DNA from: Minisyncoccota bacterium
Lineage (GTDB): Bacteria > Patescibacteriota > Minisyncoccia > Phycocordibacterales > WO2-35-19
DNA: 64,000 nucleotides
Assembly: GCA_041664625.1 (NCBI GenBank)
Contig: JBAYKK010000001.1
Location: 1,956-65,955, forward strand
Reading direction: 5' to 3'
Part shown: piece after piece, positions 1 to 64,000 of the stretch
Layout of the letters: every line of letters begins with the position of its first letter
How positions within the stretch are numbered: position 1 is the first letter of the stretch
Notes under the pieces: model-generated
The model's database searches: none
What the model saw: the letters and a program-made list of their open reading frames with translations, nothing else
Told to the model about the DNA's origin: nothing
Program-made: the position numbers and the translations under genes

Positions 1-12
1 TTGAAACTGAGT

Positions 13-72
13 TATAATTAAAGTCGCACTCTAGTCGACGTATCGTGCGACATGATTTCGCTAAATCATATG
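13..72 (+). promoter_or_regulatory. Conserved leader element, copy 1. It has a TATAAT box at 13-18, hairpin 1 (GTCGCAC 23-29 pairing GTGCGAC 45-51) and hairpin 2 (ATGATTT 52-58 pairing AAATCAT 63-69) directly abutting the ATG at 70.
   Basis: Perfect inverted repeats read directly. The same architecture recurs at 9782-9857 with a compensatory change in hairpin 2. Confidence 0.6.
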
Positions 73-2826
73 GAATACAAATTCCCACTACCAAAAATAC
101 CTTTTGAAAACACTGAGGATGAAATAACTCATTTGCGTAAATTGATTGCTGAAAAGGAAAAACATTTAGAAGATATTGGTTTAAAAAAAGAAGATCTTGC
201 GCCAGCCAGAGAAACTCTGGCACAATACAAAGCTGTTTCAGCAGGCAATACTCTCAGTCCTGGTTTTGAAATAAAAAAAGCTGACATAGAAAAAATAGTG
301 GTCAAACTTTCTCCAGAAGAGCACGACAAACAGATCAATGAGTTGGTCACTTTGGCCAAAGAAAAGGGCATCAAAAATGCTTTGGCAGTAGTAGAAAAAA
401 TGTCAAATTTTCATCTGACTGACGATTTCCATCGTTTTGTAGCTGAATATTTGAAAGAAGGCTTCACCATACCAGGTTTAAATATAAAAGAGAAAATTTC
501 TAAAGGCCTAGATATGGTTCTTTACGAAATCTTGATTCCAGAGGAAAGTAATAATGATAATGTCAAAAATACTCTGGAAGAAGTGATTTCTGGTATGGAG
601 CAGTTTTACGCTGGTATGCTTTCTATATCTGATTCTAACAAAGACGAAGGAAATTGGATGTCTTTGGAGATCGCCAATGCCAATTTTTCTCAAGAGATAA
701 TTTTTTATGTTGCGGTACCAAGTATAAGGAAAAATCTATTTGAAAAACAAATTCTTTCTATTTTTCACAATGCCAAAATCACCGAAAAACCCGATGATTA
801 TAATATTTTCAACGAGACCGGTGTGACGGTCGGAGTTTATGCTAAGTTTACCAAAAATCCGATTTACCCGATCAAAACATATGAAAGTTTTATTCACGAT
901 CCACTCAATGCGATGCTTTCTAGTTTTTCTAAGGTTAACCGAGACGGCGAAGGAGCCGCTATCCAACTTATTTGGTCGCCAGCCGGAGAAAAATACGTCA
1001 AAAGGTATAAAGGCGCTTTAGACAAAATCCAAAAAGGTGTGCCACTCAAAGAAGCTATTGATATTCCAGATAATTTTTCTGAAGATGTGGTGCATGTTTT
1101 TAAAGATTTTTTCTCATCGTCTTCTGATTCCAAAAATAAAGATGGTGTAGATAAAAAGCCAGAGCCAATTGATCAAAGCGCCGTAGCTGAAATAAACAAA
1201 AAAATATCAGCACCAATAGTCAGATGTAATTTAAGACTTTTAGCCTCGTCAAATACCAAAAATGAAGCCGAAGAAATATTGAGTAGCTTGAAATCTGGCT
1301 TCAATCAATTTGATAATACTTTGGGCAATGCTTTGGAATGGAAAAAAACTGACGGCGGTGATCTACGTAATTTAGTCAAAAATTTTAGCTTCAGGATTTT
1401 TGATGAGAGTTCTAGTTTGCCAATGAATTTAAGAGAGGTGACTTCAATAGTGCATTTCCACACCAAAGCTCTTTCGGCTTCCGAAGGTTTACGTCAATCC
1501 CGATCGGCTACTGCTCCAGCTCCGCTTGATATCGGTCAAGAAGGGCTACTTTTGGGTATAAATAAACACCGCAATATAGACACCGAAATAAAAATGGCAG
1601 AAGAAGATCGTTTGAGACACTTTTATTGCATCGGCCAGACTGGTACTGGTAAATCTACTTTGCTCAGAAAAATGATTATCCAAGATATCCAAATGGGCCA
1701 CGGAGTTTGTATGATCGATCCTCATGGTAATGATATCCAAGATGTTTTGGCAAGTGTACCACCCGAGAGATATGATGATGTTATCTATTTTGATCCGGCT
1801 TATACGCAGAGACCAATGGCTCTCAACATGTTGGAATTTGATGAAAATTTTCCTGAGCAAAAAACTTTTGTGGTCAATGAACTTTTCAGTATTTTTAGGA
1901 AACTATATGGCAACGTCCCCGAATCTATGGGCCCAGCTTTTGAGCAATATTTTAGAAACTCCGCTCTGCTTGTGATGGAAGACCCAGCTTCGGGTAACAC
2001 TTTGGTAGATATGTCGCGAGTGTTGTCAGACAAATCTTATCGAGATTTGAAAATGTCTAAATGCAAAAATCCTTTAGTCAAACAATTTTGGCTTAATGCC
2101 GAAAAAACCAGTGGTGATCAGGGACTGGCCAATTATGTGCAGTATGTGACCAACAAATTTGATGTATTTTTGGCCAACGAAATCATGCGTCCAGTCATAG
2201 CCCAAGAAAAATCTTCTTTCAATTTCCGCGACATCATGGATAACAAAAAGATTTTGTTGGTCAATCTTTCCAAAGGCAGACTAGGTGATATCAATGCCAA
2301 TTTGATCGGTTTGATTTTGGTGGGTAAGATTTTGATAGCCGCTCTTTCTCGTTCTGATTCTTTTGGTAAAGATTTCCCACCGTTTTATTTGTATATAGAT
2401 GAATTCCAAAACATTACTACCGATTCTATCGCTACTATTTTATCTGAAGCTCGCAAATACAAATTATCTTTAAATATTGCTCATCAGTTTATCGCTCAAT
2501 TGGAAGAAAACATCAAAGATGCAGTTTTTGGTAACGTAGGTTCTATCTGTGCTTTTAGAGTAGGAGCTGAAGATTCAGAAATTCTAGAAAAACAATTTAC
2601 CCCGACTTTTTCTAGTAGCGATTTGATGAATATAGATAATCTAAATGCTTATTTGAAACTTTTGGTAAATGGTAAGCCTGCCAAACCTTTTAATATTTTT
2701 GTACCATTTCCACCAAAAGGGGATTCTGTTCAGGCAGAAAAATTGAAAGAAATGTCTTATTTGAAATATGGTAAACCTCGCGAAGAAATAGAGAAATTGG
2801 TTTTGGAAAAATACAAAATAATATAA
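70..2826 (+). CDS. TraG/TraD/VirD4-like P-loop ATPase of the FtsK/HerA/T4CP superfamily, with a ~500 aa N-terminal domain of unknown function.
   Basis: Walker A 'GQTGTGKST' and a T4CP/HerA-like C-terminal half ('YLYIDEFQN', 'IAHQ'). The start is moved to ATG 70 because the ATG at 52 lies inside the conserved hairpin. Confidence 0.6.
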   Translation: MEYKFPLPKIPFENTEDEITHLRKLIAEKEKHLEDIGLKKEDLAPARETLAQYKAVSAGNTLSPGFEIKKADIEKIVVKLSPEEHDKQINELVTLAKEKGIKNALAVVEKMSNFHLTDDFHRFVAEYLKEGFTIPGLNIKEKISKGLDMVLYEILIPEESNNDNVKNTLEEVISGMEQFYAGMLSISDSNKDEGNWMSLEIANANFSQEIIFYVAVPSIRKNLFEKQILSIFHNAKITEKPDDYNIFNETGVTVGVYAKFTKNPIYPIKTYESFIHDPLNAMLSSFSKVNRDGEGAAIQLIWSPAGEKYVKRYKGALDKIQKGVPLKEAIDIPDNFSEDVVHVFKDFFSSSSDSKNKDGVDKKPEPIDQSAVAEINKKISAPIVRCNLRLLASSNTKNEAEEILSSLKSGFNQFDNTLGNALEWKKTDGGDLRNLVKNFSFRIFDESSSLPMNLREVTSIVHFHTKALSASEGLRQSRSATAPAPLDIGQEGLLLGINKHRNIDTEIKMAEEDRLRHFYCIGQTGTGKSTLLRKMIIQDIQMGHGVCMIDPHGNDIQDVLASVPPERYDDVIYFDPAYTQRPMALNMLEFDENFPEQKTFVVNELFSIFRKLYGNVPESMGPAFEQYFRNSALLVMEDPASGNTLVDMSRVLSDKSYRDLKMSKCKNPLVKQFWLNAEKTSGDQGLANYVQYVTNKFDVFLANEIMRPVIAQEKSSFNFRDIMDNKKILLVNLSKGRLGDINANLIGLILVGKILIAALSRSDSFGKDFPPFYLYIDEFQNITTDSIATILSEARKYKLSLNIAHQFIAQLEENIKDAVFGNVGSICAFRVGAEDSEILEKQFTPTFSSSDLMNIDNLNAYLKLLVNGKPAKPFNIFVPFPPKGDSVQAEKLKEMSYLKYGKPREEIEKLVLEKYKII

Positions 2827-2834
2827 AAGAGGGT

Positions 2835-2856
2835 GGGCTGACCTTGCGGTCAGCCC
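2835..2856. terminator. Perfect 9 bp-stem hairpin GGGCTGACC-ttgc-GGTCAGCCC between convergent genes.
   Basis: Inverted repeat read directly. A T-rich tract follows on the minus strand. Confidence 0.5.
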
Positions 2857-3104
2857 TTGATATGAAAACGGAACTTTTTTTGTCCGCCACTTTTTTTTGC
2901 TCTTTCTTGGTGGCGGATTTGGGAAATCTCTTTTCTCAGCCGGGAGATTTCGGCGGGGTCCTTGATGCCGTGGCCCCTGATCACCATGGTCAAGAGGTGA
3001 GAAAAGTCGATTTTCTCAACTTTTTCACCCTTCAATCTGGCGTATTCGAAGTTCACTTCGTTGGCCATGTACATGGCCTCTGTGGGGAATGCGGTAGGTG
3101 GCAT
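2850..3104 (-). CDS. Hypothetical small protein (84 aa) with GC-rich codon usage.
   Basis: ORF ends in the terminator hairpin and is divergent from the GC-rich pyrEF-like gene. No recognisable motifs. Confidence 0.3.
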   Translation of the reverse strand: MPPTAFPTEAMYMANEVNFEYARLKGEKVEKIDFSHLLTMVIRGHGIKDPAEISRLRKEISQIRHQERAKKSGGQKKFRFHIKG

Positions 3105-3255
3105 GCTTACTCCTTCTGCTTCCTATTATACCATATACACAATTTCTGTCAACTTGACTGTGGATAGCAAAAAATCTTGCTTTTTGACAGTTTTTCATTA
3201 GTATTGTTCTCGGAAGTCTTTTAGAGACTTGATCTTTGTTAGGGAGAAAAAAGTT

Positions 3256-4554
3256 ATGATGCAATCATGGCTTGATCCGTCAGAGCGTGAGTATTTGGTT
3301 TCTCGTTTACTCGAGAGCCAACTTATCAAATTTTCGAACGAAAGGAATTTGCCACTCAAAAGTGGTGGCAAGACTGACGTTTACATCAACTTGCGAGATG
3401 CTCGTAACGATCCACGAGCAATTGGGCTTGTTGCTAGAATGTTTGAAAACCCGCTACGGCGACTTAATCCGGCCCGCTTCATTGAAGTGCCGGATGCGGT
3501 GAGTTGCTTCGCTGGACCACTTTCAATGGCTCTCGGCATGTCATATATCACTGTTCGTGAGAAGCCGAAGGAAGGACGCGTGGCAAAAGCTACGGCCATC
3601 GGCTCAGCAAAGTTCGGAAGTACCGCAGTCATCATTGATGATGTTGTTACCGACGGCGAATCGAAAATCGTTCCGTTCTTCGAGGCAAAATCGATGGGAC
3701 TTCAGGTCAATGACCTCGTTGTTCTCGTCGATCGCCAACAGGGTTGGAAGAAAAAATTCGCTGAACGCGGTGTTGATCTCTCAGTTTGGCCAGGCATGAC
3801 ACTTCACGATGTGCGGAAACTTCTCATCTCGGATTTCGGGGTTATGCAGCGATGCAATCCCGAGACGGAAGAGAAAAATTGCATCATCGTGGCTCTCGAC
3901 GGCAAGAATTGGGAAGAGACGCTAGCGATCATCGACCCACTCCGCCCGTCTGGCTGCATCCTCAAGGTAAACGATCTCCTTTTTGATCAAGGGATCGCTA
4001 ACCTCATTCCCGATCTTCAGGTTTACGGACGAGTCATGGCCGATCTCAAATGCCATGACATTCCGAACACTGTGAAAAACACCTGCGAGCGACTTCGTAA
4101 GAATCCGCCATGGGCTGTTACCGTCCATGCTTCAGGTGCTTCCGGGATGGTTAAGGCTGCTGTCGATGCTCTAGTTGGTACGCCGACCAAGGTGCTCGCC
4201 ATCACGGTCCTTACCTCGATTGATTCGGTAACATGCGAAGATATTTACAATCGTCTTCCGCTGGATCAAGTGTTAATTCTGGCTGAGAAAGCATCTAAGG
4301 CGGGAGCACATGGTTTCGTTTGCTCTCCCGAGGAAGCACGCGAACTCAAACAAATCTATCCCGACAAAACGATTGTCACTCCGGGTATTCGCTCTGAAGC
4401 GACTCCCAAAGATGATCAAGCCAGGATTGCCACACCCTGTGGCGCCAGGGATAACGGTTCTAATTACCTGGTCATGGGCCGTCAAATCCTTGGGGCCAAG
4501 GACCCGGTTGCTGAAGTCAAACGAGTTCTGACTGAAGAACTCGAAATCAAGTAA
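3256..4554 (+). CDS. Bifunctional orotate phosphoribosyltransferase / orotidine-5'-phosphate decarboxylase, a UMP synthase-like PyrE-PyrF fusion.
   Basis: N-terminal half carries the PRPP-binding motif 'VIIDDVVTDGES'. C-terminal half carries OMPdecase motifs 'DLKCHDIPNT', 'VTVHASGASGM', 'VLTS' and 'TPGIR'. RBS GGGAG lies upstream of ATG 3256. GC content is clearly above the flanks. Confidence 0.8.
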   Translation: MMQSWLDPSEREYLVSRLLESQLIKFSNERNLPLKSGGKTDVYINLRDARNDPRAIGLVARMFENPLRRLNPARFIEVPDAVSCFAGPLSMALGMSYITVREKPKEGRVAKATAIGSAKFGSTAVIIDDVVTDGESKIVPFFEAKSMGLQVNDLVVLVDRQQGWKKKFAERGVDLSVWPGMTLHDVRKLLISDFGVMQRCNPETEEKNCIIVALDGKNWEETLAIIDPLRPSGCILKVNDLLFDQGIANLIPDLQVYGRVMADLKCHDIPNTVKNTCERLRKNPPWAVTVHASGASGMVKAAVDALVGTPTKVLAITVLTSIDSVTCEDIYNRLPLDQVLILAEKASKAGAHGFVCSPEEARELKQIYPDKTIVTPGIRSEATPKDDQARIATPCGARDNGSNYLVMGRQILGAKDPVAEVKRVLTEELEIK

Positions 4555-4577
4555 GTTTGGGAATCAATTTTCCAAAG

Positions 4578-4618
4578 GGTCGTCATGAAAGTGATGACCC
4601 ATTTTGTTTGTTGTTTTG
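4578..4618 (+). terminator. Hairpin GGGTCGTCAT..ATGACCC followed by a T-rich tract after the pyrEF-like gene.
   Basis: Read directly. Confidence 0.5.
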
Positions 4619-4678
4619 TATTATTTTTTGTATTAAAATATAGTAAAGGTCATTATTAATTATTAATTTATAAATCGT

Positions 4679-4933
4679 ATGAATTGGCAAAGTTTTTATG
4701 CAGGTCCGGTCAGTGCAGGTTTTTTGGGTATGGCAGGGCTTTTGATTTTAGTAGTTGCTCTCTGGACAATTGTCTGGAAAGGCATGGCTCTTTGGAAAGC
4801 CGCTCAAGAAAAAAATAAAGTTTGGTTTGTAGTTTTGCTTTTGGTCAACACTGTTGGCATTTTGGATATACTTTATCTTTACGTCTTCAGCAAAAGGAAA
4901 TCAGTGACACCAGTCGAAGCTCCAAAAATGTAA
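4679..4933 (+). CDS. Small membrane protein with two predicted TM helices.
   Basis: Hydrophobic segments 'GFLGMAGLLILVVALWTIVW' and 'VWFVVLLLVNTVGIL'. Confidence 0.4.
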   Translation: MNWQSFYAGPVSAGFLGMAGLLILVVALWTIVWKGMALWKAAQEKNKVWFVVLLLVNTVGILDILYLYVFSKRKSVTPVEAPKM

Positions 4934-5043
4934 TAATTTTTTGTTAAGCTTCAAAAAACAAAAACCATCTTTCATAAACATGAGAGGTGGTTTTTGTTGT
5001 GTTTTGGTGGGTTTGTTCTAATATGATAAATGGAGGTTTGGAA

Positions 5044-5424
5044 ATGAAGAAGACTGTTTTAGAGCCAAAGTATTGGCAAATGTCATTGGGTTTTCCATTG
5101 GCCAGATTGCTGAATCGGGTGGTCAGCAACTGTGGTTTCGCTGAAAAAGTAGAGGTGGTCTCGTTCCCTTCCAAGGAATGTTTCAGAGTATTGGTTTTTC
5201 TATTAGATCCATTAGGTGAGCCGATACACCGGGGTACTGGAAAGAGAGGTATTGAATTTATGAGGATCGAAATCAGGTTTCCTGACAGATTCAATATGAT
5301 TTTAGTGAATGCTAGTGGGGGTGGATTTGGTTTTGCCTTTTCTTCACCCACAGTTTTAGCTGTAAAATCAGAAAAAGCATTAACTGAAATTCTGTGTACA
5401 CTTTGGGTGGAAACCAATCCCTAA
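5044..5424 (+). CDS. Hypothetical protein (~126 aa).
   Basis: Good RBS GGAGG 7 nt upstream of ATG 5044. Ends at the bidirectional terminator. Confidence 0.4.
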   Translation: MKKTVLEPKYWQMSLGFPLARLLNRVVSNCGFAEKVEVVSFPSKECFRVLVFLLDPLGEPIHRGTGKRGIEFMRIEIRFPDRFNMILVNASGGGFGFAFSSPTVLAVKSEKALTEILCTLWVETNP

Positions 5425-5452
5425 AAGCCATGAGCGCGTCTCATGGCTTTTT
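5423..5452. terminator. Bidirectional terminator hairpin GCCATGAG-cgcgt-CTCATGGC followed by TTTTT.
   Basis: Read directly between convergent genes. Confidence 0.6.
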
Positions 5453-5462
5453 CGATTTTGCT

Positions 5463-6260
5463 TTACCAAATTTTTCTGAAAAGGCCACTCAATGGCTCGT
5501 GGCCGTTTTTGAATTCTTTTTGGTCTCCGTGTTTCTCTAATTCTTCATTGTATTTGAGGCCCATGCGGATCGGAGCTTTTTTAATCATTTCTAATATTTC
5601 GTTATGATCATCGGTGATGGTGTATAGCGAGAGATCATCTTTTGTTATAGTTTTGTTTTCAACTAAAAATTCTTTAAAGAATTTTTCTAATGCTGACCAA
5701 AAATTAACCCCTACTAATATTATAGGAGCTTTAGGAATCTTATTGGTTTGTACCAAAGTCAAAATTTCCAAAAATTCATCCAAAGTGCCAAAACCGCCAG
5801 GAAAGAAAACATAGGCTTCGGCCGAAAATGAAAGGCAAACTTTTCGGCTGAAAAAATAATGGAAATCTTCTTTGTCGGTTAAGTATCTGTTGTCTAATTG
5901 CTCGTGGGGCAATTCTATCGTCAGACCCAAAGAATTACCTCCAGCTTCAAATGCTCCACGATTGGCGGCTTCCATTATGCCGGGACCGCCACCTGTGGTC
6001 ACAGAATAATGAAGTTCGGTCACTATTTTGCCAGCCAGCTCTCTAGCTTTTTGATAACAAGGTTCATCTTCTTTGGTTCTGGCAGAACCAAAAAAAGTGA
6101 CAGATCTTGGGTAGTTTTTTACAAATTCAAAACCGTTTTCAAATTCTTTGGATATAAAAAGCACTCTTTTTTGAGCAGCTTCGCTTATTTCAGACAAAGT
6201 TATTGGGGCTTTTTGATTTTCCATATACTCACATTCTAATGGTTTTAAATAATAAGGCAA
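5463..6260 (-). CDS. LOG-family (TIGR00730, SLOG Rossmann-fold) nucleotide-binding protein, a cytokinin riboside 5'-monophosphate phosphoribohydrolase-like protein.
   Basis: Motifs 'GGGPGIMEA' and 'PGGFGTLDE'. Confidence 0.8.
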   Translation of the reverse strand: MPYYLKPLECEYMENQKAPITLSEISEAAQKRVLFISKEFENGFEFVKNYPRSVTFFGSARTKEDEPCYQKARELAGKIVTELHYSVTTGGGPGIMEAANRGAFEAGGNSLGLTIELPHEQLDNRYLTDKEDFHYFFSRKVCLSFSAEAYVFFPGGFGTLDEFLEILTLVQTNKIPKAPIILVGVNFWSALEKFFKEFLVENKTITKDDLSLYTITDDHNEILEMIKKAPIRMGLKYNEELEKHGDQKEFKNGHEPLSGLFRKIW

Positions 6261-6307
6261 TATGATAATATCTGGACAGTATTATTAAGAGCTAAATCAA
6301 ATCGCGT

Positions 6308-6808
6308 ATGAAAAAATTATCTAAAAAAGAGTGGGTCGCTGTCAGTGTGGGTGTGGTGTTTGTAGCTTACACTTTGTTTGGTGGTGATGTTTTGAGTTTA
6401 TTTCAAACGGGTAATACCAGTTCTAATTCTTTGGCAGCTACCGCTAGTGCCAACCCTACCAATAACAATGTCATCACAAGTGATGTCGTAGTTGGTCAAG
6501 GGGCTGAAGTCAAAGTGGGGCAGTTGGTTTCGGTTAATTATATCTTAGCTTTATCTGATGGTACCGTTGTGCAAAACTCTAAAGATTTTGGTCAAACTTT
6601 TAAATTTACCTTGGGTGCCGGAGAAGTGATCCCTGGTTGGGAAATGGGTTTTGCTGGTATGAGAGTTGGTGGTGTACGTGTCGTCACTATCCCTCCAGAA
6701 TTGGCTTATGGGGTCAACCAAGCTGGTCCTATACCTCCAAATTCAACTTTGATATTTACTATTGAATTAGTCGATGCTTCTGATATCGCCCCACAGCCAG
6801 TACAATAA
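6308..6808 (+). CDS. FKBP-type peptidyl-prolyl cis-trans isomerase with an N-terminal signal or anchor.
   Basis: FKBP-domain pattern 'VSVNY...DGTVVQNS...FKFTLGAGEVIPGWEMG..GMRVGGVR'. Confidence 0.8.
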   Translation: MKKLSKKEWVAVSVGVVFVAYTLFGGDVLSLFQTGNTSSNSLAATASANPTNNNVITSDVVVGQGAEVKVGQLVSVNYILALSDGTVVQNSKDFGQTFKFTLGAGEVIPGWEMGFAGMRVGGVRVVTIPPELAYGVNQAGPIPPNSTLIFTIELVDASDIAPQPVQ

Positions 6809-6816
6809 ACTCATCA

Positions 6817-8019
6817 ATGTTAAAAATTGAAAATAAAATAAAAAACTCTCTCGGTAGAGCTGGAGTTTTGACTACGGCTCATGGTTCAATCCAAACTCCG
6901 GCTTTTGTGGCAGTGGGCACCAAAGCTACTGTCAAATCTTTGTCTCCAGAACAAGTCAAAGCGGCTGGTTCGCAAGTAGTTTTGGCCAACACTTATCATC
7001 TTTATTTAGAACCCGGAGAAAAAATAGTGAAAGAAGCCGGGGGCTTACATAAATTCATGAATTGGCAAGGTCCGACCATGACTGATTCGGGTGGTTTCCA
7101 AGCTTTTTCTTTGGGGGTGGCTTATGGTAGTAATTTAAATAAGTTTATTGTGAGTGATGCTCCGACAGTTGCCGAGATCGATGAAGCGTATGATAAAAAC
7201 AAAATAAAAAAAGCCAAAATAACTGAAAATGGAGTAGAGTTTCAATCTATTATCGATGGTAGTGCACATTTTTTTACGCCCGAAAAATCTATCCAAATTC
7301 AAAATGATTTGGGGGCGGATATTATTTTTGCTTTTGATGAGTGCACCTCGCCTCACGCTTCCAAAGAATATTTAAAAGAAGCTATGGAGAGGACCCACCG
7401 ATGGGCAAAACGTTGTTTAGATTTTCATAATAAAAAAGAACAATTCTTGTTTGGCATCGTGCAAGGTGGGCGCTATGAAGATTTGAGAAAAGAAAGTGCC
7501 AAAACGATAAGCGGTATGGACTTCGGTGGTTTTGGAGTGGGTGGTTCGTTTATAAAAGAAGATATGGCTACAGCAGTAAAATGGGTCAATGAGATATTGC
7601 CAGAAGAAAAACCTCGGCATCTTTTGGGAGTAGGGGAACCAGTAGATTTAATTTTGGGAGTAGAAAATGGTTGCGACACTTTTGATTGTGTCTCACCGAC
7701 GAGACTAGGACGTAACGGCACATTTTTCACTCACCAAGGCAAAATACATATTGAAAATACAAAATATAGAAACATTTTTGAACCGATAGAAAAAGACCTG
7801 CCCGACGGCAAGGCGGGTTGTGGGTGCTACACTTGCCAAAATTATACTGCCGCTTATGTTTCGCATCTTTTTAGAAGCAAAGAAATGTTGGCTGGCACAT
7901 TGGCCTCGATTCATAATCTTTATTTTTTGAATAATCTTATGTCACGAATTCGTCAGTCAATTTTGGACGGCACATTTTTTGAACTAAAAGAAGAATTTTT
8001 GAGAAATTATAAATCATAA
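6817..8019 (+). CDS. tgt: Queuine tRNA-ribosyltransferase (tRNA-guanine transglycosylase).
   Basis: Motifs 'TDSGGFQ', 'LLGVGEP' and the Zn site 'CGCYTCQNYTAAYVSHL'. Confidence 0.9.
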   Translation: MLKIENKIKNSLGRAGVLTTAHGSIQTPAFVAVGTKATVKSLSPEQVKAAGSQVVLANTYHLYLEPGEKIVKEAGGLHKFMNWQGPTMTDSGGFQAFSLGVAYGSNLNKFIVSDAPTVAEIDEAYDKNKIKKAKITENGVEFQSIIDGSAHFFTPEKSIQIQNDLGADIIFAFDECTSPHASKEYLKEAMERTHRWAKRCLDFHNKKEQFLFGIVQGGRYEDLRKESAKTISGMDFGGFGVGGSFIKEDMATAVKWVNEILPEEKPRHLLGVGEPVDLILGVENGCDTFDCVSPTRLGRNGTFFTHQGKIHIENTKYRNIFEPIEKDLPDGKAGCGCYTCQNYTAAYVSHLFRSKEMLAGTLASIHNLYFLNNLMSRIRQSILDGTFFELKEEFLRNYKS

Positions 8020-8029
8020 CAAAAAGAAA

Positions 8030-8400
8030 AACCACATCCATCTCTCGACGGTTGTGGCTTTGCCAGGTTTCAGTTCCACGGGTTCTGGCTACCGGCTCGT
8101 TTTTTCCTGAGGTTTTAGCGAGTTCCTCTTCTTAATCCACTTGTGTCGTTCTCATTTCGAAGGCTCATTTTTTTGTTTCTTTCGACACTCTTTTTAAATA
8201 AAAAAAGTGTCTGGTCTAGCCTGGCCCCAAATATGGCCTGGGCTAGTTTTTGGATCGATTGCTGAGCAAGTGGGCGTTGTGCCTCTCCGCCTACCTGCTG
8301 TCACCCCTGTTTTAGAGCGGGTGGCTGCTCTTTCCTAGGTACGTCACTCTGTATATATCATAGCATAATCACATAATTTGTCAAGCATAATTTGCATTTT
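8030..8400. other. ~370 bp GC-enriched noncoding interval between tgt and the truB-like gene. It contains imperfect hairpins and no ORF of 60 aa or more on either strand. Candidate structured RNA.
   Basis: The ORF track is empty here and GC is visibly above the AT-rich flanks. I found no RNase P P4 'AAAGTCC', tmRNA or SRP consensus. Confidence 0.2.
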
Positions 8401-8480
8401 GTAAAATTAAGTGTTAAAAAACGGCTAAAAATAAGGATTTTTGCAAAATGGAGACAAAATGAGGTAGTATTTAGTCACTT

Positions 8481-9320
8481 ATGATTTACAATCTTTACAA
8501 ACAAAGAGGCGAAACACCGCTTGAATGCATCAGACGATTTGCCAAAAAGACTCCTGAGCTCAAAGGTCAGAAAATGACTTATCTGGGCAGGCTTGATCCG
8601 CTAGCCGAAGGAGTGTTGCTCATGGCCTCCGGTGAAGATACCAGTCAGGCTAGGCGTGAAGAATTTTTTGGATTAGATAAAGCTTACGATTTTGTCGCTA
8701 TATTTGGTTTTGCTACTGATAGTTATGATATTTTGGGCAAAATCGTCAGGGTAGAAAAATTGTCAGAACTTTTGGAAAATGATGTCAGGCGAGCGACTAT
8801 GATTTTTGAAGGCGAGCGCGAACAAGAATATCCTTTTTATTCTTCTAAAATGATCGCTAAAAGAAAAAATAAATTAAAAAATCAGAATACAAATTCTGAC
8901 TCCTCCTCCCTAAAGGGTTCCCACGGAGATCAAAATTTGCATCCCGATTTTTCTTCAGAGGACTTTCCTCAGAAGAAAGTGATCATTCACAAAATTCAGT
9001 TCCACAAACTAGAAACTTTAAATAATAAAGAACTTTTTGGGCGCTTACTCTCAGATATTTCCAAAGTGAATGGTGATTTTAGACAAAATGAGATTTTAAT
9101 TTTGTGGAATCAAATTTTATTTGGTTCAAAAAATGTTAAAGACAAAAAAGAAGCCAGTTATTTTATTGGCCGATTTAGTGCTGAAGTATCAAGTGGTACT
9201 TATATCAGGAGTTTGGTCAATGATTTGGGTAAAACTTTGGGTTGCGGAGCTACTACTCTTTCTATCAAGAGGACTCGAGTCGGGGATTTTAAGATAGAAG
9301 AGAGTTTACAATCTTTTTAA
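8481..9320 (+). CDS. tRNA pseudouridine synthase (TruB-like) with a ~35 aa low-complexity insertion.
   Basis: N-terminal 'YLGRLDPLAEGVLLMASGE' matches the TruB catalytic-Asp motif. Confidence 0.65.
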   Translation: MIYNLYKQRGETPLECIRRFAKKTPELKGQKMTYLGRLDPLAEGVLLMASGEDTSQARREEFFGLDKAYDFVAIFGFATDSYDILGKIVRVEKLSELLENDVRRATMIFEGEREQEYPFYSSKMIAKRKNKLKNQNTNSDSSSLKGSHGDQNLHPDFSSEDFPQKKVIIHKIQFHKLETLNNKELFGRLLSDISKVNGDFRQNEILILWNQILFGSKNVKDKKEASYFIGRFSAEVSSGTYIRSLVNDLGKTLGCGATTLSIKRTRVGDFKIEESLQSF

Positions 9321-9738
9321 CCATACTTCCGTCTGCATTCCCTTGGGTTTCTTTTATTATTGCTCCAATTAAAATTCCTACTTTACTTTTGTCTGTGATT
9401 TTTAATTCTTCAATTTTCAATTTTGCAATTTTTTCGATTTGATTCTCTGACATTTGAGCGGGCAAAAATTCTTCCAAAATTTTCATTTCAGCTTTTTCAT
9501 TTTCAGCCAAATCTTTGCGACCACCTTTTTCAAACTGTTCTATAGAATCTTTTCTTTGTTTGACTAATCGACGGATGACAGCGATAGCTTCTTCGTCGGA
9601 AAGTTTGTCTTGAGGTTTGCGTTTCAAATTCATCACTTCATTGGTAAAAGCGGCTAAAACGCCACGCAAAGTAGTGAGTCTGACTTCGTCTTTGGCTCGC
9701 ATAGCATCAGGGATTTGGTTTTGTATTTTTTCGTGCAT
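9289..9738 (-). CDS. GatB/YqeY-domain protein.
   Basis: Full-length similarity to the YqeY family ('MRAKD..RLTTLR', 'LSDEE..AVI...VKQRKDS'). Confidence 0.8.
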   Translation of the reverse strand: MHEKIQNQIPDAMRAKDEVRLTTLRGVLAAFTNEVMNLKRKPQDKLSDEEAIAVIRRLVKQRKDSIEQFEKGGRKDLAENEKAEMKILEEFLPAQMSENQIEKIAKLKIEELKITDKSKVGILIGAIIKETQGNADGSMVKKIVNSLLS

Positions 9739-9781
9739 CGTATTTGGATGTTATTTTTAATGATTAAATTTTATCAAATTT

Positions 9782-9857
9782 CTGATATAATGAAAAGGAA
9801 ATAAGTCGCACTCCAAAGGACGGTATCGTGCGACACGATTTCGCAAAATCGCATATG
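9782..9857 (+). promoter_or_regulatory. Conserved leader element, copy 2. It has an extended -10 (cTGaTATAAT, 9783-9791), hairpin 1 (GTCGCAC 9805-9811 pairing GTGCGAC 9828-9834) and hairpin 2 (CGATTT 9836-9841 pairing AAATCG 9846-9851) abutting ATG 9855.
   Basis: Same architecture as 13-72. Hairpin 2 shows a T:A to C:G compensatory change. Confidence 0.6.
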
Positions 9858-10895
9858 CAAAATATCGCTCTCATAATTTTGGCAGTTGGGCTTTTGGTGG
9901 CGGTTTTTGCTTTGCTTAAAAGGAAACCCGACGAAAAATCAAACGATGGAGCTATGAAATTGCTTTTGGAACAAATGAATGAACTTTCCCGGACTATGGA
10001 TAGGAAAATGGGTGAGACTACTAAACAGGTTAACGAATCCATGAAGGACCAGTTTAGAGAATCTAGCAAACTCATCCGTGATGTGACAGAGGGTTTAACT
10101 AAGCTTGATGAGACCAACAAACAAGTTATTTCTTTTGCTGATCAACTCCAAAATTTGCAAGATATTTTGAAAAATCCCAAACAGCGGGGGATCCTCGGTG
10201 AGTATTACCTGGAAACACTACTCAAAAATGTTTTGGCACCAGCTCAATATCAAATGCAATATGCTTTTGTAAATGGTGAAATCGTGGATGCTGTGGTTTT
10301 TGTCAAAGATAAAGTTATACCGATTGATTCCAAATTTTCACTCGAGAATTATAATCGTTTGATTGGAGCCAAAGATCCAGCTGAAAAAGAACGACTAGAA
10401 AAACTTTTTATAAATGATTTGAAATTGCGTATTACTGAAACTTCAAAATACATTCGCCCAACCGAAGGTACAATGGATTTTGCTTTTATGTTTATCCCTC
10501 ACGAAGCTATTTATTATGATTTGCTTATAAATAAAATCGGAGCAGTGACAGAAGATACGGAAAATCTGATCCAAAGAGCGGCTGGCAAATATAAAGTGAT
10601 TATTGTCTCCCCGACCTCGTTTTTGGCATACCTCCAGACAGTTTTACAGGGTCTCAAAGCAATGCAAATAGAGGAGACAGCAAAAGATATAATAAAGAGA
10701 GTTGGGGAGCTTTCTGAGCACTTAAAAAAGTATGAAATGTATCATGGCAAACTCGGCAACTCATTGGAGACGGTGGTCAATCATTTCAATGCTTCTAGCA
10801 AAGAGTTTAAAAAGGTAGACAAAGATGTGGTGCGTATAACCGGTGTTTCTCAAGCTTTTGAAGTCCCTATTTTGGACAAGCCAGATATAGAATAA
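9855..10895 (+). CDS. rmuC: DNA recombination protein RmuC.
   Basis: N-terminal TM segment followed by a coiled coil and the RmuC core ('GEYYLETLL', 'IPIDSKF', 'FAFMFIP'). Start set to ATG 9855, downstream of the conserved leader. Confidence 0.8.
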   Translation: MQNIALIILAVGLLVAVFALLKRKPDEKSNDGAMKLLLEQMNELSRTMDRKMGETTKQVNESMKDQFRESSKLIRDVTEGLTKLDETNKQVISFADQLQNLQDILKNPKQRGILGEYYLETLLKNVLAPAQYQMQYAFVNGEIVDAVVFVKDKVIPIDSKFSLENYNRLIGAKDPAEKERLEKLFINDLKLRITETSKYIRPTEGTMDFAFMFIPHEAIYYDLLINKIGAVTEDTENLIQRAAGKYKVIIVSPTSFLAYLQTVLQGLKAMQIEETAKDIIKRVGELSEHLKKYEMYHGKLGNSLETVVNHFNASSKEFKKVDKDVVRITGVSQAFEVPILDKPDIE

Positions 10896-11086
10896 TGCCA
10901 AAGTTAAAAACCTTCTCGCTTAGCCGTCGCATAATTTCTGCCTGCCCGCCATCGCTATGCTCAAGCATTGCAGGTGGGCTGAAATTTGCTATGCTCGGCA
11001 CGTTTGCCTACGCATAGGCACGCGATAAGCTTTTTGACTTTGGCCTGTTGCAATATTTTGTCAAATCCTGTAAAGTAGTATGCGTT

Positions 11087-11527
11087 ATGCCAGTAGCCAA
11101 AAAAACCACAAAAAAAGAGGTAAAAACCACCCCAAAGGCTCCTTCTGCCCCCGCTAAAGCTATGGCGGACAAGAAGGTTGTAAAAGCTGAAAAAGTCGTC
11201 CCAAATGGCAGTTTTGCCGTTGTGGAGACTGGTGGTAAGCAATACCGAGTGGCTGTTGGCGAAACTATCAAAGTTGAAGCTATAAATGGGGAATTGAAAG
11301 AGGGAGATGCTGTAGTTTTTGATAAAGTCCTTTTGATTGACAATGGCACCGATTCTACTGACATTGGTACTCCTTATATCGCTGGTGCCAAAGTGACTGG
11401 TACTCTAGTTGAAATTGGCCGTAATGCTAAAGTCATCGTCATCAAATACAAACAAAAATCTCGTTATTTCAAGAAAAATGGCCATCGCCAACCTTTCTTT
11501 GCTGTCCGTATTGATAAAATTTCTTAA
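11087..11527 (+). CDS. rplU: 50S ribosomal protein L21 with a Lys/Ala-rich N-terminal extension.
   Basis: 'FAVVETGGKQYRVAVGETIKVE' matches the bL21 signature. Confidence 0.85.
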   Translation: MPVAKKTTKKEVKTTPKAPSAPAKAMADKKVVKAEKVVPNGSFAVVETGGKQYRVAVGETIKVEAINGELKEGDAVVFDKVLLIDNGTDSTDIGTPYIAGAKVTGTLVEIGRNAKVIVIKYKQKSRYFKKNGHRQPFFAVRIDKIS

Positions 11528-11545
11528 TTAAAAACGCAATCTCAA

Positions 11546-11664
11546 AACCTAACCCCCTTAATCCCCCTTATCTTAAGGGGGAAACCACGCAACATAAATA
11601 AACCATTGAGTAATAAACAGTAGTCACCCTCTCCTTAATATAAGGAGAGGGAAGGGGTGAGGTT
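11546..11664. repeat. ~120 bp MITE-like element. Its terminal inverted repeats are AACCTAACCCC and GGGGTGAGGTT, and it holds two internal GC hairpins (CCCCCTTA/TAAGGGGG and CCCTCTCCTT/AAGGAGAGGG).
   Basis: Read directly. Related copies lie at 12570, 54257, 55026 and 58149. Confidence 0.6.
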
Positions 11665-11681
11665 AGAAAAAAATTTGAAAA

Positions 11682-12314
11682 TTAACTAAAGAAGAAATCT
11701 TTAAATTGGAAGAGAATAGAAAATATAATAAAGACATACCAGATTATCAAAATCTGGATGTGATTTTTTGATACGAAACGGAAGAAAGATGGCCAAAAAG
11801 TGAAATGATTTTCTCTAAAATTCCAAACAGTGGTGTAAAGCAAAAGTGGCCAAGTGACAGCCCAAACTATCATACAATAAATACAAAGTGAGCCAATGCG
11901 GTAAACGCTTTCAAAGAAAAACCACATCACGAAAACCATAGCAGCAAGTGTGCCCAAATTAACCAAAAGCCAAAGTGGTTTGCGAGATCTTCCACCAGAC
12001 AAAAGCATCACACCTATCGCTAAAAGCATAGCAAAAGCTACTATTCCCAAAAGCGAATTTGGGAAGCCAAATACTTCGGCCTGCCAAGTGGTAGCCACAC
12101 TAGTGCAACTAACAAAAGGATTTATATTGCAGGGGAGCTCAACTCCCGGGTTTTTTATAAGTTCAAAAGTATCTACGGTCAAAATAAAGGAGGCCAAAAG
12201 GCCGATGATACTCCCAACTATTAATATGTAAGAAAATGATTTTTGAATTGCCATATTATTGGTGTTGTTTTTTTTAAGAAAACTTTCTGGAAAAAAGTCT
12301 GGCCTGTGCAACAA
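11682..12314 (-). CDS. Vitamin K epoxide reductase (VKOR)-family membrane thiol oxidoreductase.
   Basis: Loop Cys pair 'LPCNINPFVSC' plus the TM CxxC 'CIYC' with multiple TM helices. Confidence 0.65.
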   Translation of the reverse strand: MLHRPDFFPESFLKKNNTNNMAIQKSFSYILIVGSIIGLLASFILTVDTFELIKNPGVELPCNINPFVSCTSVATTWQAEVFGFPNSLLGIVAFAMLLAIGVMLLSGGRSRKPLWLLVNLGTLAAMVFVMWFFFESVYRIGSLCIYCMIVWAVTWPLLLYTTVWNFRENHFTFWPSFFRFVSKNHIQILIIWYVFIIFSILFQFKDFFFS

Positions 12315-12358
12315 GGAGGTCCGAGGACTTTTTAGAAGAAACGTTTTTTGAAAAAATA

Positions 12359-13027
12359 TTAACTTCTGTTCCGGAGTGCATTTTTCATCGTCTCTGGATC
12401 AGTATACTCCAATTCGGTGCCCATAGAAAGACCTTTGCCCAAGTGCGAAATTTTGATTTTATTTTTTTCTAGGATTGGTTTTAAAAATTTGGCGACGTAA
12501 TCTCCTGTGTTTTCGCCTTCTGGGTTCCAATTGACGCCCAAAATAATCTCTTTAAGTCCAGAATAATGTTCCTCTCCTCGCCCCCCTCTTAAGGTAAGAG
12601 GGGGGTTGGGGGGTGATATTCTTTTTTCAATAAAACTTTTAAGTTCTTTGATGCGGATTCTTTTTTCCGGTTCTTTTTCTAATATCGGCACTGAACCACC
12701 AAGCACAAAATAAATGCCATTGAAACTGCCGTTTTTTTCTACTGATTCCAGATCGATATCTCTTTGTACCAACATCAAGACAGATTGGTCTCTAGTCTGA
12801 TCAGAGCAAATTTTGCAAAAGTGGCCATTATTGTTTTTGGATTCAAAAAATCTATGACAATCTTCACAAATCATCACATCATTTTTTAAATCTTTTATGT
12901 TTTGAGAAAGTTCTCTCAAAGTGCTATCGGTCCGGGTCAAAAGATAGTAGACAAACCGCCGAGCTTGCCGTGGGCCAATACCTGGGAATTGGGAAAATAT
13001 TTGAATGAGTTTTTCTATTGAGTTCAT
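12359..13027 (-). CDS. recR: Recombination protein RecR carrying a ~17 aa in-frame insertion encoded by a hairpin repeat.
   Basis: HhH 'GIGPRQARR', C4 Zn finger 'CEDCHRF...CKIC' and Toprim 'IILGVNWNPEGENTGDY'. The extra segment 'SPPNPPLTLRGGRGEEH' maps to 12570-12619. Confidence 0.9.
   Translation of the reverse strand: MNSIEKLIQIFSQFPGIGPRQARRFVYYLLTRTDSTLRELSQNIKDLKNDVMICEDCHRFFESKNNNGHFCKICSDQTRDQSVLMLVQRDIDLESVEKNGSFNGIYFVLGGSVPILEKEPEKRIRIKELKSFIEKRISPPNPPLTLRGGRGEEHYSGLKEIILGVNWNPEGENTGDYVAKFLKPILEKNKIKISHLGKGLSMGTELEYTDPETMKNALRNRS
12570..12619. repeat. GC-rich hairpin repeat (CCCCCCTCTT-aaggt-AAGAGGGGGG followed by GGGGGGTGA) lying inside the recR coding sequence.
   Basis: Perfect 10 bp stem in an otherwise AT-rich gene. 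Its end resembles the family's TIR. Confidence 0.55.
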
Positions 13028-13030
13028 ATA

Positions 13031-13067
13031 TACGAAATAACGAATGGATTACGAATGGCTACGAATA
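13031..13067. repeat. Left iteron arm with four ACGAAT repeats (tACGAAataACGAATggattACGAATggctACGAATa). It is the inverted partner of 13841-13900.
   Basis: ACGAATGGCTACGAATA at 13051-13067 equals the reverse complement of 13858-13874. Confidence 0.6.
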
Positions 13068-13456
13068 AGTTCACAAAATTTTTCCTTAGCTTCATGAGCA
13101 GAGCTTACAATATAGCCCGCTTTCTTCACAAATTCAATTGACCATTTTGGGTTCCTATTTTCCTGCCAAATAATAATAAGTTTATTGCAAAAATCACCTG
13201 GGTTTTTAACATTATTGGTGTAAAAATAGCCAATTTCAATCCAAGTGGCTTCTGAGGGGGCCATTCCTGGGTTTGCTATCATATAGTCACTGGATTTTAT
13301 CCCTTTTAAATCATCGGGAAAAAATGTATCTGGGGATGTTTGATCTGAATGTATTTCCCAGTCAAAGAAGTCACAATCGTTAATATTTTGGAAAATCTTT
13401 TTCCAGTTATTATCGTGCTCATTTGATTGTCCGGCTAAATATGCTTTTATTTTCAT
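13049..13456 (-). CDS. Nucleoside 2-deoxyribosyltransferase-like (SLOG-superfamily) protein.
   Basis: 'KAYLAGQ' N-terminus and 'SEATWIEIGYFY', which are typical of the NDT-like fold. Tentative. Confidence 0.4.
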   Translation of the reverse strand: MKIKAYLAGQSNEHDNNWKKIFQNINDCDFFDWEIHSDQTSPDTFFPDDLKGIKSSDYMIANPGMAPSEATWIEIGYFYTNNVKNPGDFCNKLIIIWQENRNPKWSIEFVKKAGYIVSSAHEAKEKFCELIRSHS

Positions 13457-13460
13457 GTAA

Positions 13461-13838
13461 TTAATCTGAATCTATTTTTAGAACTCTTATTGGTCTTAAA
13501 TGTAAAGTTCTAAAATTTACCAATAATCCTAATTTTTTGTTGGTTTGTTGGAGATAGTTTTGCAGTTGGCGATAATATTCTTTGTTAATTTCTCTGACCG
13601 ATTTTAACTCTAAAATTATTTTATCTTCAACTAAAAAATCCAAAACATTTCCGGTATTCCCAATCGCAAGCTCACGATTATATAAAATATTTTTCTCTTT
13701 AAAGTGTTTCTCAATTAAATCCGCATATTGTTTTTCTCTGGCATATTCTCCTAATTCTTTATGTACTTCAAAAAGTATACCCACAATAATATAAGAAAGT
13801 TCAGGATAAATAACTTTTGGACTCACTTTTTGTTCCAT
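13461..13838 (-). CDS. GxxExxY-family PD-(D/E)xK nuclease-like protein.
   Basis: '[11 protein letters not shown]' motif and a C-terminal '[13 protein letters not shown]' core. Confidence 0.55.
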
Positions 13839-13840
13839 AT

Positions 13841-13900
13841 TTCTATTCGTTATTTCTTATATTCGTAGCCATTCGTTGTAAATTCGTTACTTCGTATTTT
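13841..13900. repeat. Right iteron arm with five copies of ATTCGT (the reverse complement of ACGAAT).
   Basis: Read directly. It is inverted relative to 13031-13067. Confidence 0.6.
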
Positions 13901-15293
13901 AAAATTCGCGGAATTCGCCTTCGGCACCACTAAACTGAGCTTTTTCAAGTGGTAAAAACATAACCTTCTTTTCATCAAAGAAGAGGTCAACTTTGCCAGT
14001 GGCACCGTTTCTGTGTTTTTCAATAAGTATTTCGGCGATGTTGGTTTTTTCGGCGTCGTTGCTACCTTTGGCTTTGTCTTCGCGGTGTATAAACATAACC
14101 ACATCGGCGTCTTGTTCGATTGAACCTGAATCACGTAAGTCGGAGAGTTTGGGTCTACCACCACGCTGTTCAATGGCACGAGAAAGCTGAGAGAGAGCAA
14201 TGACTGGTACTTCAAGTTCGCGAGCCAAATTTTTGAGGGAACGAGAAATCTCGGTGACTTGGTTAACCATCGAATCATAATTTTTGGTGGTCACCATGAG
14301 TTGTAAGTAGTCCACGATGATAAGCCCCAAACCTTTTTCATTTTTGAGTCGTCTGGCGACTGAGCGCATTTTCAAAATGTTGTTGCCAGGCTGATCATCT
14401 ATGAAAATCGGAGCTTTGGAAAGCACATCTAAAGATTGGCGTATAGAGGCGAAGTCATCTTCGCGATTAAGTCTACCGGTACGCAATTTCCAAGCATCTA
14501 CGTTGGATTGGGAAGCGAGCATACGATCTACTAATTGTTGGGAGCTCATTTCTAAAGAAAATATACCGACTGGGACATTGTGATTGACCGCGGCTTGGCG
14601 AGCGATATCTAGAGCAAGCGCGGTTTTACCAACTGATGGTCTGGCTGCCAAAATAATGAGATCGGATTTTTGGAAACCAGAAAGTTTGTCATCTAATTCT
14701 TTGAAACCGCTGGGTACTCCACGTAGACCGTCTCCAGAATTGTGCATTTTATCAAGTCTTTCCCACGCTTCGGCCAACTCATCTTTCATTTCTACAAATT
14801 TGTGGATACTGGCGATGTTGGTCACATCATATATTTTTTTCTGAGCTTGATCCAAAAGTTCTTCCAATTCTTCGGCTTCGTCATAACCCAACGAGGAAAT
14901 GAAATCGGCTGCCGCAATCAGATTGCGAGCGATATGTTTTTTTTGGATTATTTGCGCGTAGTAGGTGGCATTGGCAGCTGAAGGTACCGAATTGATAACC
15001 TCTCCCAAATAAGTGTTACCACCGATTTCTTCCAAAATGTTTTTTTCTTTTAACCGAGCTGATACGGTGAGCAAATCAGTCGGACTCCTTTTGCTGAAAA
15101 GTTCGAGCATGGTCTCAAAAATCAAACGGTGCTTTTCAGAATAAAAAGAGGCACAGTGGGCTAAATCAGTAATTTCAAACATTACTTCTGGTCTGAGCAT
15201 CACCGAACCGAGGAGAGCCTTTTCGGCTTCGGTGTTGTTGGGTGGGATTCGCAGATGAGTTTTTTTGACTTCCATGCCCACATCATATATCAA
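13899..15293 (-). CDS. dnaB: Replicative DNA helicase DnaB.
   Basis: Walker A 'ARPSVGKTALAL' plus DnaB N-terminal and C-terminal domains. Confidence 0.9.
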   Translation of the reverse strand: MIYDVGMEVKKTHLRIPPNNTEAEKALLGSVMLRPEVMFEITDLAHCASFYSEKHRLIFETMLELFSKRSPTDLLTVSARLKEKNILEEIGGNTYLGEVINSVPSAANATYYAQIIQKKHIARNLIAAADFISSLGYDEAEELEELLDQAQKKIYDVTNIASIHKFVEMKDELAEAWERLDKMHNSGDGLRGVPSGFKELDDKLSGFQKSDLIILAARPSVGKTALALDIARQAAVNHNVPVGIFSLEMSSQQLVDRMLASQSNVDAWKLRTGRLNREDDFASIRQSLDVLSKAPIFIDDQPGNNILKMRSVARRLKNEKGLGLIIVDYLQLMVTTKNYDSMVNQVTEISRSLKNLARELEVPVIALSQLSRAIEQRGGRPKLSDLRDSGSIEQDADVVMFIHREDKAKGSNDAEKTNIAEILIEKHRNGATGKVDLFFDEKKVMFLPLEKAQFSGAEGEFREF

Positions 15294-15364
15294 GTTTCAA
15301 AGACTTCAAATTAAATTTATCAAAAAATTGTGATTAAAAAGGGGATAAGCATTTTTATGTTATA

Positions 15365-16285
15365 ATGTATCTAATTATGGTTTCAGTTTATAATCAACAA
15401 AGCTCAAATACAGCCAAAACCTATCTTTTAATGGGTTTATTTTTGGTGGTAGTGGGGGCTTTGGGTTACTTCGTTTCTTTTTATTACAACAATCCGGGCA
15501 TTTTTTATATCGCTATTATTTTTAGTTTATTTATGAATGTGGCTAGTTTTTGGTGGTCTGACAAAATAGTTTTGTCGATTTCCAAAGCCAAACCAGCAAG
15601 CAGATCAGAGTTTTTTGATCTTTATACGGTGACCGAAAATTTGGCCATCACCGCCGGCTTGCCTCTGCCCAAAATTTATGTGATTGACGATCCAGCACCC
15701 AATGCCTTTGCGACTGGGCGAGACAAAGAGCATGCGGTGGTAGCAGTCACTACTGGCCTTTTATCAAAATTAGAAAGATCCGAGTTGGAAGGTGTGATCG
15801 CTCATGAACTTTCTCATATTGGCAACAAAGATATTTTGCTTATGAGTGCAGTGGTGGTGCTCGTCGGTTTCGTTTCTATTATCTCGGATATGTTTTTGCG
15901 AGGTATGATTTTTGGCTCGCCTTCGCGGGGCTTCGGCGGAGTAAACGGCGATAGAGAAAATAATAATGGTGGGATATTGGCAATTGTTGGTATCGTATTG
16001 GTAGTACTTTCGCCGGTTATCGCTACTTTGATAAAATTGGCCATCTCTCGCCGGCGCGAATTTTTGGCTGATGCTTCGGGGGCTTTGCTTACTAGATACC
16101 CCGAAGGTTTAGCTTCCGCTCTTGAAAAAATTTCTTCATACAATCAGCCTATGAAAGTTTCAAGCACTGCTACCGCTCATCTTTTTATTGCTAATCCTTT
16201 TGGTTCTGGTACCAAATCGATCTCAAATCTTTTTGCTACTCATCCACCGATAGCTGAGCGTATCAAAATTTTGCGTAGTATGTAG
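15365..16285 (+). CDS. htpX: M48-family zinc metalloprotease HtpX.
   Basis: HExxH motif 'AHELSHI', TM helices and a C-terminal 'THPP..ERI' segment. Confidence 0.85.
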   Translation: MYLIMVSVYNQQSSNTAKTYLLMGLFLVVVGALGYFVSFYYNNPGIFYIAIIFSLFMNVASFWWSDKIVLSISKAKPASRSEFFDLYTVTENLAITAGLPLPKIYVIDDPAPNAFATGRDKEHAVVAVTTGLLSKLERSELEGVIAHELSHIGNKDILLMSAVVVLVGFVSIISDMFLRGMIFGSPSRGFGGVNGDRENNNGGILAIVGIVLVVLSPVIATLIKLAISRRREFLADASGALLTRYPEGLASALEKISSYNQPMKVSSTATAHLFIANPFGSGTKSISNLFATHPPIAERIKILRSM

Positions 16286-16344
16286 TTGTTGTGAACAGAT
16301 ATAATTAGACATTTTTTTCTTTCATAATATACTCCATATTAGAG

Positions 16345-16563
16345 GTGCGTCTGATGAGTGGCCAAACTGGTCTTCACTCTGAAGAGTATCAAATGATTCA
16401 CGGTTTTGGTCAGGTTCTGGGCCAAACCATCAACGATTGCCCGAAACATGGGAAGGCCATTTTTGTTCTTCTTGGAGATAAGACTAAGGATGGGAATGGA
16501 ACAAAAAAGATCTGCGAGAAGTGTTTGCTTCAGAGCAAAATCAACTCGTATAGGGATGATTAA
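16345..16563 (+). CDS. Hypothetical small protein (72 aa) with a possible Cys/His zinc ribbon and GC-richer sequence.
   Basis: RBS AGAGG upstream and a strong terminator directly after. Confidence 0.35.
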   Translation: MRLMSGQTGLHSEEYQMIHGFGQVLGQTINDCPKHGKAIFVLLGDKTKDGNGTKKICEKCLLQSKINSYRDD

Positions 16564-16583
16564 GGAGAGCCCGCGCTCTCCTT
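16562..16583 (+). terminator. Terminator hairpin AAGGAGAGC-ccgc-GCTCTCCTT.
   Basis: Perfect 9 bp inverted repeat. Confidence 0.55.
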
Positions 16584-16671
16584 ATCTGCTATATATTTTC
16601 AAAAATGGTTTTTAGTGTCTAGTTGCTCAGATTAATTCTTGTTTTAAATAAATCACTTGCTATAATAGCGA

Positions 16672-17100
16672 GTGATGAATCTAAAAGAATTAAAATTAGC
16701 AGGTGGGCTTATTTATATGTGTGAAGGAACTAAACTTCGCCAAGATCTGCGTTATAAAAATACTTTTATATATGCGATAGAGTTTACTAATTCTAATCCT
16801 AAATTGGTTTTTTTGTTCGTTAAATTTATGAAAAAGATTTTGAATATTGAACCAAATAAAATTAAAGGCCAACTTTTTATTTATCCAGATTTAGATAAGA
16901 AAAAAGTTATGGATATATGGAGCAGTCGGACGGGTGTGCCCATTGAACAATTTCAAAAAATCATTATGCTTAAGGCGAAGGTTTCAAAATTTAAACATAA
17001 CCCATTAGGTACGTTTAAAGTGAGGTATTCGAGTAAAGAAAAATTTTTGAAGCTTCAGGAAATAATGGATAGTATTTGGAGAGATGCGAGAGTGGTTTAA
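16672..17100 (+). CDS. Hypothetical protein. 'LAGGLIYMCEG' weakly resembles a LAGLIDADG motif. Its 3' end overlaps tRNA-Ser by ~23 nt.
   Basis: ORF only. The motif resemblance is weak. Confidence 0.3.
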   Translation: MMNLKELKLAGGLIYMCEGTKLRQDLRYKNTFIYAIEFTNSNPKLVFLFVKFMKKILNIEPNKIKGQLFIYPDLDKKKVMDIWSSRTGVPIEQFQKIIMLKAKVSKFKHNPLGTFKVRYSSKEKFLKLQEIMDSIWRDARVV

Positions 17101-17162
17101 TCGGCAGACCTGGAAAGTCTGTGTGGGGCAACTCACCAAGGGTTCGAATCCCTTTCTCTCCG
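17078..17162 (+). tRNA. tRNA-Ser (anticodon GGA) with a long variable arm. CCA is not encoded.
   Basis: Hand fold: acceptor GGAGAGA/TCTCTCC, anticodon stem CAGAC/GTCTG with loop CTGGAAA, and T-arm AAGGG-TTCGAAT-CCCTT. It closely resembles E. coli tRNA-Ser. Confidence 0.8.
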
Positions 17163-17275
17163 CATTGACAATTTAGTATCGGTGTGTCCCGATTACTTGA
17201 GAGTAATCTGCGACCGGAATACTATAAAAAGTTGAACAAAAAATACGAGAGCTATTCGTATTTTTTGTTTTCCTA

Positions 17276-18604
17276 CTAAGCTATCAGAGTTATCTTTTTA
17301 TCCTTATACTCCAACCTGCTTCTGAGATTAGCCAGCAGTTCTCTTTTCTCGCTCGTGCTCCCTTCCTTGAGGAGATACTTGGCGTAATTCCTAATGTCGG
17401 TATCGTAGTTAGTTTGCGTTTTTTCTTTGGCTCCAAGCACAGATCGCTGGAAAATATTGTATCTTTTAATCTCTTCTTCCAACTTATGTTGCATCCCAAG
17501 CTCATTGAGATTCACTTGGTCTATGATTTTAAGAAGCCCGTCAATCAGTTCTTCCTCCCTAATATATTTATTCTTGCAATTCCGGTCTCTAGCTCGGCTA
17601 CACCCGTAGTATATGTAGTGAGCCGAAGTACCATCTTTAAGCGGCTTCCATTTTTCTTCAGCTGATATGCCAGACTGGCAGTACCCACAGGTGAAAAGCT
17701 TGGTAAAGGCAAACTCTTTGTTTTCTCTCACTATCTGATCCCGCTTAAGTTGAGCTTGGGTTTTTTCAAAAAGTTCCTGAGTAATTAACGGCTGGTGCTT
17801 GCCTTGGTACCAGTTTCCAGACTTGGTTGGATACTCAAATGGGCCGTAGTAGAAGGTATTTTGCAGTACTCGGTATACTCCACTTAACGTCAGGGGTTTA
17901 TTCCCCCGGGTATGGAAATTCAGTTCAAATTTCATCCAGTTGTAAATCCTTCTGCCAGAATATTGCTCGTACGCCACCTTCTCAAACATCTTTTTTATTA
18001 TCGGAGCTCTCGCAGGATCAACTAACAACACGCACTTCCTATCCATCATTTTTTGGGTTAAATATCCAAGTGGTGCTTGAGTTGGCCAGAGACCCATCTC
18101 TACTCTAGTTCGCAAACCTCTTTTTACATTGATGCCTCGGTTATCGTTTTCTAGTTTTGCCTGACTGCCTAAAATCATCAGGAGGAATTTTTCATTAGGG
18201 TTATTTGAAAACTTCTGACTATATGTGCGTATTTCCACCAAAAGTTTGGCATCCATGAGGTCTACGATTTTTCCCAAGTCCCCGGCATTCCTTGAAATTC
18301 TGTCCGATGCCCAGGTTAATATTCCATTATATTTTTCTTTCCTAATATCATCGATTATTTCATTAAAGACCACTCTTGTACCGGTCTCTTTTGCAGAGTG
18401 ACTTTCTCTCTTAATTTCTACCACCTCCAACCCTTCCTTTTCAGCCAGTTGAAGCATCTCCTTCACCTGACTATCAATGCTCAAAACTTGCCTCTCCTCG
18501 GACTCGGTACTCTTCCTAGCATAGAGGCAGTATTTGACCGGAACCACCACTTCTTCTTTTTTCTTGAAATCTATAATCGAACTTCTTATTTGTGTTTCTT
18601 GCAT
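17276..18604 (-). CDS. Large serine recombinase (integrase).
   Basis: Catalytic 'YARKSTESEE..SIDSQ' N-terminus, a recombinase domain and a C-terminal Cys cluster 'CGYC...C'. Confidence 0.85.
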   Translation of the reverse strand: MQETQIRSSIIDFKKKEEVVVPVKYCLYARKSTESEERQVLSIDSQVKEMLQLAEKEGLEVVEIKRESHSAKETGTRVVFNEIIDDIRKEKYNGILTWASDRISRNAGDLGKIVDLMDAKLLVEIRTYSQKFSNNPNEKFLLMILGSQAKLENDNRGINVKRGLRTRVEMGLWPTQAPLGYLTQKMMDRKCVLLVDPARAPIIKKMFEKVAYEQYSGRRIYNWMKFELNFHTRGNKPLTLSGVYRVLQNTFYYGPFEYPTKSGNWYQGKHQPLITQELFEKTQAQLKRDQIVRENKEFAFTKLFTCGYCQSGISAEEKWKPLKDGTSAHYIYYGCSRARDRNCKNKYIREEELIDGLLKIIDQVNLNELGMQHKLEEEIKRYNIFQRSVLGAKEKTQTNYDTDIRNYAKYLLKEGSTSEKRELLANLRSRLEYKDKKITLIA

Positions 18605-18746
18605 AATATTTAAATTAGCTTGTATACATACAGAGATGACGCTTTTCGCCCTATGTGTCCAGAGCGTCCCGAGAGCTAACTGTTGGTAACTTTAGCCCCT
18701 AAATTCTTTACTAAAGCCAACAATTATCTTAATATTAAGTACCGTT

Positions 18747-19166
18747 ATGTTTTCAATAGATCTTAAAAAAATTACTAAAATATCAGCGATATTTATTATC
18801 CTGGGAGCAGTGATTTTTGGCTATTTTTGTCTAGACACATTTACTCACCATCAAATGGAAGCGGGGTTAACCGGTAACACTTCATCTGTAATGCAGAATG
18901 CTGAATCTTGTTGTAGTACAACTTTTTCAAAATATTCAGAATCCTTACTATCTAATTTTAATTTGTCATCAAGGGCTGATGATTATTTACTCATTCTTAT
19001 TATCTCAGTTGTATTAGCTTATATAATAAATTTGCTACTTCGCAGTATTACAAATACAGGTTCCTTATTGCAGAGATTGTTCTTACTGCAAAACCCAAAT
19101 CTCGTCGCGTTTAATTCTCTTAAACTAGCTTTTTCAAACGGAATAATTAATCCAAAAATTTTTTAA
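18747..19166 (+). CDS. Hypothetical membrane protein.
   Basis: Two hydrophobic helices. A terminator hairpin follows at 19181-19220. Confidence 0.4.
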   Translation: MFSIDLKKITKISAIFIILGAVIFGYFCLDTFTHHQMEAGLTGNTSSVMQNAESCCSTTFSKYSESLLSNFNLSSRADDYLLILIISVVLAYIINLLLRSITNTGSLLQRLFLLQNPNLVAFNSLKLAFSNGIINPKIF

Positions 19167-19244
19167 CTTCCCAAGTTGTTGCGCTTAATAATGTTTAAGC
19201 GCGTGCCTTTTTGTATTTTACTAATTATTAAACTTAAATAAGTT

Positions 19245-19967
19245 ATGGAAACCGAATTAAAAAAAGAGCGTATATCCATACCCACAGCAATTATCCTGGC
19301 GGGTGTATTAATTGCTGGAGCGGTGATATGGAGTAATAAAAGCAATGCAAATTTAGCTCAAAAACAGCAACCTCAACAAGTCGCGCAGCAGACCGGCGAC
19401 CTCGAGCAGATGGCTAAAATATCTGCTAGCGACCACATTCGCGGTAATCCAGATGCGCCAGTTAAAATCGTCGAATACTCGGACCCGGAATGTCCATTCT
19501 GCAAACGCTTCCACGACACGATGAAGCAGGTCATGGATGAGTACGGCAAAGACGGAAAGGTTGCGTGGGTCTACCGTAATTTTCCGCTTGATCAACTCCA
19601 TCCAAAAGCTCGCAATGAATCCGTGGCTATCGAATGTGCCGGTGATTTAGGAGGTAACGACAAATTCTGGTCATATGCCGATCGGCTCTACGAAGTGACT
19701 CCCTCAAACAACGGCCTTGATCCAGCAGAGCTTCCCAAAATAGCTCAATATGTTGGCCTTGATGTAAGTAAATTCAACAGCTGTCTTACGAGTGGAAAAT
19801 TCGACAAACACATTGAGGATGATGTTCAGAATGCCGCTGCAACAGGTGGAAACGGTACGCCATGGAGCATTGTGGTTGATAAGAATGGTAAGAAGTACCC
19901 TCTGTCCGGCGCACAGCCCTACGCTTCAGTAAAACAGCTAATAGATATCGCTCTACAAAGCAAATAA
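19245..19967 (+). CDS. DsbA-family thiol:disulfide oxidoreductase.
   Basis: N-terminal TM anchor and the thioredoxin-fold active site 'CPFC'. Confidence 0.75.
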   Translation: METELKKERISIPTAIILAGVLIAGAVIWSNKSNANLAQKQQPQQVAQQTGDLEQMAKISASDHIRGNPDAPVKIVEYSDPECPFCKRFHDTMKQVMDEYGKDGKVAWVYRNFPLDQLHPKARNESVAIECAGDLGGNDKFWSYADRLYEVTPSNNGLDPAELPKIAQYVGLDVSKFNSCLTSGKFDKHIEDDVQNAAATGGNGTPWSIVVDKNGKKYPLSGAQPYASVKQLIDIALQSK

Positions 19968-19971
19968 CTCT

Positions 19972-20514
19972 ATGGTATTTCAAGCTCTGCAAAAAGTATT
20001 CCGGAGACCACAGTATGCGCTACTTGCTTTCGTAACAAGCGTAACAGTCTTTGTGTTTGCTGTCTGGTTCCCAAACCTACCACTGATTGTAAGAATCATG
20101 GGACACTCAGACATATTATTCTCGCAGAAGTTTGATCTACCAATCAGTCTTTTAGGATCAATTGTTACCAACTTCACTCTGCTCTCCGCTTCATACACTA
20201 TAGCTATCGCTATTTTGTTCGGAATTAATCTGTCTATGCTCGTCTACTTTTTGCGGCGAAGAGTTGCTGAAGTAAAACAAGGAGGAATTGCCACAGGAAT
20301 ATTTGGTATTACGAGCGGAGTTGTAGGAATCGGCTGTGCCGCCTGCGGATCGTTTCTCTTGACCAGTATTCTCTCGCTAGTTGGTGCATCCTGGATACTT
20401 TCATTTCTTCCCTTGCGCGGAGCGGAATTTGGCATCTTAGGGGTAATCTTACTTTCCACATCACTCTACACAACAGCGAAGAAAATCCAAAATCCGGTTA
20501 TCTGCAAAATTTAG
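19972..20514 (+). CDS. Polytopic membrane protein with an intramembrane CxxC ('GCAACGS').
   Basis: Hydropathy pattern and the Cys motif. Confidence 0.45.
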   Translation: MVFQALQKVFRRPQYALLAFVTSVTVFVFAVWFPNLPLIVRIMGHSDILFSQKFDLPISLLGSIVTNFTLLSASYTIAIAILFGINLSMLVYFLRRRVAEVKQGGIATGIFGITSGVVGIGCAACGSFLLTSILSLVGASWILSFLPLRGAEFGILGVILLSTSLYTTAKKIQNPVICKI

Positions 20515-20537
20515 CCACAATCATTTAAATCAAAAAT

Positions 20538-21134
20538 ATGGAACCCACAATAAATCAAGAATTAACACGTCAGCAGCGCAGAGAGGTTGAACGACAAGAA
20601 AGAAAAAAAGGAGAAGGGTCGTCTCTACAAAAACGGAAAATAAAAAAGGTTTTGCTTTGGACAATCGGTACTCTTATCGTGATTGGGATAATCTATTTGC
20701 TTGCAATAAGTGTAAAAAACCAAAAACCAAGGCCTGGTGAAGCCTTTTCAGTACAAGGACAAGAACATATTGCGGTTGGAGCAACTCACGAAGAGTACAA
20801 CTCTAACTTACCCACATCCGGCCCTCATTACGCACAACCCGCAAAATGGGGAGTGTACCAGAGCGAACTGCCTGATGAACAAGTTGTCCACAATCTTGAG
20901 CACGGTGGCATCTGGATTGCTTATAAAGACATTCCTGAAGACACAAAAACTACTTTGGAAGAAATTACAAAATCCGGATTGAAGATAATTATGACACCCA
21001 GAGCCAAAAATGATGCACCTATCACTCTCGCTTCTTGGGGAAGAGTTCAGAAGTTTGAGAGTTTTGACAGACAGGCCATCTTAGACTTTATCAGAGCCAA
21101 TACTAACAAATCACCTGAACCATTTGCGCAGTAG
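20538..21134 (+). CDS. Membrane-anchored secreted protein, possibly DUF3105-like.
   Basis: 'SGPHY....HNLEHGGIWI' pattern. Family assignment is tentative. Confidence 0.4.
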   Translation: MEPTINQELTRQQRREVERQERKKGEGSSLQKRKIKKVLLWTIGTLIVIGIIYLLAISVKNQKPRPGEAFSVQGQEHIAVGATHEEYNSNLPTSGPHYAQPAKWGVYQSELPDEQVVHNLEHGGIWIAYKDIPEDTKTTLEEITKSGLKIIMTPRAKNDAPITLASWGRVQKFESFDRQAILDFIRANTNKSPEPFAQ

Positions 21135-21253
21135 GCGAGAAATAAAGAATGTTGGTTATCCACAGGTGTATATTTGACAAATAGAGTATAGGGGTATAGG
21201 GTATATATAGGTCGATAATAATCAATCCAAATTACCCTATAAACCACTAAATC

Positions 21254-21526
21254 ATGTTAGATCAAAAACTAAAAAAGAAAGCCACCCACCGAGCCAGAAT
21301 CATTCGCGGTCAGATGGATGGCTTAATAAAAGCAATAGAAGAAGAAAAGTATTGTGTTGATTTGATAACACAGTCTCGATCAATTCAGCTCTCACTCAAG
21401 AGTATGGACAGGGTGCTTCTTGCCAACCATCTTCAGGGTCATGTGAAGCACATGCTCAATGATAAAAAACAAGAAGCCAAAGCCATTAAAGAGCTCGTCG
21501 ACCTCTACGCGTTATCAAACAAATAA
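21254..21526 (+). CDS. CsoR/RcnR-family metal-sensing transcriptional repressor.
   Basis: 90 aa helical protein with Cys (YCVD) and His (HLQGH) at the CsoR metal-ligand positions. Confidence 0.6.
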   Translation: MLDQKLKKKATHRARIIRGQMDGLIKAIEEEKYCVDLITQSRSIQLSLKSMDRVLLANHLQGHVKHMLNDKKQEAKAIKELVDLYALSNK

Positions 21527-21528
21527 CC

Positions 21529-21738
21529 ATGCGCAAAAAAATTACATCATTTTTAAAGAAATTTGGAATGCATGAGGTGAAAGAACCTCAGACTTTCTTT
21601 GATGTTGTTTGCGGTATGGAGCTTACAGTGGATAAAATCAAGCACACCGTTGAGCACACGAACGGCACTGCGTATCATTTCTGTTCGAAGTCGTGCAAGG
21701 ATCATTTCGTCAATGATCCTCAAAAATATCTAAGTTAA
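21529..21738 (+). CDS. YHS/TRASH-domain metal-binding protein (1 of 3).
   Basis: 'DVVCGM....YHFCSKSCKDHFVNDP'. Confidence 0.7.
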   Translation: MRKKITSFLKKFGMHEVKEPQTFFDVVCGMELTVDKIKHTVEHTNGTAYHFCSKSCKDHFVNDPQKYLS

Positions 21739-21760
21739 TTAATCAATTAACTCAAAAAAT

Positions 21761-21997
21761 ATGAAGATGTCAAAAATATTGCATGTTGTCAGCGTTATAT
21801 CGGGAATCTTGGGAGTCCTCTCTTTTCTTGGTTTGTTTGGCGGAGGAATGATGTCTGGGTTCTCTGGAATGATGGGATACGGACAAGGGTCTACACTCAT
21901 GCCCATGGGTTCGATAGTATTCTTTCTCATCGCTATCTGGCTTCAGCTCGCAACCATGCATCACATGATGCTCGAGAAGAAAAGAGAGCTTGTTTAG
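21761..21997 (+). CDS. Small membrane protein with a Met/Gly-rich loop ('GGGMMSGFSGMMGYGQGSTLMPMGS').
   Basis: Met-rich motif of the kind seen in Cu(I)-binding proteins. Preceded by the AT palindrome motif. Confidence 0.45.
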   Translation: MKMSKILHVVSVISGILGVLSFLGLFGGGMMSGFSGMMGYGQGSTLMPMGSIVFFLIAIWLQLATMHHMMLEKKRELV

Positions 21998-22011
21998 ATT
22001 AAAAACTAATA

Positions 22012-22194
22012 ATGAAAACCATGGAAAATAACCACCCATCAAGAAAAGTGTTCGATCCAGTGTGTGGCATGGAGCTTGATATTGAAAATGTCAGACATTC
22101 TTTTGAACACGAAGGTATAGAGTATTACTTCTGTTCTGAGAAGTGCAAAACTGAATTTATTAATGATCCGGAAAAGTTTATTAAAAAAGATTAA
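22012..22194 (+). CDS. YHS/TRASH-domain metal-binding protein (2 of 3).
   Basis: 'DPVCGM....YYFCSEKCKTEFINDP'. Confidence 0.7.
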   Translation: MKTMENNHPSRKVFDPVCGMELDIENVRHSFEHEGIEYYFCSEKCKTEFINDPEKFIKKD

Positions 22195-22224
22195 TTATCA
22201 CTTAATTAATAATTAACAAAAAAT

Positions 22225-22491
22225 ATGAATCTCTCACTAAAATCATATGGCTGGAAGTGTGTCATTGGAGCCGAAGTGGCATACATTCTTTGTGTATTGG
22301 GCGGATTCCTCCCCTTACGGTCAGCGGCTGGGATACAGCTTCATCACACCATTTTTGAAACTCTACCTGGCTTTACTTGGATTAGTTTTGGCAGCTTCAT
22401 ACTTGGTGCAATCTATATGTTCGTCTTCGCTTGGATTTTCGCTTCCTATTTCGTGTGGATGCACAATTCAAGTTTAATAAGTACTAAATAA
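22225..22491 (+). CDS. Small membrane protein.
   Basis: Two or three TM helices. Preceded by the conserved TTAATTAATAATTAAC motif. Confidence 0.4.
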   Translation: MNLSLKSYGWKCVIGAEVAYILCVLGGFLPLRSAAGIQLHHTIFETLPGFTWISFGSFILGAIYMFVFAWIFASYFVWMHNSSLISTK

Positions 22492-22499
22492 TCAAAATT

Positions 22500-22799
22500 A
22501 TGCACAACCACGAAAAAGACAATAAAGGAATGGGTTCTATGATGTGGATGATGCTCATCTGCTGTGCTGTACCACTGATTCTTATTCTTCTCTTTGGAGT
22601 AGGAGGCAAAGCATTTGGCGCTTCGTCATGGGTTATTTTTGGTGGAGTTGCGTTTATGCTGTTGGCCCACTTCTTTATGATGAGAGGCCATGGACATTCT
22701 AATGAAGAAAAAGATAAACAAGGTATTGCTGGTGAAGATAGCAAAAACAAAGATGATAAGGACCACAAAGATCATTCCGGTCATGGATGTTGCAGTTAA
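22500..22799 (+). CDS. Met/His-rich small membrane protein ending in 'SGHGCCS'.
   Basis: 'MGSMMWMM', 'HFFMMRGHGHS' and a C-terminal His/Asp/Lys-rich tail with a CC pair. Confidence 0.45.
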   Translation: MHNHEKDNKGMGSMMWMMLICCAVPLILILLFGVGGKAFGASSWVIFGGVAFMLLAHFFMMRGHGHSNEEKDKQGIAGEDSKNKDDKDHKDHSGHGCCS

Positions 22800-22815
22800 A
22801 TAAAGTTAAAATTAT

Positions 22816-23025
22816 ATGGAAAACAAAATAAAATCATTGATCAAAAAATTGAGTAGGTTTGGTTTTAGTGTCAAACCCAAAAAAGAAAGCCATATAGATC
22901 CCGTGTGCGGAATGGCGGTGTCGGATGATTCTCTCAAAGCCGATTATAAAGGCAAAAGTTATTATTTTTGCTCAAGCCACTGTAAAGAACAGTTCATAGC
23001 CAATCCTAGTGAGTACGTAGATTAA
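22816..23025 (+). CDS. YHS/TRASH-domain metal-binding protein (3 of 3).
   Basis: 'DPVCGM....YYFCSSHCKEQFIANP'. Confidence 0.7.
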   Translation: MENKIKSLIKKLSRFGFSVKPKKESHIDPVCGMAVSDDSLKADYKGKSYYFCSSHCKEQFIANPSEYVD

Positions 23026-23029
23026 AAAC

Positions 23030-23482
23030 ATGGATACAAAACAGAAGACAAAAATATTCCTTAATGCCATTACGGCGACTCTTTCGCTTCTACTTTTGTA
23101 TTTTGCCATAGTTACTCTGGTATCTGGCTTCAAATTTGCCATGTCTCAATTTGAAAGCTTTTGGTATTTTTTAATCAGTCTGGCGATAGGATTTGGAATC
23201 CAGATTGGTCTGTACTCTTATCTCAAACAACTGGTTAAAAACAGCAACACGATTATGAAGGACAAGACTATTGCAGTAACTGGGACAACTTCCACTCTAG
23301 CCATGATTTCATGCTGTGCTCATTATCTTGCCAATATTGTACCCATACTTGGTATAGCCGGAGCGCTTACTATTATCGCCCAATATCAAACTGAGATTTT
23401 CTGGGTTGGACTTGCATTTAACCTGTTTGGCATTGCATTTATCAGTAATAAAGTCATTAAATTTAAAAAATATCATGAATAA
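23030..23482 (+). CDS. Membrane protein with four predicted TM helices.
   Basis: Hydropathy. Confidence 0.45.
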   Translation: MDTKQKTKIFLNAITATLSLLLLYFAIVTLVSGFKFAMSQFESFWYFLISLAIGFGIQIGLYSYLKQLVKNSNTIMKDKTIAVTGTTSTLAMISCCAHYLANIVPILGIAGALTIIAQYQTEIFWVGLAFNLFGIAFISNKVIKFKKYHE

Positions 23483-23936
23483 AACAATTACAATATTGGT
23501 ACTGGTACTTGCTTTTATAGGTGGCTTCCTGCTTTTTTATAAGCCTAAACAAATTTCTAGTCCGACTACAGACAATTCTCCTGCATCAAGTACATTGGGT
23601 CAGTGGGAAACAAAAACTGATGAACAAGCAAATGTAACGGTTACCATTACCCCATCTGACATATCCATAGATTCAAAGGAGTGGAAATTTGATGTTGTTA
23701 TGAATACCCATTCGGTAGAATTGGATCAAGATATGGTTAAGGCGACAATTCTTATAGATAATCCGGGGGAGGAATATAAACCATTGCGCTGGGAAGGCGC
23801 TGGGCCTGGGGGCCATCACAGAGAAGGCACTTTGGTTTTTGCTCCAATCAAGCCCTATCCACAACACCTAAGCTTGATTATTAAGGGTATTGGCGACAAA
23901 GACAAAGCCTTTGCGTGGATCTTAAATGGGGAATAA
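23475..23936 (+). CDS. Hypothetical anchored or secreted protein.
   Basis: N-terminal TM helix, then a soluble domain with 'GGHHREG'. Confidence 0.35.
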   Translation: MNKTITILVLVLAFIGGFLLFYKPKQISSPTTDNSPASSTLGQWETKTDEQANVTVTITPSDISIDSKEWKFDVVMNTHSVELDQDMVKATILIDNPGEEYKPLRWEGAGPGGHHREGTLVFAPIKPYPQHLSLIIKGIGDKDKAFAWILNGE

Positions 23937-23959
23937 TTTTTTAATCAAATCAGAACGAT

Positions 23960-24484
23960 ATGAATCCAAAAATAAGACATCATGAAGAAAGTACGATAGT
24001 AGACATTTCTCCTATGAGACTTTTTGCGTACGTGGATGACCATGCCCGTTTTGCGTCACACATGAATAGTTCTTCTTGGATGATGGGCGGAGGACATATG
24101 AATACCCAAGTTGATACGGGGCGTGGCCAAAGAGTCGGTTCACATATACAAATGGACGGAAAAATTTTGGGCATTAATCTTTATCTTGATGAAGTTGTAA
24201 CGCAATACGAACCGCCTTATTTAAAAATATGGAAAACAGTTGGAGATATAAACCTCTTAATAATCGGCCACTATCAAATGGGTTTTAAAATAGAAGAAGA
24301 ACGTGGTAAGTCATTATTTACGGTGTTTATAAATTATAAACTGCCCCAATATATCGGTACTCGCTGGTTGGGATATTTATTGGGAGGAGTTTATGCGAAG
24401 TGGTGCGTTAAACAAATGCTTTCAGGCCCAACAAAATATTTTAATCATAATAACAAGAGACAAAATTATGGAACACAATCATAA
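23960..24484 (+). CDS. Hypothetical protein.
   Basis: ORF only. Its end overlaps the start of the ATPase gene. Confidence 0.3.
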   Translation: MNPKIRHHEESTIVDISPMRLFAYVDDHARFASHMNSSSWMMGGGHMNTQVDTGRGQRVGSHIQMDGKILGINLYLDEVVTQYEPPYLKIWKTVGDINLLIIGHYQMGFKIEEERGKSLFTVFINYKLPQYIGTRWLGYLLGGVYAKWCVKQMLSGPTKYFNHNNKRQNYGTQS

Positions 24485-26654
24485 TCCAATGAAAGAAAAA
24501 GATGGAATAATATACACCTGCCCCATGCATCCGGAGGTAAGGAAAACCGAGCCAGGCAAATGTCCAGGTTGCGGTATGGACTTGATTCCTGAAAAGAAAT
24601 CGGTAGGGGTTCACGCTGACCATGATATGCAAAAGATGAGCCATATGGATCATGAATCTGCCATGACAAATCCTCAGATGGCCAAGAAAATGGAAAAAGA
24701 TATGCGCCGAAGATTTTGGATTTCTTTCTTACTTTCCATCCCCATCTTTCTCTACTCCCCAGTCGGCATTAATTTCTTTGGGCTCAATCTGCCAACCCCA
24801 ATACCTATAAATTGGCTTCTCTTTATACTTACAACTCCGATAGTATTTTGGACCGGCTCGATCTTTATTACTGGTACCTACTACTCGCTCAAAGCCAAAA
24901 AACTCAATATGGCCGTGCTTATAGCCACCGGCGTTTTAGCTGCGTATCTTTTTAGTGTACTCCTCACTTTTATTCGACCGGGTAGCGAAACTTTTTATGA
25001 AGCGGCAGCTCTTTTAGTTACTTTCGTGTTGTTTGGCCATTGGATGGAAATGAAATCCCGCAGAGGCACTTCTGATTCGCTTAGGGCTCTTTTTGATCTT
25101 GTTCCACCAAAGGCAATTGTTATAAGAGATGGAAAAGAGTTGGTTATTTTAAGTTCCGAAATTATTAAAGGAGATATTGTTTTGGTAAAACCGGGTGACA
25201 AAATTCCGGTGGACGGCAAGGTTATTGAAGGAGAAACCAGTATAGATGAATCTCTCATTACCGGAGAATCAATTCCCGTAAGCAAAAATATCGGCGATGC
25301 TGTCGTTGGCGGATCGGTCAATATCACCGGGGTTATCAAATTTAAAGCTGAAAAAGTCGGTGCTGACACTGTATTAGCAAGCATCATTAAAATGGTTGAA
25401 ACTGCCCAGAACTCCAAAGCTCCTGGCCAGCGTATTGCCGATAAGGCGGCCGGATGGCTGGTAGTTGTAGCGATTGGCTCAGGGCTGGCCGCTTTTTTTG
25501 GCTGGTATGTATTCGCCGGCGCTGCTTTGATCACTGCTCTTACCTTTGCAGTCTCAACAGTGGTCATCGCGTGCCCTGACGCTCTTGGTTTAGCTACCCC
25601 TACGGCCGTTGCGGTGGGTACTGGAATAGGAGCTAAAAATAATATCCTTATCAAAGATGCGGCTACTTTGGAAAATACTTCTCGCCTAACTGCTATCGTG
25701 CTTGATAAGACCGGTACTTTAACTGAAGGAAAACCGAAAGTGACTGATGTTATTGCTTTCAATGGATTTACTGAAGATGAGATCATGAAATACGAAGCCA
25801 CTATTGAGTCCGGTTCCAATCATCCAATTGCCAAAGCTATTATTGACGAAGCAAAAAATAGAAATATTGAAATTGCTTCTCATCAAAATTTTGAATCAGT
25901 GGCAGGACACGGGCTAAGAGCGGTCATAGACGGCAAAAAAATATTAACTGGCAAAGAAAAACTATTGAATGATAATGGTGTTGATATAATAAAAGAAAGG
26001 ATTGTCTTTGAACGCTTGGCGAGTGAAGGTAAAACAGTCAGTATTTTGGCAGTTGACGGCAAAGTTGCCGGAGTAATAGCGGTAGCCGATACTATTAAAC
26101 CAAATTCCAAGAAAGCGATAGTTGCTCTAAAAAAATTAGGGCTTGAAGTCATTATGATTACCGGTGATAACCAGCGTGTTGCTCAAGGTGTCGCTAATGA
26201 GCTCGGCATAGACCGCTTCTTTGCTGAGGTCTTGCCGGAAGAAAAAGAAAACTATGTAAAAAAACTGCAAGATGAAGGGAAATTTGTGGCTATGGTTGGC
26301 GATGGTATAAATGACGCTCCCGCTTTGGCTCGTTCGGATATTGGTATTGCCATAGGAGCGGGTACAGACGTGGCTATTGAGACCGGCAATATTGTGCTTA
26401 TGAAATCCGATCCTTATGATATTGTGGCCGCCATTCGTTTAAGTAAAGCGACTGTCAGAAAAATGAAGCAAAATCTGTTTTGGGCTGCCATATACAACCT
26501 CCTTGCCATTCCAGTTGCGGCCGGGGCATTTTATAACTCGTTTGGGTTATCTCTTCGACCAGAAATAGCGGCGCTTTTAATGTCCGCTTCATCTATAATT
26601 GTCGCTACCAATGCTGTTTTGCTTAAAAGAGTGGAATCAAAATTAAAATTATAA
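24468..26654 (+). CDS. copA: Heavy-metal (Cu+-type) translocating P1B-type ATPase.
   Basis: N-terminal Cys cluster 'CPMHPEV..CPGCGM', TM 'CPC' ('ACPDALGLATP'), 'DKTGTLT', 'GDGINDAP' and 'MITGD'. Confidence 0.9.
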   Translation: MEHNHNPMKEKDGIIYTCPMHPEVRKTEPGKCPGCGMDLIPEKKSVGVHADHDMQKMSHMDHESAMTNPQMAKKMEKDMRRRFWISFLLSIPIFLYSPVGINFFGLNLPTPIPINWLLFILTTPIVFWTGSIFITGTYYSLKAKKLNMAVLIATGVLAAYLFSVLLTFIRPGSETFYEAAALLVTFVLFGHWMEMKSRRGTSDSLRALFDLVPPKAIVIRDGKELVILSSEIIKGDIVLVKPGDKIPVDGKVIEGETSIDESLITGESIPVSKNIGDAVVGGSVNITGVIKFKAEKVGADTVLASIIKMVETAQNSKAPGQRIADKAAGWLVVVAIGSGLAAFFGWYVFAGAALITALTFAVSTVVIACPDALGLATPTAVAVGTGIGAKNNILIKDAATLENTSRLTAIVLDKTGTLTEGKPKVTDVIAFNGFTEDEIMKYEATIESGSNHPIAKAIIDEAKNRNIEIASHQNFESVAGHGLRAVIDGKKILTGKEKLLNDNGVDIIKERIVFERLASEGKTVSILAVDGKVAGVIAVADTIKPNSKKAIVALKKLGLEVIMITGDNQRVAQGVANELGIDRFFAEVLPEEKENYVKKLQDEGKFVAMVGDGINDAPALARSDIGIAIGAGTDVAIETGNIVLMKSDPYDIVAAIRLSKATVRKMKQNLFWAAIYNLLAIPVAAGAFYNSFGLSLRPEIAALLMSASSIIVATNAVLLKRVESKLKL

Positions 26655-26658
26655 ATTT

Positions 26659-28263
26659 ATGAAAAATAAACTAACTATAGGAATCATTGCAGCCGTAGTC
26701 ATCATAGGTGGGATTGTCCTTGTACAAAGTCCGGACACTGGTAATAAAGTATTGGCTGGAAGTTTTTCTACTGATATAACCGGTCTGGCAGAAGCCAAAA
26801 CATCAGAGACTGTTGAGCTTAAAAACGGCGATACCTACGATCTCACGGCTTCAATTGTGAAGAAGATGATTGGCAACAGCGTGGTCAAAATGCTCGCCTA
26901 TAACGGCATGATTCCGGGACCCATGATTAAAGTGGAGCAAGGTGCGGAAGTAACACTCAATTTCACTAATAATACAGATGTTGACACCACGATTCATTCC
27001 CACGGAGTGCGACTTGATAATAAATTCGATGGCGTTCCAGACGTGACACAAAAAGAAGTTAAAACGGGCGAATCTTTCACTTATAAGGTCAAATTCCCTG
27101 ACGAGGGCATGTACTGGTATCACCCTCATATTCGAGAAGATTACGCACAGGAGCTTGGCCTTTACGGCAACTATCTTGTTACTCCCAATGATCCGAACTA
27201 CTGGTCTCCGGTCAATCGTGAAGTTGCGTTGTTCATAGACGACATCCTTATAGAAAACGGCAAGATTGCGACGTTTAGCAAAGCGTCTGCAGATCGCACG
27301 CTTATGGGCAGGTTCGGCAATACCATGCTTGTAAATGGCGAGATTGACTACACACTTCAAGCAAAAGCAGGAGAAGTAATCCGCTTCTATATCACGAACT
27401 CCGCGAATACAAGAACGTTTAATATCTCTATCCCCGGCGCAAAAATGAAACTTGTGGGAGCTGATGGCGGAAAATATGAACGCGAAACGTGGAGCGACGG
27501 TGTGGTTCTAGGCCCTTCTGAACGTACAATCGTTGAGGTGCTCTTTGCGAATTCCGGATCTTATATGCTTCAGCACAAAACTCCGAATCGTACTTATACA
27601 TTGGGAACGATTAATGTTACCAACGAGAAAGTAATTAATTCATTTGAGAAAGAGTTTGTGATACTACGTTCAAACAAAGACATGCAAGCGGAAATTGACG
27701 CATTCAGACCATTTTTCAATAAACCGGCAGATAAGCGTTTGAAGCTCACTATTGATATGGGTATGCAGATGCAGGGCATGATGCAAAACAATACCGGTGG
27801 CCACAATATGAATATGATGGGCGGCAATCAAATGATGCCCAACAGCGAAATGGTGGCTAGTGGCGATCCTATTGAGTGGGAGGAAAACAGTGCAACAATG
27901 AACGTTATGTCCAATTCTGAAATTATGAAATGGGTTATCCAAGACGAAGACACTGGCAAGAAAAATATGGATATTGATTGGAGCTTCAAAGTTGGCGACA
28001 AAGTTAAAATCAAAATCACCAACGATCCGAAGTCCGTGCACCCAATGCAACACCCTATTCACTTCCACGGCCAACGTTTTTTAGTACTTTCAACAAACGG
28101 CAAACCGAACGATAATCTTGTGTGGAAAGATACTACTCTAATCCCAAACGGAGATACAGTTGAACTTCTTGTTGAAATGACAAATCCAGGTGAATGGATG
28201 GCACACTGCCACATTGCCGAGCATTTGGAGGCAAGCATGATGTTTGGTTTTAAGGTTAATTAA
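26659..28263 (+). CDS. Multicopper oxidase with a Met-rich insert.
   Basis: 'HSHG', 'WYHPH', C-terminal 'HCHIAEHLEASMM', and the Met-rich 'MGMQMQGMMQ...MNMMGGNQMM'. Confidence 0.85.
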   Translation: MKNKLTIGIIAAVVIIGGIVLVQSPDTGNKVLAGSFSTDITGLAEAKTSETVELKNGDTYDLTASIVKKMIGNSVVKMLAYNGMIPGPMIKVEQGAEVTLNFTNNTDVDTTIHSHGVRLDNKFDGVPDVTQKEVKTGESFTYKVKFPDEGMYWYHPHIREDYAQELGLYGNYLVTPNDPNYWSPVNREVALFIDDILIENGKIATFSKASADRTLMGRFGNTMLVNGEIDYTLQAKAGEVIRFYITNSANTRTFNISIPGAKMKLVGADGGKYERETWSDGVVLGPSERTIVEVLFANSGSYMLQHKTPNRTYTLGTINVTNEKVINSFEKEFVILRSNKDMQAEIDAFRPFFNKPADKRLKLTIDMGMQMQGMMQNNTGGHNMNMMGGNQMMPNSEMVASGDPIEWEENSATMNVMSNSEIMKWVIQDEDTGKKNMDIDWSFKVGDKVKIKITNDPKSVHPMQHPIHFHGQRFLVLSTNGKPNDNLVWKDTTLIPNGDTVELLVEMTNPGEWMAHCHIAEHLEASMMFGFKVN

Positions 28264-28281
28264 AATTATAAAAATAAAAAT

Positions 28282-28914
28282 ATGTCATCAGCATCAGGTT
28301 ATGGAATGTGGGGATTGGTAGTATTAAATGTAGCGATTTTTCTTATATTCGCTTTCAGTTTTACTCATCCAAAAACAAAAAGAGATTGGCGATCATTCGG
28401 AGCATTTTCGGCATTTATTGTGGCGTTGTTTACAGAAATGTATGGCTTTCCGCTGACCATTTATTTTCTTTCCGGTTGGCTTACGAAATGGGTACCCGGA
28501 CTTGATCCTTTTACACACAACTCTGGTCATATTTTAGAAGACCTTTTTGGGTGGGGTGGCGATCCTCATTTTGGACCGTTCCATATTGCAAGCTATATTC
28601 TGATTTTTTACGGATTTAGTTTGCTTGCTAAATCATGGAAAGTTCTTTATGCAAGTCAGCGTGAACATACTCTCGCCACTACCGGCCCGTACGCTCGTAT
28701 CCGCCATCCTCAATATGTGGGATTTGTAACTATCATGTTCGGATTTCTTTTGCAGTGGCCTACTATACTCACGGTTATCATGTTTCCAATTCTAATATGG
28801 GTTTATACTCGCCTTGCTTACAGAGAAGAAAGAGAAATGCAAAAAGAATTTGGCGATGTTTACAAAAAATATTATGAACAAGTTCCCGCTTTTATTCCTA
28901 GGTTAAAAAAGTAA
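28282..28914 (+). CDS. Isoprenylcysteine carboxyl methyltransferase (ICMT)-family membrane methyltransferase.
   Basis: 'RHPQYVG' motif and TM helices. Confidence 0.55.
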   Translation: MSSASGYGMWGLVVLNVAIFLIFAFSFTHPKTKRDWRSFGAFSAFIVALFTEMYGFPLTIYFLSGWLTKWVPGLDPFTHNSGHILEDLFGWGGDPHFGPFHIASYILIFYGFSLLAKSWKVLYASQREHTLATTGPYARIRHPQYVGFVTIMFGFLLQWPTILTVIMFPILIWVYTRLAYREEREMQKEFGDVYKKYYEQVPAFIPRLKK

Positions 28915-28941
28915 AGTATGCTATACTTTTAGCAACCAAAT

Positions 28942-29349
28942 ATGAAATACATTGCAACGTTGATTTTCATAAGTTTTTTGGGATTAGCCGTATTTAGCAC
29001 TATGGCTCTTAATCATAGGATGAACGATTCTGTGGATAACTGCATAGGTTCTAAAGTGGATAACACTCCTTGCCCTACCAACTTAGTGGCAGCGGCCGCT
29101 CATCACATTTCCGTTTATCAAGCGATTTTCAATACATTTATACCTTCAGTTAGTAACTCTCTTGTTTTATTAACATTACTGCTCCTTGCTCTAGCATTTA
29201 TATCCTGGTCTGCCAAAGATCTTATCAGCGAGACTTCCCAACTTAAATTTTTACATCAAAGATTAAGAGATTTTGAATTAGTAAGACATAAAGCTAGACA
29301 AAGATTTGTCTCTTGGCTTTCTCTTTTTGAATTGAGTCCTTCTATATAA
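28942..29349 (+). CDS. Hypothetical membrane protein.
   Basis: N-terminal and central TM segments. Confidence 0.35.
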   Translation: MKYIATLIFISFLGLAVFSTMALNHRMNDSVDNCIGSKVDNTPCPTNLVAAAAHHISVYQAIFNTFIPSVSNSLVLLTLLLLALAFISWSAKDLISETSQLKFLHQRLRDFELVRHKARQRFVSWLSLFELSPSI

Positions 29350-29446
29350 TCCGGCACGAATTAGCCTAAGCTTTTTCGTGCTGTTCAATATCCCATCTCT
29401 GGGATATTTCTATTTACTACTAAAATTATTAGCTTACAGAAAAATT

Positions 29447-30316
29447 ATGGAAATTCTCGTAGGAACATCTCTCGTGGCGGCATTCGTGGCCGGAGTAGCA
29501 GCTCTGTTCGCTCCATGTTGTGTGTCTGTTCTTCTGCCGTCTTACCTTGGGAACGTATTCAAAGAAAAATACAAAATTTTCTTTATGACTTTTGTATTTT
29601 TCCTCGGTATGGCAACAGTTTTCCTGCCGATCGGATTGGGAGCATCAATGTTGTCTCAAACTTTCAGCAAATACCACAGCCAAATATTCACGGTTGGCGG
29701 TATATTCCTGATGGTACTTGGGATCTTTATGCTGTTCGGTAAAAAAATGACCACACCTGCTTCTGTTAGAGATGGTATGAAAAAGCATGTTTCGTCCATC
29801 TATGTCCTTGGAATATTCTCAGCTATCGCAACTACTTGTTGCGCTCCGGTATTGGCTGGAGTGCTGACTCTCTCGGTCGCTAGTGGCACAGTTATTTGGG
29901 GAGTGATTTATACCCTTGCTTACGTCTTGGGTATGACATTGCCCCTATTCATCATTGCTGCACTTCTGGACAAATACAACCTTACGGAAAAAATAAAGGG
30001 GGCGAAAAAGATTGTGGCTATGCGGCTCGGAAGCTTTAAGTGGAGGATTACGGTCTCTGAACTCATCTCAAGCCTAATCTTCCTCGCAATGGGCGGATAT
30101 ATCACGTACTTGGCTTTTGCCAATAAATTGACTATGCATCCGTCCGATTATCAGCTGCAAATGAACATATACAACGCCAAATTTCTGGGTGCTATTCAGG
30201 GCTATGTAAAAATAATTCCCGAATATATTTGGGCTCTGATCTTCGTATTGATCGTGTCGTATATGTCATTTGCGTTTATCAAACTAATTAAAAAACAAAA
30301 CAATGAAAAAATTTAA
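29447..30316 (+). CDS. Polytopic membrane protein, possibly DsbD/CcdA-like ('APCC' in TM1).
   Basis: Six to eight TM helices with a conserved Cys pair. Family assignment is tentative. Confidence 0.4.
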   Translation: MEILVGTSLVAAFVAGVAALFAPCCVSVLLPSYLGNVFKEKYKIFFMTFVFFLGMATVFLPIGLGASMLSQTFSKYHSQIFTVGGIFLMVLGIFMLFGKKMTTPASVRDGMKKHVSSIYVLGIFSAIATTCCAPVLAGVLTLSVASGTVIWGVIYTLAYVLGMTLPLFIIAALLDKYNLTEKIKGAKKIVAMRLGSFKWRITVSELISSLIFLAMGGYITYLAFANKLTMHPSDYQLQMNIYNAKFLGAIQGYVKIIPEYIWALIFVLIVSYMSFAFIKLIKKQNNEKI

Positions 30317-30959
30317 GGAATACATACCGCTTTTAACAGCATTCATGTTCGTTATTGGGGTCGGGGCACTCGGATTTATTTTGTATAAATCGGCTCCGCC
30401 CCAAACTGCCCAATCTGCGACAGCGACTAATGATATGTCCAGCCATCACAGCGGAGGGGCTGGAGCAGTGACGGATAATGGTCCGCTCAATTCTCTAATA
30501 GGCAAAGCATTGCCGGATATAAGTCTCCAAGATAAAGATGGTAAAACATACGCCAATGCCGACCTTAAGGGTAAATATACAGTCCTTTTCTTCAATGAGG
30601 GGCTCATGTGTTATCCCGGATGTTGGAACCAAATTGCTGCTTTTGGCAGTGACTCGAGATTCAATTCGGCCGATGTACAGGCTATATCTGTAGTAGTTGA
30701 TTCGGCCAAAGATTGGCAAAAGGCTATCGCCAAAATGCCTAAACTGGCTAATGCTAGAACTATGTATGACACAGGGGCGAGCGCCTCAAAACAGCTCGGT
30801 ATGCTCTCCACTGCTTCTTCGATGCATAAAGGATCACTGCCCGGACACACGTATGTTTTGGTCGATAAAGATGGAATCGTAAAGTACGTTTATGACGATC
30901 CTAATATGGCTATCGCCAACGATTCTCTCTGGGGCAAAATTCAGGAATTAAACAAATAA
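30303..30959 (+). CDS. Thioredoxin-fold (redoxin/TlpA-like) protein with a CxxC ('CYPGC').
   Basis: 'KYTVLFFNEGLMCYPGC' and an N-terminal anchor. Confidence 0.55.
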   Translation: MKKFKEYIPLLTAFMFVIGVGALGFILYKSAPPQTAQSATATNDMSSHHSGGAGAVTDNGPLNSLIGKALPDISLQDKDGKTYANADLKGKYTVLFFNEGLMCYPGCWNQIAAFGSDSRFNSADVQAISVVVDSAKDWQKAIAKMPKLANARTMYDTGASASKQLGMLSTASSMHKGSLPGHTYVLVDKDGIVKYVYDDPNMAIANDSLWGKIQELNK

Positions 30960-30964
30960 CAATT

Positions 30965-31456
30965 ATGGACAAAAAACCAACAATGGAGGAGCTTGTGGAA
31001 AAAATAAATAAGCTCAAAGCTACGGGCGAACTTGATCTCTCTATGGAGGAAGATTTGAGTATAGCCATTATGAATCTGATTAGTCTGGAAGAACATTTCT
31101 ATTTTACCGGAGAAAAAACCGGTAAAAGCGAATATTTTGATTTGCTGGGCGAAACCAGGGAAATCAGAAAACAGCTTCTAGCTAAAATGATTGACAAAAA
31201 CGAAGGAGAGACTTGGTGCATTACCAAACACTTACTCGCTACGACCATGAGGCTTATAGAGGTCGGTACCAAGCTTCAATCGTCCGGCAAAAAAGAAGAA
31301 TCGCAAGATATGTTCAAAAAAGCCTATCAAATTTACTCTCTCTTTTGGGGACTTAGGCTTAAACTCATAGATTTACCTGAATTGAAAGAAGTATCAGGCG
31401 AGCCAATGACAAAAGAAGATATTATTAGCAAATTAGTAGACTGTTGCAAAGAATAG
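30965..31456 (+). CDS. Hypothetical protein.
   Basis: ORF only. Confidence 0.35.
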   Translation: MDKKPTMEELVEKINKLKATGELDLSMEEDLSIAIMNLISLEEHFYFTGEKTGKSEYFDLLGETREIRKQLLAKMIDKNEGETWCITKHLLATTMRLIEVGTKLQSSGKKEESQDMFKKAYQIYSLFWGLRLKLIDLPELKEVSGEPMTKEDIISKLVDCCKE

Positions 31457-31475
31457 ACTACACATTAAAAGTAAA

Positions 31476-32477
31476 ATGGAAAATAAAAAAACTTTCGAAA
31501 TACCTACGCCTGTGGCAATTATTATTGCTGGAGCATTGCTTTCCGGTGCTTGGATGTTCAATAATTGGCTGAATCTTCCAGTCAACCAGCAGAAGACGAC
31601 TCTGGCCGCCCAAAAGAAAGTCCAGGTTCAATTATCAGATGCGGAAAAGAAAGTCATCCCCGCTGGGGGGGTGGAATTACCAGTGACTTGGGGAGAACTT
31701 GGGAAACAGTTAACTGATGTCGGGGTCATTGATAAAGAAAAATTCAAAAAGTTGTATGTAGATCGCCAAGAATGGAATGCTGAATACGATAAGCTTCTTT
31801 CTGGTAATAACACAGGAAAGATCAGGGTTACCCCTGAAAATTCACCGTTTCTATTGAACTTACTATGGGCACTCGGCTTAGCTCAAAACAATCCTATCTT
31901 GTTTGATAAAGAAGACATAATGAATCCTAAGTATGCCAACGGCAAAACTCCTGGTTCAACATTTGCTTCTACCGGAGGCTGGAATATGGCCGTTGGAAAC
32001 AGTATGGACCACTATGGGAAGCACACCTTCTTTAATCTCACTCCTGAACAGCAGGCATTGGTTGATAAAATTTCTCGTGGCGTATACCGACCTTGCTGCG
32101 GCAATTCAACTCACTTCCCAGATTGCAATCACGGTATGGCCATGTTGGGGCTTCTAGAACTCATGGCCTCTCAAGACGCAAGCGAGCAAGACATGTGGAA
32201 AGCGGCTCTCGCAATCAATTCATATTGGTTTCCTGACACTTACATCACCATTGCTTCTTACATGAAAGAAAAGAAGAATATAGAGTGGAAAAATGTTAAT
32301 CCTCAAGAAGTTTTGGGAGTAGATTATTCAAGCGGTCAAGGCTTTGCAAAAATTTCTGCGCAGGTGGCTCCAGTATCTGGATCAAGCAGAGGTGGCAGTG
32401 GATGCGGCATTAGTTCCGGCGCACCGGCAGAAACAGTGGCACAGCCACAGAGAAGACAGAGCGGTTGCGGATTATAA
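31476..32477 (+). CDS. Secreted Cys-rich protein, paralog A.
   Basis: Shares 'YRPCCGNSTHFPDCNHGMAMLGLLE' and a Gly/Ser/Cys C-terminal tail with 32501-33388. Confidence 0.5.
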   Translation: MENKKTFEIPTPVAIIIAGALLSGAWMFNNWLNLPVNQQKTTLAAQKKVQVQLSDAEKKVIPAGGVELPVTWGELGKQLTDVGVIDKEKFKKLYVDRQEWNAEYDKLLSGNNTGKIRVTPENSPFLLNLLWALGLAQNNPILFDKEDIMNPKYANGKTPGSTFASTGGWNMAVGNSMDHYGKHTFFNLTPEQQALVDKISRGVYRPCCGNSTHFPDCNHGMAMLGLLELMASQDASEQDMWKAALAINSYWFPDTYITIASYMKEKKNIEWKNVNPQEVLGVDYSSGQGFAKISAQVAPVSGSSRGGSGCGISSGAPAETVAQPQRRQSGCGL

Positions 32478-32500
32478 GATTAAAATAGCCACAATAAAAA

Positions 32501-33388
32501 ATGGAAAACGAACCAGAATATGGAATTCAAAGGCAGACGAAAAAATCTGGCGACAAGTTCATGTTACCAATCTCTATCGTTATTGCTGGTATATTGATTG
32601 CCGGAGCTGTTACGTATAAATCAGGAGCCATTTCGTTACAGTCGCTGACAGCCAAGCAAGCAGTTCAAAACAGGCAAGCAACACTTATCGATGGAGGAAA
32701 AATTCTACCTCTGGAACAGGAAAAGAAAATACTTGAAACTCTAATCGCTAACGGCACTATTGATCCAAACCAGCTTTCTGAAGTGTCTGAGCTTAATCTG
32801 CTTTGGGCATTTGGCTTGGCTAATAAGAATCAGATTCTTGAGAATGGACCGATAATGGATTCTAGCTATGGCGGACCGACAAACATGGCTTCGGTTGGAG
32901 GGTGGACTGTAACAACAGGATCAGTGATGGATCACTATGACAAACACTCTTTAGTGGCACTTACAGTTGATCAACAGGCTCTTGTTGAAAAAATTGCAAA
33001 GGAAATCTATAGACCTTGTTGTGATAACTCTACCTACTTCCCTGATTGCAACCACGGAATGGCTATGTTGGGGCTTCTTGAATACCTAGCATTCCAAGGA
33101 GCAACAGAAGAGCAGATGTGGAATGCGGCCATAACGGCCAATATGAGCTGGTTCCCTGATCAATATCAGACGATCTCCCAATATTTGAAGATAAAGGGTA
33201 TTGATATAAAGACAGTGACACCTCAAATGCTTCTTAGCGCAGAATATTCAAGCGGTTCAGGATTTACAAGGATTTCAGCTCAAGTTCCTCAAAACCTGCA
33301 GCAAAGAAGTAGCGGTGGTGGGTGTGGTGTGGATTCAGGTGGAACTTCGGCTACACCCCAGAAACAGCAAGGCGGATGTGGGATATAA
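32501..33388 (+). CDS. Secreted Cys-rich protein, paralog B.
   Basis: 'YRPCCDNSTYFPDCNHGMAMLGLLE'. Tandem duplicate of the upstream gene. Confidence 0.5.
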   Translation: MENEPEYGIQRQTKKSGDKFMLPISIVIAGILIAGAVTYKSGAISLQSLTAKQAVQNRQATLIDGGKILPLEQEKKILETLIANGTIDPNQLSEVSELNLLWAFGLANKNQILENGPIMDSSYGGPTNMASVGGWTVTTGSVMDHYDKHSLVALTVDQQALVEKIAKEIYRPCCDNSTYFPDCNHGMAMLGLLEYLAFQGATEEQMWNAAITANMSWFPDQYQTISQYLKIKGIDIKTVTPQMLLSAEYSSGSGFTRISAQVPQNLQQRSSGGGCGVDSGGTSATPQKQQGGCGI

Positions 33389-33418
33389 AATTATAAATTT
33401 AGATTAAACATTAAAATT

Positions 33419-34042
33419 ATGGACATTACGATTAGAGGTGACGAGCAAAAACCATCAAAAGCCAAAGGATCAAGGTTGATTATTATCTCCGTCAGCGCCG
33501 CAATAATAATTCTCCTTGCCAGTCTCCAATTCTCAAGAGGTCTGCTTGTAGCGGCAACCGTTAATGGTAGCCCCATAAGCAGATGGGCAGTAATAGGAAA
33601 TTTGGAAAAGCAAGCTGGCAAACAGGCACTTGATTCTTTGATCACTGAAAAATTAATTGAAAGCAAACTGGGTGAAATATTTGTTTCTAAAGAAGAAATA
33701 GACGGCGAAATTAAAAAAATTGAGCAACAGGTTACTTCTCAAGGAGCAACCATGGATGCGGCTCTAAAGCAGCAAGGTATGACAATGGAACAGCTACAAG
33801 ACCAGATAACGATGCGAAAAAAGCTTGAAAAATTGCTGGCTGATAAAGCCCAGATATCGGATGAAGAAGTGAACACCTACATTAAAGATAACAAAGTTAC
33901 ACCTAAAAATGGCGAAAAGCCGGAAGATTTCAAGGTTCAAGTTAAACTGGAATTACAACAGCAGAAGTTTGACCAAGTAGCTGGGCAATGGATGAGTGAT
34001 TTAAAAACTAACGCAAAAATAAATTATTATGTAAATTATTAA
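33419..34042 (+). CDS. SurA N-terminal-domain-like chaperone protein.
   Basis: TM anchor followed by a helical domain typical of SurA_N. Confidence 0.45.
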   Translation: MDITIRGDEQKPSKAKGSRLIIISVSAAIIILLASLQFSRGLLVAATVNGSPISRWAVIGNLEKQAGKQALDSLITEKLIESKLGEIFVSKEEIDGEIKKIEQQVTSQGATMDAALKQQGMTMEQLQDQITMRKKLEKLLADKAQISDEEVNTYIKDNKVTPKNGEKPEDFKVQVKLELQQQKFDQVAGQWMSDLKTNAKINYYVNY

Positions 34043-34105
34043 AGAATAACATGTGACGTTTTCATATTAATAGTCCTGTCCGAGCAATTGGATGGGGCTA
34101 TTATC

Positions 34106-35935
34106 TCAAAACTCTCCCAAAATTCCTTTCAATTTAGTCTCATGGTCTCGAATACCAGCATCGTCTGGTTCAATTGAATCAATATCGATAATAAAATTAT
34201 CCTCAAAATGCAGGATCTCTTTTTGCTTGAAAATGCCACGTCTAGTTTTCTTTAGGTCATCTTTGGCTGCGTTGGTAGCGATCAAAATCGATTCGTTATA
34301 TAGCCTAATACAATCCTTTAAAAATTGTATCCTCTCGGCCACATGATAGGTAAAATCGGTCTCGTAAATTTTGACTAGTCTCTTGAATAGTTTTTCAAAA
34401 GCCAAAAGAGCGGCATAATTTTTAATCAGATTTTCTCGTCTTTCCTTAAACAATTTGTAAATCTGTTGGCTCCTGAACTTTATGATCGCTTTTCCATCCT
34501 CCCGCTCCTCTTTAAACACAGATTGTCCCTTGTGAATATTTGAGAGAAGGGTGATTGAGAGACCATAAACACTGAAAATATTTGGTTCACCCTTGCCGTT
34601 GTGGTCGCAGATAAGAAATTCTCTGTCCAGGTTTTCTCCATTTTCAGGATCGTCATTGGTATAAACGATGCCTAGATTTGGATCATATTTATCTGTTCTT
34701 TCTCTGAATTCTTTAACGAATTTGTAATCTGCTTTTAAATTATATAAACTTTTGCCAGTTATGACAGAGCCATCAAATGTCTCAAAGCATACTCTTTCGT
34801 CGGCTTCGCACTTAATTGGTTCGAGGCCGGCATTCTCCAGAACTTTGCGAGCGTTTTCAAGCTCTTTGTCGTATAAACCTTTGCTGTACAATTTTTCATT
34901 TCTGGTTTCTCTCTCGCTTCTCTCGCTCAATTTCAATTCTCCTTTTTTGACGTGATCTAGTAAAATTTTTCTGGCTTCCTTTTTAATCTCAAGCCACCTT
35001 TGGAAAAGATCGAAGCTATTACTCAAAACAAGAGGGGTATAGTCATCAAAGAGCCCATCATCGAACCACTTGAGGCAAGCTTCCTTTAGCATAGCTTTTA
35101 TATTTGTGTCGTTTTTGGTCGCGTACTCTTCCATTAGTTTAGAGACCTCTTCGTAGGTATTGCTCTGCTCATCATCAGCTTCTTGATTTTGAGACATGGA
35201 CTTGCCCTTAATTTCAATTCCCTTGTCTTTCAAAAAATATCTGGCAACTTCGGTCAGAGGGATGCAAGCGAAATAATGATAGAGCTGGTATTCGTGGGCA
35301 AATTTGTTGTAACTTTGCTCAGCCACCAGCTCTGCCAGTTTTTCTTTGCCGTCTTGGTTGAGTTCATCTTTGTCGCCAAAGAGATTGGCGATAATTTCCT
35401 CTTGATCTAAATACTGGTGGTCATATTCAATTTCAACATACAGCTCCTTAAGTTGCTCTTTTTCCGCTTCACTTAATCTTTCGAGAGCTAGTTGGTACAC
35501 AGCATAATCAAAATCAATTCCTTCTCGCAGCTTCATTTGTTTTTGCTTTTCGGCAATTTCCGCGGCTTCTTCAATGGTGACCATCTTTGTGCTCTTCAGG
35601 TTTTCGATGTACCTTTTCATTTCTCGGTGAGCTGGATATTGGGCCATGTCGGTAAGAATGGGAAGTTGAGCAAGGTATGCGGTCTGGCCGTCTTTGAAAT
35701 GGAATTCGACTTCGATTTCCATCCTACCTACATGTTTCCAGCCTTCATTCATACGGTTCCACTCTTTGGCTTCCCAGTTCTCTTTTGACTCCCAATTTTC
35801 AAGAGCCGCTTTATCGGCAGGAGTGAGAGATTCTTTTCCCGTTCTTTCTCTTTGGATGTCGTTTTGAATGAGGAGAATATACCTCTCCTTTGGAGTTAAG
35901 TTACTTCGGCCCAACATATTTGAAATATTTTTCAT
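34106..35935 (-). CDS. Large hypothetical protein (609 aa), Glu/Lys-rich with coiled-coil character.
   Basis: Long ORF with no P-loop or other recognisable motif. Confidence 0.5.
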   Translation of the reverse strand: MKNISNMLGRSNLTPKERYILLIQNDIQRERTGKESLTPADKAALENWESKENWEAKEWNRMNEGWKHVGRMEIEVEFHFKDGQTAYLAQLPILTDMAQYPAHREMKRYIENLKSTKMVTIEEAAEIAEKQKQMKLREGIDFDYAVYQLALERLSEAEKEQLKELYVEIEYDHQYLDQEEIIANLFGDKDELNQDGKEKLAELVAEQSYNKFAHEYQLYHYFACIPLTEVARYFLKDKGIEIKGKSMSQNQEADDEQSNTYEEVSKLMEEYATKNDTNIKAMLKEACLKWFDDGLFDDYTPLVLSNSFDLFQRWLEIKKEARKILLDHVKKGELKLSERSERETRNEKLYSKGLYDKELENARKVLENAGLEPIKCEADERVCFETFDGSVITGKSLYNLKADYKFVKEFRERTDKYDPNLGIVYTNDDPENGENLDREFLICDHNGKGEPNIFSVYGLSITLLSNIHKGQSVFKEEREDGKAIIKFRSQQIYKLFKERRENLIKNYAALLAFEKLFKRLVKIYETDFTYHVAERIQFLKDCIRLYNESILIATNAAKDDLKKTRRGIFKQKEILHFEDNFIIDIDSIEPDDAGIRDHETKLKGILGEF

Positions 35936-36171
35936 ATTTTTCTCTTTTTTAACATCTGTTCAAGAAATTCGACCCGGTCTTTGAGGTCTCTGACTTCTAT
36001 AAGTTTAGATAACGCCAAAGCCAAGCGGGAAATAGTGGCTGCCCGACGCAAAGAAGTTTTTCTCTCAGCCACATCCTGCAAAGTCTCTGAAAGAATGGCT
36101 GCCGCCTCTTCAGCACTCATGTAATTTTTCTTTTGTAAATCTTTTTCGTCCATATTTTTACATTCCTTCAA
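35932..36171 (-). CDS. Hypothetical small protein.
   Basis: ORF in the same orientation as its neighbours, with overlapping stop and start codons. Confidence 0.35.
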   Translation of the reverse strand: MKECKNMDEKDLQKKNYMSAEEAAAILSETLQDVAERKTSLRRAATISRLALALSKLIEVRDLKDRVEFLEQMLKKRKI

Positions 36172-36547
36172 TTATTTCCATCCAAGCTTTGACCTCGGCA
36201 GCCCTGCCGGTTTTGGTAGCTTCGCGATACAGAGCAGAGACGACATTTGGAGTTAGCTTCTTGGCCCAGGAATGGATAGATTTCATAAGGCCACCTGATT
36301 TCTCAATCCTCTTGTTCCATTCGGAAAGAGTGCCCAAATCCTTGATTCCAAACTTCTTGGCAAACTCTGTTTGGTTTTTAATTTCCAAAAGAGACATCGC
36401 CAGCTCGTCATCCACACCCAATTTTTCGACCACATGCCTCGGCTGTCCGCGCAGGATAGAAGGCATCGATCGCCAAAGAACATAGGATTCAAATTCCTGT
36501 TTTTTGTAGATGGTCGCATATTTTGAGTTATCATCCTCGTCTGGCAT
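36158..36547 (-). CDS. Hypothetical protein, possibly a phage small-terminase or HTH-like protein.
   Basis: ORF. The resemblance is weak. Confidence 0.3.
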   Translation of the reverse strand: MPDEDDNSKYATIYKKQEFESYVLWRSMPSILRGQPRHVVEKLGVDDELAMSLLEIKNQTEFAKKFGIKDLGTLSEWNKRIEKSGGLMKSIHSWAKKLTPNVVSALYREATKTGRAAEVKAWMEIIEGM

Positions 36548-36557
36548 ATAACTTGGG

Positions 36558-37340
36558 TCATTTTAAAATTTCAGCTTTTTTGTCGCTGAGTTTCTCCCAC
36601 CTTTCGACTATGGTGTTGCAATACGACTCCTCCATCTCAATCGCAAAACACCTTCGACCAAGATGTTCGCAAGCGATCAAAGTTGAACCCGATCCGGCAA
36701 ATGGATCAAAAACTATATCTTCTGGCTTGGTACTGTGGTATACGAGGCGACGCAATAGAGCCGGTGGCTTCATGGTTGGATGCAACTTGCTTTTGTGTGG
36801 TTTGGGATAGAAGAGGGCGGTTTTGTCTCGGTTACCGAAATATTCGTGCCTGCCGTACCAGCCATATATGATGAGCTCATGTTGGGGATGAAAATCTTTG
36901 CGGCCGACTATGTGATTGTTTTTAAGCCAAATGAGAAGAGAGGATTTGGTGTAGCTAGTGTCGTGTAGAGCATTCAAAAGTTCTCGCAACTTCATGTCAC
37001 TGTTGAAAATATAGAAGGCATTTTTGTCTTTAAGATATGGCCTCATCGGTTCAAGCCATTTTTTACAAAAACTATAATAATCCTGCTCAACCTCGTCTCC
37101 TTTTATGGCCGAGAATTTTTGATTGCTATTATCCTTATGAATTTTCTCCAAAAATTCCTGCTTGCCTTCGACGTAGCCAACTCCGTACGGGGGATCTGTT
37201 AAAACCAGAGTCGCTTTTTCTTTTTCAAAAAGCTGTTTTACATCCTCCACTTTTGTAGAGTCTCCAAGCATGAGCCTGTGCTCACCAAGTTTCCAGATTT
37301 TAGTTAAGTTTTTTTGCATGGTTGCCGGTGAAATGCTCAT
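36558..37340 (-). CDS. DNA methyltransferase of the N6-adenine/N4-cytosine class.
   Basis: 'LVLTDPPYGVGY' (motif IV) and 'FDPFAGSGST' (motif I). Confidence 0.8.
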   Translation of the reverse strand: MSISPATMQKNLTKIWKLGEHRLMLGDSTKVEDVKQLFEKEKATLVLTDPPYGVGYVEGKQEFLEKIHKDNSNQKFSAIKGDEVEQDYYSFCKKWLEPMRPYLKDKNAFYIFNSDMKLRELLNALHDTSYTKSSLLIWLKNNHIVGRKDFHPQHELIIYGWYGRHEYFGNRDKTALFYPKPHKSKLHPTMKPPALLRRLVYHSTKPEDIVFDPFAGSGSTLIACEHLGRRCFAIEMEESYCNTIVERWEKLSDKKAEILK

Positions 37341-38562
37341 AACGTCGAATGATGAGGTCGCAAAATGTCGGGTCGAGTTCGACCAAAAACGCTCGCCGCT
37401 TTAACTGCTCTGCCGCAATTAAGGTACTGCCACTGCCACCGAAGAGATCGAGGATAATTTCGCCGGGAGCAGAGCATCTTTTTATTGGTTTCTCATTTAA
37501 GGTAATTGGCTTTTGAGTTGGATGCTCGTAATCAGCAGAGTTGTCTCTCTTTACCAGCCAGAGTTGGACAATGCTCATGAGATCATCGTATAGGCCGATT
37601 GAGTTCACTTCTTTGTTTAGAACTTCGGATAGATTTTTAAGAGCCGGATTCAGAGAGGGAGTGCCTCGAGTGCCGTAAATGCAGGGCTCGATGACTTTGT
37701 TAAAAGCTACTTGTGGTGTTGGGTCAAAGTTATTTTTAACCCAAAAACAAATTCGGCGGTTGGTGACTTTATTCTGCCCGTAAAGTTGCTGGATTAGCCA
37801 GACATATTTTTCGTCACACCAGTAGAAGAGGTGGACATCGGGGTGGCTTACTGCTAGAGCATTTTGTATCGACTGTTCCAAAAATGTCTCGTACTCCTTG
37901 GCACTCTTGCTGTCATTCACCATTTTTTCAGGCGTATATTTTCCTTTGGAGCCAATGCCTTTTCTATAGTCCAAACCAATGTTATATGGTGGATCGCAGT
38001 ACACCATATTGGCTTTGTGCTCTCCCATGAGCTTCTGCACATTTTTCAAATCAAGGCAGTCTCCACAAAGAAGTCTGTGGTCTCCAAGTTCATACAGGTC
38101 GCCTGGCTTGCTTTCAGGAGTGACAATTTTTTCGAGTTCCTCTGCAACATTAAAATCGTCGTCTGTTATATCTAACACATCATCAAAAAATCCGTTAAGC
38201 TCGTCGGGAGTGAAGCCGACATCAAGGAGAAGGCCGGTATCAAAAGCTCTTAAAAGTTCCTCATCCCAGCTGCCCAAATTTTTGTTGAGCCGTAGGTTTA
38301 ACTCCTGCTCTCGCTCAAGCTCTGGAATAATGAGGTATACAACAGGCACTTCTGTAAAGCCCATCATTTTGGCGACCTTAAGGCGAAGGTGACCACCGAT
38401 CAGGATATTTTTTCTTTCTGGCGCACCATTCACTATTAGGGGATCGCATAGGCCAAATCGCTTTATACTCTCGGTCATATCGGCGATTGTTTTCTCATTC
38501 CATTTTCTGGGATTGTAGACCGAGGGTTTTAATTCACTCACTTTAACTTGTTCTATTTTCAT
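37300..38562 (-). CDS. ParB-like nuclease domain fused to a DNA methyltransferase.
   Basis: N-terminal ParB/Srx fold ('IGGHLRL'), then 'DPPYNIGLDY' and 'LDLFGGSGST'. Confidence 0.8.
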   Translation of the reverse strand: MKIEQVKVSELKPSVYNPRKWNEKTIADMTESIKRFGLCDPLIVNGAPERKNILIGGHLRLKVAKMMGFTEVPVVYLIIPELEREQELNLRLNKNLGSWDEELLRAFDTGLLLDVGFTPDELNGFFDDVLDITDDDFNVAEELEKIVTPESKPGDLYELGDHRLLCGDCLDLKNVQKLMGEHKANMVYCDPPYNIGLDYRKGIGSKGKYTPEKMVNDSKSAKEYETFLEQSIQNALAVSHPDVHLFYWCDEKYVWLIQQLYGQNKVTNRRICFWVKNNFDPTPQVAFNKVIEPCIYGTRGTPSLNPALKNLSEVLNKEVNSIGLYDDLMSIVQLWLVKRDNSADYEHPTQKPITLNEKPIKRCSAPGEIILDLFGGSGSTLIAAEQLKRRAFLVELDPTFCDLIIRRYEHFTGNHAKKLN

Positions 38563-38638
38563 AAAATTGGGTTAATTTTTAATTGTTTCTTTAATAATGC
38601 TTACTTGCGACATATAGTAACTATTTTAGGCAAAAAAA

Positions 38639-39172
38639 TTAGAATGATATCCCGGGCATCATGCGGAAGGGTAAATCGAGGTGTTCAAGCTGAATCCTGG
38701 CTACTGGTTTGGACACTCGGAACAATTTGGCGATGTCTTCAACAAATGGAAATGGTTCGTATTGATACACGTTTCTAACTGCCGGTTCCGGCATCAAAAT
38801 ATCCCCGGCAAAGCGGTCGCAGAGTCTCTCTACCCAACTATCATTGTCATCGGAATGGTACATTATGGCTGGTTCATTTGGAACGAGTACAATGTGAGCC
38901 AGTTCATGAGCGGCGGAGAATCTTTGCCTGACGATGCTTTCGTTTCCGTTAAGTATGATGAACCAACCTCTCTCCATGTCTCGGGTAGAGAAGGCGGAGA
39001 CTCCTTTCTCGAATGGAAAATCGGTCCTCGAGTGAACTTCTGCATCGCCCAAGTACTTGGTTATAACCTCCTTGATCACCACCGGAAGATTCAAAGATTC
39101 GCCATATACCTCTTTCAGTATCGCGTTGGCTTTATATTTAGAAACGTTTTTCCATTGCTCCGGGATCTCCAT
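38639..39172 (-). CDS. ImmA/IrrE-family metallopeptidase.
   Basis: 'AAHELAHIVL' HExxH motif in the DUF955 context. Confidence 0.7.
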   Translation of the reverse strand: MEIPEQWKNVSKYKANAILKEVYGESLNLPVVIKEVITKYLGDAEVHSRTDFPFEKGVSAFSTRDMERGWFIILNGNESIVRQRFSAAHELAHIVLVPNEPAIMYHSDDNDSWVERLCDRFAGDILMPEPAVRNVYQYEPFPFVEDIAKLFRVSKPVARIQLEHLDLPFRMMPGISF

Positions 39173-39178
39173 TGTCTT

Positions 39179-39520
39179 TTACTTAACTTTTAATTCCTTC
39201 TTGAGGTAGCCGATATAGTTTTCCACCATTTTCGACTGCTCCTCATTGAAGTTGTATTTGGCTCGGAGGAAGGTCGGGGTATCGGCCGATTTGATATAAT
39301 CCTCTTGAGTGATGCCCGCTTTGTTCAAAATGAATTCAAGCGGCTCACTTAACCCATCAGCTATTTTTCTTAATGTACTTACCGAGGGTGACTCATCTGG
39401 GTACTCACCTTGCTCTAAGCGGGAAATGTAGCCTCTGGTTAAACCAGAATTTTCGGCCAATTTCTCCTGCGTTAGTTCCTTATCCTCGCGCAAACTTTTT
39501 ATGACCTCAGCTAATTTCAT
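39179..39520 (-). CDS. XRE-family helix-turn-helix transcriptional regulator.
   Basis: 'QEKLAENSGLTRGYISRLEQGE'. Confidence 0.8.
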   Translation of the reverse strand: MKLAEVIKSLREDKELTQEKLAENSGLTRGYISRLEQGEYPDESPSVSTLRKIADGLSEPLEFILNKAGITQEDYIKSADTPTFLRAKYNFNEEQSKMVENYIGYLKKELKVK

Positions 39521-39849
39521 ATTTTTTCCTATTATTACTTTTCTATTCTAAGTCGACTGGAGATAGTATAGCATAAGTCGCTAAGATGTGAAGTATAGTT
39601 ACTATAAAAGTTGTGGATAACTGATTGTTTTTCATATCACAAAACAGAATTTAGCATTTGTCCAGAAAACCCAAAAGAATTTTGGCCTGTGCCAAAGTAC
39701 CTTTATTTTGCTTCATTTTCCGAATTTACTCTTTCACAGATTTGGCATTGTTTGGGTTTTCAAGACCCCGACCCGAACACTTCAATTCCACTTCTGGAAA
39801 TGTGCTAAAATACCCTTATGGTTACTAACCTAATGGGTACTTAACCCGA

Positions 39850-39925
39850 ATACACCGCCTTCGGTCCGCAGTAGCAGACCTTCGGCGTGACGAAGTCCGC
39901 CAGAAGGGGTGCGAAGGCGACCTTA
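39850..39925 (+). other. GC-rich multi-stem element directly upstream of the GIY-YIG gene.
   Basis: CGCCTTCG at 39861 pairs with CGAAGGCG at 39912, and an inner hairpin GACCTTCG-gcgtga-CGAAGTC sits between them. Confidence 0.35.
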
Positions 39926-39931
39926 GCCAAA

Positions 39932-40165
39932 ATGAATTACGTATACTCACTAAAATGCAAAGACGGCTTCTACATAGGATGTACTAATGATTTGAAAGAC
40001 AGAATCAAAAGACACGAAGCAGGACAGGTTGGTGCAACAAAAGATAGATTGCCTATTGAATTAGATTTTTATATAGCTCTTGATAATCAATACAAGGCCT
40101 TCAACTTCGAAAAATATTTGAAATCTGGTTCGGGTAGGACTTTTATAAAAAAGCATTTTGTTTAA
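39932..40165 (+). CDS. GIY-YIG nuclease-family protein.
   Basis: 'YVYSLKCKDGFYIGCTNDLKDRIKRH'. Confidence 0.7.
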   Translation: MNYVYSLKCKDGFYIGCTNDLKDRIKRHEAGQVGATKDRLPIELDFYIALDNQYKAFNFEKYLKSGSGRTFIKKHFV

Positions 40166-40250
40166 AAAACATAAAATTATGATTCCAATTTTGATGTAAA
40201 AAAGAGCCGCCCAGAGAGCGACGGCTCTCCGAGGCGGCGTTTGTGAAGAA

Positions 40251-40943
40251 CTATTTCGGCGGATCGGGTGGAGGTGTCCACGACTTCGGACAATACAGTC
40301 CGGCCCTTAGTTTTGCGCTGGGCTTAAGCACTTCGTGGAACGCAATCATGTCGAACTTACCATAGCCCCAATGACGACGCACCACTTGGTACAATTGGCC
40401 GGTGTATTCAAAGGAAAGGTACCAATTGCGTAACCAAGTCGGCATCGAAACTTCGTGGGAGATGTCCTTCTGAAGAAAGAGAGCCAGGGGTTGGTTCATT
40501 TTCCAGAAGAAAAATCGGTCGGCATAAGGCGGAATCCAGTTAATCTCTGCGACATCAAGCTCTTCGGGAAGTCCGAGCGATGACTGGAATGAGCGAACGC
40601 TCTTACCAACATCGCAATGACCCCAATCAATGAGGTAGAGTTCGCCGACATACTCGATACCTTTCCCTTTAAGGTAAGCTGAGGTCTTGCGGTTGATATC
40701 GGTCTCCGAGAGTTTAAGCGACAGCAACTGCTGAAGCTGCTCCGGCTCTGGGAGAGTGTTTTGTTTCGGTATGGCAGCAAGTAGCCGGTTCTCCTTGAAA
40801 AACTGGAGAGAAGAAAGAAGGGCATGCACTTGTTGAGGTGAACGCTCTCCTCTCTCAACGAAACCAACGGCTTGTGCGTAAAGACTGGCCAGATTCGCCA
40901 GCTCCTTGTTCCTCTCAAGTCTGGTATTTGCAGACATTGTCAA
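40251..40943 (-). CDS. Hypothetical protein in a GC-rich islet.
   Basis: ORF with clearly elevated GC. Confidence 0.4.
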   Translation of the reverse strand: MTMSANTRLERNKELANLASLYAQAVGFVERGERSPQQVHALLSSLQFFKENRLLAAIPKQNTLPEPEQLQQLLSLKLSETDINRKTSAYLKGKGIEYVGELYLIDWGHCDVGKSVRSFQSSLGLPEELDVAEINWIPPYADRFFFWKMNQPLALFLQKDISHEVSMPTWLRNWYLSFEYTGQLYQVVRRHWGYGKFDMIAFHEVLKPSAKLRAGLYCPKSWTPPPDPPK

Positions 40944-41139
40944 AGTCCTTTCAATGAATTTTCTCTTTGCAGTGTTAGTGCAACGAGTGTCCCCAGACGA
41001 ACCTGCTTGGTATTCGCAAACAGATTTTAATCGTTTTGGGTAAGGTTAGTCTAAATATATTTAATCATAATGTAAGTAATTTAGCAAATTGACGAATATC
41101 TCATAGTATGTTATCTTTTGCACAGGAAAGGAGGCTAGT

Positions 41140-42000
41140 GTGCACGGAAAAAACATTGCTCGCGGTTTGTTGGGAGCAGTAGGTATCTGGCTCACAGCCG
41201 GTCTCGCTCTCCCATTCGTCAATGTTTTGAAGTCTTTTACTCCCGAGCAGCTCATGTTTGCTCGCGGAATAATGACAGCCATCTTCGCGATTCTCATCAT
41301 GAGAGGAAAAGTGTTTCCGATTGATCGGTACACTCTCCTTTCAGGAGTCGGATTTGCATTCGGTTGCTTAGGACTGTACCACGGCATCCGAGAACTTGGA
41401 CCGAGCTTGGCGATCATCATTATCACCACCGCCCCAGTAGTTAATTTCTTGTTCGCTTGGGGCAGAGGCCGGCATGTTTCTTTTGCTGCCATCGGTAGTT
41501 TGGTGATCATGCTTGCAGGAGTAGTGTTTGCTCTCCATCCGTGGAATAGCACGACAACCCTCACGTTCAAAGGAGTGGCTTGGAGCATTTTCGGAGCAAC
41601 TTCCGGAGCGCTGTATTATGAAGCACTGTCCAAAGCCAAAGGAAGTCGCTTAACTCGCTGCTTCTGGCAAGCTTTGGTGGTAGCTCTAATTGCGATCTCG
41701 GGAAATATGGTTACAGGATCTGTAGTCCATATCCCTGAATTCAAAACCATGCTTCTCCTGGTCGCCTTCGCTCTCATGGGTGGTTTCTTGTACTTTATCG
41801 CCAACATCGAAGCTTTCGACAACCTGCCGACTGAAGTTGCAAGTGTGCTCGCTCAGGGAGAAACTCCGGCAGTCATTATCATGGCCGGGGTACTTCTCGG
41901 AGAGAAGCTCAGTTTGTCTCAATGGCTCGGGGTCGGAATTGCTCTTCTTGGTGCAGGATATCTCTCTCGCTGGATTTCTAACCAGCAAAAGGTCTCGTGA
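41140..42000 (+). CDS. EamA/DMT-family transporter.
   Basis: Ten TM helices with an internal duplication. GC-rich. Confidence 0.65.
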   Translation: MHGKNIARGLLGAVGIWLTAGLALPFVNVLKSFTPEQLMFARGIMTAIFAILIMRGKVFPIDRYTLLSGVGFAFGCLGLYHGIRELGPSLAIIIITTAPVVNFLFAWGRGRHVSFAAIGSLVIMLAGVVFALHPWNSTTTLTFKGVAWSIFGATSGALYYEALSKAKGSRLTRCFWQALVVALIAISGNMVTGSVVHIPEFKTMLLLVAFALMGGFLYFIANIEAFDNLPTEVASVLAQGETPAVIIMAGVLLGEKLSLSQWLGVGIALLGAGYLSRWISNQQKVS

Positions 42001-42087
42001 TACGCGTCACGGGACCTGCTTTTTTATTAATTTTCGATCTTGACTACCCCTAAAGTTTGAATCGCCAAAACATCGTCAAATAAATTA

Positions 42088-42120
42088 GCTTTATTTTTAT
42101 CCAAATTTCAATTAAACTGG
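42088..42120 (+). promoter_or_regulatory. Conserved upstream motif GCTTTATTTTTATCCAAATTTCAATTAAACTGG, copy 1.
   Basis: Near-identical 33-mer at 45407-45438. Confidence 0.5.
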
Positions 42121-42125
42121 TAATA

Positions 42126-42659
42126 ATGAAATTCGTAATTGGCTCGGGAAGTAAAAGAAAAATTGATATTGCTGAAAAAGTAATAAAGCAGTTTTTTAAT
42201 GGAGAGATTTCAATTGATAGTTTTGGAGCCAAATCCCAAATGCCAGACATCCCGTGGGACAAACAAACTTTTGATGGAGCAAGAAATAGAGCTTTGGACA
42301 GCAAATCTAATATAGCCGAAGGAGATTATTATATCGGTTTAGAAAGTGGTCTCATTGAGCGTTATGGGCATATTTATGAGGAGGCTTGGGCAGTTGTCGT
42401 TACTAAAGATGATACAGAATATAACGGCTACTCCAGTGGCCTCAAAGTCCCAGATTTTATACTCAAAAAGATGGATGAGCTCAAAATGGAACATTCTGAT
42501 GTTATGACTATCATTGAAAAAGAATACGGCAAGTTACCTAATGATACTTGGGGTACATATTCTGGCGGAACGATTTTACGAGAAGTGAGTCTGGAAGAAG
42601 CTCTGCGAAATGTTTTTATTCAAATCACTGCCCCAGAAAACAGTTTTTACAAAAAATAA
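42126..42659 (+). CDS. Non-canonical purine NTP phosphatase (YjjX/DUF84-like inosine/xanthosine triphosphatase).
   Basis: 'GARNRA', 'IGLESG' and an overall YjjX-like pattern. Confidence 0.5.
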   Translation: MKFVIGSGSKRKIDIAEKVIKQFFNGEISIDSFGAKSQMPDIPWDKQTFDGARNRALDSKSNIAEGDYYIGLESGLIERYGHIYEEAWAVVVTKDDTEYNGYSSGLKVPDFILKKMDELKMEHSDVMTIIEKEYGKLPNDTWGTYSGGTILREVSLEEALRNVFIQITAPENSFYKK

Positions 42660-42660
42660 T

Positions 42661-43260
42661 ATGGAAAATATAAATAATAATTGGACTGTATTACTTATTG
42701 GCGGTAGTTCTGGATTGGGCAAAACATATCTTGCTCAACAAATTGCGGAAAGGTATCGCATATCGCATATGGAAGCCGATGACCTTCGGGTGGCATTGAG
42801 AACAGTTACTAACCGAGAAGCACATCCTGAACTTTTTACATTCGTTGACCATCAAAATTATCTTGAAGAATTTGCGGAGGAGGAATTTGTAGAAAAGCAC
42901 ATTGCTGTTGGAGAAACCATTTGGCTTGCCATCAACGACATCATAACGAAGCATATAGGATTTAATGAACGGCTAATAATAGACGGGGATAGCGTTATTC
43001 CAACTTCGCTCGCAAAGCGAGACCAAACAGGTATAAAATCTGTTTTCCTATACGATGACCTTGAAGGTATTCGAGAGAGACAGATTAAAAGAAATCGCAA
43101 TAAAAAACGAACTCCCGAAAAAATGGAAACTAACGCTCAGTTTTCTTTTGCTTACAGTGAAGCCATCCGAAAACAAGCAGAGGAGTGCGGACTTATCACC
43201 TGCAAAGTTTCTCCCATTGAAACCCTGTTTGACCGTGTGGTTGATATTATTGAGGAATAA
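42661..43260 (+). CDS. P-loop NTPase / kinase-like protein.
   Basis: Walker A 'GGSSGLGKT'. Confidence 0.45.
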   Translation: MENINNNWTVLLIGGSSGLGKTYLAQQIAERYRISHMEADDLRVALRTVTNREAHPELFTFVDHQNYLEEFAEEEFVEKHIAVGETIWLAINDIITKHIGFNERLIIDGDSVIPTSLAKRDQTGIKSVFLYDDLEGIRERQIKRNRNKKRTPEKMETNAQFSFAYSEAIRKQAEECGLITCKVSPIETLFDRVVDIIEE

Positions 43261-43285
43261 AAAAGAAGGTTTACTTTGAAATAAA

Positions 43286-44058
43286 ATGAAAATAATTTCT
43301 CTCAACATCTGGGATGCTCGTATATTTGAGCCGCTTATGGGTTTCTTTGAACACAACCAAGATATTGATATTTTTTGTTTGCAAGAAGTGTTTAATGGTA
43401 CAGAACCAGTTTTTTTAGGAGAGGAGAGAAAAGAGTAAACGGTTTTTCGGAGATTGCATCAAAACTACCAAACTATAATGGATTTTTTATACCAGCAGAG
43501 GAAGCTCTTGATGATGAACCTCCGAGAGGAATATCTGTTCCTTATGGATTAGCAATTTTTGTGAAGAAAAACATAAAAATACTTTCACACCACCACGACT
43601 ATATTTTTGGTACTGGTAACGAATCATTGAGTGATGACGCGAGAACTCATAAGAGATTAATACAGACCGTGTGCATTTCTCATAATGGCTCGCCTGTGGC
43701 TATTTCAAATGTTCACGGACTATGGAATGGGCAGGGAAAAACAGACACCACAGACAGAATTGAACAATCTAATAAAATAAAAACCCACATAAAAAAATTT
43801 GAGCACCCAGTAATACTTGTTGGGGATTTTAATCTTCTACCAGATACAGAAAGTTTGGCAATTATCAGACACGAAATGAGAGATTTGATTAAGGAATACA
43901 ATATAACTTCTACACGAAGCAAACTTTATACTAAACACGAAAAACCTGTGCTTTTTGCAGATTATATTTTTACTTCACCAGAAATTAAGGTGGATGACTT
44001 CAAAGTTTTGCCAGATGTCGTCTCGGACCATTTACCTTTGTTATTAGATTTTAGCTAG
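43286..44058 (+). pseudogene. Endonuclease/exonuclease/phosphatase (EEP)-family gene interrupted by a -1 frameshift at a T7 run near 43410-43418.
   Basis: N-terminal 'ICLQEV' runs 43286-43438 and the rest, through the C-terminal 'SDHLP', continues from ~43396 in another frame. Confidence 0.5.
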
Positions 44059-44199
44059 TTACTAAGTGTTCACAATGTTGAATTTGGTGTAATCTGAAAG
44101 CATTAACGAGGTTCTCACTTCGTCTAATACCCTCCGCAATGATCCGCAAGGATAGCTTTGAATAGCTATGATTTTGATTCTGTGGTTTAATATTCTTAT

Positions 44200-44271
44200 G
44201 ACAAGGTAGCTCATCGGTAGAGCACCGCTATCACATAGCGGAGGTAGTGGGTTCAATTCCTACCCTTGTTA
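44200..44271 (+). tRNA. tRNA-Val (anticodon CAC).
   Basis: Hand fold: acceptor GACAAGG/CCTTGTT with a G1-U72 pair, anticodon stem CCGCT/AGCGG with loop ATCACAT, and T-loop TTCAATT. Confidence 0.75.
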
Positions 44272-44273
44272 CT

Positions 44274-45368
44274 ATGTCCACAAGTGATTGGTATAACCAA
44301 ATAGAAACTTCAGTCGCAAATCTTACTTCAAAAGGATTATTAAACGCCCTTGAGAAATTTGACGGCAAAGACAAGGAGGTTTTATCCAATCTTTTCATTA
44401 AGAAAATAGAGAAAAATAAAAATTTTAGACCCTTAGTTTTTTATATTGGATACTGTCTCGCAAAAGGTAAATTCATTCCGATTGATAGTTTATCTGATGA
44501 GGAAAAATCTATTATAGGTGATGTTACGGCTTCAATAGAAGCGGAAAACATATCCACATATTATGTTAACCACTATATTGACCAGAAAGGTGATATTAAA
44601 GACAAGCAGGACGAGAAAAACAGGGTGCTGGCGGGTATTTTGAGCAATACTATTGCACAGAACGTAATTGAGAATACAAGTCTTAGTCTTGATATAAAAG
44701 CTGAACTGATACGTTTGATAAACCAGATTGATATGGACATAGCAAAAGCACAAATCTACGAAGTAAATGTGGGTCTTTTTAGTAACCTTGAGGATTTCAA
44801 AAACGAGGAGGACTTTTTGAAAATTTATTTTGAAAGATGCAGAAAAATAAGTGGGCAGTTCTATGGTCGTTCAGCAGAAATGGGCTACATTGTCGGCTCC
44901 AGAAATATAAAAGAAACGAACGACAGAAAAAAAATAGAACAGTTTTATACTGAAATGGTAACGCTTCTTCAATATGCAAATGATATTGGAGATTACGCTC
45001 TCCCTAATATGCATTCTGGAACAGCAGAGAAGAATTTTTATAAGGATTATGGTAGTGATTTCAAGAATCAACGGTTAACATATCCGAATTATTTACTCCT
45101 AAAAAGAGTGGAGGATTTGAACGATAAAGAATTAATAAAGAGCATTCTTTCAGAAGGTTTTGACACACACAGGATGAAAGATTTTATGGCACTGATGAAT
45201 AAATTGGAAATATTCAAAGATTGTTTCAGTCTACTTAATTCAAAATTTAACCAAGAAAAGAAGAAGCTCTGGTTACGGAACTCTGAATTGAGGAAGCTTA
45301 TTTCAAGTTCCGTCATCATTATAAGGTCAAACAAATTATTAACCTCAATAAAGAAAGTTATGGTCTAA
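44274..45368 (+). CDS. Hypothetical protein starting 3 nt after the tRNA.
   Basis: AT-rich ORF. Confidence 0.4.
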   Translation: MSTSDWYNQIETSVANLTSKGLLNALEKFDGKDKEVLSNLFIKKIEKNKNFRPLVFYIGYCLAKGKFIPIDSLSDEEKSIIGDVTASIEAENISTYYVNHYIDQKGDIKDKQDEKNRVLAGILSNTIAQNVIENTSLSLDIKAELIRLINQIDMDIAKAQIYEVNVGLFSNLEDFKNEEDFLKIYFERCRKISGQFYGRSAEMGYIVGSRNIKETNDRKKIEQFYTEMVTLLQYANDIGDYALPNMHSGTAEKNFYKDYGSDFKNQRLTYPNYLLLKRVEDLNDKELIKSILSEGFDTHRMKDFMALMNKLEIFKDCFSLLNSKFNQEKKKLWLRNSELRKLISSSVIIIRSNKLLTSIKKVMV

Positions 45369-45406
45369 TTGATTTTAGCAGTAGCAAACTGATTAAAAAT
45401 TACTGG

Positions 45407-45438
45407 CTTTATTTTTATCCAAGTTTCAATTAAACTGG
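45407..45438 (+). promoter_or_regulatory. Conserved upstream motif, copy 2 (GGCTTTATTTTTATCCAAGTTTCAATTAAACTGG).
   Basis: Matches 42088-42120. Confidence 0.5.
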
Positions 45439-45442
45439 GGGT

Positions 45443-45764
45443 ATGAAGATTGTTAAATTTAGACCACATTTAACCTCTGATATTATCCGGAGAGAAAAAT
45501 TCTACTTGGAGATTATTTGATGATAAAGATTTATCTTTAAATGACGAGTTTATTATTCAAGAATGGGGTACGGGGGAAAATTTCGGTAAGGCGTTGATAA
45601 TTAAAGTTGAAGAAAAGAAACTTAAAGATTTGCAAGATAGTGATTTTGAAGGGCATGAGAAATATGAGAGTGAAGAAAAAATGTATGAGAATTACAGGAA
45701 ATATTATGGAGACAAAGTGACCCCCGACACTGTTGTAAAAATGATCGATTTTAAACTTAATTAG
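45443..45764 (+). pseudogene. ASCH-domain protein gene with a single-nucleotide frameshift near 45472-45476 (a C-run).
   Basis: Frame 0 reads 'MKIVKFRPHLT' to a stop at 45518. Frame +1 then reads 'PLILSGEKNSTWRLFDDKDL...' to 45764. Confidence 0.5.
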
Positions 45765-45882
45765 TAGTAGAAAATAATTTTCTAACGAATTACTTCTTTT
45801 CAAAAAAATCTTTTTTGGATTTTTGGGTAAATAGAAAGAGGGCGGCCGCTTGGGTCGCCCCCATAAGGATGCGGAGTTTTTC

Positions 45883-46338
45883 TCAATTTTCGCAGATCGA
45901 ACATCGCGCTGGAATGAGAACTTGTACCACCCGCACCTCAGCATCATCCGGAATCTCAATGTCGTTTCGAAGGTGTACCGACTCCGGCGGTAGCGACCCG
46001 AATGTGCACCCATTGAGCAACTTCACACACCCTCGAAGTGTCTGGTCTGATGGGTTGCTGAGTGCCGGATAGGCTAGGGTCTGCCCGATAAATACTCCAT
46101 TTTTGTAGAAATGGAGCAAAAACATGAAGCTGTTGACCTCGGCCTCCAACGGGCTTCTATCCGGTTGAACCTCTTTTTTAATCTCGGTCGTGGCATCGAT
46201 GAAGGCCGCTATCACGATCCAGCCCACAAAAAACAACATAATCTCGAGCCACATTTTAGTGGGAGAAAACATCGTAAAAGTGTAGCGTCCCACCATGAAG
46301 GCGAGAGCTATGAGCAAAGAAACCGCAGCAGTGTTCAC
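45883..46338 (-). CDS. Hypothetical membrane-anchored protein, GC-rich.
   Basis: GTG start with RBS AAGGAG and two N-terminal TM helices. Confidence 0.45.
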   Translation of the reverse strand: MNTAAVSLLIALAFMVGRYTFTMFSPTKMWLEIMLFFVGWIVIAAFIDATTEIKKEVQPDRSPLEAEVNSFMFLLHFYKNGVFIGQTLAYPALSNPSDQTLRGCVKLLNGCTFGSLPPESVHLRNDIEIPDDAEVRVVQVLIPARCSICEN

Positions 46339-46450
46339 ATCAAACTCCTTTTAATCTGTGTATAAGTATATCAAACTACGCATACAAAGTCAATGATTGT
46401 AAAGTAGTAGAGAGAATAAACTCATAGCGGAGCTTTTAAAAGCAATAAAC

Positions 46451-47650
46451 TTATTTCAAAGCCAAAAATGCGTTGACGTAATGGATAGCGATACCGCCAA
46501 AATTTGGATTAGAATTAAAAGCTTTGTTTATTTTACTGATTTGACCAGAGAGATAGTTTTTGGAAGTCCTGTGGAAAGTGATGTATGGAGGCATCACATC
46601 GCCAGTCTCTTGAGCGATGACCACTTGAGTATTGTATTTGCCATTTTTTGCAGTTTGCATTTCATTATTGGAAATTTCTATAGACCCGTCATAACCTTCG
46701 GCAAAACTTCGATAAGACATAATAATGATAGAGCTATCGGGCTTCCTGTCCAAAATGTTTAGCAGATGTTTGAATGTGTAATCTTTTTTGCCGTTGTATG
46801 CAATTTTGGGAGTCATTTGGTCTTCTTTGTCATAAAAATCCGGTATAACTATGCTGAATTTCAATGAGCTGTCTTGCATGAAATTTTCAGTTTGGTCAAT
46901 CAATTGGATGAAATTTTTTAGAACAACGCTTTTATTTTTTTCGTAAGAAGCCAAGAGATAAGGTTCTACATCGTATTGAAAGCCTCTGAATTTATTGGCT
47001 CTAGTGTTATTGAAATTTTTGACATAATTTACGATAGCAAAAGCTTTGTAAGTGTTGCCTTCTTCAGCCCAATTTTGCCAACCTGCTTCAGCATCTACTG
47101 CTATGCCCCTACTATTTGCAGAAACGATGAAGTTTTCTAATTTATCCGAGAATGCCTTTTTGGCTTGTTCTCTTTTTTCACCTTTGGGCATTACAAATAC
47201 GTCGAGGTAGGTATCAATAGAAATGTATATGGTGTTTACCCTGTTAACTTGGGCTTGAGAAAGGGTCGACTCGATATATTCTGGGGTCATGATCATGATA
47301 GGTGTCCAGATCCAAATGCCATGTTCTTTTGTATTTTGTTTGGGTTCAGTTGGATTAGTACCCAAAGTTTTGATGCTTTTGATTACGCTAGCAATTTGAT
47401 TGGTAAAAAAATAAGACTTTTTTTGAGGTACTGCGTCAAAAGTGATTTTTTGAAATTCGGGATTAGAGGCGATAGCGTTTGGAGTTATGATTTTGTTTGA
47501 ATATTGCGATATTTGAGTGTCTATCGGATTGCGATGGGGGATATACTCTGTTTTTATGATCGAAGCAAACATCATAATACCTATACCTAGTATCACACAT
47601 CCTAGGAACATATTTCTTTTGGTTGTTTTGTTTTGCTTTTTATTTTTCAC
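46451..47650 (-). CDS. Hypothetical membrane-anchored extracytoplasmic protein.
   Basis: TM anchor plus a ~360 aa domain. Confidence 0.45.
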   Translation of the reverse strand: MKNKKQNKTTKRNMFLGCVILGIGIMMFASIIKTEYIPHRNPIDTQISQYSNKIITPNAIASNPEFQKITFDAVPQKKSYFFTNQIASVIKSIKTLGTNPTEPKQNTKEHGIWIWTPIMIMTPEYIESTLSQAQVNRVNTIYISIDTYLDVFVMPKGEKREQAKKAFSDKLENFIVSANSRGIAVDAEAGWQNWAEEGNTYKAFAIVNYVKNFNNTRANKFRGFQYDVEPYLLASYEKNKSVVLKNFIQLIDQTENFMQDSSLKFSIVIPDFYDKEDQMTPKIAYNGKKDYTFKHLLNILDRKPDSSIIIMSYRSFAEGYDGSIEISNNEMQTAKNGKYNTQVVIAQETGDVMPPYITFHRTSKNYLSGQISKINKAFNSNPNFGGIAIHYVNAFLALK

Positions 47651-47717
47651 TTTTAATTATTATAACACTGTTTGAAAAATAAAAAATTTCTGCTATATTT
47701 ACGATGTTCCATAACAT

Positions 47718-47793
47718 GCGCGGTTAGCTCAGTTGGTAGAGCGCGTCATTGACGTTGACGATGTCAGAGGTTCGAGCCCTCTATCGCGCACCA
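47718..47793 (+). tRNA. tRNA-Val (anticodon GAC) with CCA encoded.
   Basis: Hand fold: acceptor GCGCGGT/ATCGCGC, D-arm GCTC..GAGC, anticodon stem CGTCA/TGACG with loop TTGACGT, and T-arm AGAGG-TTCGAGC-CCTCT. Confidence 0.9.
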
Positions 47794-47890
47794 GACAAAA
47801 TATCTCCACTTTTATTTTAAGATTTTTCGGTTTACAGATATTATATAGTATGTTTATATATGTTAGTAAAAGTTCTTGAAAGGAGTCAGT

Positions 47891-48256
47891 ATGGCCGTTA
47901 AAGTTTTGGTGGTGGAAGACGAAGAGGACTTCCACAGATTATGGAAGGAAGAGGTAGGGAACAACGTGGAAATTCTCAGTGCCTATAGCATTCAGGATGC
48001 TATAGCTCTGTTCAATTCCAATCCGGACATATCCATGATAGTCATGGACGCATGTGTACCTGGGAACCAACAAAATACAGCCCCTTTAGTAAAGTGGCTG
48101 AGGGAAAAATTCAAGGGCCCACTCATTGCAACCTCGAGCGTGCCCTGTTTCAGGGTCGAACTCCTGAAGGCTGGATGCAGTCATGAGTCCCAGAAGCGAC
48201 ACGTACCCAAGAAGGTGCTGGAACTTCTGGAATCTGGAATTGTGTCCGGGCATTGA
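47891..48256 (+). CDS. Stand-alone response-regulator receiver domain (CheY-like).
   Basis: 'KVLVVEDEED' with a phospho-acceptor Asp in the 'IVMDACVPG' context. Confidence 0.55.
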   Translation: MAVKVLVVEDEEDFHRLWKEEVGNNVEILSAYSIQDAIALFNSNPDISMIVMDACVPGNQQNTAPLVKWLREKFKGPLIATSSVPCFRVELLKAGCSHESQKRHVPKKVLELLESGIVSGH

Positions 48257-48344
48257 GTGAGGTCTGCCCATCAGGGCCAGTCTGCGATAACATCAATGGC
48301 TGGCTCTTTCTTTTTGTTTAATTCACATTTTTTAAATACAAAAT

Positions 48345-48378
48345 AGCCGCAGGGGTGCGTGGAGCGCCCCTGCGGCTG
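48345..48378 (-). terminator. Hairpin with an 11 bp stem AGCCGCAGGGG...CCCCTGCGGCT downstream of the PEP-CTERM gene.
   Basis: Read directly. Confidence 0.5.
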
Positions 48379-48388
48379 TTGTGGAGCG

Positions 48389-49072
48389 TTAGCTCCTACT
48401 GTTGCGTTGACGACGGGCGATAAGCCCGACGAGAAAAAGTCCGAGAGTCGCCGTGCCGTAGGTGGCCGGTTCGGGCACCTGACTGCCCGTGACCTGCAGC
48501 TCACTGGCGATCCCGTTGGAGTCGCCAAAGAGCTGGAATGAAGTTATTTTCAGAACGTTCGTTCCAGACTGGAACCATGCCGGGTTCAGGGAACCCGAGA
48601 ACATGGTGCTGGAAACGCATCCTGGCGTCCCCAACACGCAGTGTTCAGCCGGGTTGGTGTCCGTCGGTGAGACGGCCAGTTGCCCGTTCAGGGTGGCCGA
48701 AGCGGTGTCGTCGGCCAGAAGCTTCAATGTTGCCGATGTGACCATGAAGCCAGCCGGCAGAGTGAAGGTTTGGGTGAACTCCTGCACGGTCCCGTTGGGG
48801 ACCTGGAAGTATTCCGCGTTGTGAGCACCAGACTGCCAATGGGAGATCCACGGCACTCCGGGCATCGAATACCACGCCGAGTTGGCCGGAATGGCCAGAA
48901 CCGAACCGTCGCCCTTGTCGACCCAGATTGAGTCATCGGCAGTGTTTGTGGCCGAAGAATGCGACTGGAAAGTCAGGGTAGTGACGGGTGTCGCGCCGGC
49001 CGTGATGGCCAACACGAAAATCAAAAAAGCTGCCGTAAGGTAGCCGTTGTACTTCACTTCTTTTTCCTCCAA
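48389..49072 (-). CDS. Secreted PEP-CTERM sorting-domain protein. GC content is very high (~55-60%).
   Basis: N-terminal signal peptide. C-terminus reads 'VPEPATYGTATLGLFLVGLIARRQRNSRS' (PEP + TM helix + Arg cluster). Confidence 0.7.
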   Translation of the reverse strand: MEEKEVKYNGYLTAAFLIFVLAITAGATPVTTLTFQSHSSATNTADDSIWVDKGDGSVLAIPANSAWYSMPGVPWISHWQSGAHNAEYFQVPNGTVQEFTQTFTLPAGFMVTSATLKLLADDTASATLNGQLAVSPTDTNPAEHCVLGTPGCVSSTMFSGSLNPAWFQSGTNVLKITSFQLFGDSNGIASELQVTGSQVPEPATYGTATLGLFLVGLIARRQRNSRS

Positions 49073-49219
49073 AGATCAATTTTTGGGTTACCTCAGGGGC
49101 AACCTCTAGAACTGCTTATATAGTAAACAAATATAAAAGATTTGTCAATAAAGTATATCCTAATCTATATTTGGGTGTTCGAGATCTTTATTATGCACCG
49201 GTATTACACCAAAATATAC

Positions 49220-49247
49220 TTGACAAGTATTGGGGTGGGCGTAAAAT
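49220..49247 (+). promoter_or_regulatory. Sigma-70-like promoter: TTGACA, a 16 nt spacer, then TAAAAT.
   Basis: Read directly upstream of the large surface-protein gene. Confidence 0.4.
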
Positions 49248-49303
49248 CTCTAACATAGTGTTAGGTGCTAGGAATTTATTAAGTGTTTATTAATTTTAAT
49301 ACT

Positions 49304-52300
49304 ATGAAAAACAAATATTTTGAAGCCGGGCTTTCAAAATTAGCCTTGGCATTTTTGGCGTTGATAATAGCGCTACCGATGACATTTATGCCGTCAGTGG
49401 CAAATGCGATTAGTCCTACAACTATTTTTTCTGATGGATTTGAAGCCCCAACTGGTGTAGGTAATTGGATAGAATCTGGGTGGAGTTCAAGTAGTGACGG
49501 TCATGGTGTTGGTAAATCAGCAAAATTGGTTGGAGCAGAAAATGCCCAGACAATGCAAAAAAATATATCAACATCAGGTTATGAAAATATCTCTTTGAGT
49601 TTCTGGTATAAGGCATATGATCTTGATACTTCTGGTCATCTTGACAAGGTTGAGGTATTTTACACACTAGATGGTTCTAGCTGGGTTGAAGTGTCTGGCG
49701 CTCAAATTGATGACAATGATGATGATAATAATTGGCACCAATTTTCTTTCTCTAGTTTTCCATCTGGAGCAAACAATAATCTAAATTTTGGCGTAAAATT
49801 TGATGGGGATTTGAATTCTGATAATGATAAAGTTTGGGTGGATGACGTTTCTTTAACTGGCGCCTCAATTCCAGTTCCTGTAAACGGTGGTTGGTCAGAG
49901 TGGTCTCCATCTTCTTGCCCAACAGCTCCGGGTTCTCCCGAATCTCAGTTGGTACGTACATGCACAAATCCAACTCCCGCTAATGGGGGCAGAGAGTGTC
50001 AAGGAGAAGCTACTCAAGTCTGTGCTGCTGTGCCAGCTGATACAGATCAGGATGGTGTGCCAGATTATACAGACAATTGCCCTTCAACAGCAAATTCTAA
50101 TCAAGAAGACAGAGACGGTGATGGTGTAGGCGATGCTTGTGATAACTGCATATCAAACGCAAACGCTAATCAGGCCGATGAAAATCAAAATGGTGTAGGT
50201 GATATTTGTGAGGTTCCAGATGAACCAACAACAGGAACAATTAAAATTACAAAATATGCATGTCCTGCAGATACTTCTGTAGTTAGATCTGCAAATGGTG
50301 TTGAGGGAACAGTTCCTCCTTTGTGTGAACTTCAATCAGGAGCAACATTTGGATTTGTCCACGGCACACAAACAGATGCAAATGCTCCATATCCGGAATT
50401 GACTGCGAATCTTACTGCGGGCGGTACAACTGATGGTAGTGGTGTATTAAATATTACTGATTTACCAGCAGATGGGAGATATTTGGTAGTAGAAACCGAT
50501 GGTAATAATACAAAAATCCCGGATGGAGATATTTTAGGACTATATTGTGTAGGAGATGGTGATACGTCAAATAATAATGATAACCAAGAGCTAACTTTTG
50601 TTTCTGCGGGTGGTACAGTAAATTGTGTTGCTTATAACAAAGCTAAAGAAGTGCCTGCACCTGTCTGTGATCCAGAAAAAAATCTTATTGCAAATGGTGG
50701 TTTTGAGAATCCACTTGTTGAGACCCCAGAAAAATGGAATACGTTTGCTTCTGGATTTACTGGTCTTGAGTGGATTGTAAATTGGTTAAATCCTGATGGG
50801 GCACCAACGGTTGCAAATCTAGAACTTCATAAAACTGGTATCATATCAGGATGGAATGCTCTAGAAGGTGTTCAATATGCAGAATTAGATACCGATTTTG
50901 GAGCACCTCCATCAAATCCAGGTGGAGCGGCTTCCGTTTCTATCGCACAAGAAATACAAACTATTCCAGGCAAAAATTACAAACTTACTTTTGATTTTTC
51001 ACCACGACCAAATAGAGATACAACAGAAAATGTTTTAGGAGTATTTTGGGGTGGAGAGCAGGTACCAGGTAGCCCAGTTTCAGCTGCTGGCAATGGTACT
51101 AATAATGTTTGGGCACCTTATACTTTCAATTTTTCCGCGACAACCTCTCTTACAACCTTGATGTTTAAAGATTTGGGTATTTCTAATTCAGAAGGAACAT
51201 TTTTGGATAATGTCAGTTTGACTTGCCAAAACGAAGCAGAAGATCCTTGTACTTATTTTGATGAAGTTGTCGTTTCTGATGAGACCAATATGGTTGGCGA
51301 AAATCCTGCTCAATTGACGTGGACTCATGAATTATGGGTCTCTACTACTACTTCCGCCAAATGGATATGGAGTGATGCCACAGTTCAAAATCCTACCCAA
51401 TACGAGGTAAAAACATTTACCAAAACTTTCACTTTGAACGGTAATCCGACATCTGATGCTCTGCTTTCTATCGCTTCTGACAATACATACAAAGTGCTCG
51501 TAAATGGTAATGAAATTGCTTCTACCACCAATGAAGCAAATTATGCAGCCTTTACTGATTATGTAGTCCCTGCGTCTGCTCTGATTTATGGTGAAAATAC
51601 GATTACTGTCGAAGTCCACAATTGGGCATTAGAAGGAGCTACTCCAGAGACCAACCCAGCCGGAGTTATTTATGCACTTTATGTCAATACCAAAAACTGC
51701 CCTGGTGACAATCCTCAAGAACCGGACAAATTACAGGTGAAGATATACAAATATCTTGATGGTGTTCAGGCGACGGCTCAATCTGTAAACAATTACGAAT
51801 TCCCAATGCATGCGGTTTGGAGTTGGCCAGCAAGTGAACAACTTCAAGGAAGTGAAGGGGCTGGTGATTATTTGTTGGGGCTCAGCGGCCATGGTGGCTC
51901 AGGTTCTTATGAAGCTTTCACTTCGACTATGAACGCGCCTGCCATATATCAAACCTACGAAAGGACTAGTGATATGTATGCGGAAAGTAATGTATTGCCG
52001 ATAGATAGCCAGTGTGTTGAGGGTAAATATAGATTGAAGGGTTACAGATGGGGAAATTCTCCAACTGAAGCGCAATCGGCCTCACTTTCTACGACTTATC
52101 CTGACTTCACCAATTTGACAGCTGATAAGTATGTAATCGTTGAGAACGAAACCTGTCCTGAGGTTATTGAGCCTCTACGATGTGAACAGGGATATCATGA
52201 AGAGGAAAACGTGTGTGTACTAGATGAAAGAGAAGAACAACAACAAGATCCAGCTCCAACCATAACTCAAACCTCTGGTGGTAGAAGACATGATGTGAGC

Positions 52301-52669
52301 GGTTTATTCGGAGGAGGATCAGTTTTGGGAGCTTCAACTGAAGGCAGTTTGTTATGCGAACCATATTTAAAAGATTATATTAAATTTGGAGGCAATAATA
52401 ATTCAGAAGAAGTCAAAAAACTTCAAATATTCCTAAATCAATTCTTTGAGACCAATAATCCGGTTACTGGATTTTACGGCCAGATCACTTATGATATGGT
52501 GAAAAAATTCCAGGCCCATCAAGAAGCAGGCACTCTCACTCCTTGGGCTTCTGCAGGAGTACCAACAGATGGACCAACAGGTTATGTTTATAAAACCACC
52601 AAGAGATGGATAAATATCTTGAAGTGTCCTGATATGATCGCAAGTACTCCTGTTCCACAACTTCCATAA
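49304..52669 (+). CDS. Large secreted surface protein with a TSP1-like repeat, thrombospondin type-3 (Ca-binding) repeats and a C-terminal PG_binding_1 domain.
   Basis: Signal peptide. 'WSEWSPSSC....C' (TSP1-like), 'DTDQDGVPDYTDNC...DRDGDGVGDACDNC' (TSP3) and 'LQIFLNQ...GFYGQITYDMVKKFQ' (peptidoglycan-binding). Confidence 0.7.
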   Translation: MKNKYFEAGLSKLALAFLALIIALPMTFMPSVANAISPTTIFSDGFEAPTGVGNWIESGWSSSSDGHGVGKSAKLVGAENAQTMQKNISTSGYENISLSFWYKAYDLDTSGHLDKVEVFYTLDGSSWVEVSGAQIDDNDDDNNWHQFSFSSFPSGANNNLNFGVKFDGDLNSDNDKVWVDDVSLTGASIPVPVNGGWSEWSPSSCPTAPGSPESQLVRTCTNPTPANGGRECQGEATQVCAAVPADTDQDGVPDYTDNCPSTANSNQEDRDGDGVGDACDNCISNANANQADENQNGVGDICEVPDEPTTGTIKITKYACPADTSVVRSANGVEGTVPPLCELQSGATFGFVHGTQTDANAPYPELTANLTAGGTTDGSGVLNITDLPADGRYLVVETDGNNTKIPDGDILGLYCVGDGDTSNNNDNQELTFVSAGGTVNCVAYNKAKEVPAPVCDPEKNLIANGGFENPLVETPEKWNTFASGFTGLEWIVNWLNPDGAPTVANLELHKTGIISGWNALEGVQYAELDTDFGAPPSNPGGAASVSIAQEIQTIPGKNYKLTFDFSPRPNRDTTENVLGVFWGGEQVPGSPVSAAGNGTNNVWAPYTFNFSATTSLTTLMFKDLGISNSEGTFLDNVSLTCQNEAEDPCTYFDEVVVSDETNMVGENPAQLTWTHELWVSTTTSAKWIWSDATVQNPTQYEVKTFTKTFTLNGNPTSDALLSIASDNTYKVLVNGNEIASTTNEANYAAFTDYVVPASALIYGENTITVEVHNWALEGATPETNPAGVIYALYVNTKNCPGDNPQEPDKLQVKIYKYLDGVQATAQSVNNYEFPMHAVWSWPASEQLQGSEGAGDYLLGLSGHGGSGSYEAFTSTMNAPAIYQTYERTSDMYAESNVLPIDSQCVEGKYRLKGYRWGNSPTEAQSASLSTTYPDFTNLTADKYVIVENETCPEVIEPLRCEQGYHEEENVCVLDEREEQQQDPAPTITQTSGGRRHDVSGLFGGGSVLGASTEGSLLCEPYLKDYIKFGGNNNSEEVKKLQIFLNQFFETNNPVTGFYGQITYDMVKKFQAHQEAGTLTPWASAGVPTDGPTGYVYKTTKRWINILKCPDMIASTPVPQLP

Positions 52670-52690
52670 GCTAACAAAGTAGCTAAAATA

Positions 52691-52730
52691 AAAAACACCC
52701 CATACGATACAGGGGGGTGTTTTTTATTTT
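52691..52730 (+). terminator. Strong intrinsic terminator AACACCCC...GGGGGGTGTTTTTTATTTT.
   Basis: Read directly. Confidence 0.7.
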
Positions 52731-52760
52731 ATTGTTTAATGTGGTATTATGTAAATTAAG

Positions 52761-53276
52761 ATGAATAATAAAAAAGAAATTATGAGACTAAAAATATTTA
52801 CTGCAATTTTAGTAGTGTTGGTCCTTTTGATGGGGACGGTGCCCTCTTTTAGAGCACCTATCTTTGACTCACTTTCTGCTATTTATGCTTCTGTGCTTGT
52901 AAATTTGACCAATAAAGACAGAGTATCGGCCAATCTCTCCGAACTTAAAGTCAATGCTTTGCTAGAAAAAGCGGCTCAAATGAAAGCCGATGATATGGCT
53001 ACCAAAGGTTATTTTGCTCACAATACACCCGAAGGTTTTACCCCGTGGTATTGGCTTGGCAAAGCTGGTTATGAATATATTTATGCCGGCGAAAATCTAG
53101 CTGTCAATTTTGAAGAAAGTAGCCAAGTAGAAACCGCTTGGATGAATTCTCGTGGTCACTTTCTAAACATAATGAACCCCAAATATACCGAAATTGGCAT
53201 AGCTACTTCTACCGGCATGTACAAGGGTCGCCAAGCCGTGTTTGTAGTCCAAATGTTCGGCACACCTGTTAAATAA
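52761..53276 (+). CDS. CAP/SCP (PR-1-like, YkwD-type) domain protein.
   Basis: 'GYFAHN', 'GENLA' and 'GHFLNIMNPKYTEIGIA'. Confidence 0.6.
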   Translation: MNNKKEIMRLKIFTAILVVLVLLMGTVPSFRAPIFDSLSAIYASVLVNLTNKDRVSANLSELKVNALLEKAAQMKADDMATKGYFAHNTPEGFTPWYWLGKAGYEYIYAGENLAVNFEESSQVETAWMNSRGHFLNIMNPKYTEIGIATSTGMYKGRQAVFVVQMFGTPVK

Positions 53277-53287
53277 TAAATAGTTTT

Positions 53288-54217
53288 TTATTTTATTTTC
53301 TGTAACTCTAGATAAATATCTTCTAGGGCTTTGATGGCGTCGCCGACGGCGATGTTGTTTTGGTGGTAAAGACCATCGGTGCAATCTCCAGATGCCCAAA
53401 TGCCTTTGATGTTGGTCCTTTGATTTTTATGGTCTACTATAATATTTTTAAACTCATTCATTTTTATGCCGATTGGTTCCGCGAAACCAGTAGAAGGTAT
53501 GTGGCCGATTTCTACAAAAATGCCGTCCACTTCGATCTCTACATTTTTGGCAGAAGCTTCATTTTTTTTGTAAATTAAAGATTTTACAAAATTATCACCT
53601 TTTATTTCTATTGGTGTAGTGTTGGCCAGAGCGGTCATCTTGGGATTGGCCAATACTTTTTCTATTGTTACGGGGTCTGCTCTGAAATCACCACGACTCA
53701 TGAGGGTGACGCTTTTGCAGTAAGCGAGCAGTTGAGCGGCCGACTCAAATCCGGCGTTACCTCCACCTATTATGGCCACATTTTTGTCGGCAAAAAACAA
53801 CCCATCACAAGATGCACAATAACTTATACCTTTGCCTTCAAATTCAGAAGCTCCTGCAATATCCAACTTTTTTCTAGAACTGCCACTAGATATCAAAATA
53901 GTTTTGGTATCGTAAGTCTCTTTGTTTGTTTTTACAGAAAATCCTTGGTCTGTCTTTTCTACTTCTTCCGCTCGTTCTCCTTCTTTTATTTCTACAAACT
54001 TACCGGCATAAAATTTAACATGCTCCTTCAATTTTTTGGCAAGTTCGATACCAGAAATAGCGGGTGTGCCTATCCAGTTTTGGATTTCTTCTGATTCTAC
54101 ACTTTGACCGCCAAAAGACTCGGCTACGAGTAATGTTTTTATTTGTTTGCGGGCTGCATAAACCCCGGCAGCCGCTCCGGCTGGTCCACCGCCTATAATA
54201 ATTAAATCATATTCCAT
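53288..54217 (-). CDS. trxB: Thioredoxin-disulfide reductase.
   Basis: 'DLIIIGGGPAGAAAG', redox 'CASCDG' and 'GGGNAGFE'. Confidence 0.9.
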   Translation of the reverse strand: MEYDLIIIGGGPAGAAAGVYAARKQIKTLLVAESFGGQSVESEEIQNWIGTPAISGIELAKKLKEHVKFYAGKFVEIKEGERAEEVEKTDQGFSVKTNKETYDTKTILISSGSSRKKLDIAGASEFEGKGISYCASCDGLFFADKNVAIIGGGNAGFESAAQLLAYCKSVTLMSRGDFRADPVTIEKVLANPKMTALANTTPIEIKGDNFVKSLIYKKNEASAKNVEIEVDGIFVEIGHIPSTGFAEPIGIKMNEFKNIIVDHKNQRTNIKGIWASGDCTDGLYHQNNIAVGDAIKALEDIYLELQKIK

Positions 54218-54311
54218 AAAATTATTGTATCATATAGCTACCTCATTTTGAAATTACTACCTCACCCCTAACCCCTCCCCTTGCAAAGGGGAGGGGAAAG
54301 AGACAAAAACA

Positions 54312-54665
54312 ATGTCAAAAATTCATAATAATAAAATTTTCATAGAAAGAAGAGTAGAATTACGAAAGAATCAAACTCCGACAGAAGAAAAATTGTGGTT
54401 CTTTCTTCGAGGTAATAAACTTAACGGAGTAAAATTTAAAAGACAGCATAGTATAGGAGGTTATATTCCGGATTTTTATTGCGCCAAAAAGAAATTGATT
54501 ATTGAACTTGATGGAGAAATACATAACACAACTGAAGCTCGAGAATATGACGAAGTAAGAGATAAGTTTTTTAAGGAACTTGGATATACAACACTCAGAT
54601 TTTTGAATAGGGAAATAGAGAATGATATTGATGAGGTTTTGGACAAAATATCAAAATTTTTGTAA
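54312..54665 (+). CDS. DUF559 (Vsr/PD-(D/E)xK-like) endonuclease-domain protein.
   Basis: 'RKNQTPTEEKLW..LR......KFKRQHSIGGYIPDFYC..KKLIIELDGEIH' with a C-terminal 'LRFLNREI'. Confidence 0.75.
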   Translation: MSKIHNNKIFIERRVELRKNQTPTEEKLWFFLRGNKLNGVKFKRQHSIGGYIPDFYCAKKKLIIELDGEIHNTTEAREYDEVRDKFFKELGYTTLRFLNREIENDIDEVLDKISKFL

Positions 54666-54715
54666 CAGAAAACCCGCCCATCGCACGAGCAGGAATTCCT
54701 GTCGCCAATGGCGGG

Positions 54716-54928
54716 TTAGCGAGAAACCACAATCTCGCCGGTCCGAAGGTCTACGATATGGGACCAGTCGTAACCGTCGAAGCCGGTGGTCTTGGGCAAC
54801 TTCTCAGTTGCTTCCTCGGTGGTGTTGAAGGACATTACTCGGCCGTCTTCTTTGCGAAGAACAGATTTCCACCCCTCGTGTTCGTCGCCATCGTTAATAC
54901 AGCCTGCGAAAATGATATATCTCAGCAT
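54716..54928 (-). CDS. Hypothetical small acidic protein (~70 aa), GC-rich, inside the TIR element.
   Basis: RBS GGAG upstream of ATG. A bidirectional hairpin (AACCCGCCCAT...ATGGCGGGTT) separates it from the DUF559 gene. Confidence 0.35.
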   Translation of the reverse strand: MLRYIIFAGCINDGDEHEGWKSVLRKEDGRVMSFNTTEEATEKLPKTTGFDGYDWSHIVDLRTGEIVVSR

Positions 54929-55101
54929 ACTCAATCTCCTCTGTCTTAATTATACACCCATTCAATATATATGTCAAGCAAGAAAGAGTAAAAATGTTTT
55001 AAAATAAGGAGATTTTGGTATTTAGCCCCTCCACTTTGCAAGGGGAGGGGCAATCCGACGCAAGTCGGATGGGGTGAGGTAGTTTTTGAAGTGGGGGAAA
55101 A

Positions 55102-56268
55102 TTACTTGAGTTTTGACCTTCGCAGGAAAGCTGGCACAGCGCCCCATTCGTCATCATCGTCTATAATGTTTTGTTTTTTTTCTTCTTCGGGCTCAGCTAC
55201 TTCATCCTTTTTTTCTACCTTGTCGTTTCGGAAAACGGAATTGAAAATCTTACCTTTGGTGTCTTCGGTTTCTTCTGTGGTTCTATCATTGAATACGTTT
55301 TTTTTGGCATAACCATCTGGGAAGCCTGAAGCGATAACGGTGATTTTGATCTCACCTTTTTTGAGTTTTTCATCATGGACTGTTCCAAAAATGATTTTGG
55401 CATTTGGATCAACTGATTCAGTTATGAATTTGGCCGCATCATGAATTTCAAACATGGTTAAGTCGCCTCCACCGGCGATAGAAAATAATACACCTTTGGC
55501 ACCGTTTATTGAAACATCCAAAAGAGGGGAGTTGATAGCCATTTTAGCGGCTTCTTCGGCTCTTTTTTCGCCTGAAGCTCGCCCTATACCCATCAATGCC
55601 CCACCGGCGCCTTCCATGACCGCTCGGACATCGGCGAAGTCTATGTTGATGATACCGGGCATAGTGATGAGGTCGGAGATACCTTCAACCGCTTGTTTCA
55701 AAATATCATCACACATCGCAAAAGCATTTTTGGCTAAGGTTTCTTTGTCGATGGTCGCAAGTAGTCGGTCGTTTGGTATAACGATCAAGGCGTCAACTGA
55801 TTGTCTGAGTTCTTCTAAGCCCGCTTCAGCGATGCGCATTCTTTGTTGGCCTTCAAATGAAAATGGTTTGGTAACTACACCGACAGTGAGTGCCCCCAAT
55901 TCTTTGGCGGTACGAGCGATGACGGGGCCAGCTCCGGTGCCGGTACCACCACCTGGTCCATAAGCGATGAAAACCATATCAGCACCTTTTAAAGCTTCTT
56001 GTATTTCTTCTTTGGTTTCTTCTACCGCTCGCTTACCCATTTCAGGGTTCATACCGGTACCCAAACCTTTGGTTAAATTTTTGCCAATGTGGATTTTCTT
56101 CTTAGCTTCTGAATGATGTAAATCTTGAGCGTCTGTATTGACAGCGATGAATTCTACCCCTCTAACTTTGGAGTTTATCATATGGTTTACGGCGTTTTTA
56201 CCAGAACCACCAACGCCGACAACCTTTATTCGAGCAAATACTTCTACGTCTGATTTTATTTGAGGCAT
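55102..56268 (-). CDS. ftsZ: Cell division GTPase FtsZ.
   Basis: '[13 protein letters not shown]' tubulin signature. Confidence 0.95.
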
Positions 56269-56333
56269 AGGTATAGTCTACAAAAAATTGCCAAAAAAGC
56301 AAAGTTTGCAGTTGGCTTTAAATGTGTCGTAAA

Positions 56334-57524
56334 TTAGGGCAGAAACTGCTTTAAAGTTTCAAAAATATTTTTGATGAGATTGGTGCCGTGCTTTTTGAGG
56401 CCCAATCTTTTTTCCTCATCTGGCAAATTGCTTATGATACAAAGTCCGTAAGCTACAGACCAAGAAGAATCTTTGATTTGGAATTTGCCAGTTTGAGCGG
56501 TCGTATTACTTTCAATATTTAAAGAAGCGATACGGCTAGGTAATCTCAAATAACTTCGGGCTAGATCTTCTATCGGGCCAACTGATGATGAGCCACCGGT
56601 GATGATGATGCCGGCCGGCAAAACTCCAGACTTACCGTTTTTTTTGAGATGAGTTTCTATCAATTCAAAAATGTCTCCAAGTCTGGCAGAGATAATATCT
56701 TCCAATTTTTTTCGAGAATAACTGGTGCTGGTCACTCCACCTAGTTTGATAGCCTCAGCTTCTTCCAAAGAAATTTTTAAACCCAATGCGATATCGTTGG
56801 TGATGTCTGACCCGCCGATAGGGAAAACTTCAAGAGATATTGGTATGCTATTTTCAAAAACTACGATCGAAACTGTCTCTGCGCCAATGTTTGCCAAAAC
56901 ACAACCGGCGATTTTTTGGCTTTTGGTGAGAGTGACGAAACTAGCGGCGATAGGTGAGGCAACTACGTCGATCACTATCACCCCAGTGGCTTCTACGGCT
57001 TCCACCAAATCATCTAAATGTGATTCAATACAGCTTACAAACAAGGCTTTGCTCTCGAGTTTGATGCCTTTCAGACCGACTACTCTACCCAAAACCTGTT
57101 TGCCGTCTACTTTCCATGAGGTGGGAATTGAATATATGATTTTTCGATTTTGCATTAAAACTCCAGGGATAGATTCTTCAGCAGCGAGGAGAGCTTGCTC
57201 AGTGTCTGCTTCGGTGATTTCTTGATCAGCCTTGGAAACCATAGTTGATCCGTTGGAATTAACTCCAGATAGACCGATACCACCAATAGAAATAAAAGCC
57301 TTTTTTATTTTAATACCAGAAGTTTTTTCAGCTTGTTTGACGGCGAGGTCTACACTTTTGGCTACATCAGCAGTGTTGATGATATAACCGTGTCTCAAAC
57401 CTTTTGAACTTGCTCTGCCAGTACCGAGAATGATCGGCAAAGTATTTTCATCGTTTTGCTGCGCCACTACTACACGTACTTCATAAGTTCCTACGTCTAT
57501 ACCGGCTGTAATACGTGAGCTCAT
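56334..57524 (-). CDS. ftsA: Cell division protein FtsA.
   Basis: Actin-fold motifs 'GIDVGT' and 'IIITGGSS'. Lies next to ftsZ. Confidence 0.85.
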   Translation of the reverse strand: MSSRITAGIDVGTYEVRVVVAQQNDENTLPIILGTGRASSKGLRHGYIINTADVAKSVDLAVKQAEKTSGIKIKKAFISIGGIGLSGVNSNGSTMVSKADQEITEADTEQALLAAEESIPGVLMQNRKIIYSIPTSWKVDGKQVLGRVVGLKGIKLESKALFVSCIESHLDDLVEAVEATGVIVIDVVASPIAASFVTLTKSQKIAGCVLANIGAETVSIVVFENSIPISLEVFPIGGSDITNDIALGLKISLEEAEAIKLGGVTSTSYSRKKLEDIISARLGDIFELIETHLKKNGKSGVLPAGIIITGGSSSVGPIEDLARSYLRLPSRIASLNIESNTTAQTGKFQIKDSSWSVAYGLCIISNLPDEEKRLGLKKHGTNLIKNIFETLKQFLP

Positions 57525-57846
57525 ATTTTTCCATTTTATCACTATGTTCTAAGCCTTTCAAATGTAAATTTCCGTGGATAACTAAAAATAACAGATAATC
57601 GGCGAAAGTCATGCCAAATTTTTTTGATTTTATTTTTGCAATTTCTTTGCAGATCAAAATTTCTCCACTTTTTTTATCAAGCGGAAAAGACAAAATGTCA
57701 GTAGCTTCATTTTTTTGTCTATAAGTTTTATTTAAAAATTTTATACGTGCTTTGTTTACAAAAGCAAAAGAAAGCTCGTAACGCTTTCCTAAAATGTCTT
57801 CTTTTATTTGTTCGATAGGTAAGTTTTTCATTATTAAACAAATCAA
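57481..57846 (-). CDS. ybeY: rRNA maturation endoribonuclease YbeY.
   Basis: Zinc motif 'HGNLHLKGLEHSD' (H-x3-H-x5-H). Confidence 0.7.
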   Translation of the reverse strand: MICLIMKNLPIEQIKEDILGKRYELSFAFVNKARIKFLNKTYRQKNEATDILSFPLDKKSGEILICKEIAKIKSKKFGMTFADYLLFLVIHGNLHLKGLEHSDKMEKYELTYYSRYRRRNL

Positions 57847-57872
57847 ATTAAAAATTTGATTTGCTCAAGATA

Positions 57873-58109
57873 TTATTCAATAGTACCGGTCATTTTGCCC
57901 ATCTTGATAAGCTCGTGGATTTTGGCTTTTTCGCCAAGTCTTTTTAAAGTTTTTTTCTTGGTAACGTATTCTGAAAGTTTCCTGACACTGTATCTTCGGC
58001 CACGGAGACGCGATAAAATACCAGAGCCTTGTACTCTTTTGGTAAACTTCCTTATAAGTCCCAAATTGTTATCTTTTTCGCCTTTGGTTATTTCTACGTT
58101 TATTGCCAT
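57873..58109 (-). CDS. rpsU: 30S ribosomal protein S21.
   Basis: ~79 aa basic protein ('LIRKFTKRVQGSGILSRLRGRRY'). Start set at the internal Met. Confidence 0.55.
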   Translation of the reverse strand: MAINVEITKGEKDNNLGLIRKFTKRVQGSGILSRLRGRRYSVRKLSEYVTKKKTLKRLGEKAKIHELIKMGKMTGTIE

Positions 58110-58148
58110 ATGCAATATCCTAACATACCTTATAATTTTGTGCAAAAG

Positions 58149-58216
58149 AACCTCACCCCTAACCCCTCTCCTAGATGCAGGAGAGGGGAAAATGTCAAAG
58201 GTGCCCTTTGACATTT
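58149..58216. repeat. Repeat-family copy (AACCTCACCCCT + CCCCTCTCCT-agatgc-AGGAGAGGGG) followed by a perfect 12 bp hairpin AAATGTCAAAGG-tgc-CCTTTGACATTT.
   Basis: Read directly. Lies upstream of rpsU. Confidence 0.55.
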
Positions 58217-58383
58217 GGAGATGTGTTGTAATTTTTCTCTGATCATCCCACATCTGGCCGATCGGCCAAATAGGGGGTGAAAACAGTTAAGGGAGATTTG
58301 TTTTTTTAATATTTAAAAAAAGAAAGCCCTGCACGATGGCGCGGGGCCAATCTTGCGGGGCTGGGGGAGGAAGAACAGATGTT

Positions 58384-58890
58384 TTACTCGTTTGCGATAC
58401 GAGCTCGTACATGATCGTACGAATATTTGATGTCCCAAGAATCCAAACGGAAGCCACCATCAACTTCCTTACGAAATGCAATGCCTGCCACCGAAAGTCC
58501 TTTTGGGTCTTGGGGACCACCGGCACAGAGAGTTACACTCTGATGGTCAAGGTGATTCCCGTTTGAAGCTTCGTTGTATTGAAGTTCAAGTATGAGTCGC
58601 TCGCGAAGTGTGATGCAACGGTCTAGTAGACTCTTCTCTTTCAAGTTTTCCACCGAAAGATTTTTGTATTCTTCGTCGCTTTCGATGTTGGGAACGAAGG
58701 TTCTTTCTGTTACAGAGGATGGTTGAGGGAATATCTCATCCAACATATCCCATTCCCAATAACTACTAAACGGGTAATCTCTAAGCATCAACTCCCATGC
58801 AAGTTCTGAAGTCTTGGGTTTTTCAGGGCCGTCTGAGACTACATTCCACATTGATTTTAACTCCTTTATTCTGCCATAAGTATAGCACAA
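58384..58890 (-). CDS. Hypothetical protein.
   Basis: ORF with a hairpin (CTCGT-ttgcgat-ACGAG) downstream. Confidence 0.4.
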   Translation of the reverse strand: MCYTYGRIKELKSMWNVVSDGPEKPKTSELAWELMLRDYPFSSYWEWDMLDEIFPQPSSVTERTFVPNIESDEEYKNLSVENLKEKSLLDRCITLRERLILELQYNEASNGNHLDHQSVTLCAGGPQDPKGLSVAGIAFRKEVDGGFRLDSWDIKYSYDHVRARIANE

Positions 58891-58919
58891 TCACAGAATT
58901 TGTCAAGCAGATTTAGATT

Positions 58920-60035
58920 TTATTTAGCTAGTTCTTTGGCACGGGCGGCGAGGTTACCAATGAGCACAGTTTCTTGAGCGCGAGTAGAAGTATTCCTGAT
59001 CACCACTGAATTGTCTAAAGCTTCTTTTTGACCGATCAAAATAATGTAAGGGGCCTCCGAATTTTCTGCAGTAGTCATCTGCCCACCCAATTTATCTTTG
59101 GCGATGGTATGCACGACGTTGACGCCGGCTTTATAAAGTTCTTTCAAAATCAAAAAACTTTTTAATTTGGCTTCGGGACCAAACTGGATCAAATAAAACT
59201 GCGGTTTAGTATTTTTGACTTTAACTTTCTTTAAACTCTTTTTTGCTTTGTCCGCCGTAGTTTTAGCGGAGGATGGAAGTTTAGCTGAAATATCTAATAT
59301 GGTGGCGGGTAAATCTTTTTTGCAACCCAATTTTTTGGCCAATCTATTGAAACGGAAACCATAAGCTAGTTCCTCACCGTCATTTTTAATAGCAAATACC
59401 GTTTCTGAACCGATATCCAAATCACCGACTAAATGCGGATTGATCTGATAAGGGATATCCAAAACTTCCAAAAATTCGATTACTTCTTTGAAATGTAAAC
59501 GACTGGTTTCTGATAAAAAATCAATAGATTTTGGACATTCTGTATCAAAATTTGCGCACTCATCTTTTTTTTCTTTGAAAATCGCGCACAAATCTTTTTT
59601 GACGGCTTGTCTCAAATTGGCTGAAAACGAATTGATATTTTTGCGGACGAATACAGCCAGTTTTTTTTGGAACTCATTCATGGACTCTTTGTCGCCGATA
59701 GAATTGATTTCAACTTCTAAATTTTTGTAGCCTAGACTGTTTAATATGGTGATGCCGGTTTCTATAGAAAGACATTCGCAGATACTTTTGGAAGAACCTA
59801 ACGAAACGATAGAGCAATCAAGTTTGGAAGCTTTGTGAGATTTTTCACAATAAAACATATTTGGTTGAGGCGATGCCATCATTCTTTCTTCAAAATATAT
59901 ACGGATGAAAGCTTCTTTGAGGCCCTCCTTTTCTAAATTGGGAGCGATAATAGGTTTGAAACCATAAAATTTGGCTATTTTACCGACTTCATTTATTTCT
60001 TTGACCGATCGGTCTGGGATTGGTTTTTGTTCCAT
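58920..60035 (-). CDS. Class-II aminoacyl-tRNA-synthetase-like protein (HisRS/HisZ-like) with a C-terminal anticodon-binding-type domain.
   Basis: The C-terminal ~100 aa follow the class-II anticodon-binding-domain pattern. The N-terminal catalytic motifs are poorly recognisable. Confidence 0.35.
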   Translation of the reverse strand: MEQKPIPDRSVKEINEVGKIAKFYGFKPIIAPNLEKEGLKEAFIRIYFEERMMASPQPNMFYCEKSHKASKLDCSIVSLGSSKSICECLSIETGITILNSLGYKNLEVEINSIGDKESMNEFQKKLAVFVRKNINSFSANLRQAVKKDLCAIFKEKKDECANFDTECPKSIDFLSETSRLHFKEVIEFLEVLDIPYQINPHLVGDLDIGSETVFAIKNDGEELAYGFRFNRLAKKLGCKKDLPATILDISAKLPSSAKTTADKAKKSLKKVKVKNTKPQFYLIQFGPEAKLKSFLILKELYKAGVNVVHTIAKDKLGGQMTTAENSEAPYIILIGQKEALDNSVVIRNTSTRAQETVLIGNLAARAKELAK

Positions 60036-60039
60036 AATT

Positions 60040-60594
60040 TTAAAATAGGCCGGGCCAAAATGCTATTTGGTTTAATGGTAAAAGTCGGACGATTGGCCTG
60101 CCTATAATGTATTTTCTAGGTACTGGGCCCCATATCCGAGAATCAGAACTACCAGCTCGGTTGTCACCCATGACGAAATATTCATCTGTGCCTAATTTTA
60201 TAGAAAAATTATCATATTTTGGGTAAACGACATAAGGCTCATTTAATTTGATGCCGTCTTTGTTTTGATTATTATATATAGTGACTACGCCTTTTTTGAT
60301 ATCGACGGTTTCTCCGGGGAAACCAATCATCCTTTTTATAAAAAATTTTGAAGGATCTTTGGGGTATCTTATAATGACTACCGATTCTCTTTTGGGTTCT
60401 TCAAATCTTTTGGAGAGTTGATCCACGATGAGGTAATCAGCATCTTTGAAAGTCGGATCCATAGACAAACCAGATACAATATAAGGTTGAGCTATAAAGA
60501 TACGGAAAGGCACCACTATGAGCAAAGCGATGATGGCATATCTCACGAATTCCCAAATAGAGCTTGGCTTTTTAATTTGAATTTCTTCATTCAT
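60040..60594 (-). CDS. lepB: Signal peptidase I.
   Basis: 'GLSMDPTF' (Ser box), 'GDNRAGSSDSR' and an N-terminal TM helix. Confidence 0.85.
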   Translation of the reverse strand: MNEEIQIKKPSSIWEFVRYAIIALLIVVPFRIFIAQPYIVSGLSMDPTFKDADYLIVDQLSKRFEEPKRESVVIIRYPKDPSKFFIKRMIGFPGETVDIKKGVVTIYNNQNKDGIKLNEPYVVYPKYDNFSIKLGTDEYFVMGDNRAGSSDSRIWGPVPRKYIIGRPIVRLLPLNQIAFWPGLF

Positions 60595-60722
60595 TCTGCC
60601 ATTTTATTATATAAATCTCTTTAACACAAATTTTGAATTATGAAGCAAGAATTATGAATTATGCAAGTCATTATTTTTTGTGTATTATTATTCCATGATT
60701 CATTATTCATAATTCTTAATTC

Positions 60723-61358
60723 ATGTTCTATATCGTAGGTTTGGGCAATCCTGGAGAAGAATATATAAATACTCGACACAACACTGGACGTATGGCGATT
60801 TTGAAATTGGCCAAAGACTTGGAGGCTCCAGAATTTGTTTTTAACAAAAAAGCCAACGCTTTAATTTCTGAAACCAAAATAGGAAAAGAAAAATTAACTT
60901 TAATTTTGCCCGAAACCTTCATGAACAAATCTGGCAACGCAGTTTCTTATTTTGTTAAGCCTTTGGTTAAAGTCAAAGCCGCCTCCGCCAAAGCTACGTC
61001 GAGCCAAAGGAAAGGTTTAGAAAATTTGATAGTTGTACATGATGATTTGGATTTGCCACTAGAAACTTTAAAAATTTCTTACAATAAAGGTGTGGGGGGG
61101 CATAGAGGACTCGATTCAGTCAGAAAAGCGGTTAAAACTTTAGAGTTTGTGAGAGTGCGTATCGGCATCTCACCTGCAACTAGCAAAGGCCGAGCCAAAA
61201 AACCAGAAGGGGAGCAAAAAGTCTTGGATTTTATTTTAGGTAAATTCAAACCAACCGAAACGGATACGATGAAAAAGATTTTTAAAAAAAGTAGCGAAGC
61301 TATGCAATCAATAATCGCAGATGGTCGCGATAGGGCTATGAATGTTTACAATTCTTAA
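60723..61358 (+). CDS. pth: Peptidyl-tRNA hydrolase.
   Basis: 'IVGLGNPGEEYINTRHNTG'. Confidence 0.9.
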   Translation: MFYIVGLGNPGEEYINTRHNTGRMAILKLAKDLEAPEFVFNKKANALISETKIGKEKLTLILPETFMNKSGNAVSYFVKPLVKVKAASAKATSSQRKGLENLIVVHDDLDLPLETLKISYNKGVGGHRGLDSVRKAVKTLEFVRVRIGISPATSKGRAKKPEGEQKVLDFILGKFKPTETDTMKKIFKKSSEAMQSIIADGRDRAMNVYNS

Positions 61359-61365
61359 TTTAAGA

Positions 61366-61390
61366 GCCGGAGGATTTCATGTCCTCCGGC
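61366..61390. terminator. Hairpin GCCGGAGGA-tttcatg-TCCTCCGGC between convergent genes.
   Basis: Perfect 9 bp stem. Confidence 0.45.
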
Positions 61391-61397
61391 CCCTGGC

Positions 61398-61691
61398 TTA
61401 TCGACCATGCATCACAATGATGTTGGTCAGTCCTTGCAGGCTCGTTTTCCAATGCACGCAGTAGCCAGCGGCATTGTAAAGTCGTTGAAGCAAATCATGA
61501 ACTTCATGGGGGATCTTCTCCCTCGGAGAAAAAACTTGCAGTCCGTGGTCCGTGTTGAACCAGCCATTGATGGTTAAGGCTTCGTCAATAATTTTCTCAC
61601 CTTCTTCTATCTTTTGTATGATAGTTGAAGGTTGCTGTGAGATAGTTTTTTTCACCACCTTCAAAGCCCGGTCTTGATTCGTGAGTGCCAT
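61398..61691 (-). CDS. Hypothetical protein.
   Basis: ORF only. Confidence 0.35.
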   Translation of the reverse strand: MALTNQDRALKVVKKTISQQPSTIIQKIEEGEKIIDEALTINGWFNTDHGLQVFSPREKIPHEVHDLLQRLYNAAGYCVHWKTSLQGLTNIIVMHGR

Positions 61692-61718
61692 AAGAACTCC
61701 TTCCTCAAAAAATATACT

Positions 61719-62828
61719 CTATTTTTCTATAAAACTCAAAGCCATCTTTTGGTCTTTAGGATCAAAGACGTTGATTTTGAAATTGTAAGTTTTGCCGAGT
61801 TCTAGTTTCTCGCGGAGTTTGTCTTCGGTACCAAATTCAGAAACATGAACCAAACCAGCTACTCCTTCTTCGATAGAAGCCAAAGCGCCGTGTTTGTTGA
61901 ATTTGATAACTACCCCAGTCACGATGTCATCTTTTTTGTATTTTTTGGAAGCTTCAGTCCAAGGGTTATCCCTCAAAGCTTTGATAGAAAGGGAAATTTT
62001 ACCATCTTTGACTTCTATCACTTTTACTTTGATTTTATCTCCGACTTTAGCAAATTTGTGTGGGTCATCTACCAAGCCCCAATCGATTTCTGAAATATGA
62101 ACTAATCCCTCCAAACCTTCTTCTATTTTGACAAAGATACCGAAGTCTACGATACCTGTGACATCACCCATCAATTCATCACCCAAGACATATTTGTCTA
62201 TGATTTTGCCTTTTTCGTCGCTGTTTGGATCTTTTTCAGAGAAAATCAGTTTACCTTCTTTGGCGTTTACACCAATGATTGCTACTGATATCTTTTGGCC
62301 GACTAATTTGCGTAATTCTTCAAGTATTTTGTCTTTGTCGCCATCAGCGATACGAGGGTAGTGCTCGGTTTTCAATTGAGAAGCTGGCAAAAATCCGGTG
62401 ATGCCTTGCCATATCATCATGAGACCACCTTTGTTGGCTTCTTTGACTGGTAATTCAAATACTTTTTTGTCTCTGATAGCTTCTTCGGCGTCGCTCCAGA
62501 TCAAAGCTTGTTTAGCTTCTTTCAATGAAATTTCTATATAACCTTCTTTGTTGTCATTGCCGACTATTTTACCAGTGATTTTGTCACCAATATTTATTTT
62601 TTTTATTAAATCACGAGCGTTGATGTATTCTTTACCAAAAATCACCCCAGTACCCCAAGGTGCTAAATCTACGAATATAGAATTTTTAGCAATCGCGATG
62701 ACGGTCCCGTCTACGATCGCTTCTTTGATCGGTGGCAAAACAGAATTATCCAAAAATTTGGACATTTTGCTTTCTTTTACTACTTCGCCTTCAATAATTT
62801 TTTTAACCATACAATGAAAAAACCGCAA
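61719..62828 (-). CDS. rpsA: 30S ribosomal protein S1 with multiple S1 domains.
   Basis: Repeated S1-domain pattern ('G.V..I..FG.FV.I..G..GL.H.SE'). Confidence 0.8.
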   Translation of the reverse strand: MRFFHCMVKKIIEGEVVKESKMSKFLDNSVLPPIKEAIVDGTVIAIAKNSIFVDLAPWGTGVIFGKEYINARDLIKKINIGDKITGKIVGNDNKEGYIEISLKEAKQALIWSDAEEAIRDKKVFELPVKEANKGGLMMIWQGITGFLPASQLKTEHYPRIADGDKDKILEELRKLVGQKISVAIIGVNAKEGKLIFSEKDPNSDEKGKIIDKYVLGDELMGDVTGIVDFGIFVKIEEGLEGLVHISEIDWGLVDDPHKFAKVGDKIKVKVIEVKDGKISLSIKALRDNPWTEASKKYKKDDIVTGVVIKFNKHGALASIEEGVAGLVHVSEFGTEDKLREKLELGKTYNFKINVFDPKDQKMALSFIEK

Positions 62829-63090
62829 GCTTTTCTACATATCTGGCTTGCCCGCCGTAACTTCAGTGAAGGCTGGGCCATTTCGGTATTGTAGAAGGTT
62901 AGACTTCGGATTTCTTCTAATAATGCTCAAGTTGAGCCCACCCATATTAACACCTTGACTTTTAGAACGCAAGGGTATATACTTATAGGGTAAGTGTTAA
63001 GTTCTATTTGTTTGTTTTGTGGCTTTAAACCCAAACGAGCAAGCGGAACTCGCTTGGTCGTTTAATCGCAATGTAATTTAAAGCAACGCA

Positions 63091-63372
63091 ATGAAAAAGC
63101 TTTTCGTAGGCAACTTGCCATACAAAGCCACCGATGCCGATTTGAGAGACATGTTCTCTAAAAACGGTGAAGTCACCGAAGCTGTCGTTATTATGGACAG
63201 AGAAAGAGGTGTCTCCAAAGGTTTTGGTTTTGTAACTATGACAAATGATGCCGAGGCAAATGCCGCTATCGATGCTTGGAATGGTAAAGACGTTGAAGGT
63301 AGAGCTCTCACAGTAAATGAAGCTCGCCCTCAAGAAGCTCGACCTCCTCGTAGAGATTCTTTCCGAAGATAA
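63091..63372 (+). CDS. RRM-type RNA-binding protein.
   Basis: RNP-2 'LFVGNL' and RNP-1 'KGFGFVTM', plus an Arg-rich tail. Confidence 0.85.
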   Translation: MKKLFVGNLPYKATDADLRDMFSKNGEVTEAVVIMDRERGVSKGFGFVTMTNDAEANAAIDAWNGKDVEGRALTVNEARPQEARPPRRDSFRR

Positions 63373-63400
63373 AGTGCTCCGCATTTTGTTCCGGAATAAC

Positions 63401-63430
63401 AAAAAACCACTCACTCGAGTGGTTTTTTGT
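63401..63430 (+). terminator. Intrinsic terminator AAAAAACCACTC-actc-GAGTGGTTTTTTG.
   Basis: Read directly. Confidence 0.7.
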
Positions 63431-63472
63431 TTATCCCTAGAAGCTTTAGCGGAGGAGGGTTATAATGATGTA

Positions 63473-63949
63473 GTGAAAAAAAATATTTTTATACTAATGA
63501 TAGTTTTTGTGGGTATTTTGGTAGTTTTGGTTATAAAAAATCAAAAAATAGAGCCAAATGAGCAAAAAGTAAGCATAGAAAGCGTTAAAACTTTAAAAAT
63601 AGGTGATGCGACATTAAATATTGAAGTGGCTGATACTGATGCAAAAAGAGTGCAGGGCCTTTCGGGCAAGGTGGGGTTAGCCCAAAATGAAGCAATGCTC
63701 TTTGTTTTTGATGCAGAAGGTTACCACAGCATTTGGATGAAAGACATGAATTTTGCTATCGATATAGTTTGGTTAAATAAGGATAAAAAAATAATTTACA
63801 TAGAAAAAAATGTCTCGCCAGACACTTATCCCAAAGTTTTTTATGCCAAAAAGGCAGACCTGCCGATTTTAAGTTTTTATGTTTTGGAAACTCCATCAGG
63901 ATTTTTGGCGGAAAATAACATCCAAATCGGGGACATTGTTGCTTTTTGA
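63473..63949 (+). CDS. DUF192 (COG1430)-domain protein with an N-terminal TM anchor.
   Basis: 'MLFVFD...SIWMKDMNFAIDIVWLNKD' and 'YVLETPSGF'. Start is uncertain: GTG 63473 follows a GGAGGAGGG RBS, and ATG 63497 is the alternative. Confidence 0.55.
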   Translation: MKKNIFILMIVFVGILVVLVIKNQKIEPNEQKVSIESVKTLKIGDATLNIEVADTDAKRVQGLSGKVGLAQNEAMLFVFDAEGYHSIWMKDMNFAIDIVWLNKDKKIIYIEKNVSPDTYPKVFYAKKADLPILSFYVLETPSGFLAENNIQIGDIVAF

Positions 63950-64000
63950 TTTGTTATGTTTTGAACTGATATTTTTGAAACTTATCCACAGTTTTTTTGA

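Follow-up and report, generated by a model that had tools for sequence, protein, structure and literature searches.

The leader of E. coli rpsA, the mRNA of ribosomal protein S1, is about 90 nt long and folds into three hairpins; it has no Shine-Dalgarno (SD) sequence, serves a single gene, is autoregulated and supports efficient initiation. The hairpin of the E. coli ompA 5' UTR and the leaders of B. subtilis aprE and ermC are 5'-terminal stabilisers, each followed downstream by an ordinary SD. To our knowledge, such 5' stabiliser stem-loops do not form sequence-conserved families. In phage T4, genes 38 and 25 have split ribosome-binding sites, with a hairpin between the purine motif and the AUG. 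In eukaryotes, the 5'TOP motif is a pyrimidine tract, and the spliced leader of trypanosomes is added by trans-splicing.

The element described here occurs twice in the window, the whole 64-kb stretch of DNA that was analysed. By analogy, it appears closest to the SD-less rpsA leader, to the 5' stabiliser hairpins and to leaderless mRNAs, and conceptually to the shared leaders of eukaryotes. As in rpsA, consecutive hairpins make up a 5' UTR that has no canonical SD and carries GGA-type motifs in apical loops; unlike rpsA, the leader is about 50 nt long, precedes dozens of unrelated genes and ends at the AUG, and the two have no similarity in sequence or in Rfam. Like the stabilisers, it is portable and begins, within a few bases, with a stable hairpin that should block RNases acting from the 5' end; in contrast to them, its loop and a second hairpin are conserved across a phylum-level group, and there is no SD. 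It shares with leaderless mRNAs the organisms, the type of promoter and SD-free initiation, and orthologs alternate between the two forms. Because some 50 structured nucleotides precede the AUG, the 5'-terminal-AUG recognition of leaderless mRNAs cannot apply as such.

Other parallels are looser. As in T4 genes 38 and 25, the AUG could be brought close to a purine motif upstream by the hairpin that separates them; however, not every leader has the GGA, and elsewhere in these genomes GGACG does not serve as a ribosome-binding motif. Riboswitches and ribosomal-protein autoregulatory leaders are also covarying 5' UTRs beside a start codon, and some copies of our leader precede ribosomal-protein genes, but there is no Rfam match, no single ligand or protein theme and no conserved switching helix. 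With 5'TOP and the spliced leader it has in common a 5' element that many mRNAs carry and that is enriched on translation-machinery genes; it differs in being bacterial, structured and encoded separately at each gene, with no trans-splicing.

At the gathering threshold, no Rfam 15 family is found at either window copy. With E up to 10, the best overlapping scores are 10-17 bits, against cut-offs of 38-60, and the leaders of 12 further loci match no Rfam 15 family. A literature search that covered papers readable outside subscription found no description of the element, in line with an earlier note on this DNA that had recognised it as nothing described. Within Rfam 15 and the searchable literature, the leader family is undescribed; one fold, many unrelated genes, an end at the start codon and hosts with no SD signal set it apart from the known analogues.

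The features of the two window copies are as follows.

13-18, + strand: copy 1, -10 box TATAAT, 4 nt 5' of hairpin 1, read from the sequence
23-51, + strand: copy 1, hairpin 1, 7-bp stem GUCGCAC (23-29) / GUGCGAC (45-51) with a 15-nt loop
33-40, + strand: copy 1, apical motif AGUCGACG, inside the 15-nt loop of hairpin 1
52-69, + strand: copy 1, hairpin 2, A/U-rich 7-bp stem 52-58/63-69 (AUGAUUU/AAAUCAU) with loop CGCU (59-62)
70-72, + strand: copy 1, start codon ATG, no bases between it and hairpin 2
70-2826, + strand: gene of copy 1, HerA/TraG-like P-loop ATPase of 918 aa (DUF87, TraG-D_C, DUF8128)
9783-9791, + strand: copy 2, extended -10 box TGaTATAAT, 13 nt 5' of hairpin 1
9805-9834, + strand: copy 2, hairpin 1, stem 9805-9811/9828-9834 with a 16-nt loop
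9815-9822, + strand: copy 2, apical motif AAAGGACG, inside the 16-nt loop of hairpin 1
9836-9851, + strand: copy 2, hairpin 2, 6-bp stem CGAUUU (9836-9841) / AAAUCG (9846-9851) with loop CGCA
9855-9857, + strand: copy 2, start codon ATG, with CAU between it and hairpin 2
9855-10895, + strand: gene of copy 2, rmuC, 346 aa (PF02646, E 4e-52)

The near-identical elements extend over 21-72 and 9803-9857, both ending with the ATG. The earlier note had placed two such two-hairpin leaders before the ATPase gene and rmuC, each with a perfect 7-bp hairpin 1, and both are there as described, with loops of 15 and 16 nt. Two of its details hold for one copy only: the -10 box is TG-extended in copy 2 and lacks the extension in copy 1, and hairpin 2 abuts the start codon in copy 1, whereas in copy 2 three bases intervene. 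The linker between the hairpins is a single A (52 in copy 1, 9835 in copy 2), and A52 is also able to pair as the first base of hairpin 2. In copy 1, hairpin 2 thus drawn begins directly after hairpin 1 and ends at base -1 of the start codon, and coaxial stacking of the two is possible. Both copies fold as predicted, with minimum free energies of -17.5 kcal/mol (copy 1, z -2.9) and -15.6 kcal/mol (copy 2, z -1.4).

The pattern GTCGCAC-N10-22-GTGCGAC has two matches in the window and none in 100 shuffles. A search of the window with nhmmer and a covariance model returns these two copies only, at E of about 1e-15 to 1e-19; the remaining matches lie on the reverse strand or at 27007. The latter, on the minus strand, was considered as a third copy and set aside as a chance 12-nt match within coding sequence. 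Mechanical ORFs opening at ATG52 and GTG9828 cross the element, and a coding explanation was rejected: the conserved block lies in different frames in the two copies, so its conservation is not due to coding. The true start of the copy 1 gene is ATG70, not the in-frame ATG52 within hairpin 2, and public gene calls give the matching 918-aa form. The long terminator hairpin of an upstream DUF378 gene (L041 7565-7600, just outside the window) precedes copy 1, which therefore opens a transcription unit of its own.

The two window copies belong to a family of structured 5' leaders that is abundant in Patescibacteria, among CPR bacteria of the Parcubacteria/Paceibacteria type. The earlier note had suggested searching related genomes for more copies. 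A strict scan with GTCGCAC-N12-20-GTGCGACANGATTT, one genome per species, returned 40 loci; 31 are in Patescibacteria (CPR) assemblies and hold 33 further copies. The other nine are G+C-rich chance matches in other phyla, without hairpin 2. The hosts are Zambryskibacteria, Nomurabacteria, Taylorbacteria, Paceibacterota and assemblies labelled Saccharibacteria, with up to 6-7 copies per genome assembly. At all 31 Patescibacteria loci the same hairpin 2 continues from the match to the strict pattern, and in 32 of the 35 copies (genome scan and window together) an ATG follows the stem at 1-5 nt. From 32 copies a covariance model was made, which recovered others outside the strict search pattern.

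The leader holds a fixed position at genuine start codons. In all copies its orientation is that of the downstream gene, the gap to the start codon being 0-4 nt, and for about 90% of copies this gap is 0-1 nt. An ORF of 50-918 aa opens behind each of the 37 ATG-ending copies examined (32, plus five from the covariance model). A metagenome scan anchored on hairpin 2 and the ATG only found at least 120 loci, mostly from groundwater; behind 108 of the 117 distinct copies listed lies an ORF that has at least 50 aa or runs off the contig, against 30% for random ATGs. In viral contigs no real copy turned up, the matches being chance ones to hairpin 2 at 15-22 bits; the leader is thus not a phage signal in that collection. 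Assemblies are often broken at the leader, and matches lie near contig ends.

For covariation we used 100 distinct metagenome copies among those listed, in which the arms of hairpin 1 were left unconstrained by the search except for the closing C. Overall, pairing holds in 98.4% of cells, and double changes occur at 9 of the 13 pairs; within hairpin 1, 97% of cells are paired, with double compensatory changes in six of the seven pairs. These values are reached in none of 500 shuffles, and in slid controls pairing is 22-46%. Position 2 of hairpin 1 is U:A in 53 copies and C:G in 35, position 6 is G:C in 71 and A:U in 17, and position 7 is C:G in 68 and U:A in 21. At least 25 genuine distinct arm pairs occur (the list of 43 includes several A/T-rich false positives that the loose anchor let in). 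A single Zambryskibacteria contig (L022) holds three versions: GTCGCAC/GTGCGAC, GTCGCGC/GCGCGAC and GCCGTCC/GGACGGC.

In hairpin 2, the variable pair of the aligned copies is UA in 28, CG in 3 and CA in 1. The T:A to C:G double change from which selection on pairing had first been argued is real; where the pattern left the pair free it is found in window copy 2 and recurs independently in L009 and L039. Variants GAUUC/GAAUC and GAUCC/GGAUC also occur. The constraint is of the RNA type, on pairing rather than on the sequence of the arms, and the covariation now goes far beyond the single pair first noted.

The loop of hairpin 1 is 12-17 nt long across the family and carries the motif AAWNGACG, whose G, A, C and G are present in 100%, 97%, 95% and 88% of copies and whose preceding AA is present in 84-89%. 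GGA appears in about 60% of loops, the others having NGAC; some loops are AAAGGAGG or AAAGGA. For the apical region, a 7-nt loop with a closing Y-G pair is the best drawing. Beyond that pair, no additional pair within the loop is consistent and no convincing covariation was found. No pseudoknot was found between the loops of hairpins 1 and 2, and only two independent hairpins are predicted, with no conserved alternative pairing (anti-hairpin) seen. Some copies, including several that precede EF-Tu, have a whole second hairpin-plus-hairpin unit in place of the loop and so form a three-way junction with a minimum free energy of -31 to -36 kcal/mol (z about -4). The conserved single-stranded motif implies a sequence-specific partner, and the loop could be a binding site for some molecule.

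The absence of an SD at both copies, pointed out in the earlier note, is true, yet it holds genome-wide: an SD-like 4-mer stands upstream of only 8 of the 77 window ORFs, equal to the random expectation of 0.10. In public gene calls of the window genome, GGAG precedes only 3 of 23 genes. No SD-type purine motif lies between hairpin 2 and the AUG. Upstream of 993 leader-free ORFs of related contigs, it is -10 boxes that are enriched and not Shine-Dalgarno words. ATGs that open ORFs of at least 60 aa peak 6 nt after the -10 hexamer (107 cases, with 59 at 7 nt, over a background of about 30); such a peak at 6-7 nt is the mark of leaderless mRNAs whose transcription starts canonically at the 7th base. 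GGACG was considered as a lineage-specific Shine-Dalgarno variant and rejected, being depleted (4 against 10) once leaders are removed; an apparent 5-fold enrichment was due to leaders in which an in-frame ATG further upstream had counted as the start. The 1.09 Mb of related contigs contain no 16S 3' end, only a 5' fragment (L056).

That leaderless starts dominate these contigs, and that about 90% of leader copies end 0-1 nt from the AUG, would suit a processing signal, at which an endonuclease or self-cleavage just before the AUG would yield a leaderless mRNA, by analogy with the tRNA punctuation of mitochondrial mRNAs. We consider this improbable. Several copies, window copy 2 included, have a spacer of 3-4 nt, so a cut measured from the structure would leave bases ahead of the AUG; no ribozyme family and no family of RNase P/Z substrates in Rfam resembles the leader, and a 3'-CCA-like or tRNA-like architecture is absent.

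Concerning the other end of the leader, stringent -10 hexamers lie 3 nt before the stem in 18 copies, 4 nt before it in 6-7 and 5-7 nt before it in 10, so that 34 copies fall in the 3-7 nt peak; a small second group is found at 12-13 nt. Since the -10 boxes cluster just 5' of hairpin 1, the 5' end of the mRNA should coincide with the leader or lie very close to it. In the 3-7 nt class, the predicted start ranges from stem position 4 to the base just before the stem. For copy 2, the canonical spacing taken from the leaderless peak predicts a transcription start near 9798-9799 and a 5' tail of 6-7 nt. With the commonest spacing of 3 nt, a canonical start at the 7th base would fall on stem position 4, and only four of the seven hairpin 1 pairs would then be kept in the RNA.

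We infer that the element acts as RNA, and this spacing is one of the two main weaknesses of that reading. The other lies in the mismatches: the stems contain 12 G-U wobbles and 16 A-C mismatches. G-U being no commoner than A-C, the usual strand-specific signature of RNA pairing is missing, and the counts are not informative on RNA versus DNA. Both points could be turned towards a DNA-level element, an inverted repeat at the transcription start that would serve as a repressor site (LexA-like) or as a G+C-rich discriminator tuning promoter kinetics: with the -10 box most often 3 nt away, the repeat covers the predicted start site, the mismatch counts are symmetric, and the 5' arm is G+C-rich in an AT-rich genome. 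Such an element is nevertheless hardly probable. Its arms change in complementary fashion within single genomes, beyond what a sequence-specific dimer could follow, and their spacing varies from 12 to 17 nt, with whole extra hairpins inserted in the loop. Varying but complementary arms at varying spacing exclude a sequence-specific dimeric operator such as the LexA box, which the earlier note had offered as an alternative. Moreover, the element keeps strictly to one strand and holds its register with the ATG, while its distance from the -10 box ranges from 3 to more than 13 nt, and hairpin 2 covaries too.

The genes behind the leader are diverse. By Pfam, they include translation and RNA functions (EF-Tu, EF-G, L2, S19, L24, L31, PNPase, NusA, RsmH), central metabolism (GAPDH, pyruvate kinase (PK), TIM, PPDK, adenylate kinase (Adk), acetate kinase (AckA), SHMT), envelope and secretion (type IV pilin, PilM, TatA, LemA) and others (SOD, NUDIX, a response regulator, an XRE regulator, rmuC, the HerA-like ATPase). 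In one locus (L020), the adjacent L2 and S19 genes have a separate leader each. The rmuC ortholog of L084 (55% identity), the only one in the related contigs examined, has none: its GTG start lies 6 nt after a TATAAT, making it leaderless, and the leader stands instead on yqeY, its divergent neighbour. The leader is a gene-independent module. Given this diversity and the leaderless rmuC of L084, it is not a regulon marker for DNA metabolism; and as only 2 of the approximately 70 window genes carry it, it is not a general route of initiation either.

These results bear on the regulatory roles first imagined for the two window copies. Co-regulation of a DNA translocase and a recombination protein is contradicted by the occurrence of the leader before at least 40 unrelated gene families in related genomes. 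The downstream genes span translation, glycolysis, pili, secretion, DNA repair and regulators, not the single pathway or ligand of a riboswitch, and with so mixed a set a gene-specific riboswitch is unlikely. An attenuator finds no support, as neither hairpin is followed by a U-tract and a terminator scan is empty at copy 2. Nor does the leader fit an RNA thermometer of the ROSE or fourU type: there is no SD to sequester and the AUG lies outside hairpin 2, though thermal melting of its A/U-rich stem is possible.

A wider form of control is possible, if doubtful: a global regulatory leader, by which one trans-factor (an RNA-binding protein, a small RNA or a ligand) or temperature would switch a large growth-related gene set, in the manner of eukaryotic 5'TOP/LARP1 or of CsrA, as a control device and not a constitutive signal. 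The strongly conserved single-stranded AAWNGACG argues for a specific partner, many targets belong to translation and central metabolism (EF-Tu, EF-G, ribosomal proteins, GAPDH, PK), and the weak A/U-rich hairpin beside the AUG could serve as an on/off helix. GGA within a hairpin loop is the feature recognised in the CsrA type of control, although in the leader it is found in only about 60% of loops. On the other hand, rmuC, the HerA-like ATPase, NUDIX, LemA, pilins and XRE regulators share no theme, orthologs alternate freely between leader and leaderless forms, an anti-hairpin is missing, and the candidate partner is still hypothetical.

The sporadic presence of the leader at orthologous genes, its multiple copies, the nesting of copies inside the loops of others and the frequent breaks of assemblies at the leader, with matches close to contig ends, could also be seen in a selfish small repeat (MITE/REP-like) with an outward promoter, spread intergenically and with no dedicated function. 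This is the explanation we find least credible. Neither terminal inverted repeats nor flanking target duplications were seen, the viral contigs examined hold no copy, and the leader has a single orientation in exact register with a genuine start codon. Across lineages, EF-Tu and ribosomal-protein genes have also kept it, its stems changing in a compensatory way, and this retention points to long-term purifying selection.

Most likely, then, the leader is a general gene-expression signal and not a switch for two DNA-repair genes. Judging from its anatomy, we take it for a generic structured 5' UTR for mRNA stability and SD-independent initiation, a reading to which we give a probability of about one half. 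The leader would be transcribed from a -10 promoter a few bases upstream. The G+C-rich 7-bp hairpin would form at or near the 5' end of the mRNA, its apical loop showing AAWNGACG, followed by the A/U-rich hairpin of 6-7 bp that ends 0-4 nt before the AUG. Being contiguous, the two hairpins could stack coaxially, and the 5' end would then sit beside the AUG. The 5'-terminal hairpin may shield the transcript from 5'-end-dependent decay, while the compactness of the fold, together with the conserved loop and the weak hairpin near the start, would mark and present the AUG independently of an SD, a conserved partner (the ribosome or a protein) probably mediating start-site selection. The leader would thus be a portable expression module in organisms with almost no SD signal and many leaderless mRNAs.

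Some observations weigh against this stabilising and initiating role. A hairpin that ends at base -1 should hinder 30S binding unless it is melted or docked on the platform; the conservation of sequence exceeds the need of simple stabilisation and also fits a regulatory partner; and, given a canonical start, the truncation of hairpin 1 to four of seven pairs would affect the commonest -10 spacing class.

The anti-SD motif is undetectable in about half of Parcubacteria, and how those without it initiate is unexplained (Tsurumaki et al. 2022, PMC9297842). We put forward, tentatively, that the leader is a dedicated ribosome-recruitment structure, a bacterial counterpart of an IRES, that replaces SD pairing in Parcubacteria lacking the anti-SD tail. 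Docking on the 30S platform, for example near the lineage-conserved helix h26, would be the task of the AAWNGACG loop together with the helix next to the start codon, and would set the adjacent AUG in the P site.

The leader is of practical use. It fixes true start codons in annotation (ATG70 and not ATG52 in the window), it flags transcription units that are likely to be well expressed in uncultured genomes, and it may serve as a portable expression element in a future genetics of Patescibacteria. As a 50-nt repeat, it is able to fragment assemblies. For initiation in CPR bacteria without an anti-SD motif, the leader is a concrete candidate for part of the answer; if its IRES-like action were true, it would be a third mode of bacterial initiation, beside the SD-led and the leaderless.

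The mechanical ORF of the HerA/TraG-like ATPase gene begins at ATG52, within hairpin 2 of the two-hairpin leader (window 52-72); public gene calls, and where the start codon lies across the leader family, indicate that ATG70 is the true start. Shine-Dalgarno-like words 5' of ORFs are as frequent as expected at random, both window-wide and in L041 1-20423 (L041 is the locus of the same genome covering the DNA just upstream of window position 1), and the genome has essentially no Shine-Dalgarno signal. In these same stretches, the ATG of several genes lies 5-8 nt after a -10 box, and these genes look leaderless; examples are:

L041 3994, PPDK_N
window 11087, L21

In L084, a related Patescibacteria locus, the rmuC ortholog has a TATAAT followed 6 nt on by a GTG start (600-700), and is therefore leaderless with a non-AUG start. 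The leader at this locus (L084 234-285, minus strand) belongs to yqeY, the divergent neighbour of the ortholog.

Between the DUF378 gene and the leader of the ATPase gene lies a further hairpin, reading AAAAAACAAAATAGCTCC-GTCT-GGAGCTATTTTGTTTTTT:

L041 7565-7600, long A-tract/stem/T-tract hairpin, just 5' of window position 1

It looks like a bidirectional terminator. It is not among the calls of a simple terminator scanner, because its T-run belongs to the stem.

Elsewhere in the window, a minus-strand gene block at 34100-40200 looks, from N-terminal sequences only, like a ParB-like nuclease/methyltransferase pair with an XRE-type regulator, and is possibly a mobile or defence island. The window also holds:

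window 44200, tRNA-Val gene
window 47718, tRNA-Val gene

Among the related loci, some leaders are long and nested: a whole further unit of hairpin 1 plus hairpin 2 sits in the loop of hairpin 1, so that the fold becomes a three-way junction. EF-Tu is the gene downstream of several of them.

L052:302-390, minus strand, nested leader
L056:1384-1470, minus strand, nested leader
L121:4040-4133, plus strand, nested leader
L075, L081, L104, L105, L127, L151, L156, L160 and L162, further nested leaders

In three loci, a leader precedes a tiny ORF of 18-20 aa with a very basic product (MAKGDGHRKEKKKPKKAK). In L056, the unit of leader and tiny ORF is followed, after about 1 kb, by the 5' end of a 16S rRNA gene.

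L056:1336-1389, minus strand, tiny basic ORF
L086:1010-1069, minus strand, tiny basic ORF
L073:158-217, plus strand, tiny basic ORF
L056 1-344, 16S rRNA gene, 5' end (Rfam match)

One copy is an orphan:

L024:3025-3075, minus strand, orphan leader copy

Both of its hairpins are changed with compensation, the ATG is absent and a strong terminator-like hairpin stands directly 3'; it may be a leader-derived small RNA.

Finally, rplB and rpsS are adjacent in L020, each with a separate leader, and a terminator-like hairpin separates the two genes (L020:1153-2274). This arrangement suggests that the classical S10 operon has been broken into single-gene units in this lineage.

Follow-up and report, generated by a model that had tools for sequence, protein, structure and literature searches.

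A predicted UMP synthase of Patescibacteria that joins the eukaryotic domain order to a bacterial-type decarboxylase

In the 64,000-nucleotide stretch of DNA analysed here (hereafter the window), a single gene that is richer in GC than its surroundings codes for an OPRTase-like domain followed by an OMP decarboxylase (OMPDC) domain, which is the order of the two enzymes in eukaryotic UMP synthase (UMPS). The question raised by this locus is whether the gene was acquired horizontally, as its composition and domain order might suggest, or whether it is an old member of the genomes in which it is found, and what its product would do there. The reading that we regard as probable is that the gene encodes a UMP synthase belonging to a fusion family of Patescibacteria that is independent of eukaryotes, that it is a long-standing resident of its locus while being accessory and evolutionarily fluid, and that its GC content has three sources.

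The longest reading frame at this locus (3229..4554, plus strand) opens at a TTG; the probable start is the ATG at 3256, which gives a UMP synthase-like pyrE-pyrF fusion of 432 aa (3256..4554, plus strand) that is supported by the ORF listing, the domain matches, the homologs and an AlphaFold2 model. By inspection of the sequence, a putative Shine-Dalgarno-like GGGAG (3242..3246, plus strand) lies 9 nt 5' of this ATG, and directly 3' of the stop a consensus scan matches the pattern of an intrinsic terminator, viz. a hairpin of 10 pairs followed by a T run (4577..4610, plus strand). The motifs of both enzymes, viz. AVIIDDVVTDGES, ADLKCHDIPNT, AVTVHASGASGM, VLTS and TPGIRS, are all present in the 432-aa translation, and the central claim of the preliminary description, that one ORF holds an OPRTase-like domain fused to an OMP decarboxylase, is borne out by the frame itself, the domain matches and these motifs. 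Four contigs of JGI/NCBI, ENA and Logan origin encode the identical protein, and the homolog clusters among the best 120 of 982 matches are nearly all full-length; an assembly artefact is therefore ruled out, and the fusion stands as intact rather than as two genes joined by a sequencing error. The AlphaFold2 model is confident (pLDDT 86, pTM 0.84) and consists of two domains joined by a conserved helical linker, WPGMTLHDVRK. If both domains are active as their sequences predict, then the N-terminal domain would join orotate and PRPP to form OMP, from which the C-terminal TIM barrel would form UMP by decarboxylation, and the ORF at 3256-4554 would be a bifunctional UMP synthase with a presumed external source of substrate.

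The C-terminal part of the protein (residues 205-432; 3868..4551, plus strand) is identified as a bacterial-type OMP decarboxylase domain by Pfam and NCBIfam, PDB and Foldseek. Residues 207-427 match the OMP decarboxylase model PF00215 with 150.6 bits (E 8e-44; cut-off 27), and among the NCBIfam models the domain scores 156 bits with TIGR01740 (cut-off 92.3) and 194.5 bits with NF001273, which is just over the cut-off of 193. The DxKxxD motif (D263-L-K265-C-H-D268) and K237 are invariant in an alignment of 22 diverse homologs (alignment A1), and we take K237 and D263/K265/D268 to be the catalytic Lys and the Asp-x-Lys-x-x-Asp of PyrF. The best PDB matches are the PyrF proteins of Lactobacillus, E. 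coli, Coxiella, Vibrio and Bacillus (1e-32 to 1e-36, 116-129 bits), and Foldseek aligns the modelled domain with solved PyrF structures at TMt 0.77-0.83, among them those of V. cholerae, K. pneumoniae, E. coli and B. subtilis (TMt 0.78-0.83, E down to 1e-15). The score is 120 bits against E. coli PyrF, whereas the OMPDC chains of human UMPS give only 26 bits (E ~1e-5). Judged by these matches, the domain is of the bacterial PyrF type, as in E. coli and Bacillus, and not of the eukaryotic UMPS subfamily. Due to this, although the eukaryote-like order noted earlier (OPRTase, then OMPDC) is confirmed, it should not be interpreted as showing eukaryotic ancestry; the order is convergent and the fusion is independent of eukaryotic UMPS.

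The N-terminal part (residues 1-193; 3256..3834, plus strand) is an OPRTase-like type I phosphoribosyltransferase domain according to its matches in model, PDB and Foldseek searches. The top seven PDB sequence matches are all OPRT, the OPRT domain of Leishmania UMPS being the best (8e-17) and human OPRT the second (2e-12), and Foldseek matches the modelled domain to human OPRT (2wns, TMt 0.79), to Burkholderia OPRT (TMt 0.67-0.70) and also to the OPRT part of Leishmania UMPS. The window protein thus resembles eukaryotic UMPS (human; PDB 2wns for OPRT, 2qcc and others for OMPDC) in that a single chain has both predicted activities, with the domains arranged in the same order from N to C and the OPRT domain belonging to the same subfamily, but it differs in its short bacterial OMPDC, which matches PyrF of E. 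coli and Lactobacillus with 120-129 bits, and in its linker, which is a family-specific helix. With the reverse-order OMPDC-OPRT proteins of cyanobacteria and kinetoplastids (NF004034/PRK05500; Leishmania UMPS, 3qw4), which provide a bacterial precedent for fusing the two enzymes, it shares bifunctionality and the close match to the Leishmania OPRT domain; however, its domains are in the opposite order, and NF004034, which has a cut-off of 656 bits, matches it at 45.7 bits and over the OPRT part only. As compared with separate bacterial PyrE and PyrF, its C-domain passes the PyrF equivalog cut-offs and the catalytic residues of PyrF and the presumed ones of PyrE are conserved, but the pair is one polypeptide and the N-domain has diverged beyond the reach of every curated PyrE model. 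The protein is a clean case of independent fusion, with the eukaryotic order and a bacterial-type decarboxylase.

If the fusion were an oddity of this genome, set against the separate pyrE and pyrF of other bacteria, then it should have few relatives. This is not the case: a homology search gave 982 matches at E<=1e-5, the best 120 of which have 59-86% identity, and well over 100 full-length fusion homologs are found among the matches listed, nearly all of the named sources being Patescibacteria (among them Kaiser-, Jorgensen-, Sung-, Taylor-, Falkow-, Moranii-, Yanofsky-, Doudna-, Buchanan- and Staskawiczbacteria). The GTDB species genomes contain 60 fusion loci, nearly all of them labelled as lineages of the Patescibacteria group. 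Many reverse-order fusions occur among the distant representatives of the search. Unfused relatives are also found within Patescibacteria, viz. on L092, where a pyrE_Therm-type gene, which encodes a PyrE of another type, precedes a PyrF that shares 61% identity with the C-domain of the fusion, and on L090 and L091, where PyrF stands alone. On the strength of its sequence relationships, the fusion is a member of a conserved family of Patescibacteria that arose independently of eukaryotic UMPS. A search of the literature on pyrE, pyrF and UMP synthase in Patescibacteria, Parcubacteria and CPR found no account of this fusion family.

The gene was also described as visibly richer in GC than its surroundings, and this is the case. 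Its GC content is 0.502 and its GC3 is 0.50, while the remaining window has a GC content of 0.398; GC3 averages 0.384 (sd 0.087) over the 72 ORFs of the window and 0.35 over the 11 nearest genes, against which the fusion gene lies at z=5. The stretch at 2827-3255 has a GC of 0.44 and the spacer downstream of the fusion one of 0.25. The fusion gene is not alone in this, since genes at 36.2-42.0 kb and 47.9-49.1 kb equal or exceed it in GC; apart from the fusion gene, high GC3 is found in the genes for restriction-modification, HTH/M78 and transporter proteins. However, the fusion gene is GC-richer than its flanks in 56 of 56 related loci, in hosts of every GC level, with an excess that averages +0.064 at the first two codon positions and +0.105 at the third, and about one third to half of the excess is supplied by positions 1 and 2, i.e. 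by amino-acid composition. Because the excess recurs in this manner and is in part compositional, it is no proof of acquisition by itself; the comparison with the background has upheld the excess but not the transfer that was read from it. Codon optimisation for expression was rejected as the cause of the high GC3, as FtsZ, DnaB, L21 and S1 have GC3 values of only 0.33-0.42 compared with 0.50 in the fusion gene.

The history of the locus can be followed in two relatives. By its FtsZ, the window genome is that of a Zambryskibacteria-like Paceibacterium. A syntenic relative (L098, GCA_034680565.1) shares 22 orthologs with the window at 42-84% amino-acid identity (80-82% for UMPS) and carries the fusion in the same slot and orientation, in the order DUF378-DUF87-(variable)-UMPS-LOG-FKBP-TGT, and the UMPS alleles of the two genomes are sisters in 277 of 300 bootstraps. 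The fusion is therefore probably not a recent insertion, and it would already have lain between the genes for the DUF87 ATPase and LOG when these two genomes diverged. That the entire gene entered by recent introgression from a genome like L098 is not supported either, as the identity at four-fold sites is 0.43 for UMPS and 0.26-0.42 for the other orthologs, all of these values being near saturation.

In a close relative (L100), by contrast with the distant L098, the fusion is missing. The contig of L100 aligns to positions 2136-3173 and 4672-5456 of the window at 84.5-85.3% nucleotide identity, and to 4626-4666 at 90%, and no more than a few bases separate the two blocks, so that a cassette of ~1.45 kb consisting of the upstream leader, the CDS and the terminator (3176..4620, edges +/- ~10-15 bp) is absent; this indel is seen on one short Logan contig. 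T-rich microhomology is present at both edges, and inspection of these edges by eye revealed no integrase, inverted repeats or target-site duplication. L100 has presumably lost this exact cassette, or never had it, and the fusion gene, being present in a distant relative and absent in a close one, is accessory.

The similarity of UMPS across genomes also disagrees with that of FtsA, LepB and Pth. The window UMPS shares 77-79% identity with that of L072, while the identity of FtsA, LepB and Pth to those of this genome is only 30-41%; with the UMPS of L043 and L063 it shares only 60%, while FtsZ and FtsA reach 54-77%. Within the gene, sliding-window and block identities mark a central segment of different affinity and higher GC3 (3643..4125, plus strand) as a candidate gene-conversion patch. 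In a neighbour-joining bootstrap on about 110 protein residues, for which the block (residues 170-280; nt 3763-4095) was chosen after inspection, the window and L098 are sisters in 290 of 300 replicates outside the block and in 1 of 300 inside it, where the window instead groups with GC-richer alleles in 207 of 300. GC3 is 0.58 inside the block and 0.46-0.47 outside. The grouping of residues ~170-280 with GC-richer alleles suggests a gene-conversion patch, and another Paceibacterium may have supplied the GC-richer allele that converted the middle third of the gene. At the level of sequence comparison, the incongruence, the mosaic structure and the absence from L100 point to exchange among Patescibacteria and not to import from outside. 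Of the horizontal acquisition originally proposed, exchange within Patescibacteria thus survives, whereas import from outside and recent insertion are not supported, given the same slot in L098.

The GC excess may accordingly be divided among three sources, viz. a strongly conserved protein rich in Gly, Ala, Arg, Asp and Val, which would raise GC at the first and second codon positions; the central patch with its higher GC; and a family-wide tendency to hold synonymous GC above the level of the host. The patch would be only one contributor, as GC3 in the remainder of the gene still exceeds the ~0.35 of the neighbouring genes, an excess that the patch leaves unaccounted for. The gene exceeds its host genome in GC in every one of the 56 loci. 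The locus serves as a caution for genome scans, since the GC-rich islet seen here is probably not a recent import.

A more far-reaching form of this interpretation, which we consider possible but put forward only tentatively, is that the fusion is an accessory cassette for orotate salvage that has been repeatedly lost, regained and patched by homologous recombination among Patescibacteria, possibly with the aid of phages, the GC excess being a footprint of gBGC. If this is correct, then orotate or dihydroorotate leaked by hosts would be a major cross-fed source of pyrimidine for episymbionts, and, together with the adjoining PyrK-PyrD fusions described below, the distal pathway would be compacted into two polypeptides.

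It is unlikely, on the other hand, that the locus is a recently acquired GC-rich islet of 1.7 kb, in which a UMPS-like gene, possibly eukaryote-like, arrived together with a divergent 84-aa ORF. Several of the observations would agree with such an event, viz. the GC of 0.50 against 0.40 and the GC3 deviation, the absence from L100, the identities of UMPS that are out of step with those of FtsA, LepB, Pth and FtsZ (L072, L043 and L063), the fact that homology with most other genomes ends at the ends of the CDS with different neighbours beyond, and the presence in the window of further genes with high GC3, of which those for restriction-modification and HTH/M78 are typical of mobile DNA. However, the slot shared with L098 amid 22 syntenic orthologs, the sister alleles, the synonymous sites as saturated as those of neighbouring genes, the bacterial-type C-domain and the edges devoid of visible integrase, repeats or target-site duplication all speak against it, and the random transfer of genes should have produced negative GC offsets, of which there are almost none.

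The second supposed member of the islet also behaves independently. The 84-aa orphan ORF (2850..3104, minus strand, GC ~0.47) is a real and GC-rich ORF, as was originally noted, but it does not form one unit with the fusion. In a consensus scan, it has its own perfect sigma-70 promoter pointing into it (TTGACA-16-TATAAT, 12/12, with TG; 3125..3152, minus strand), whose sequence is conserved on L100, and a terminator-like hairpin of 9 pairs, 7 of them GC, which overlaps its stop (2835..2856, minus strand). The ORF has no match in Pfam or NCBIfam, and among 5.8 billion proteins it forms only two clusters, its own and that of an 83%-identical protein on L100, where it is kept although UMPS is missing. 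The idea of a co-transferred pair was rejected on account of this persistence and of the lack of a homolog beside any other UMPS.

With regard to the role of the enzyme, Patescibacteria generally are reported to be without nucleotide biosynthesis (PMC11809585), yet many lineages keep a predicted enzyme leading from orotate to UMP. Its role would be the conversion of scavenged orotate to UMP, with dihydroorotate as a possible input where PyrD-like genes adjoin, and both compounds are candidate host-derived metabolites. Of roughly 70 loci, about five to ten have a dihydroorotate dehydrogenase-like gene next to the UMPS gene or close by: on L059 and L058 the UMPS gene is immediately preceded by a PyrK-PyrD fusion (NF005574, 370 bits), DHO_dh genes adjoin on L079, L069, L010 and L015, and weaker PyrD-like matches occur within a few kb on L083, L024, L052/L087 and L028. 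These neighbours support a real distal-pyrimidine role, probably from orotate to UMP. Two other neighbours were rejected as partners, viz. a conserved protein of 330-350 aa considered as PyrD, which is actually ParB in a topA-spoT-parB-UMPS-miaA block, and an EamA transporter (upstream in Jorgensenbacteria and GC-rich in the window), which is not among the recurrent neighbour families. The retention of a distal pyrimidine enzyme by a reduced, host-dependent bacterium without the early pathway has a parallel in the orphan pyrE of Chlamydiae (PMC3091639); Chlamydiae, however, reportedly lack pyrF, leaving the module incomplete, whereas the window protein carries both steps.

The dehydrogenase-like neighbours, together with the very strong conservation of the protein, could also be expected if the genome possessed a complete de novo pathway, with pyrB, pyrC and pyrD located elsewhere and the fusion serving as a compact pyrEF. 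We regard this as rather improbable, as pyrB, pyrC, pyrD and carAB are found neither within the 64-kb window nor in 40 kb of the syntenic relative, and as the close relative L100 manages without the fusion gene, besides what is reported for Patescibacteria in general.

The specificity of the N-domain for orotate deserves separate consideration. Residues 2-193 match OPRT models only, each of them below its curated cut-off (NF010382, 55.9 bits against 208; TIGR00336, 43.2 against 106.8; NF001729, 31.6 against 245), and Pfam PF00156 gives no match at E<=0.01; the specificity is therefore deduced from the motifs and best matches only. In alignment A1 of 22 diverse homologs, the PRPP-binding loop VIIDDVVTDGES is invariant, as are D128, D129, T132, G134 and S136 of the PRPP motif A-V-I-I-D128-D129-V-V-T132-D-G134-E-S136, K105 and R108 of the loop R101-E-K-P-K105-E-G-R108, and R160 in VDRQQG, whose counterpart in the alignment with human and Leishmania OPRT is DR(E/D)xG. 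K105, R108 and R160 are presumably the counterparts of the loop residues and the orotate-binding Arg of Salmonella OPRT. That the N-domain is a regulatory or ligand-sensing module (cf. PyrR and archaeal GfcR) or acts on another base, the protein being functionally only a PyrF, is very improbable: the low model scores and the existence of OPRT-like proteins that act as regulators (PMC10838023) would fit, but the PRPP acidic motif, the loop Lys/Arg and the presumed equivalent of the orotate-binding Arg are invariant across the family, the fusion protein has no DNA-binding domain, it is catalytic OPRTs that match best in sequence and in fold, and a lone PyrF without PyrE would have no source of substrate in a genome without another OPRT. 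Fusion homologs are annotated only as 'orotidine-5'-phosphate decarboxylase', and since databases name only the PyrF half, metabolic reconstructions based on Pfam or KEGG miss the OPRT half. The two genes are also found unfused: a contig from IMG/VR, whose viral status rests mainly on that database (PHROGs recognises on it an endolysin and a few unknown families only), carries an unfused pyrF together with a CPR-type pyrE that is 47% identical to the N-domain of the fusion.

A start at the ATG at 3256, with GGGAG at 3242-3246 upstream, appears sensible for the ORF found at 3229-4554 (+) and would give a fusion protein of 432 aa. Every motif quoted for a single-ORF fusion in the preliminary description is present in this translation, and because four contigs, drawn from JGI/NCBI, ENA and Logan, yield an identical 432-aa protein, the objection that a frameshift or stop might split the gene is excluded. 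Residues 207-427 correspond to OMP decarboxylase (PF00215, 150.6 bits, and TIGR01740, 156 bits, above the curated cut-offs; NF001273, 194.5 bits, cut-off 193). For residues 2-193, nothing but OPRT models matches, with scores that fall far short of the cut-offs (NF010382, 55.9 vs. 208; TIGR00336, 43.2 vs. 106.8), and the Pfam PRTase model gave no match to this N-domain in a profile search. When the N-domain was searched by sequence against solved structures, the top 7 matches were all OPRTs, the best being the OPRT portion of the UMP synthase from Leishmania (8e-17), then human OPRT (2e-12), with E. coli-type OPRTs absent from the matches. The nearest PyrF proteins to the C-domain are those of Lactobacillus, E. 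coli, Coxiella, Vibrio and Bacillus (1e-32 to 1e-36), and the OMPDC domain of human UMPS matches it at only about 1e-5. The AlphaFold2 model, for which 22 homologs were used, has high confidence (pLDDT 86, pTM 0.84) and consists of two domains with a well-predicted helix between them, for which Foldseek finds bacterial PyrF for one half (TMt about 0.8) and human OPRT for the other (TMt 0.79). Further, in an alignment of 22 diverse fusion homologs, D128, D129, T132, G134 and S136 of the PRPP loop, the N-domain loop residues K105 and R108, R160 within VDRQQG, and the PyrF residues K237, D263, K265 and D268 are all invariant. Because of these domain matches, model folds and invariant residues, the fusion is read as a bifunctional OPRT-OMPDC enzyme, both activities being predicted from sequence and model.

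A search with the fusion protein gave 982 matches at E<=1e-5, and the best 120 of these, nearly all full-length, are 59-86% identical to it. The named sources among these 120 are Kaiser-, Jorgensen-, Sung- and Niyogibacteria, Minisyncoccia, Paceibacterota and 'Patescibacteria group'; a scan of GTDB species genomes, which gave 60 fusion loci, added Taylor-, Falkow-, Moranii-, Yanofsky-, Doudna-, Buchanan-, Staskawicz- and Azambacteria. The fusion is poorly annotated, the database label of every named homolog being 'orotidine-5'-phosphate decarboxylase' alone, and our literature search found no paper on a Patescibacteria pyrE-pyrF fusion family. Both fusion orders occur in eukaryotes (PMC7052976; Makiuchi et al. 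2007, as cited in PMC2817406), and the bacterial fusion of reverse order has its own NCBIfam model. Clustering at 50% identity leaves few same-order representatives in the library searched, alongside numerous PyrF-PyrE (reverse-order) fusions and free-standing relatives of one half or the other. The family is independently evolved and Patescibacteria-wide. An unfused PyrF, 61% identical to the C-domain, is present on a 963-kb Patescibacteria contig behind a different OPRT type (pyrE_Therm, 128.8 bits). A 26.5-kb contig classed as viral by IMG/VR (IMGVR_UViG_3300027887_000043, 5298-6585; also L094 and L097), densely packed with small ORFs on one strand, mostly orphans, and with an endolysin, encodes a 229-aa PyrF and, directly 3' of it, a stand-alone 194-aa homolog of the window's N-domain (47% identity) in which the GMTL.DVR linker motif is present. 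The two look like an unfused pyrF-pyrE pair, Patescibacteria-type, carried by a phage. Locus L095 (GCA_054036915.1) has at 6001-7341 a distant fusion in the same order (446 aa, about 32% identity) beside DapD, DapE, GlnD and alanine racemase, with a PP2C phosphatase gene downstream, as is also the case in Jorgensenbacteria L005. The host of L095 does not look like Patescibacteria, and its neighbour genes would therefore indicate that this fusion, or a second independent one, exists outside Patescibacteria.

The neighbourhood of the fusion is little conserved: when the 129 genes next to it in about 65 loci were assigned to Pfam families, the recurrent ones were ParB (6), MiaA (4) and dihydroorotate dehydrogenase (4). 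On L059 (Doudnabacteria; 8214-9965) and L058 (8226-9962), a 583-aa PyrK-PyrD fusion (NF005574, 370 bits), in which the PyrK electron-transfer subunit is joined to a class 1B dihydroorotate dehydrogenase, lies directly upstream of the pyrE-pyrF fusion, so that in Doudnabacteria-like genomes the last three steps to UMP would reside in two polypeptides. Genes for dihydroorotate dehydrogenase also adjoin the fusion on L079, L069, L010 and L015, and weaker PyrD-like matches lie within a few kb of it on L083, L024, L052/L087 and L028. These PyrD-type neighbours provide the best independent support for a predicted role of the fusion in pyrimidine synthesis. The check proposed earlier for pyrB, pyrC and pyrD, extended to carAB, found none of these genes nor any PyrD-like sequence in the 64-kb window, and the same holds for 40 kb of the syntenic relative (GCA_034680565.1). 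Since nucleotide synthesis is also reported to be missing from Patescibacteria (PMC11809585), a distal module supplied with scavenged orotate is plausible in the window's genome. The fusion is of moderate interest for the metabolism of reduced Patescibacteria.

That the fusion is GC-richer than its surroundings, as initially described, is borne out (0.502 vs. 0.398 for the rest of the window), and its GC3 of 0.50 compares with a mean of 0.384 (sd 0.087) for 72 ORFs of the window, the z-score against the 11 nearest genes being 5. The window also has genes whose GC equals or exceeds that of the fusion (viz. the R-M methylases, M78/HTH pair, EamA transporter and PEP-CTERM protein). However, this excess should not by itself be interpreted as showing horizontal acquisition, as the GC of the fusion is above that of its flanks in 56/56 related loci (mean excess 8.5 points, maximum 17.5). 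Gene and flank GC are correlated in the related loci (r=0.78). When compared by codon position with neighbouring genes of >=150 aa, the fusion is higher by 0.064 on average at positions 1 and 2, ranking first or second in 72% of loci, and part of the excess is therefore due to the amino-acid make-up of a conserved enzyme. At position 3 it is higher by 0.105 on average, very unevenly among loci (z-scores of -1.7 to +9.6, some >4, many near 0 and a few slightly negative). This synonymous excess is real, family-wide and one-sided, which is not the pattern expected from genes moving at random among genomes that differ in GC. Codon bias of the expression type was rejected as the cause in the window, where L21, FtsZ, DnaB and S1 have GC3 of 0.33-0.42, and none of the explanations tried accounts for the synonymous-site excess in the 56 loci. 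The GC excess appears intrinsic to the fusion gene.

The window's FtsZ is 85-88% identical to named Zambryskibacteria proteins, and one contig of the relative, JAXOUH010001282.1, bears both an FtsZ match (84%) and a UMPS match (82%). It has 22 orthologs in common with the window (42-84% amino-acid identity), and the slot and orientation of the fusion are the same, the order in both being DUF378, DUF87 ATPase, variable small genes, UMPS, LOG (minus), FKBP and TGT. The relative's fusion is not GC-rich against its own neighbours (GC3 0.45 vs. 0.39-0.58), and the window's UMPS exceeds that of the relative by 0.05 in GC3, while the window's other orthologs, all but one, fall below their counterparts by a mean of 0.13. 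Identity at four-fold sites is 0.43 for UMPS and 0.26-0.42 for other genes, all near saturation. Due to the shared slot and these near-saturated sites, we infer that the fusion was already at its present locus in a fairly deep common ancestor. The description of the fusion itself is correct, but its evolutionary reading needs revising. In the relative, the TGT gene (L098, 11431-13047) is interrupted by a DUF559/MTES_1575 endonuclease-like insert, 42% identical to the window's free-standing 117-aa ORF (54312-54665), and the variable spacer that precedes UMPS there contains a GIY-YIG gene; both suggest endonuclease genes that are small and mobile.

The GC-rich islet had been described as comprising the fusion and the divergent 84-aa ORF (2850-3104, minus) together. 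However, the latter is a separate unit, as it has its own predicted sigma-70 promoter (3152-3125, minus; 12/12 consensus, extended -10 with TG) and a terminator-like hairpin overlapping its stop (2856-2835, minus), and it is kept without UMPS on L100, a 2.3-kb Logan contig from a close relative. It has no family match in Pfam or NCBIfam, and its one homolog among 5.8 billion proteins is that on L100 (83% identity), which is still GC-rich (0.49); so perfect a promoter, together with a terminator of its own, is unusual where only one homolog is known. The DNA of L100 is 84.5-85.3% identical to window 2136-3173 and 4672-5456, and 90% to 4626-4666, with only a few bases in place of about 3176-4620 (fusion leader, CDS and terminator) and T-rich microhomology at both edges. 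As judged from this one short contig, a deletion in the L100 lineage would be more parsimonious than an insertion because of the outgroup synteny, and the edge microhomology fits a deletion. The fusion appears dispensable, though resident at the locus. Window 12-67, where the DUF87 gene region begins, has a 56-bp counterpart of 86% identity at L100 1142-1197, in the spacer beside the empty UMPS site, and may be a small repeated intergenic element.

Amino-acid identities to the window, compared locus by locus, are incongruent: on L072 they are 30% for FtsA, 24% for the HisS-like protein, 41% for LepB and 30% for Pth vs. 77-79% for UMPS; on L043 / L063, 68% / 77% for FtsZ, 54% for FtsA and 56-58% for TrxB vs. 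60% for UMPS; and in the syntenic relative, 75%, 51%, 64% and 55% for FtsA, HisS-like, LepB and Pth vs. 80-82% for UMPS. FtsI and RsmH show a like incongruence with UMPS between Jorgensenbacteria and L019. The fusion adjoins an ftsZ-ftsA-ybeY block on L072, L043, L063, L042 and L048 and lies within 10 kb of rsmH-ftsI in several other loci; due to this proximity, the fusion may at first have lain near division genes and later been moved or replaced in the lineage of the window. Within the gene, a block at residues 170-280, picked after inspection of the data, differs from the remainder: protein NJ bootstraps pair the window with the syntenic relative as sisters 290/300 times outside it but 1/300 inside, where the window joins GC-richer alleles (207/300). 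GC3 of the window's fusion is 0.58 in this block and 0.46-0.47 outside, whereas that of the relative is flat at 0.43-0.47. The fusion appears to be recombining, and the block looks like a candidate gene-conversion patch from another Paceibacterium.

Elsewhere in the window, a large serine recombinase gene (17276-18604, minus) adjoins tRNA-Ser (17078-17163), and beyond it lie genes related to copper and to thiol redox (DsbA-like, DUF3105, heavy-metal P-type ATPase at 24393-26654, multicopper oxidase at 26659-28263, DsbD and AhpC), so that 17078-34000 looks like an integrated element with metal resistance. A GC3-rich gene run at 36158-42000, with two N6/N4 DNA methylases (one with a ParB-like N-terminus), the M78 peptidase/HTH pair, an unknown 230-aa ORF and the EamA transporter, is probably mobile or recently acquired DNA. 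The gene with the highest GC (48389-49072, minus; GC 0.58, GC3 0.72), which has a PEP-CTERM-like end, is located just after tRNA-Val (47718-47793) and a GC-rich receiver-domain-like ORF (47876-48256).

Follow-up and report, generated by a model that had tools for sequence, protein, structure and literature searches.

REP/REPIN sequences, the RAYT-associated repeats of Proteobacteria, are short and palindromic (REPs measure 20–50 nt) and occur in many dispersed copies; they are conserved family-wide, persist for long periods with local gain and loss, are co-transcribed with their neighbors and affect mRNA. REPs are found mainly 3' of genes, bear a GTAG or CGTC tag at the hairpin base, and are associated with a RAYT gene. 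Correia elements, which are MITEs of Neisseria, are small and non-autonomous, lie near promoters, alter the 5' UTR of the neighboring gene and form hairpins in transcripts; they measure 100–155 bp and have terminal inverted repeats (TIRs) and a TA duplication. PATEs derived from IS200/IS605 have subterminal hairpins and neither TIRs nor target-site duplications (TSDs); they insert beside a short specific target, and TnpA is encoded in the genome. On the side of translation, the split ribosome-binding sites of T4 genes 38 and 25 each use a single, gene-specific hairpin to bridge an upstream signal and the AUG, and structured 5' leaders (riboswitches, ANTAR targets, RNA thermometers) can place tandem covarying hairpins upstream of, or overlapping, start sites. 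An ANTAR target consists of two tandem hairpins, each with a hexaloop in which A1 and G4 are conserved. Leaderless mRNAs are known from Actinobacteria, Deinococcus and archaea. CPR bacteria are uncultured, and to our knowledge their gene-expression signals are almost unknown.

Here, we show that positions 9792–9854 of a 64,000-nucleotide stretch of DNA (“the window”) are one copy of a dispersed, two-hairpin repeat of ~50–63 nt that has properties in common with these systems and, on the DNA sampled, lacks defining features of each of REP/REPIN sequences, regulatory MITEs, PATEs, T4 split ribosome-binding sites and structured leaders. The element family is previously undescribed. Searching Rfam 15 with the whole window at the gathering score returned only three tRNAs and no family matching the element; at E ≤ 10, the region 9700–9950 gave only sub-threshold snoRNA/miRNA noise. 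A literature search, conducted also with the literal sequences, found no description of it.

Two copies of the same design are present in the window, both on the forward strand, at 23–69 and 9805–9851: hairpin 1 (GTCGCAC-N15/16-GTGCGAC), a single A, hairpin 2 (YGATTT-CGCW-AAATCR), and then an ATG. An earlier note on this DNA had called 9782–9857 (ctgaTATAATgaaaaggaaataaGTCGCACtccaaaggacggtatcGTGCGACaCGATTTcgcaAAATCGcatATG) the second copy of a conserved leader, and indeed positions 1–72 (gtTATAATtaaaGTCGCACtctagtcgacgtatcGTGCGACATGATTTcgctAAATCATATG) match the design of the copy before rmuC. The pattern GTCGCAC-N8-25-GTGCGAC is found only at 23–51 and 9805–9834 (0.00 matches expected from 100 shuffles of the 64-kb window), the 23-nt junction plus hairpin-2 motif matches exactly twice (none expected), and a covariance model search of the 64 kb retrieved just these two copies, with 81 bits (copy 1) and 78 bits. 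The model's other matches are chance; among them, a stretch at 15063–15131 that scored 13.7 bits was considered as a third, degenerate copy and dismissed, as it lies inside a 464-aa ORF.

The rmuC copy (copy 2) follows an extended -10 box (TGaTATAAT, 9783–9791) that L081, the nearest relative, shares; there, only 6 nt separate it from the ATG. Next is a purine-rich 5' extension of the element (GAAAAGGAAATAA, 9792–9804; the “class II” form described below), which L081 does not have. Hairpin 1 (9805–9834) has a 7-bp stem, GTCGCAC/GTGCGAC, and a 16-nt loop, TCCAAAGGACGGTATC; hairpin 2 (9836–9851) has a 6-bp stem, CGATTT/AAATCG, a CGCA loop and a C-G outer pair. In copy 1, the -10 box of the ATPase gene (TATAAT, 13–18) ends 4 nt 5' of hairpin 1, near the “class I” spacing, and hairpin 1 (23–51, loop TCTAGTCGACGTATC) is followed by hairpin 2 (52–69, ATGATTT-CGCT-AAATCAT), whose outer pair is U-A. 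Between copies 1 and 2, hairpin 2 has thus undergone a compensatory U-A to C-G change. The two-hairpin folds have energies of -13.9 and -14.8 kcal/mol (z ~ -2.0); when more 3' context is included for copy 2, the minimum-energy fold alters and is unremarkable (z = -1.0). 5' of the ATPase promoter, just beyond the window edge, the upstream DUF378 gene has an intrinsic terminator.

As the earlier note had observed, the six-frame ORF list begins both downstream genes inside the hairpins: rmuC at GTG 9828 (355 aa), where the 3' arm of hairpin 1 begins, and the ATPase gene at ATG 52 (924 aa), in the 5' arm of hairpin 2. That note had proposed the ATG right after hairpin 2 as the true start in each case, and the evidence agrees for both genes. 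A public protein 100% identical to RmuC (P0001, annotated RmuC, from a Candidatus Paceibacterota MAG) has 346 aa, the length given by ATG 9855 (CDS 9855–10895, forward strand; Pfam RmuC, E = 4e-52); the next-best matches are from Candidatus Zambryskibacteria. The 120 best RmuC homologs, nearly all of 344–350 aa, start with M[QED]x and run straight into a hydrophobic helix, corroborating the clean N-terminal transmembrane helix (MQNIALIILAVGLLVAVFALL) that the later start confers. The HerA/TraG-like ATPase (DUF8128/DUF87, TraG-D_C; 70–2826, forward strand) is likewise called publicly with 918 aa and the N-terminus MEYKFPLP, i.e., from ATG 70. In L081, the reading frame is closed by a stop 5 codons (rmuC) and 3 codons (ATPase) 5' of the shared ATG, so that an N-terminal extension is impossible in that genome.

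Could the longer ORFs nevertheless be real, with the element encoding a common N-terminal peptide? They are open from GTG 9828 and ATG 52, and most copies have, in the 5' arm of hairpin 2, an ATG that reads in frame into the start codon 18 nt further on without an intervening stop. However, orthologs that keep the longer N-termini, which would have supported this reading, clearly do not exist among those compared: the extension is absent from them, and in-frame stops stand in its place. The two putative extensions, VRHDFAKSH for RmuC (9828–9854) and MISLNH for the ATPase, are in different frames and have no sequence in common. In addition, 5 of 58 aligned strict copies, or 8 of 70 distinct ones when divergent copies are counted, have ACG in place of the upstream ATG, always with the partner base compensated, and the equivalent of GTG 9828 is out of frame in typical copies. 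The idea is refuted for practical purposes. The miscalled starts of these two genes are a product of longest-ORF listing, and the public annotation is correct; the start-codon correction is right, but it is minor beside the element family.

To delineate the family, JGI metagenome contigs were scanned with a 21-base pattern, GTCGCAC-N12-20-GTGCGACANGATTT. Among the 86 matching stretches, about ten were GC-rich chance matches, and ~60 were distinct true copies, located on AT-rich contigs and carrying the full element. The host contigs belong to Paceibacteria/Zambryskibacteria (CPR). It should be borne in mind that the strict pattern fixes about half of the positions, so that conservation in the strict set appears higher than it is and variation of the stems goes unseen. 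The family consensus is -10 box - 3 nt or ~13 nt - GTCGCAC - TYYARWNGACR(G)TAKC - GTGCGAC - A - YGATTTYGCWAAATCR - N - ATG. In class I copies (n = 15), the -10 box ends 3 nt 5' of hairpin 1; in class II copies (n = 9), it ends 12–13 nt 5' of it, and a conserved purine-rich extension intervenes, as in window copy 2. Extensions like that of the rmuC copy (rAAAAGrAArtnA) are also found 5' of hairpin 1 at different genes elsewhere (for example in L104, L115, L166 and L114). Exactly 1 nt separates hairpin 2 from the start ATG in 53 of 62 distinct copies (85%), with the element oriented as the gene; across copies, the AUG is outside the stem, 0–3 nt after it.

The element is lineage-restricted: just three of 80 species loci have a copy (L028, L040, L063), to which the separately fetched contigs L084–L086 can be added, and the viral contigs that were searched have none. 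Where it occurs, it can be dense: the 64-kb window has 2 copies, and 8 kb of L126/L147 contain as many as 5. Five copies are located away from start codons; at L168/L149 and L098-type loci, a gene on the opposite strand has its 3' end at the element, which provides the stop codon of that gene. The element and a GC hairpin at L149/L168 were also considered as a small RNA gene, an idea that was rejected: the region lies between convergent genes, and the “hairpin” belongs to the end of an ORF on the opposite strand.

The genes downstream of the element are diverse housekeeping genes without a common functional theme. They include PPDK, TIM, PGI and transketolase; NusA, RRF, AspRS-type and ProRS synthetases; L19, S17, L29 and L31 (rpmE); Adk, Ndk, SOD, glutaredoxin and FKBP; and RNase H, exonuclease III (Xth), a PilB-type ATPase, PrgI, LemA and various membrane or secreted proteins. 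A DNA-damage regulon, as the pairing of rmuC with a HerA-like ATPase might suggest, was ruled out on the grounds that the family genes are of this general kind.

The two hairpins are supported by covariation. In the strict set, the pattern itself fixes the stems and leaves only the outer pair of hairpin 2 free; there, U-A is found 52 times and C-G 5 times. The covariance model, however, recovers divergent copies in DNA that was not selected by the pattern, and their hairpin-1 stems are altered compensatorily: GCCGUCCC/GGGACGGC before FKBP in L084/L085/L126, as well as GUCGCGC/GCGCGAC, GUCGGGUU/AACCCGAC and GAUCGCGC/GCGUGAUC. These divergent copies keep the loop motif AAUGGACG. Across the family, 5 of the 7 pairs of hairpin 1 have compensatory changes. 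In the model-based alignment, compensatory double changes occur in 7 of 13 pairs and 99.4% of cells are paired, a result matched by none of 500 shuffles; no slid register comes close either. This alignment is fitted to the covariance model. RNAalifold independently yields the same two hairpins. Exceptions of the G-U and A-C kinds in the stems are balanced, and therefore the RNA (strand) specificity of the pairing is not shown, while a hairpin in a single strand is. Mutual information gave no sign of extra Watson-Crick covariation, a pseudoknot or loop-loop pairing.

Several known motifs were compared with the element and set aside. A CsrA-type GGA loop, or a Shine-Dalgarno sequence in loop 1, does not fit: GGA occurs in only about half of the loops, and the conserved core is GAC. 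Likeness to a K-turn, a T-loop/tRNA-like fold or a cold box failed on misplaced G-A pairs, on the lack of a tRNA-model match even at E ≤ 10 and on matches that were too short to be meaningful. As to the structured leaders, the loops of the element (13–17 nt in hairpin 1, 4 nt in hairpin 2) are not the hexaloops of an ANTAR target. An RNA thermometer would not have its AUG outside hairpin 2 or lack a Shine-Dalgarno sequence. A riboswitch is not indicated either: the structure is conserved, but the genes are unrelated, and no terminator or alternative that sequesters a Shine-Dalgarno sequence was seen. The element also differs from structured leaders in general in its rapid copy turnover, its nesting and its lack of a coherent regulon.

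Nevertheless, the main rival to the explanation that we prefer below is a dedicated cis-regulatory leader RNA. A trans factor (an RNA-binding protein, the ribosome or a global small-molecule signal) would bind the hairpins and control or enable initiation, or stabilize the mRNA, at many genes, with occasional recruitment of the element by recombination. The 1-nt spacing to the start codon in 85% of copies, an orientation that is always that of the gene, the covariation in both helices and the location downstream of -10 boxes are all what such a leader would be expected to display. Hairpin-2-like modules also recur in other repeat scaffolds of L032, which suggests a recognized RNA module. These points must be set against the absence of a shared functional theme among the downstream genes; against the copies at gene 3' ends, which cannot regulate a start codon, and the nested ones; and against the lack of a candidate ligand pocket, pseudoknot, extra covarying pair or Rfam match. 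We consider this leader possible, though it is not the reading we would expect to prevail; evidence from promoters and from orthologous loci, given below, bears on it further.

The position of the element is best appreciated by comparison with relatives that lack it. Four genomes whose RmuC is 90–93% identical (L081, L084, L173, L175) have no element at rmuC, and in these the gap from the -10 box to the ATG is only 6 nt (TATAAT; L081, L173, L175) or 9 nt (TAGAAT; L084). The rmuC region of L081 is ctgaTATAATttccatATG, whose upstream sequence is common to the window; its ATPase gene also lacks the element (region gcTATAATaaacgggtATG). Among 80 species-representative rmuC loci, a strong -10 hexamer ends 6–8 nt 5' of the ATG in 57, of which 40 have a gap of exactly 6 nt. 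Because the -10 box sits 6–9 nt from the ATG in the relatives and in most loci, rmuC appears to be typically leaderless in this clade, a statement about arrangement for which there are no transcript data. Public gene starts in L081 and L084 show the leaderless-type arrangement mixed with genes led by a Shine-Dalgarno sequence.

The window departs from this arrangement: the -10-to-ATG distances are 63 nt (rmuC) and 51 nt (ATPase) rather than the ~6–8 nt of leaderless genes, in which that spacing puts the transcription start on the A of the ATG, and neither gene has a Shine-Dalgarno sequence. The relatives' rmuC and ATPase genes thus resemble the leaderless mRNAs of other groups, whereas in the window the element interrupts the arrangement and leaves these two genes leadered without a Shine-Dalgarno sequence. 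At two genes, the window genome has gained ~57 extra nt, which now separate the -10 box from the ATG. With a 7-nt rule taken from the leaderless relatives (transcription starts ~7 nt after the -10 box), we infer that rmuC transcription starts at G9798, giving a 57-nt leader, and that ATPase transcription starts at ~25–26, inside the 5' arm of hairpin 1; no transcript data are available for either. The earlier note had held that the element should be treated as a 5' UTR and not as coding sequence. It is non-coding, as claimed, but at copy 1 the first bases of hairpin 1 would be untranscribed if this rule holds, and the term 5' UTR then fits only in part.

This geometry matters beyond copy 1. 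Only 3–4 nt separate the -10 box from hairpin 1 in class I copies, a spacing that copy 1 nearly shares; this places the predicted start in the 5' arm, and a full RNA hairpin 1 could then not form. A purely RNA-level account is therefore weakened, and the regulatory leader with it. The same spacing would set hairpin 1 over the predicted transcription start, as might be expected of a DNA operator in which the palindromes GTCGCAC...GTGCGAC and TGATTT-CGCT-AAATCA bind a dimeric repressor just past the -10 box. Both parts are indeed palindromic, strongly conserved and 3–13 nt past -10 boxes. Yet the spacing of the hairpin-1 half-sites varies from 13 to 17 nt, the half-sites change compensatorily (which a protein operator does not require), and the orientation is strict, all of which make an operator unlikely. 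Moreover, the fixed distance is to the ATG and not to the -10 box, and copies are also found within operons after a Shine-Dalgarno sequence or at gene 3' ends. We regard an operator as very improbable.

One such copy within an operon, at L131, lies between a GAGGAG Shine-Dalgarno sequence and the ATG of ribosomal protein L29, with an unpaired spacing of 5+1 nt. Its arrangement (GAGGAG-5 nt-element-1 nt-ATG) has exactly the geometry of a T4 split ribosome-binding site. Unlike the gene-specific T4 hairpins, however, most copies of the element follow a -10 box and not a Shine-Dalgarno sequence.

That the ATG comes 1 nt after hairpin 2 whether a -10 box (at 3 or at 13 nt) or a Shine-Dalgarno sequence stands upstream can also be read as the mark of a processing signal, a variant of the dedicated regulatory or initiation-enabling leader. 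An endonuclease, or self-cleavage, at the base of hairpin 2 would produce a leaderless mRNA beginning 5'-(N)AUG, in keeping with the arrangement that dominates in the relatives; it would be translated by the leaderless route on which most first genes of these organisms rely. The abutting helices could stack into a duplex of ~14 bp, and RNase III and RNase J are kept in CPR genomes (PMC12641178); the stacked duplex is nonetheless below the canonical length of an RNase III substrate. There are no cleavage data, no Rfam likeness to a self-cleaving ribozyme or a tRNA-like substrate was found even at E ≤ 10, and copies at gene 3' ends would be left unexplained. In our estimation, processing is improbable.

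We turn now to the conservation and turnover of the copies. Orthologous copies (before NusA in four genomes, PPDK, SOD, an XRE regulator and an 84-aa protein) are 91–98% identical, while at these loci the third codon positions of conserved residues are 36–59% identical and the upstream flanks 42–76%. Synonymous sites are near saturation where the orthologous copies stay 91–98% identical. That figure is inflated by the positions fixed in the pattern, but the keeping of all of them is still informative. The conservation of loops and stems well past that of synonymous sites speaks for the regulatory leader; the long retention and strong constraint at orthologous sites are no less compatible with a host function than with a selfish repeat.

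At other loci, the copies come and go. The rmuC copy is found in this genome alone among five close relatives. L084 carries the element before FKBP and DUF5652 but lacks it at rmuC; in the window the situation is inverted, and FKBP (6291–6307) and DUF5652 (4670–4678) are preceded merely by remnants of the form TAAATCR-N-ATG. A 40-nt copy nested in a hairpin-1 loop distinguishes the near-identical contigs L126 and L147, and other composite forms are known (L165 vs. L157, and L146); nested or composite copies are polymorphic between contigs that are otherwise ~97% identical. Judging from these comparisons, copies have been gained, lost and nested between close strains. Such turnover counts against the regulatory leader: the sets of copies differ at 90% RmuC identity, and no close relative compared has the rmuC copy. 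The earlier note, which treated the element as a local conserved leader, needs qualifying: the element belongs to a dispersed repeat family, and the copy at rmuC is a recent acquisition.

Traces of a known mode of transposition were sought. The ends of the element, GTCGCAC... and ...AAATCR-N, are not inverted repeats, and it has no TIRs; comparisons of filled and empty sites (window vs. L081; L126 vs. L147) revealed no TSD. No cargo-carrying long version, autonomous parent or Y1-RAYT transposase was present in the ~2 Mb of fetched DNA. Tblastn searches with IS200 TnpA and E. coli RAYT queries had no match in the window or the element-bearing loci, a result that covers the loci only and not whole genomes; the sole match (E = 4e-5) was in L057, a locus without the element. 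None of the fetched loci contains a 16S rRNA gene.

The element therefore resembles each class of mobile repeat only in part. Like REPs, it is short, palindromic and dispersed in many copies, and the family-wide conservation and the long persistence with local gain and loss are similar; however, it begins with GTCG, has two unlike hairpins, abuts the 5' side of a start codon in 85% of copies, and is not accompanied by a RAYT/Y1 gene in the sampled DNA. It has in common with Correia elements its small size, its non-autonomy, its proximity to promoters and its effect on the neighboring 5' UTR, but not the TIR-type termini or the TSD. The absence of both, and the hairpins, would fit a PATE, and the “CAT” beside one end of the element, which is the start codon read from the opposite strand, might serve as a target; on the other hand, its hairpins are unlike each other, and neither TnpA nor a long parent was found in the sampled DNA. 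We know of no description of placement 1 nt from an ATG for MITEs or PATEs. This precise placement 5' of start codons, with the conversion of leaderless genes into leadered ones, is the unusual property of the family.

Our preferred explanation has two parts, and our confidence in them differs. We are highly confident of the first as a joint statement: a non-coding copy of the family occupies 9792–9854, the genes start at ATG 9855 and ATG 70, and the insertion is recent. The second, that the element is a mobile repeat carried as a self-folding, initiation-preserving leader, is tentative; it is our leading idea of mechanism, of which we are not quite half persuaded. For the explanation as a whole, a blend of the two, we have a slight inclination in favor.

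According to this explanation, the element would be a copy-and-paste DNA repeat with REP/MITE-like behavior, spread by an unidentified mobilizing activity or by microhomology-driven templated copying. It would be co-transcribed as a leader (57 nt for rmuC, from the predicted G9798), in which the two abutting helices would fold and join the two ends of the element. The upstream signal, be it the mRNA 5' end or a Shine-Dalgarno sequence as in L131, would stay beside the AUG, and initiation would thereby survive the insertion; the unpaired spacing of 5+1 nt in L131 fits this idea of ends brought together. The conserved loops may be the recognition site of an unidentified trans factor, either a mobilizing enzyme or an RNA-binding protein. 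Recent gains, nesting, copies at 3' ends and the diversity of the genes point to the copy-and-paste side of this proposal, and long retention, conserved loops and the single-nucleotide spacing to the ATG point to constraint, whether imposed by the host or by the mobilizing machinery; both sets of observations are comparative and come from DNA alone.

A bolder formulation is that the family represents a new class of CPR mobile cis-elements that targets the site 5' of start codons and turns leaderless or Shine-Dalgarno-led genes into genes with a folded leader, kept harmless or even useful by juxtaposition of the ends or by cleavage to a 5'-AUG mRNA. We offer this as speculation and think it rather unlikely as it stands. 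Were the cleavage or bypass reading true, the element would be a bacterial analogue of tRNA punctuation, a portable translation-initiation module for an unidentified conserved factor.

An undescribed, widespread and strongly constrained element family of CPR bacteria deserves follow-up. In it, dozens of unrelated core genes have one and the same ~50-nt module set before their start codons, precise to the nucleotide; the sequence of this module is strongly constrained, and yet the module moves between genes on the timescale of strains. Under the mobile or the regulatory reading alike, the element would be an easily synthesized handle for translation initiation without a Shine-Dalgarno sequence. 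It is also a candidate binding site with which its unidentified partner might be fished out, although there are no binding data.

There is a practical consequence for annotation as well. Because the element carries a GTG, usually an in-frame ATG and, in its loop, the SD-like AAGGA, gene callers can place starts within it. Knowledge of the family would allow start sites to be corrected across many Paceibacteria genomes. A genuine public miscall of this kind exists at another copy: gene 4094 of L084 is annotated with a GTG start within hairpin 1.

A copy of the two-hairpin element occupies positions 4056–4124 of L084, a relative of the window's genome, and the public call for a DUF5652 protein there runs from 4094 to 4375. 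The start codon of this call is a GTG in the 3' arm of hairpin 1, and AAGGA in the loop of the same hairpin acts as its pseudo-SD. The true start is likely the ATG located a few nucleotides past hairpin 2 (ATGGGTTTACAA...); the public start call is a genuine annotation error caused by the element. A second potential start codon, an ATG that opens the 5' arm of hairpin 2, is present in the window (52–72) and in most family copies. It lies 18 nt upstream of the gene's own ATG, in the same frame and with no intervening stop, and translation from it would prepend MISLNH or MILQNH. Among the 58 aligned strict copies (those matched by a fixed scan pattern), five have ACG in place of this ATG, with a compensating change in the partner base. 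Selection at this position appears to act on structure, not on coding.

Just before position 1 of the window, an intrinsic-terminator-like hairpin (AAAATAGCTCC-GTCT-GGAGCTATTTT) with a T run was found at 1955–1996 of the fetched stretch L178. It closes the DUF378 gene and stands immediately 5' of the ATPase gene's −10 box; therefore, the element copy preceding the ATPase lies at the head of a separate transcription unit.

In the window, the FKBP and DUF5652 genes are preceded merely by fragments similar to hairpin 2's 3' half, followed by N-ATG: GCTAAATCAAATCGCGT-ATG at 6291–6307 and ATAAATCGT-ATG at 4670–4678, respectively. Full copies are found at the corresponding FKBP/DUF5652 positions in L084 and a further contig, L170, and the window's fragments look like deletion remnants. 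In another relative, L173, a long inverted repeat with perfectly matching arms (aaaaatcacgaaaacattgtttc ... gaaacaatgttttcgtgattttt; 1520–1592) precedes the leaderless rmuC; the window lacks this repeat. The tRNA-guanine transglycosylase (TGT) also differs, having 540 aa in the relative L081 (7035–8657) vs. 400 aa in the window (6817–8019). In L081, DUF559/MTES_1575 endonuclease-type domains are inserted between two TGT segments, an insertion that may be homing-endonuclease or intein-like.

Nested or composite copies were encountered in several fetched contigs: L126 (13–121, minus strand) vs. L147 (4233–4301, plus strand), L165 (7794–7861, minus) vs. L157 (10169–10236, minus), and L146 (2924–3018). 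In the hairpin-1 loop of L126, 40 nt inserted after GTCG yield a complete inner copy, which is polymorphic among contigs that are ~97% identical elsewhere. The sequence GTCGAC, present in the hairpin-1 loop of many copies, has the appearance of an "empty" base of hairpin 1.

Some copies, namely those in L168 (2299–2367 and 4725–4793) and in L098, L102, L106 and L120, have no ATG after the element. They are located at the 3' end of an opposite-strand gene, whose stop codon (TGA or TAG) is held within hairpin 2. The two L168 copies are 2.4 kb apart, inside a duplicated segment.

A distinct repeat in another Paceibacterota genome (L032, 18100–18245 and 15400–15455) includes a hairpin-2-like module, ACCCAGUAGG-UGAUUCUGCUGAAUCA, enclosed in a GC-rich stem of 11–12 bp (AGAGGCGAGGCC...GGCTTCGCCTCT). 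This repeat, present as two tandem copies spaced 68 nt apart, suggests that hairpin 2 is a module open to reuse.
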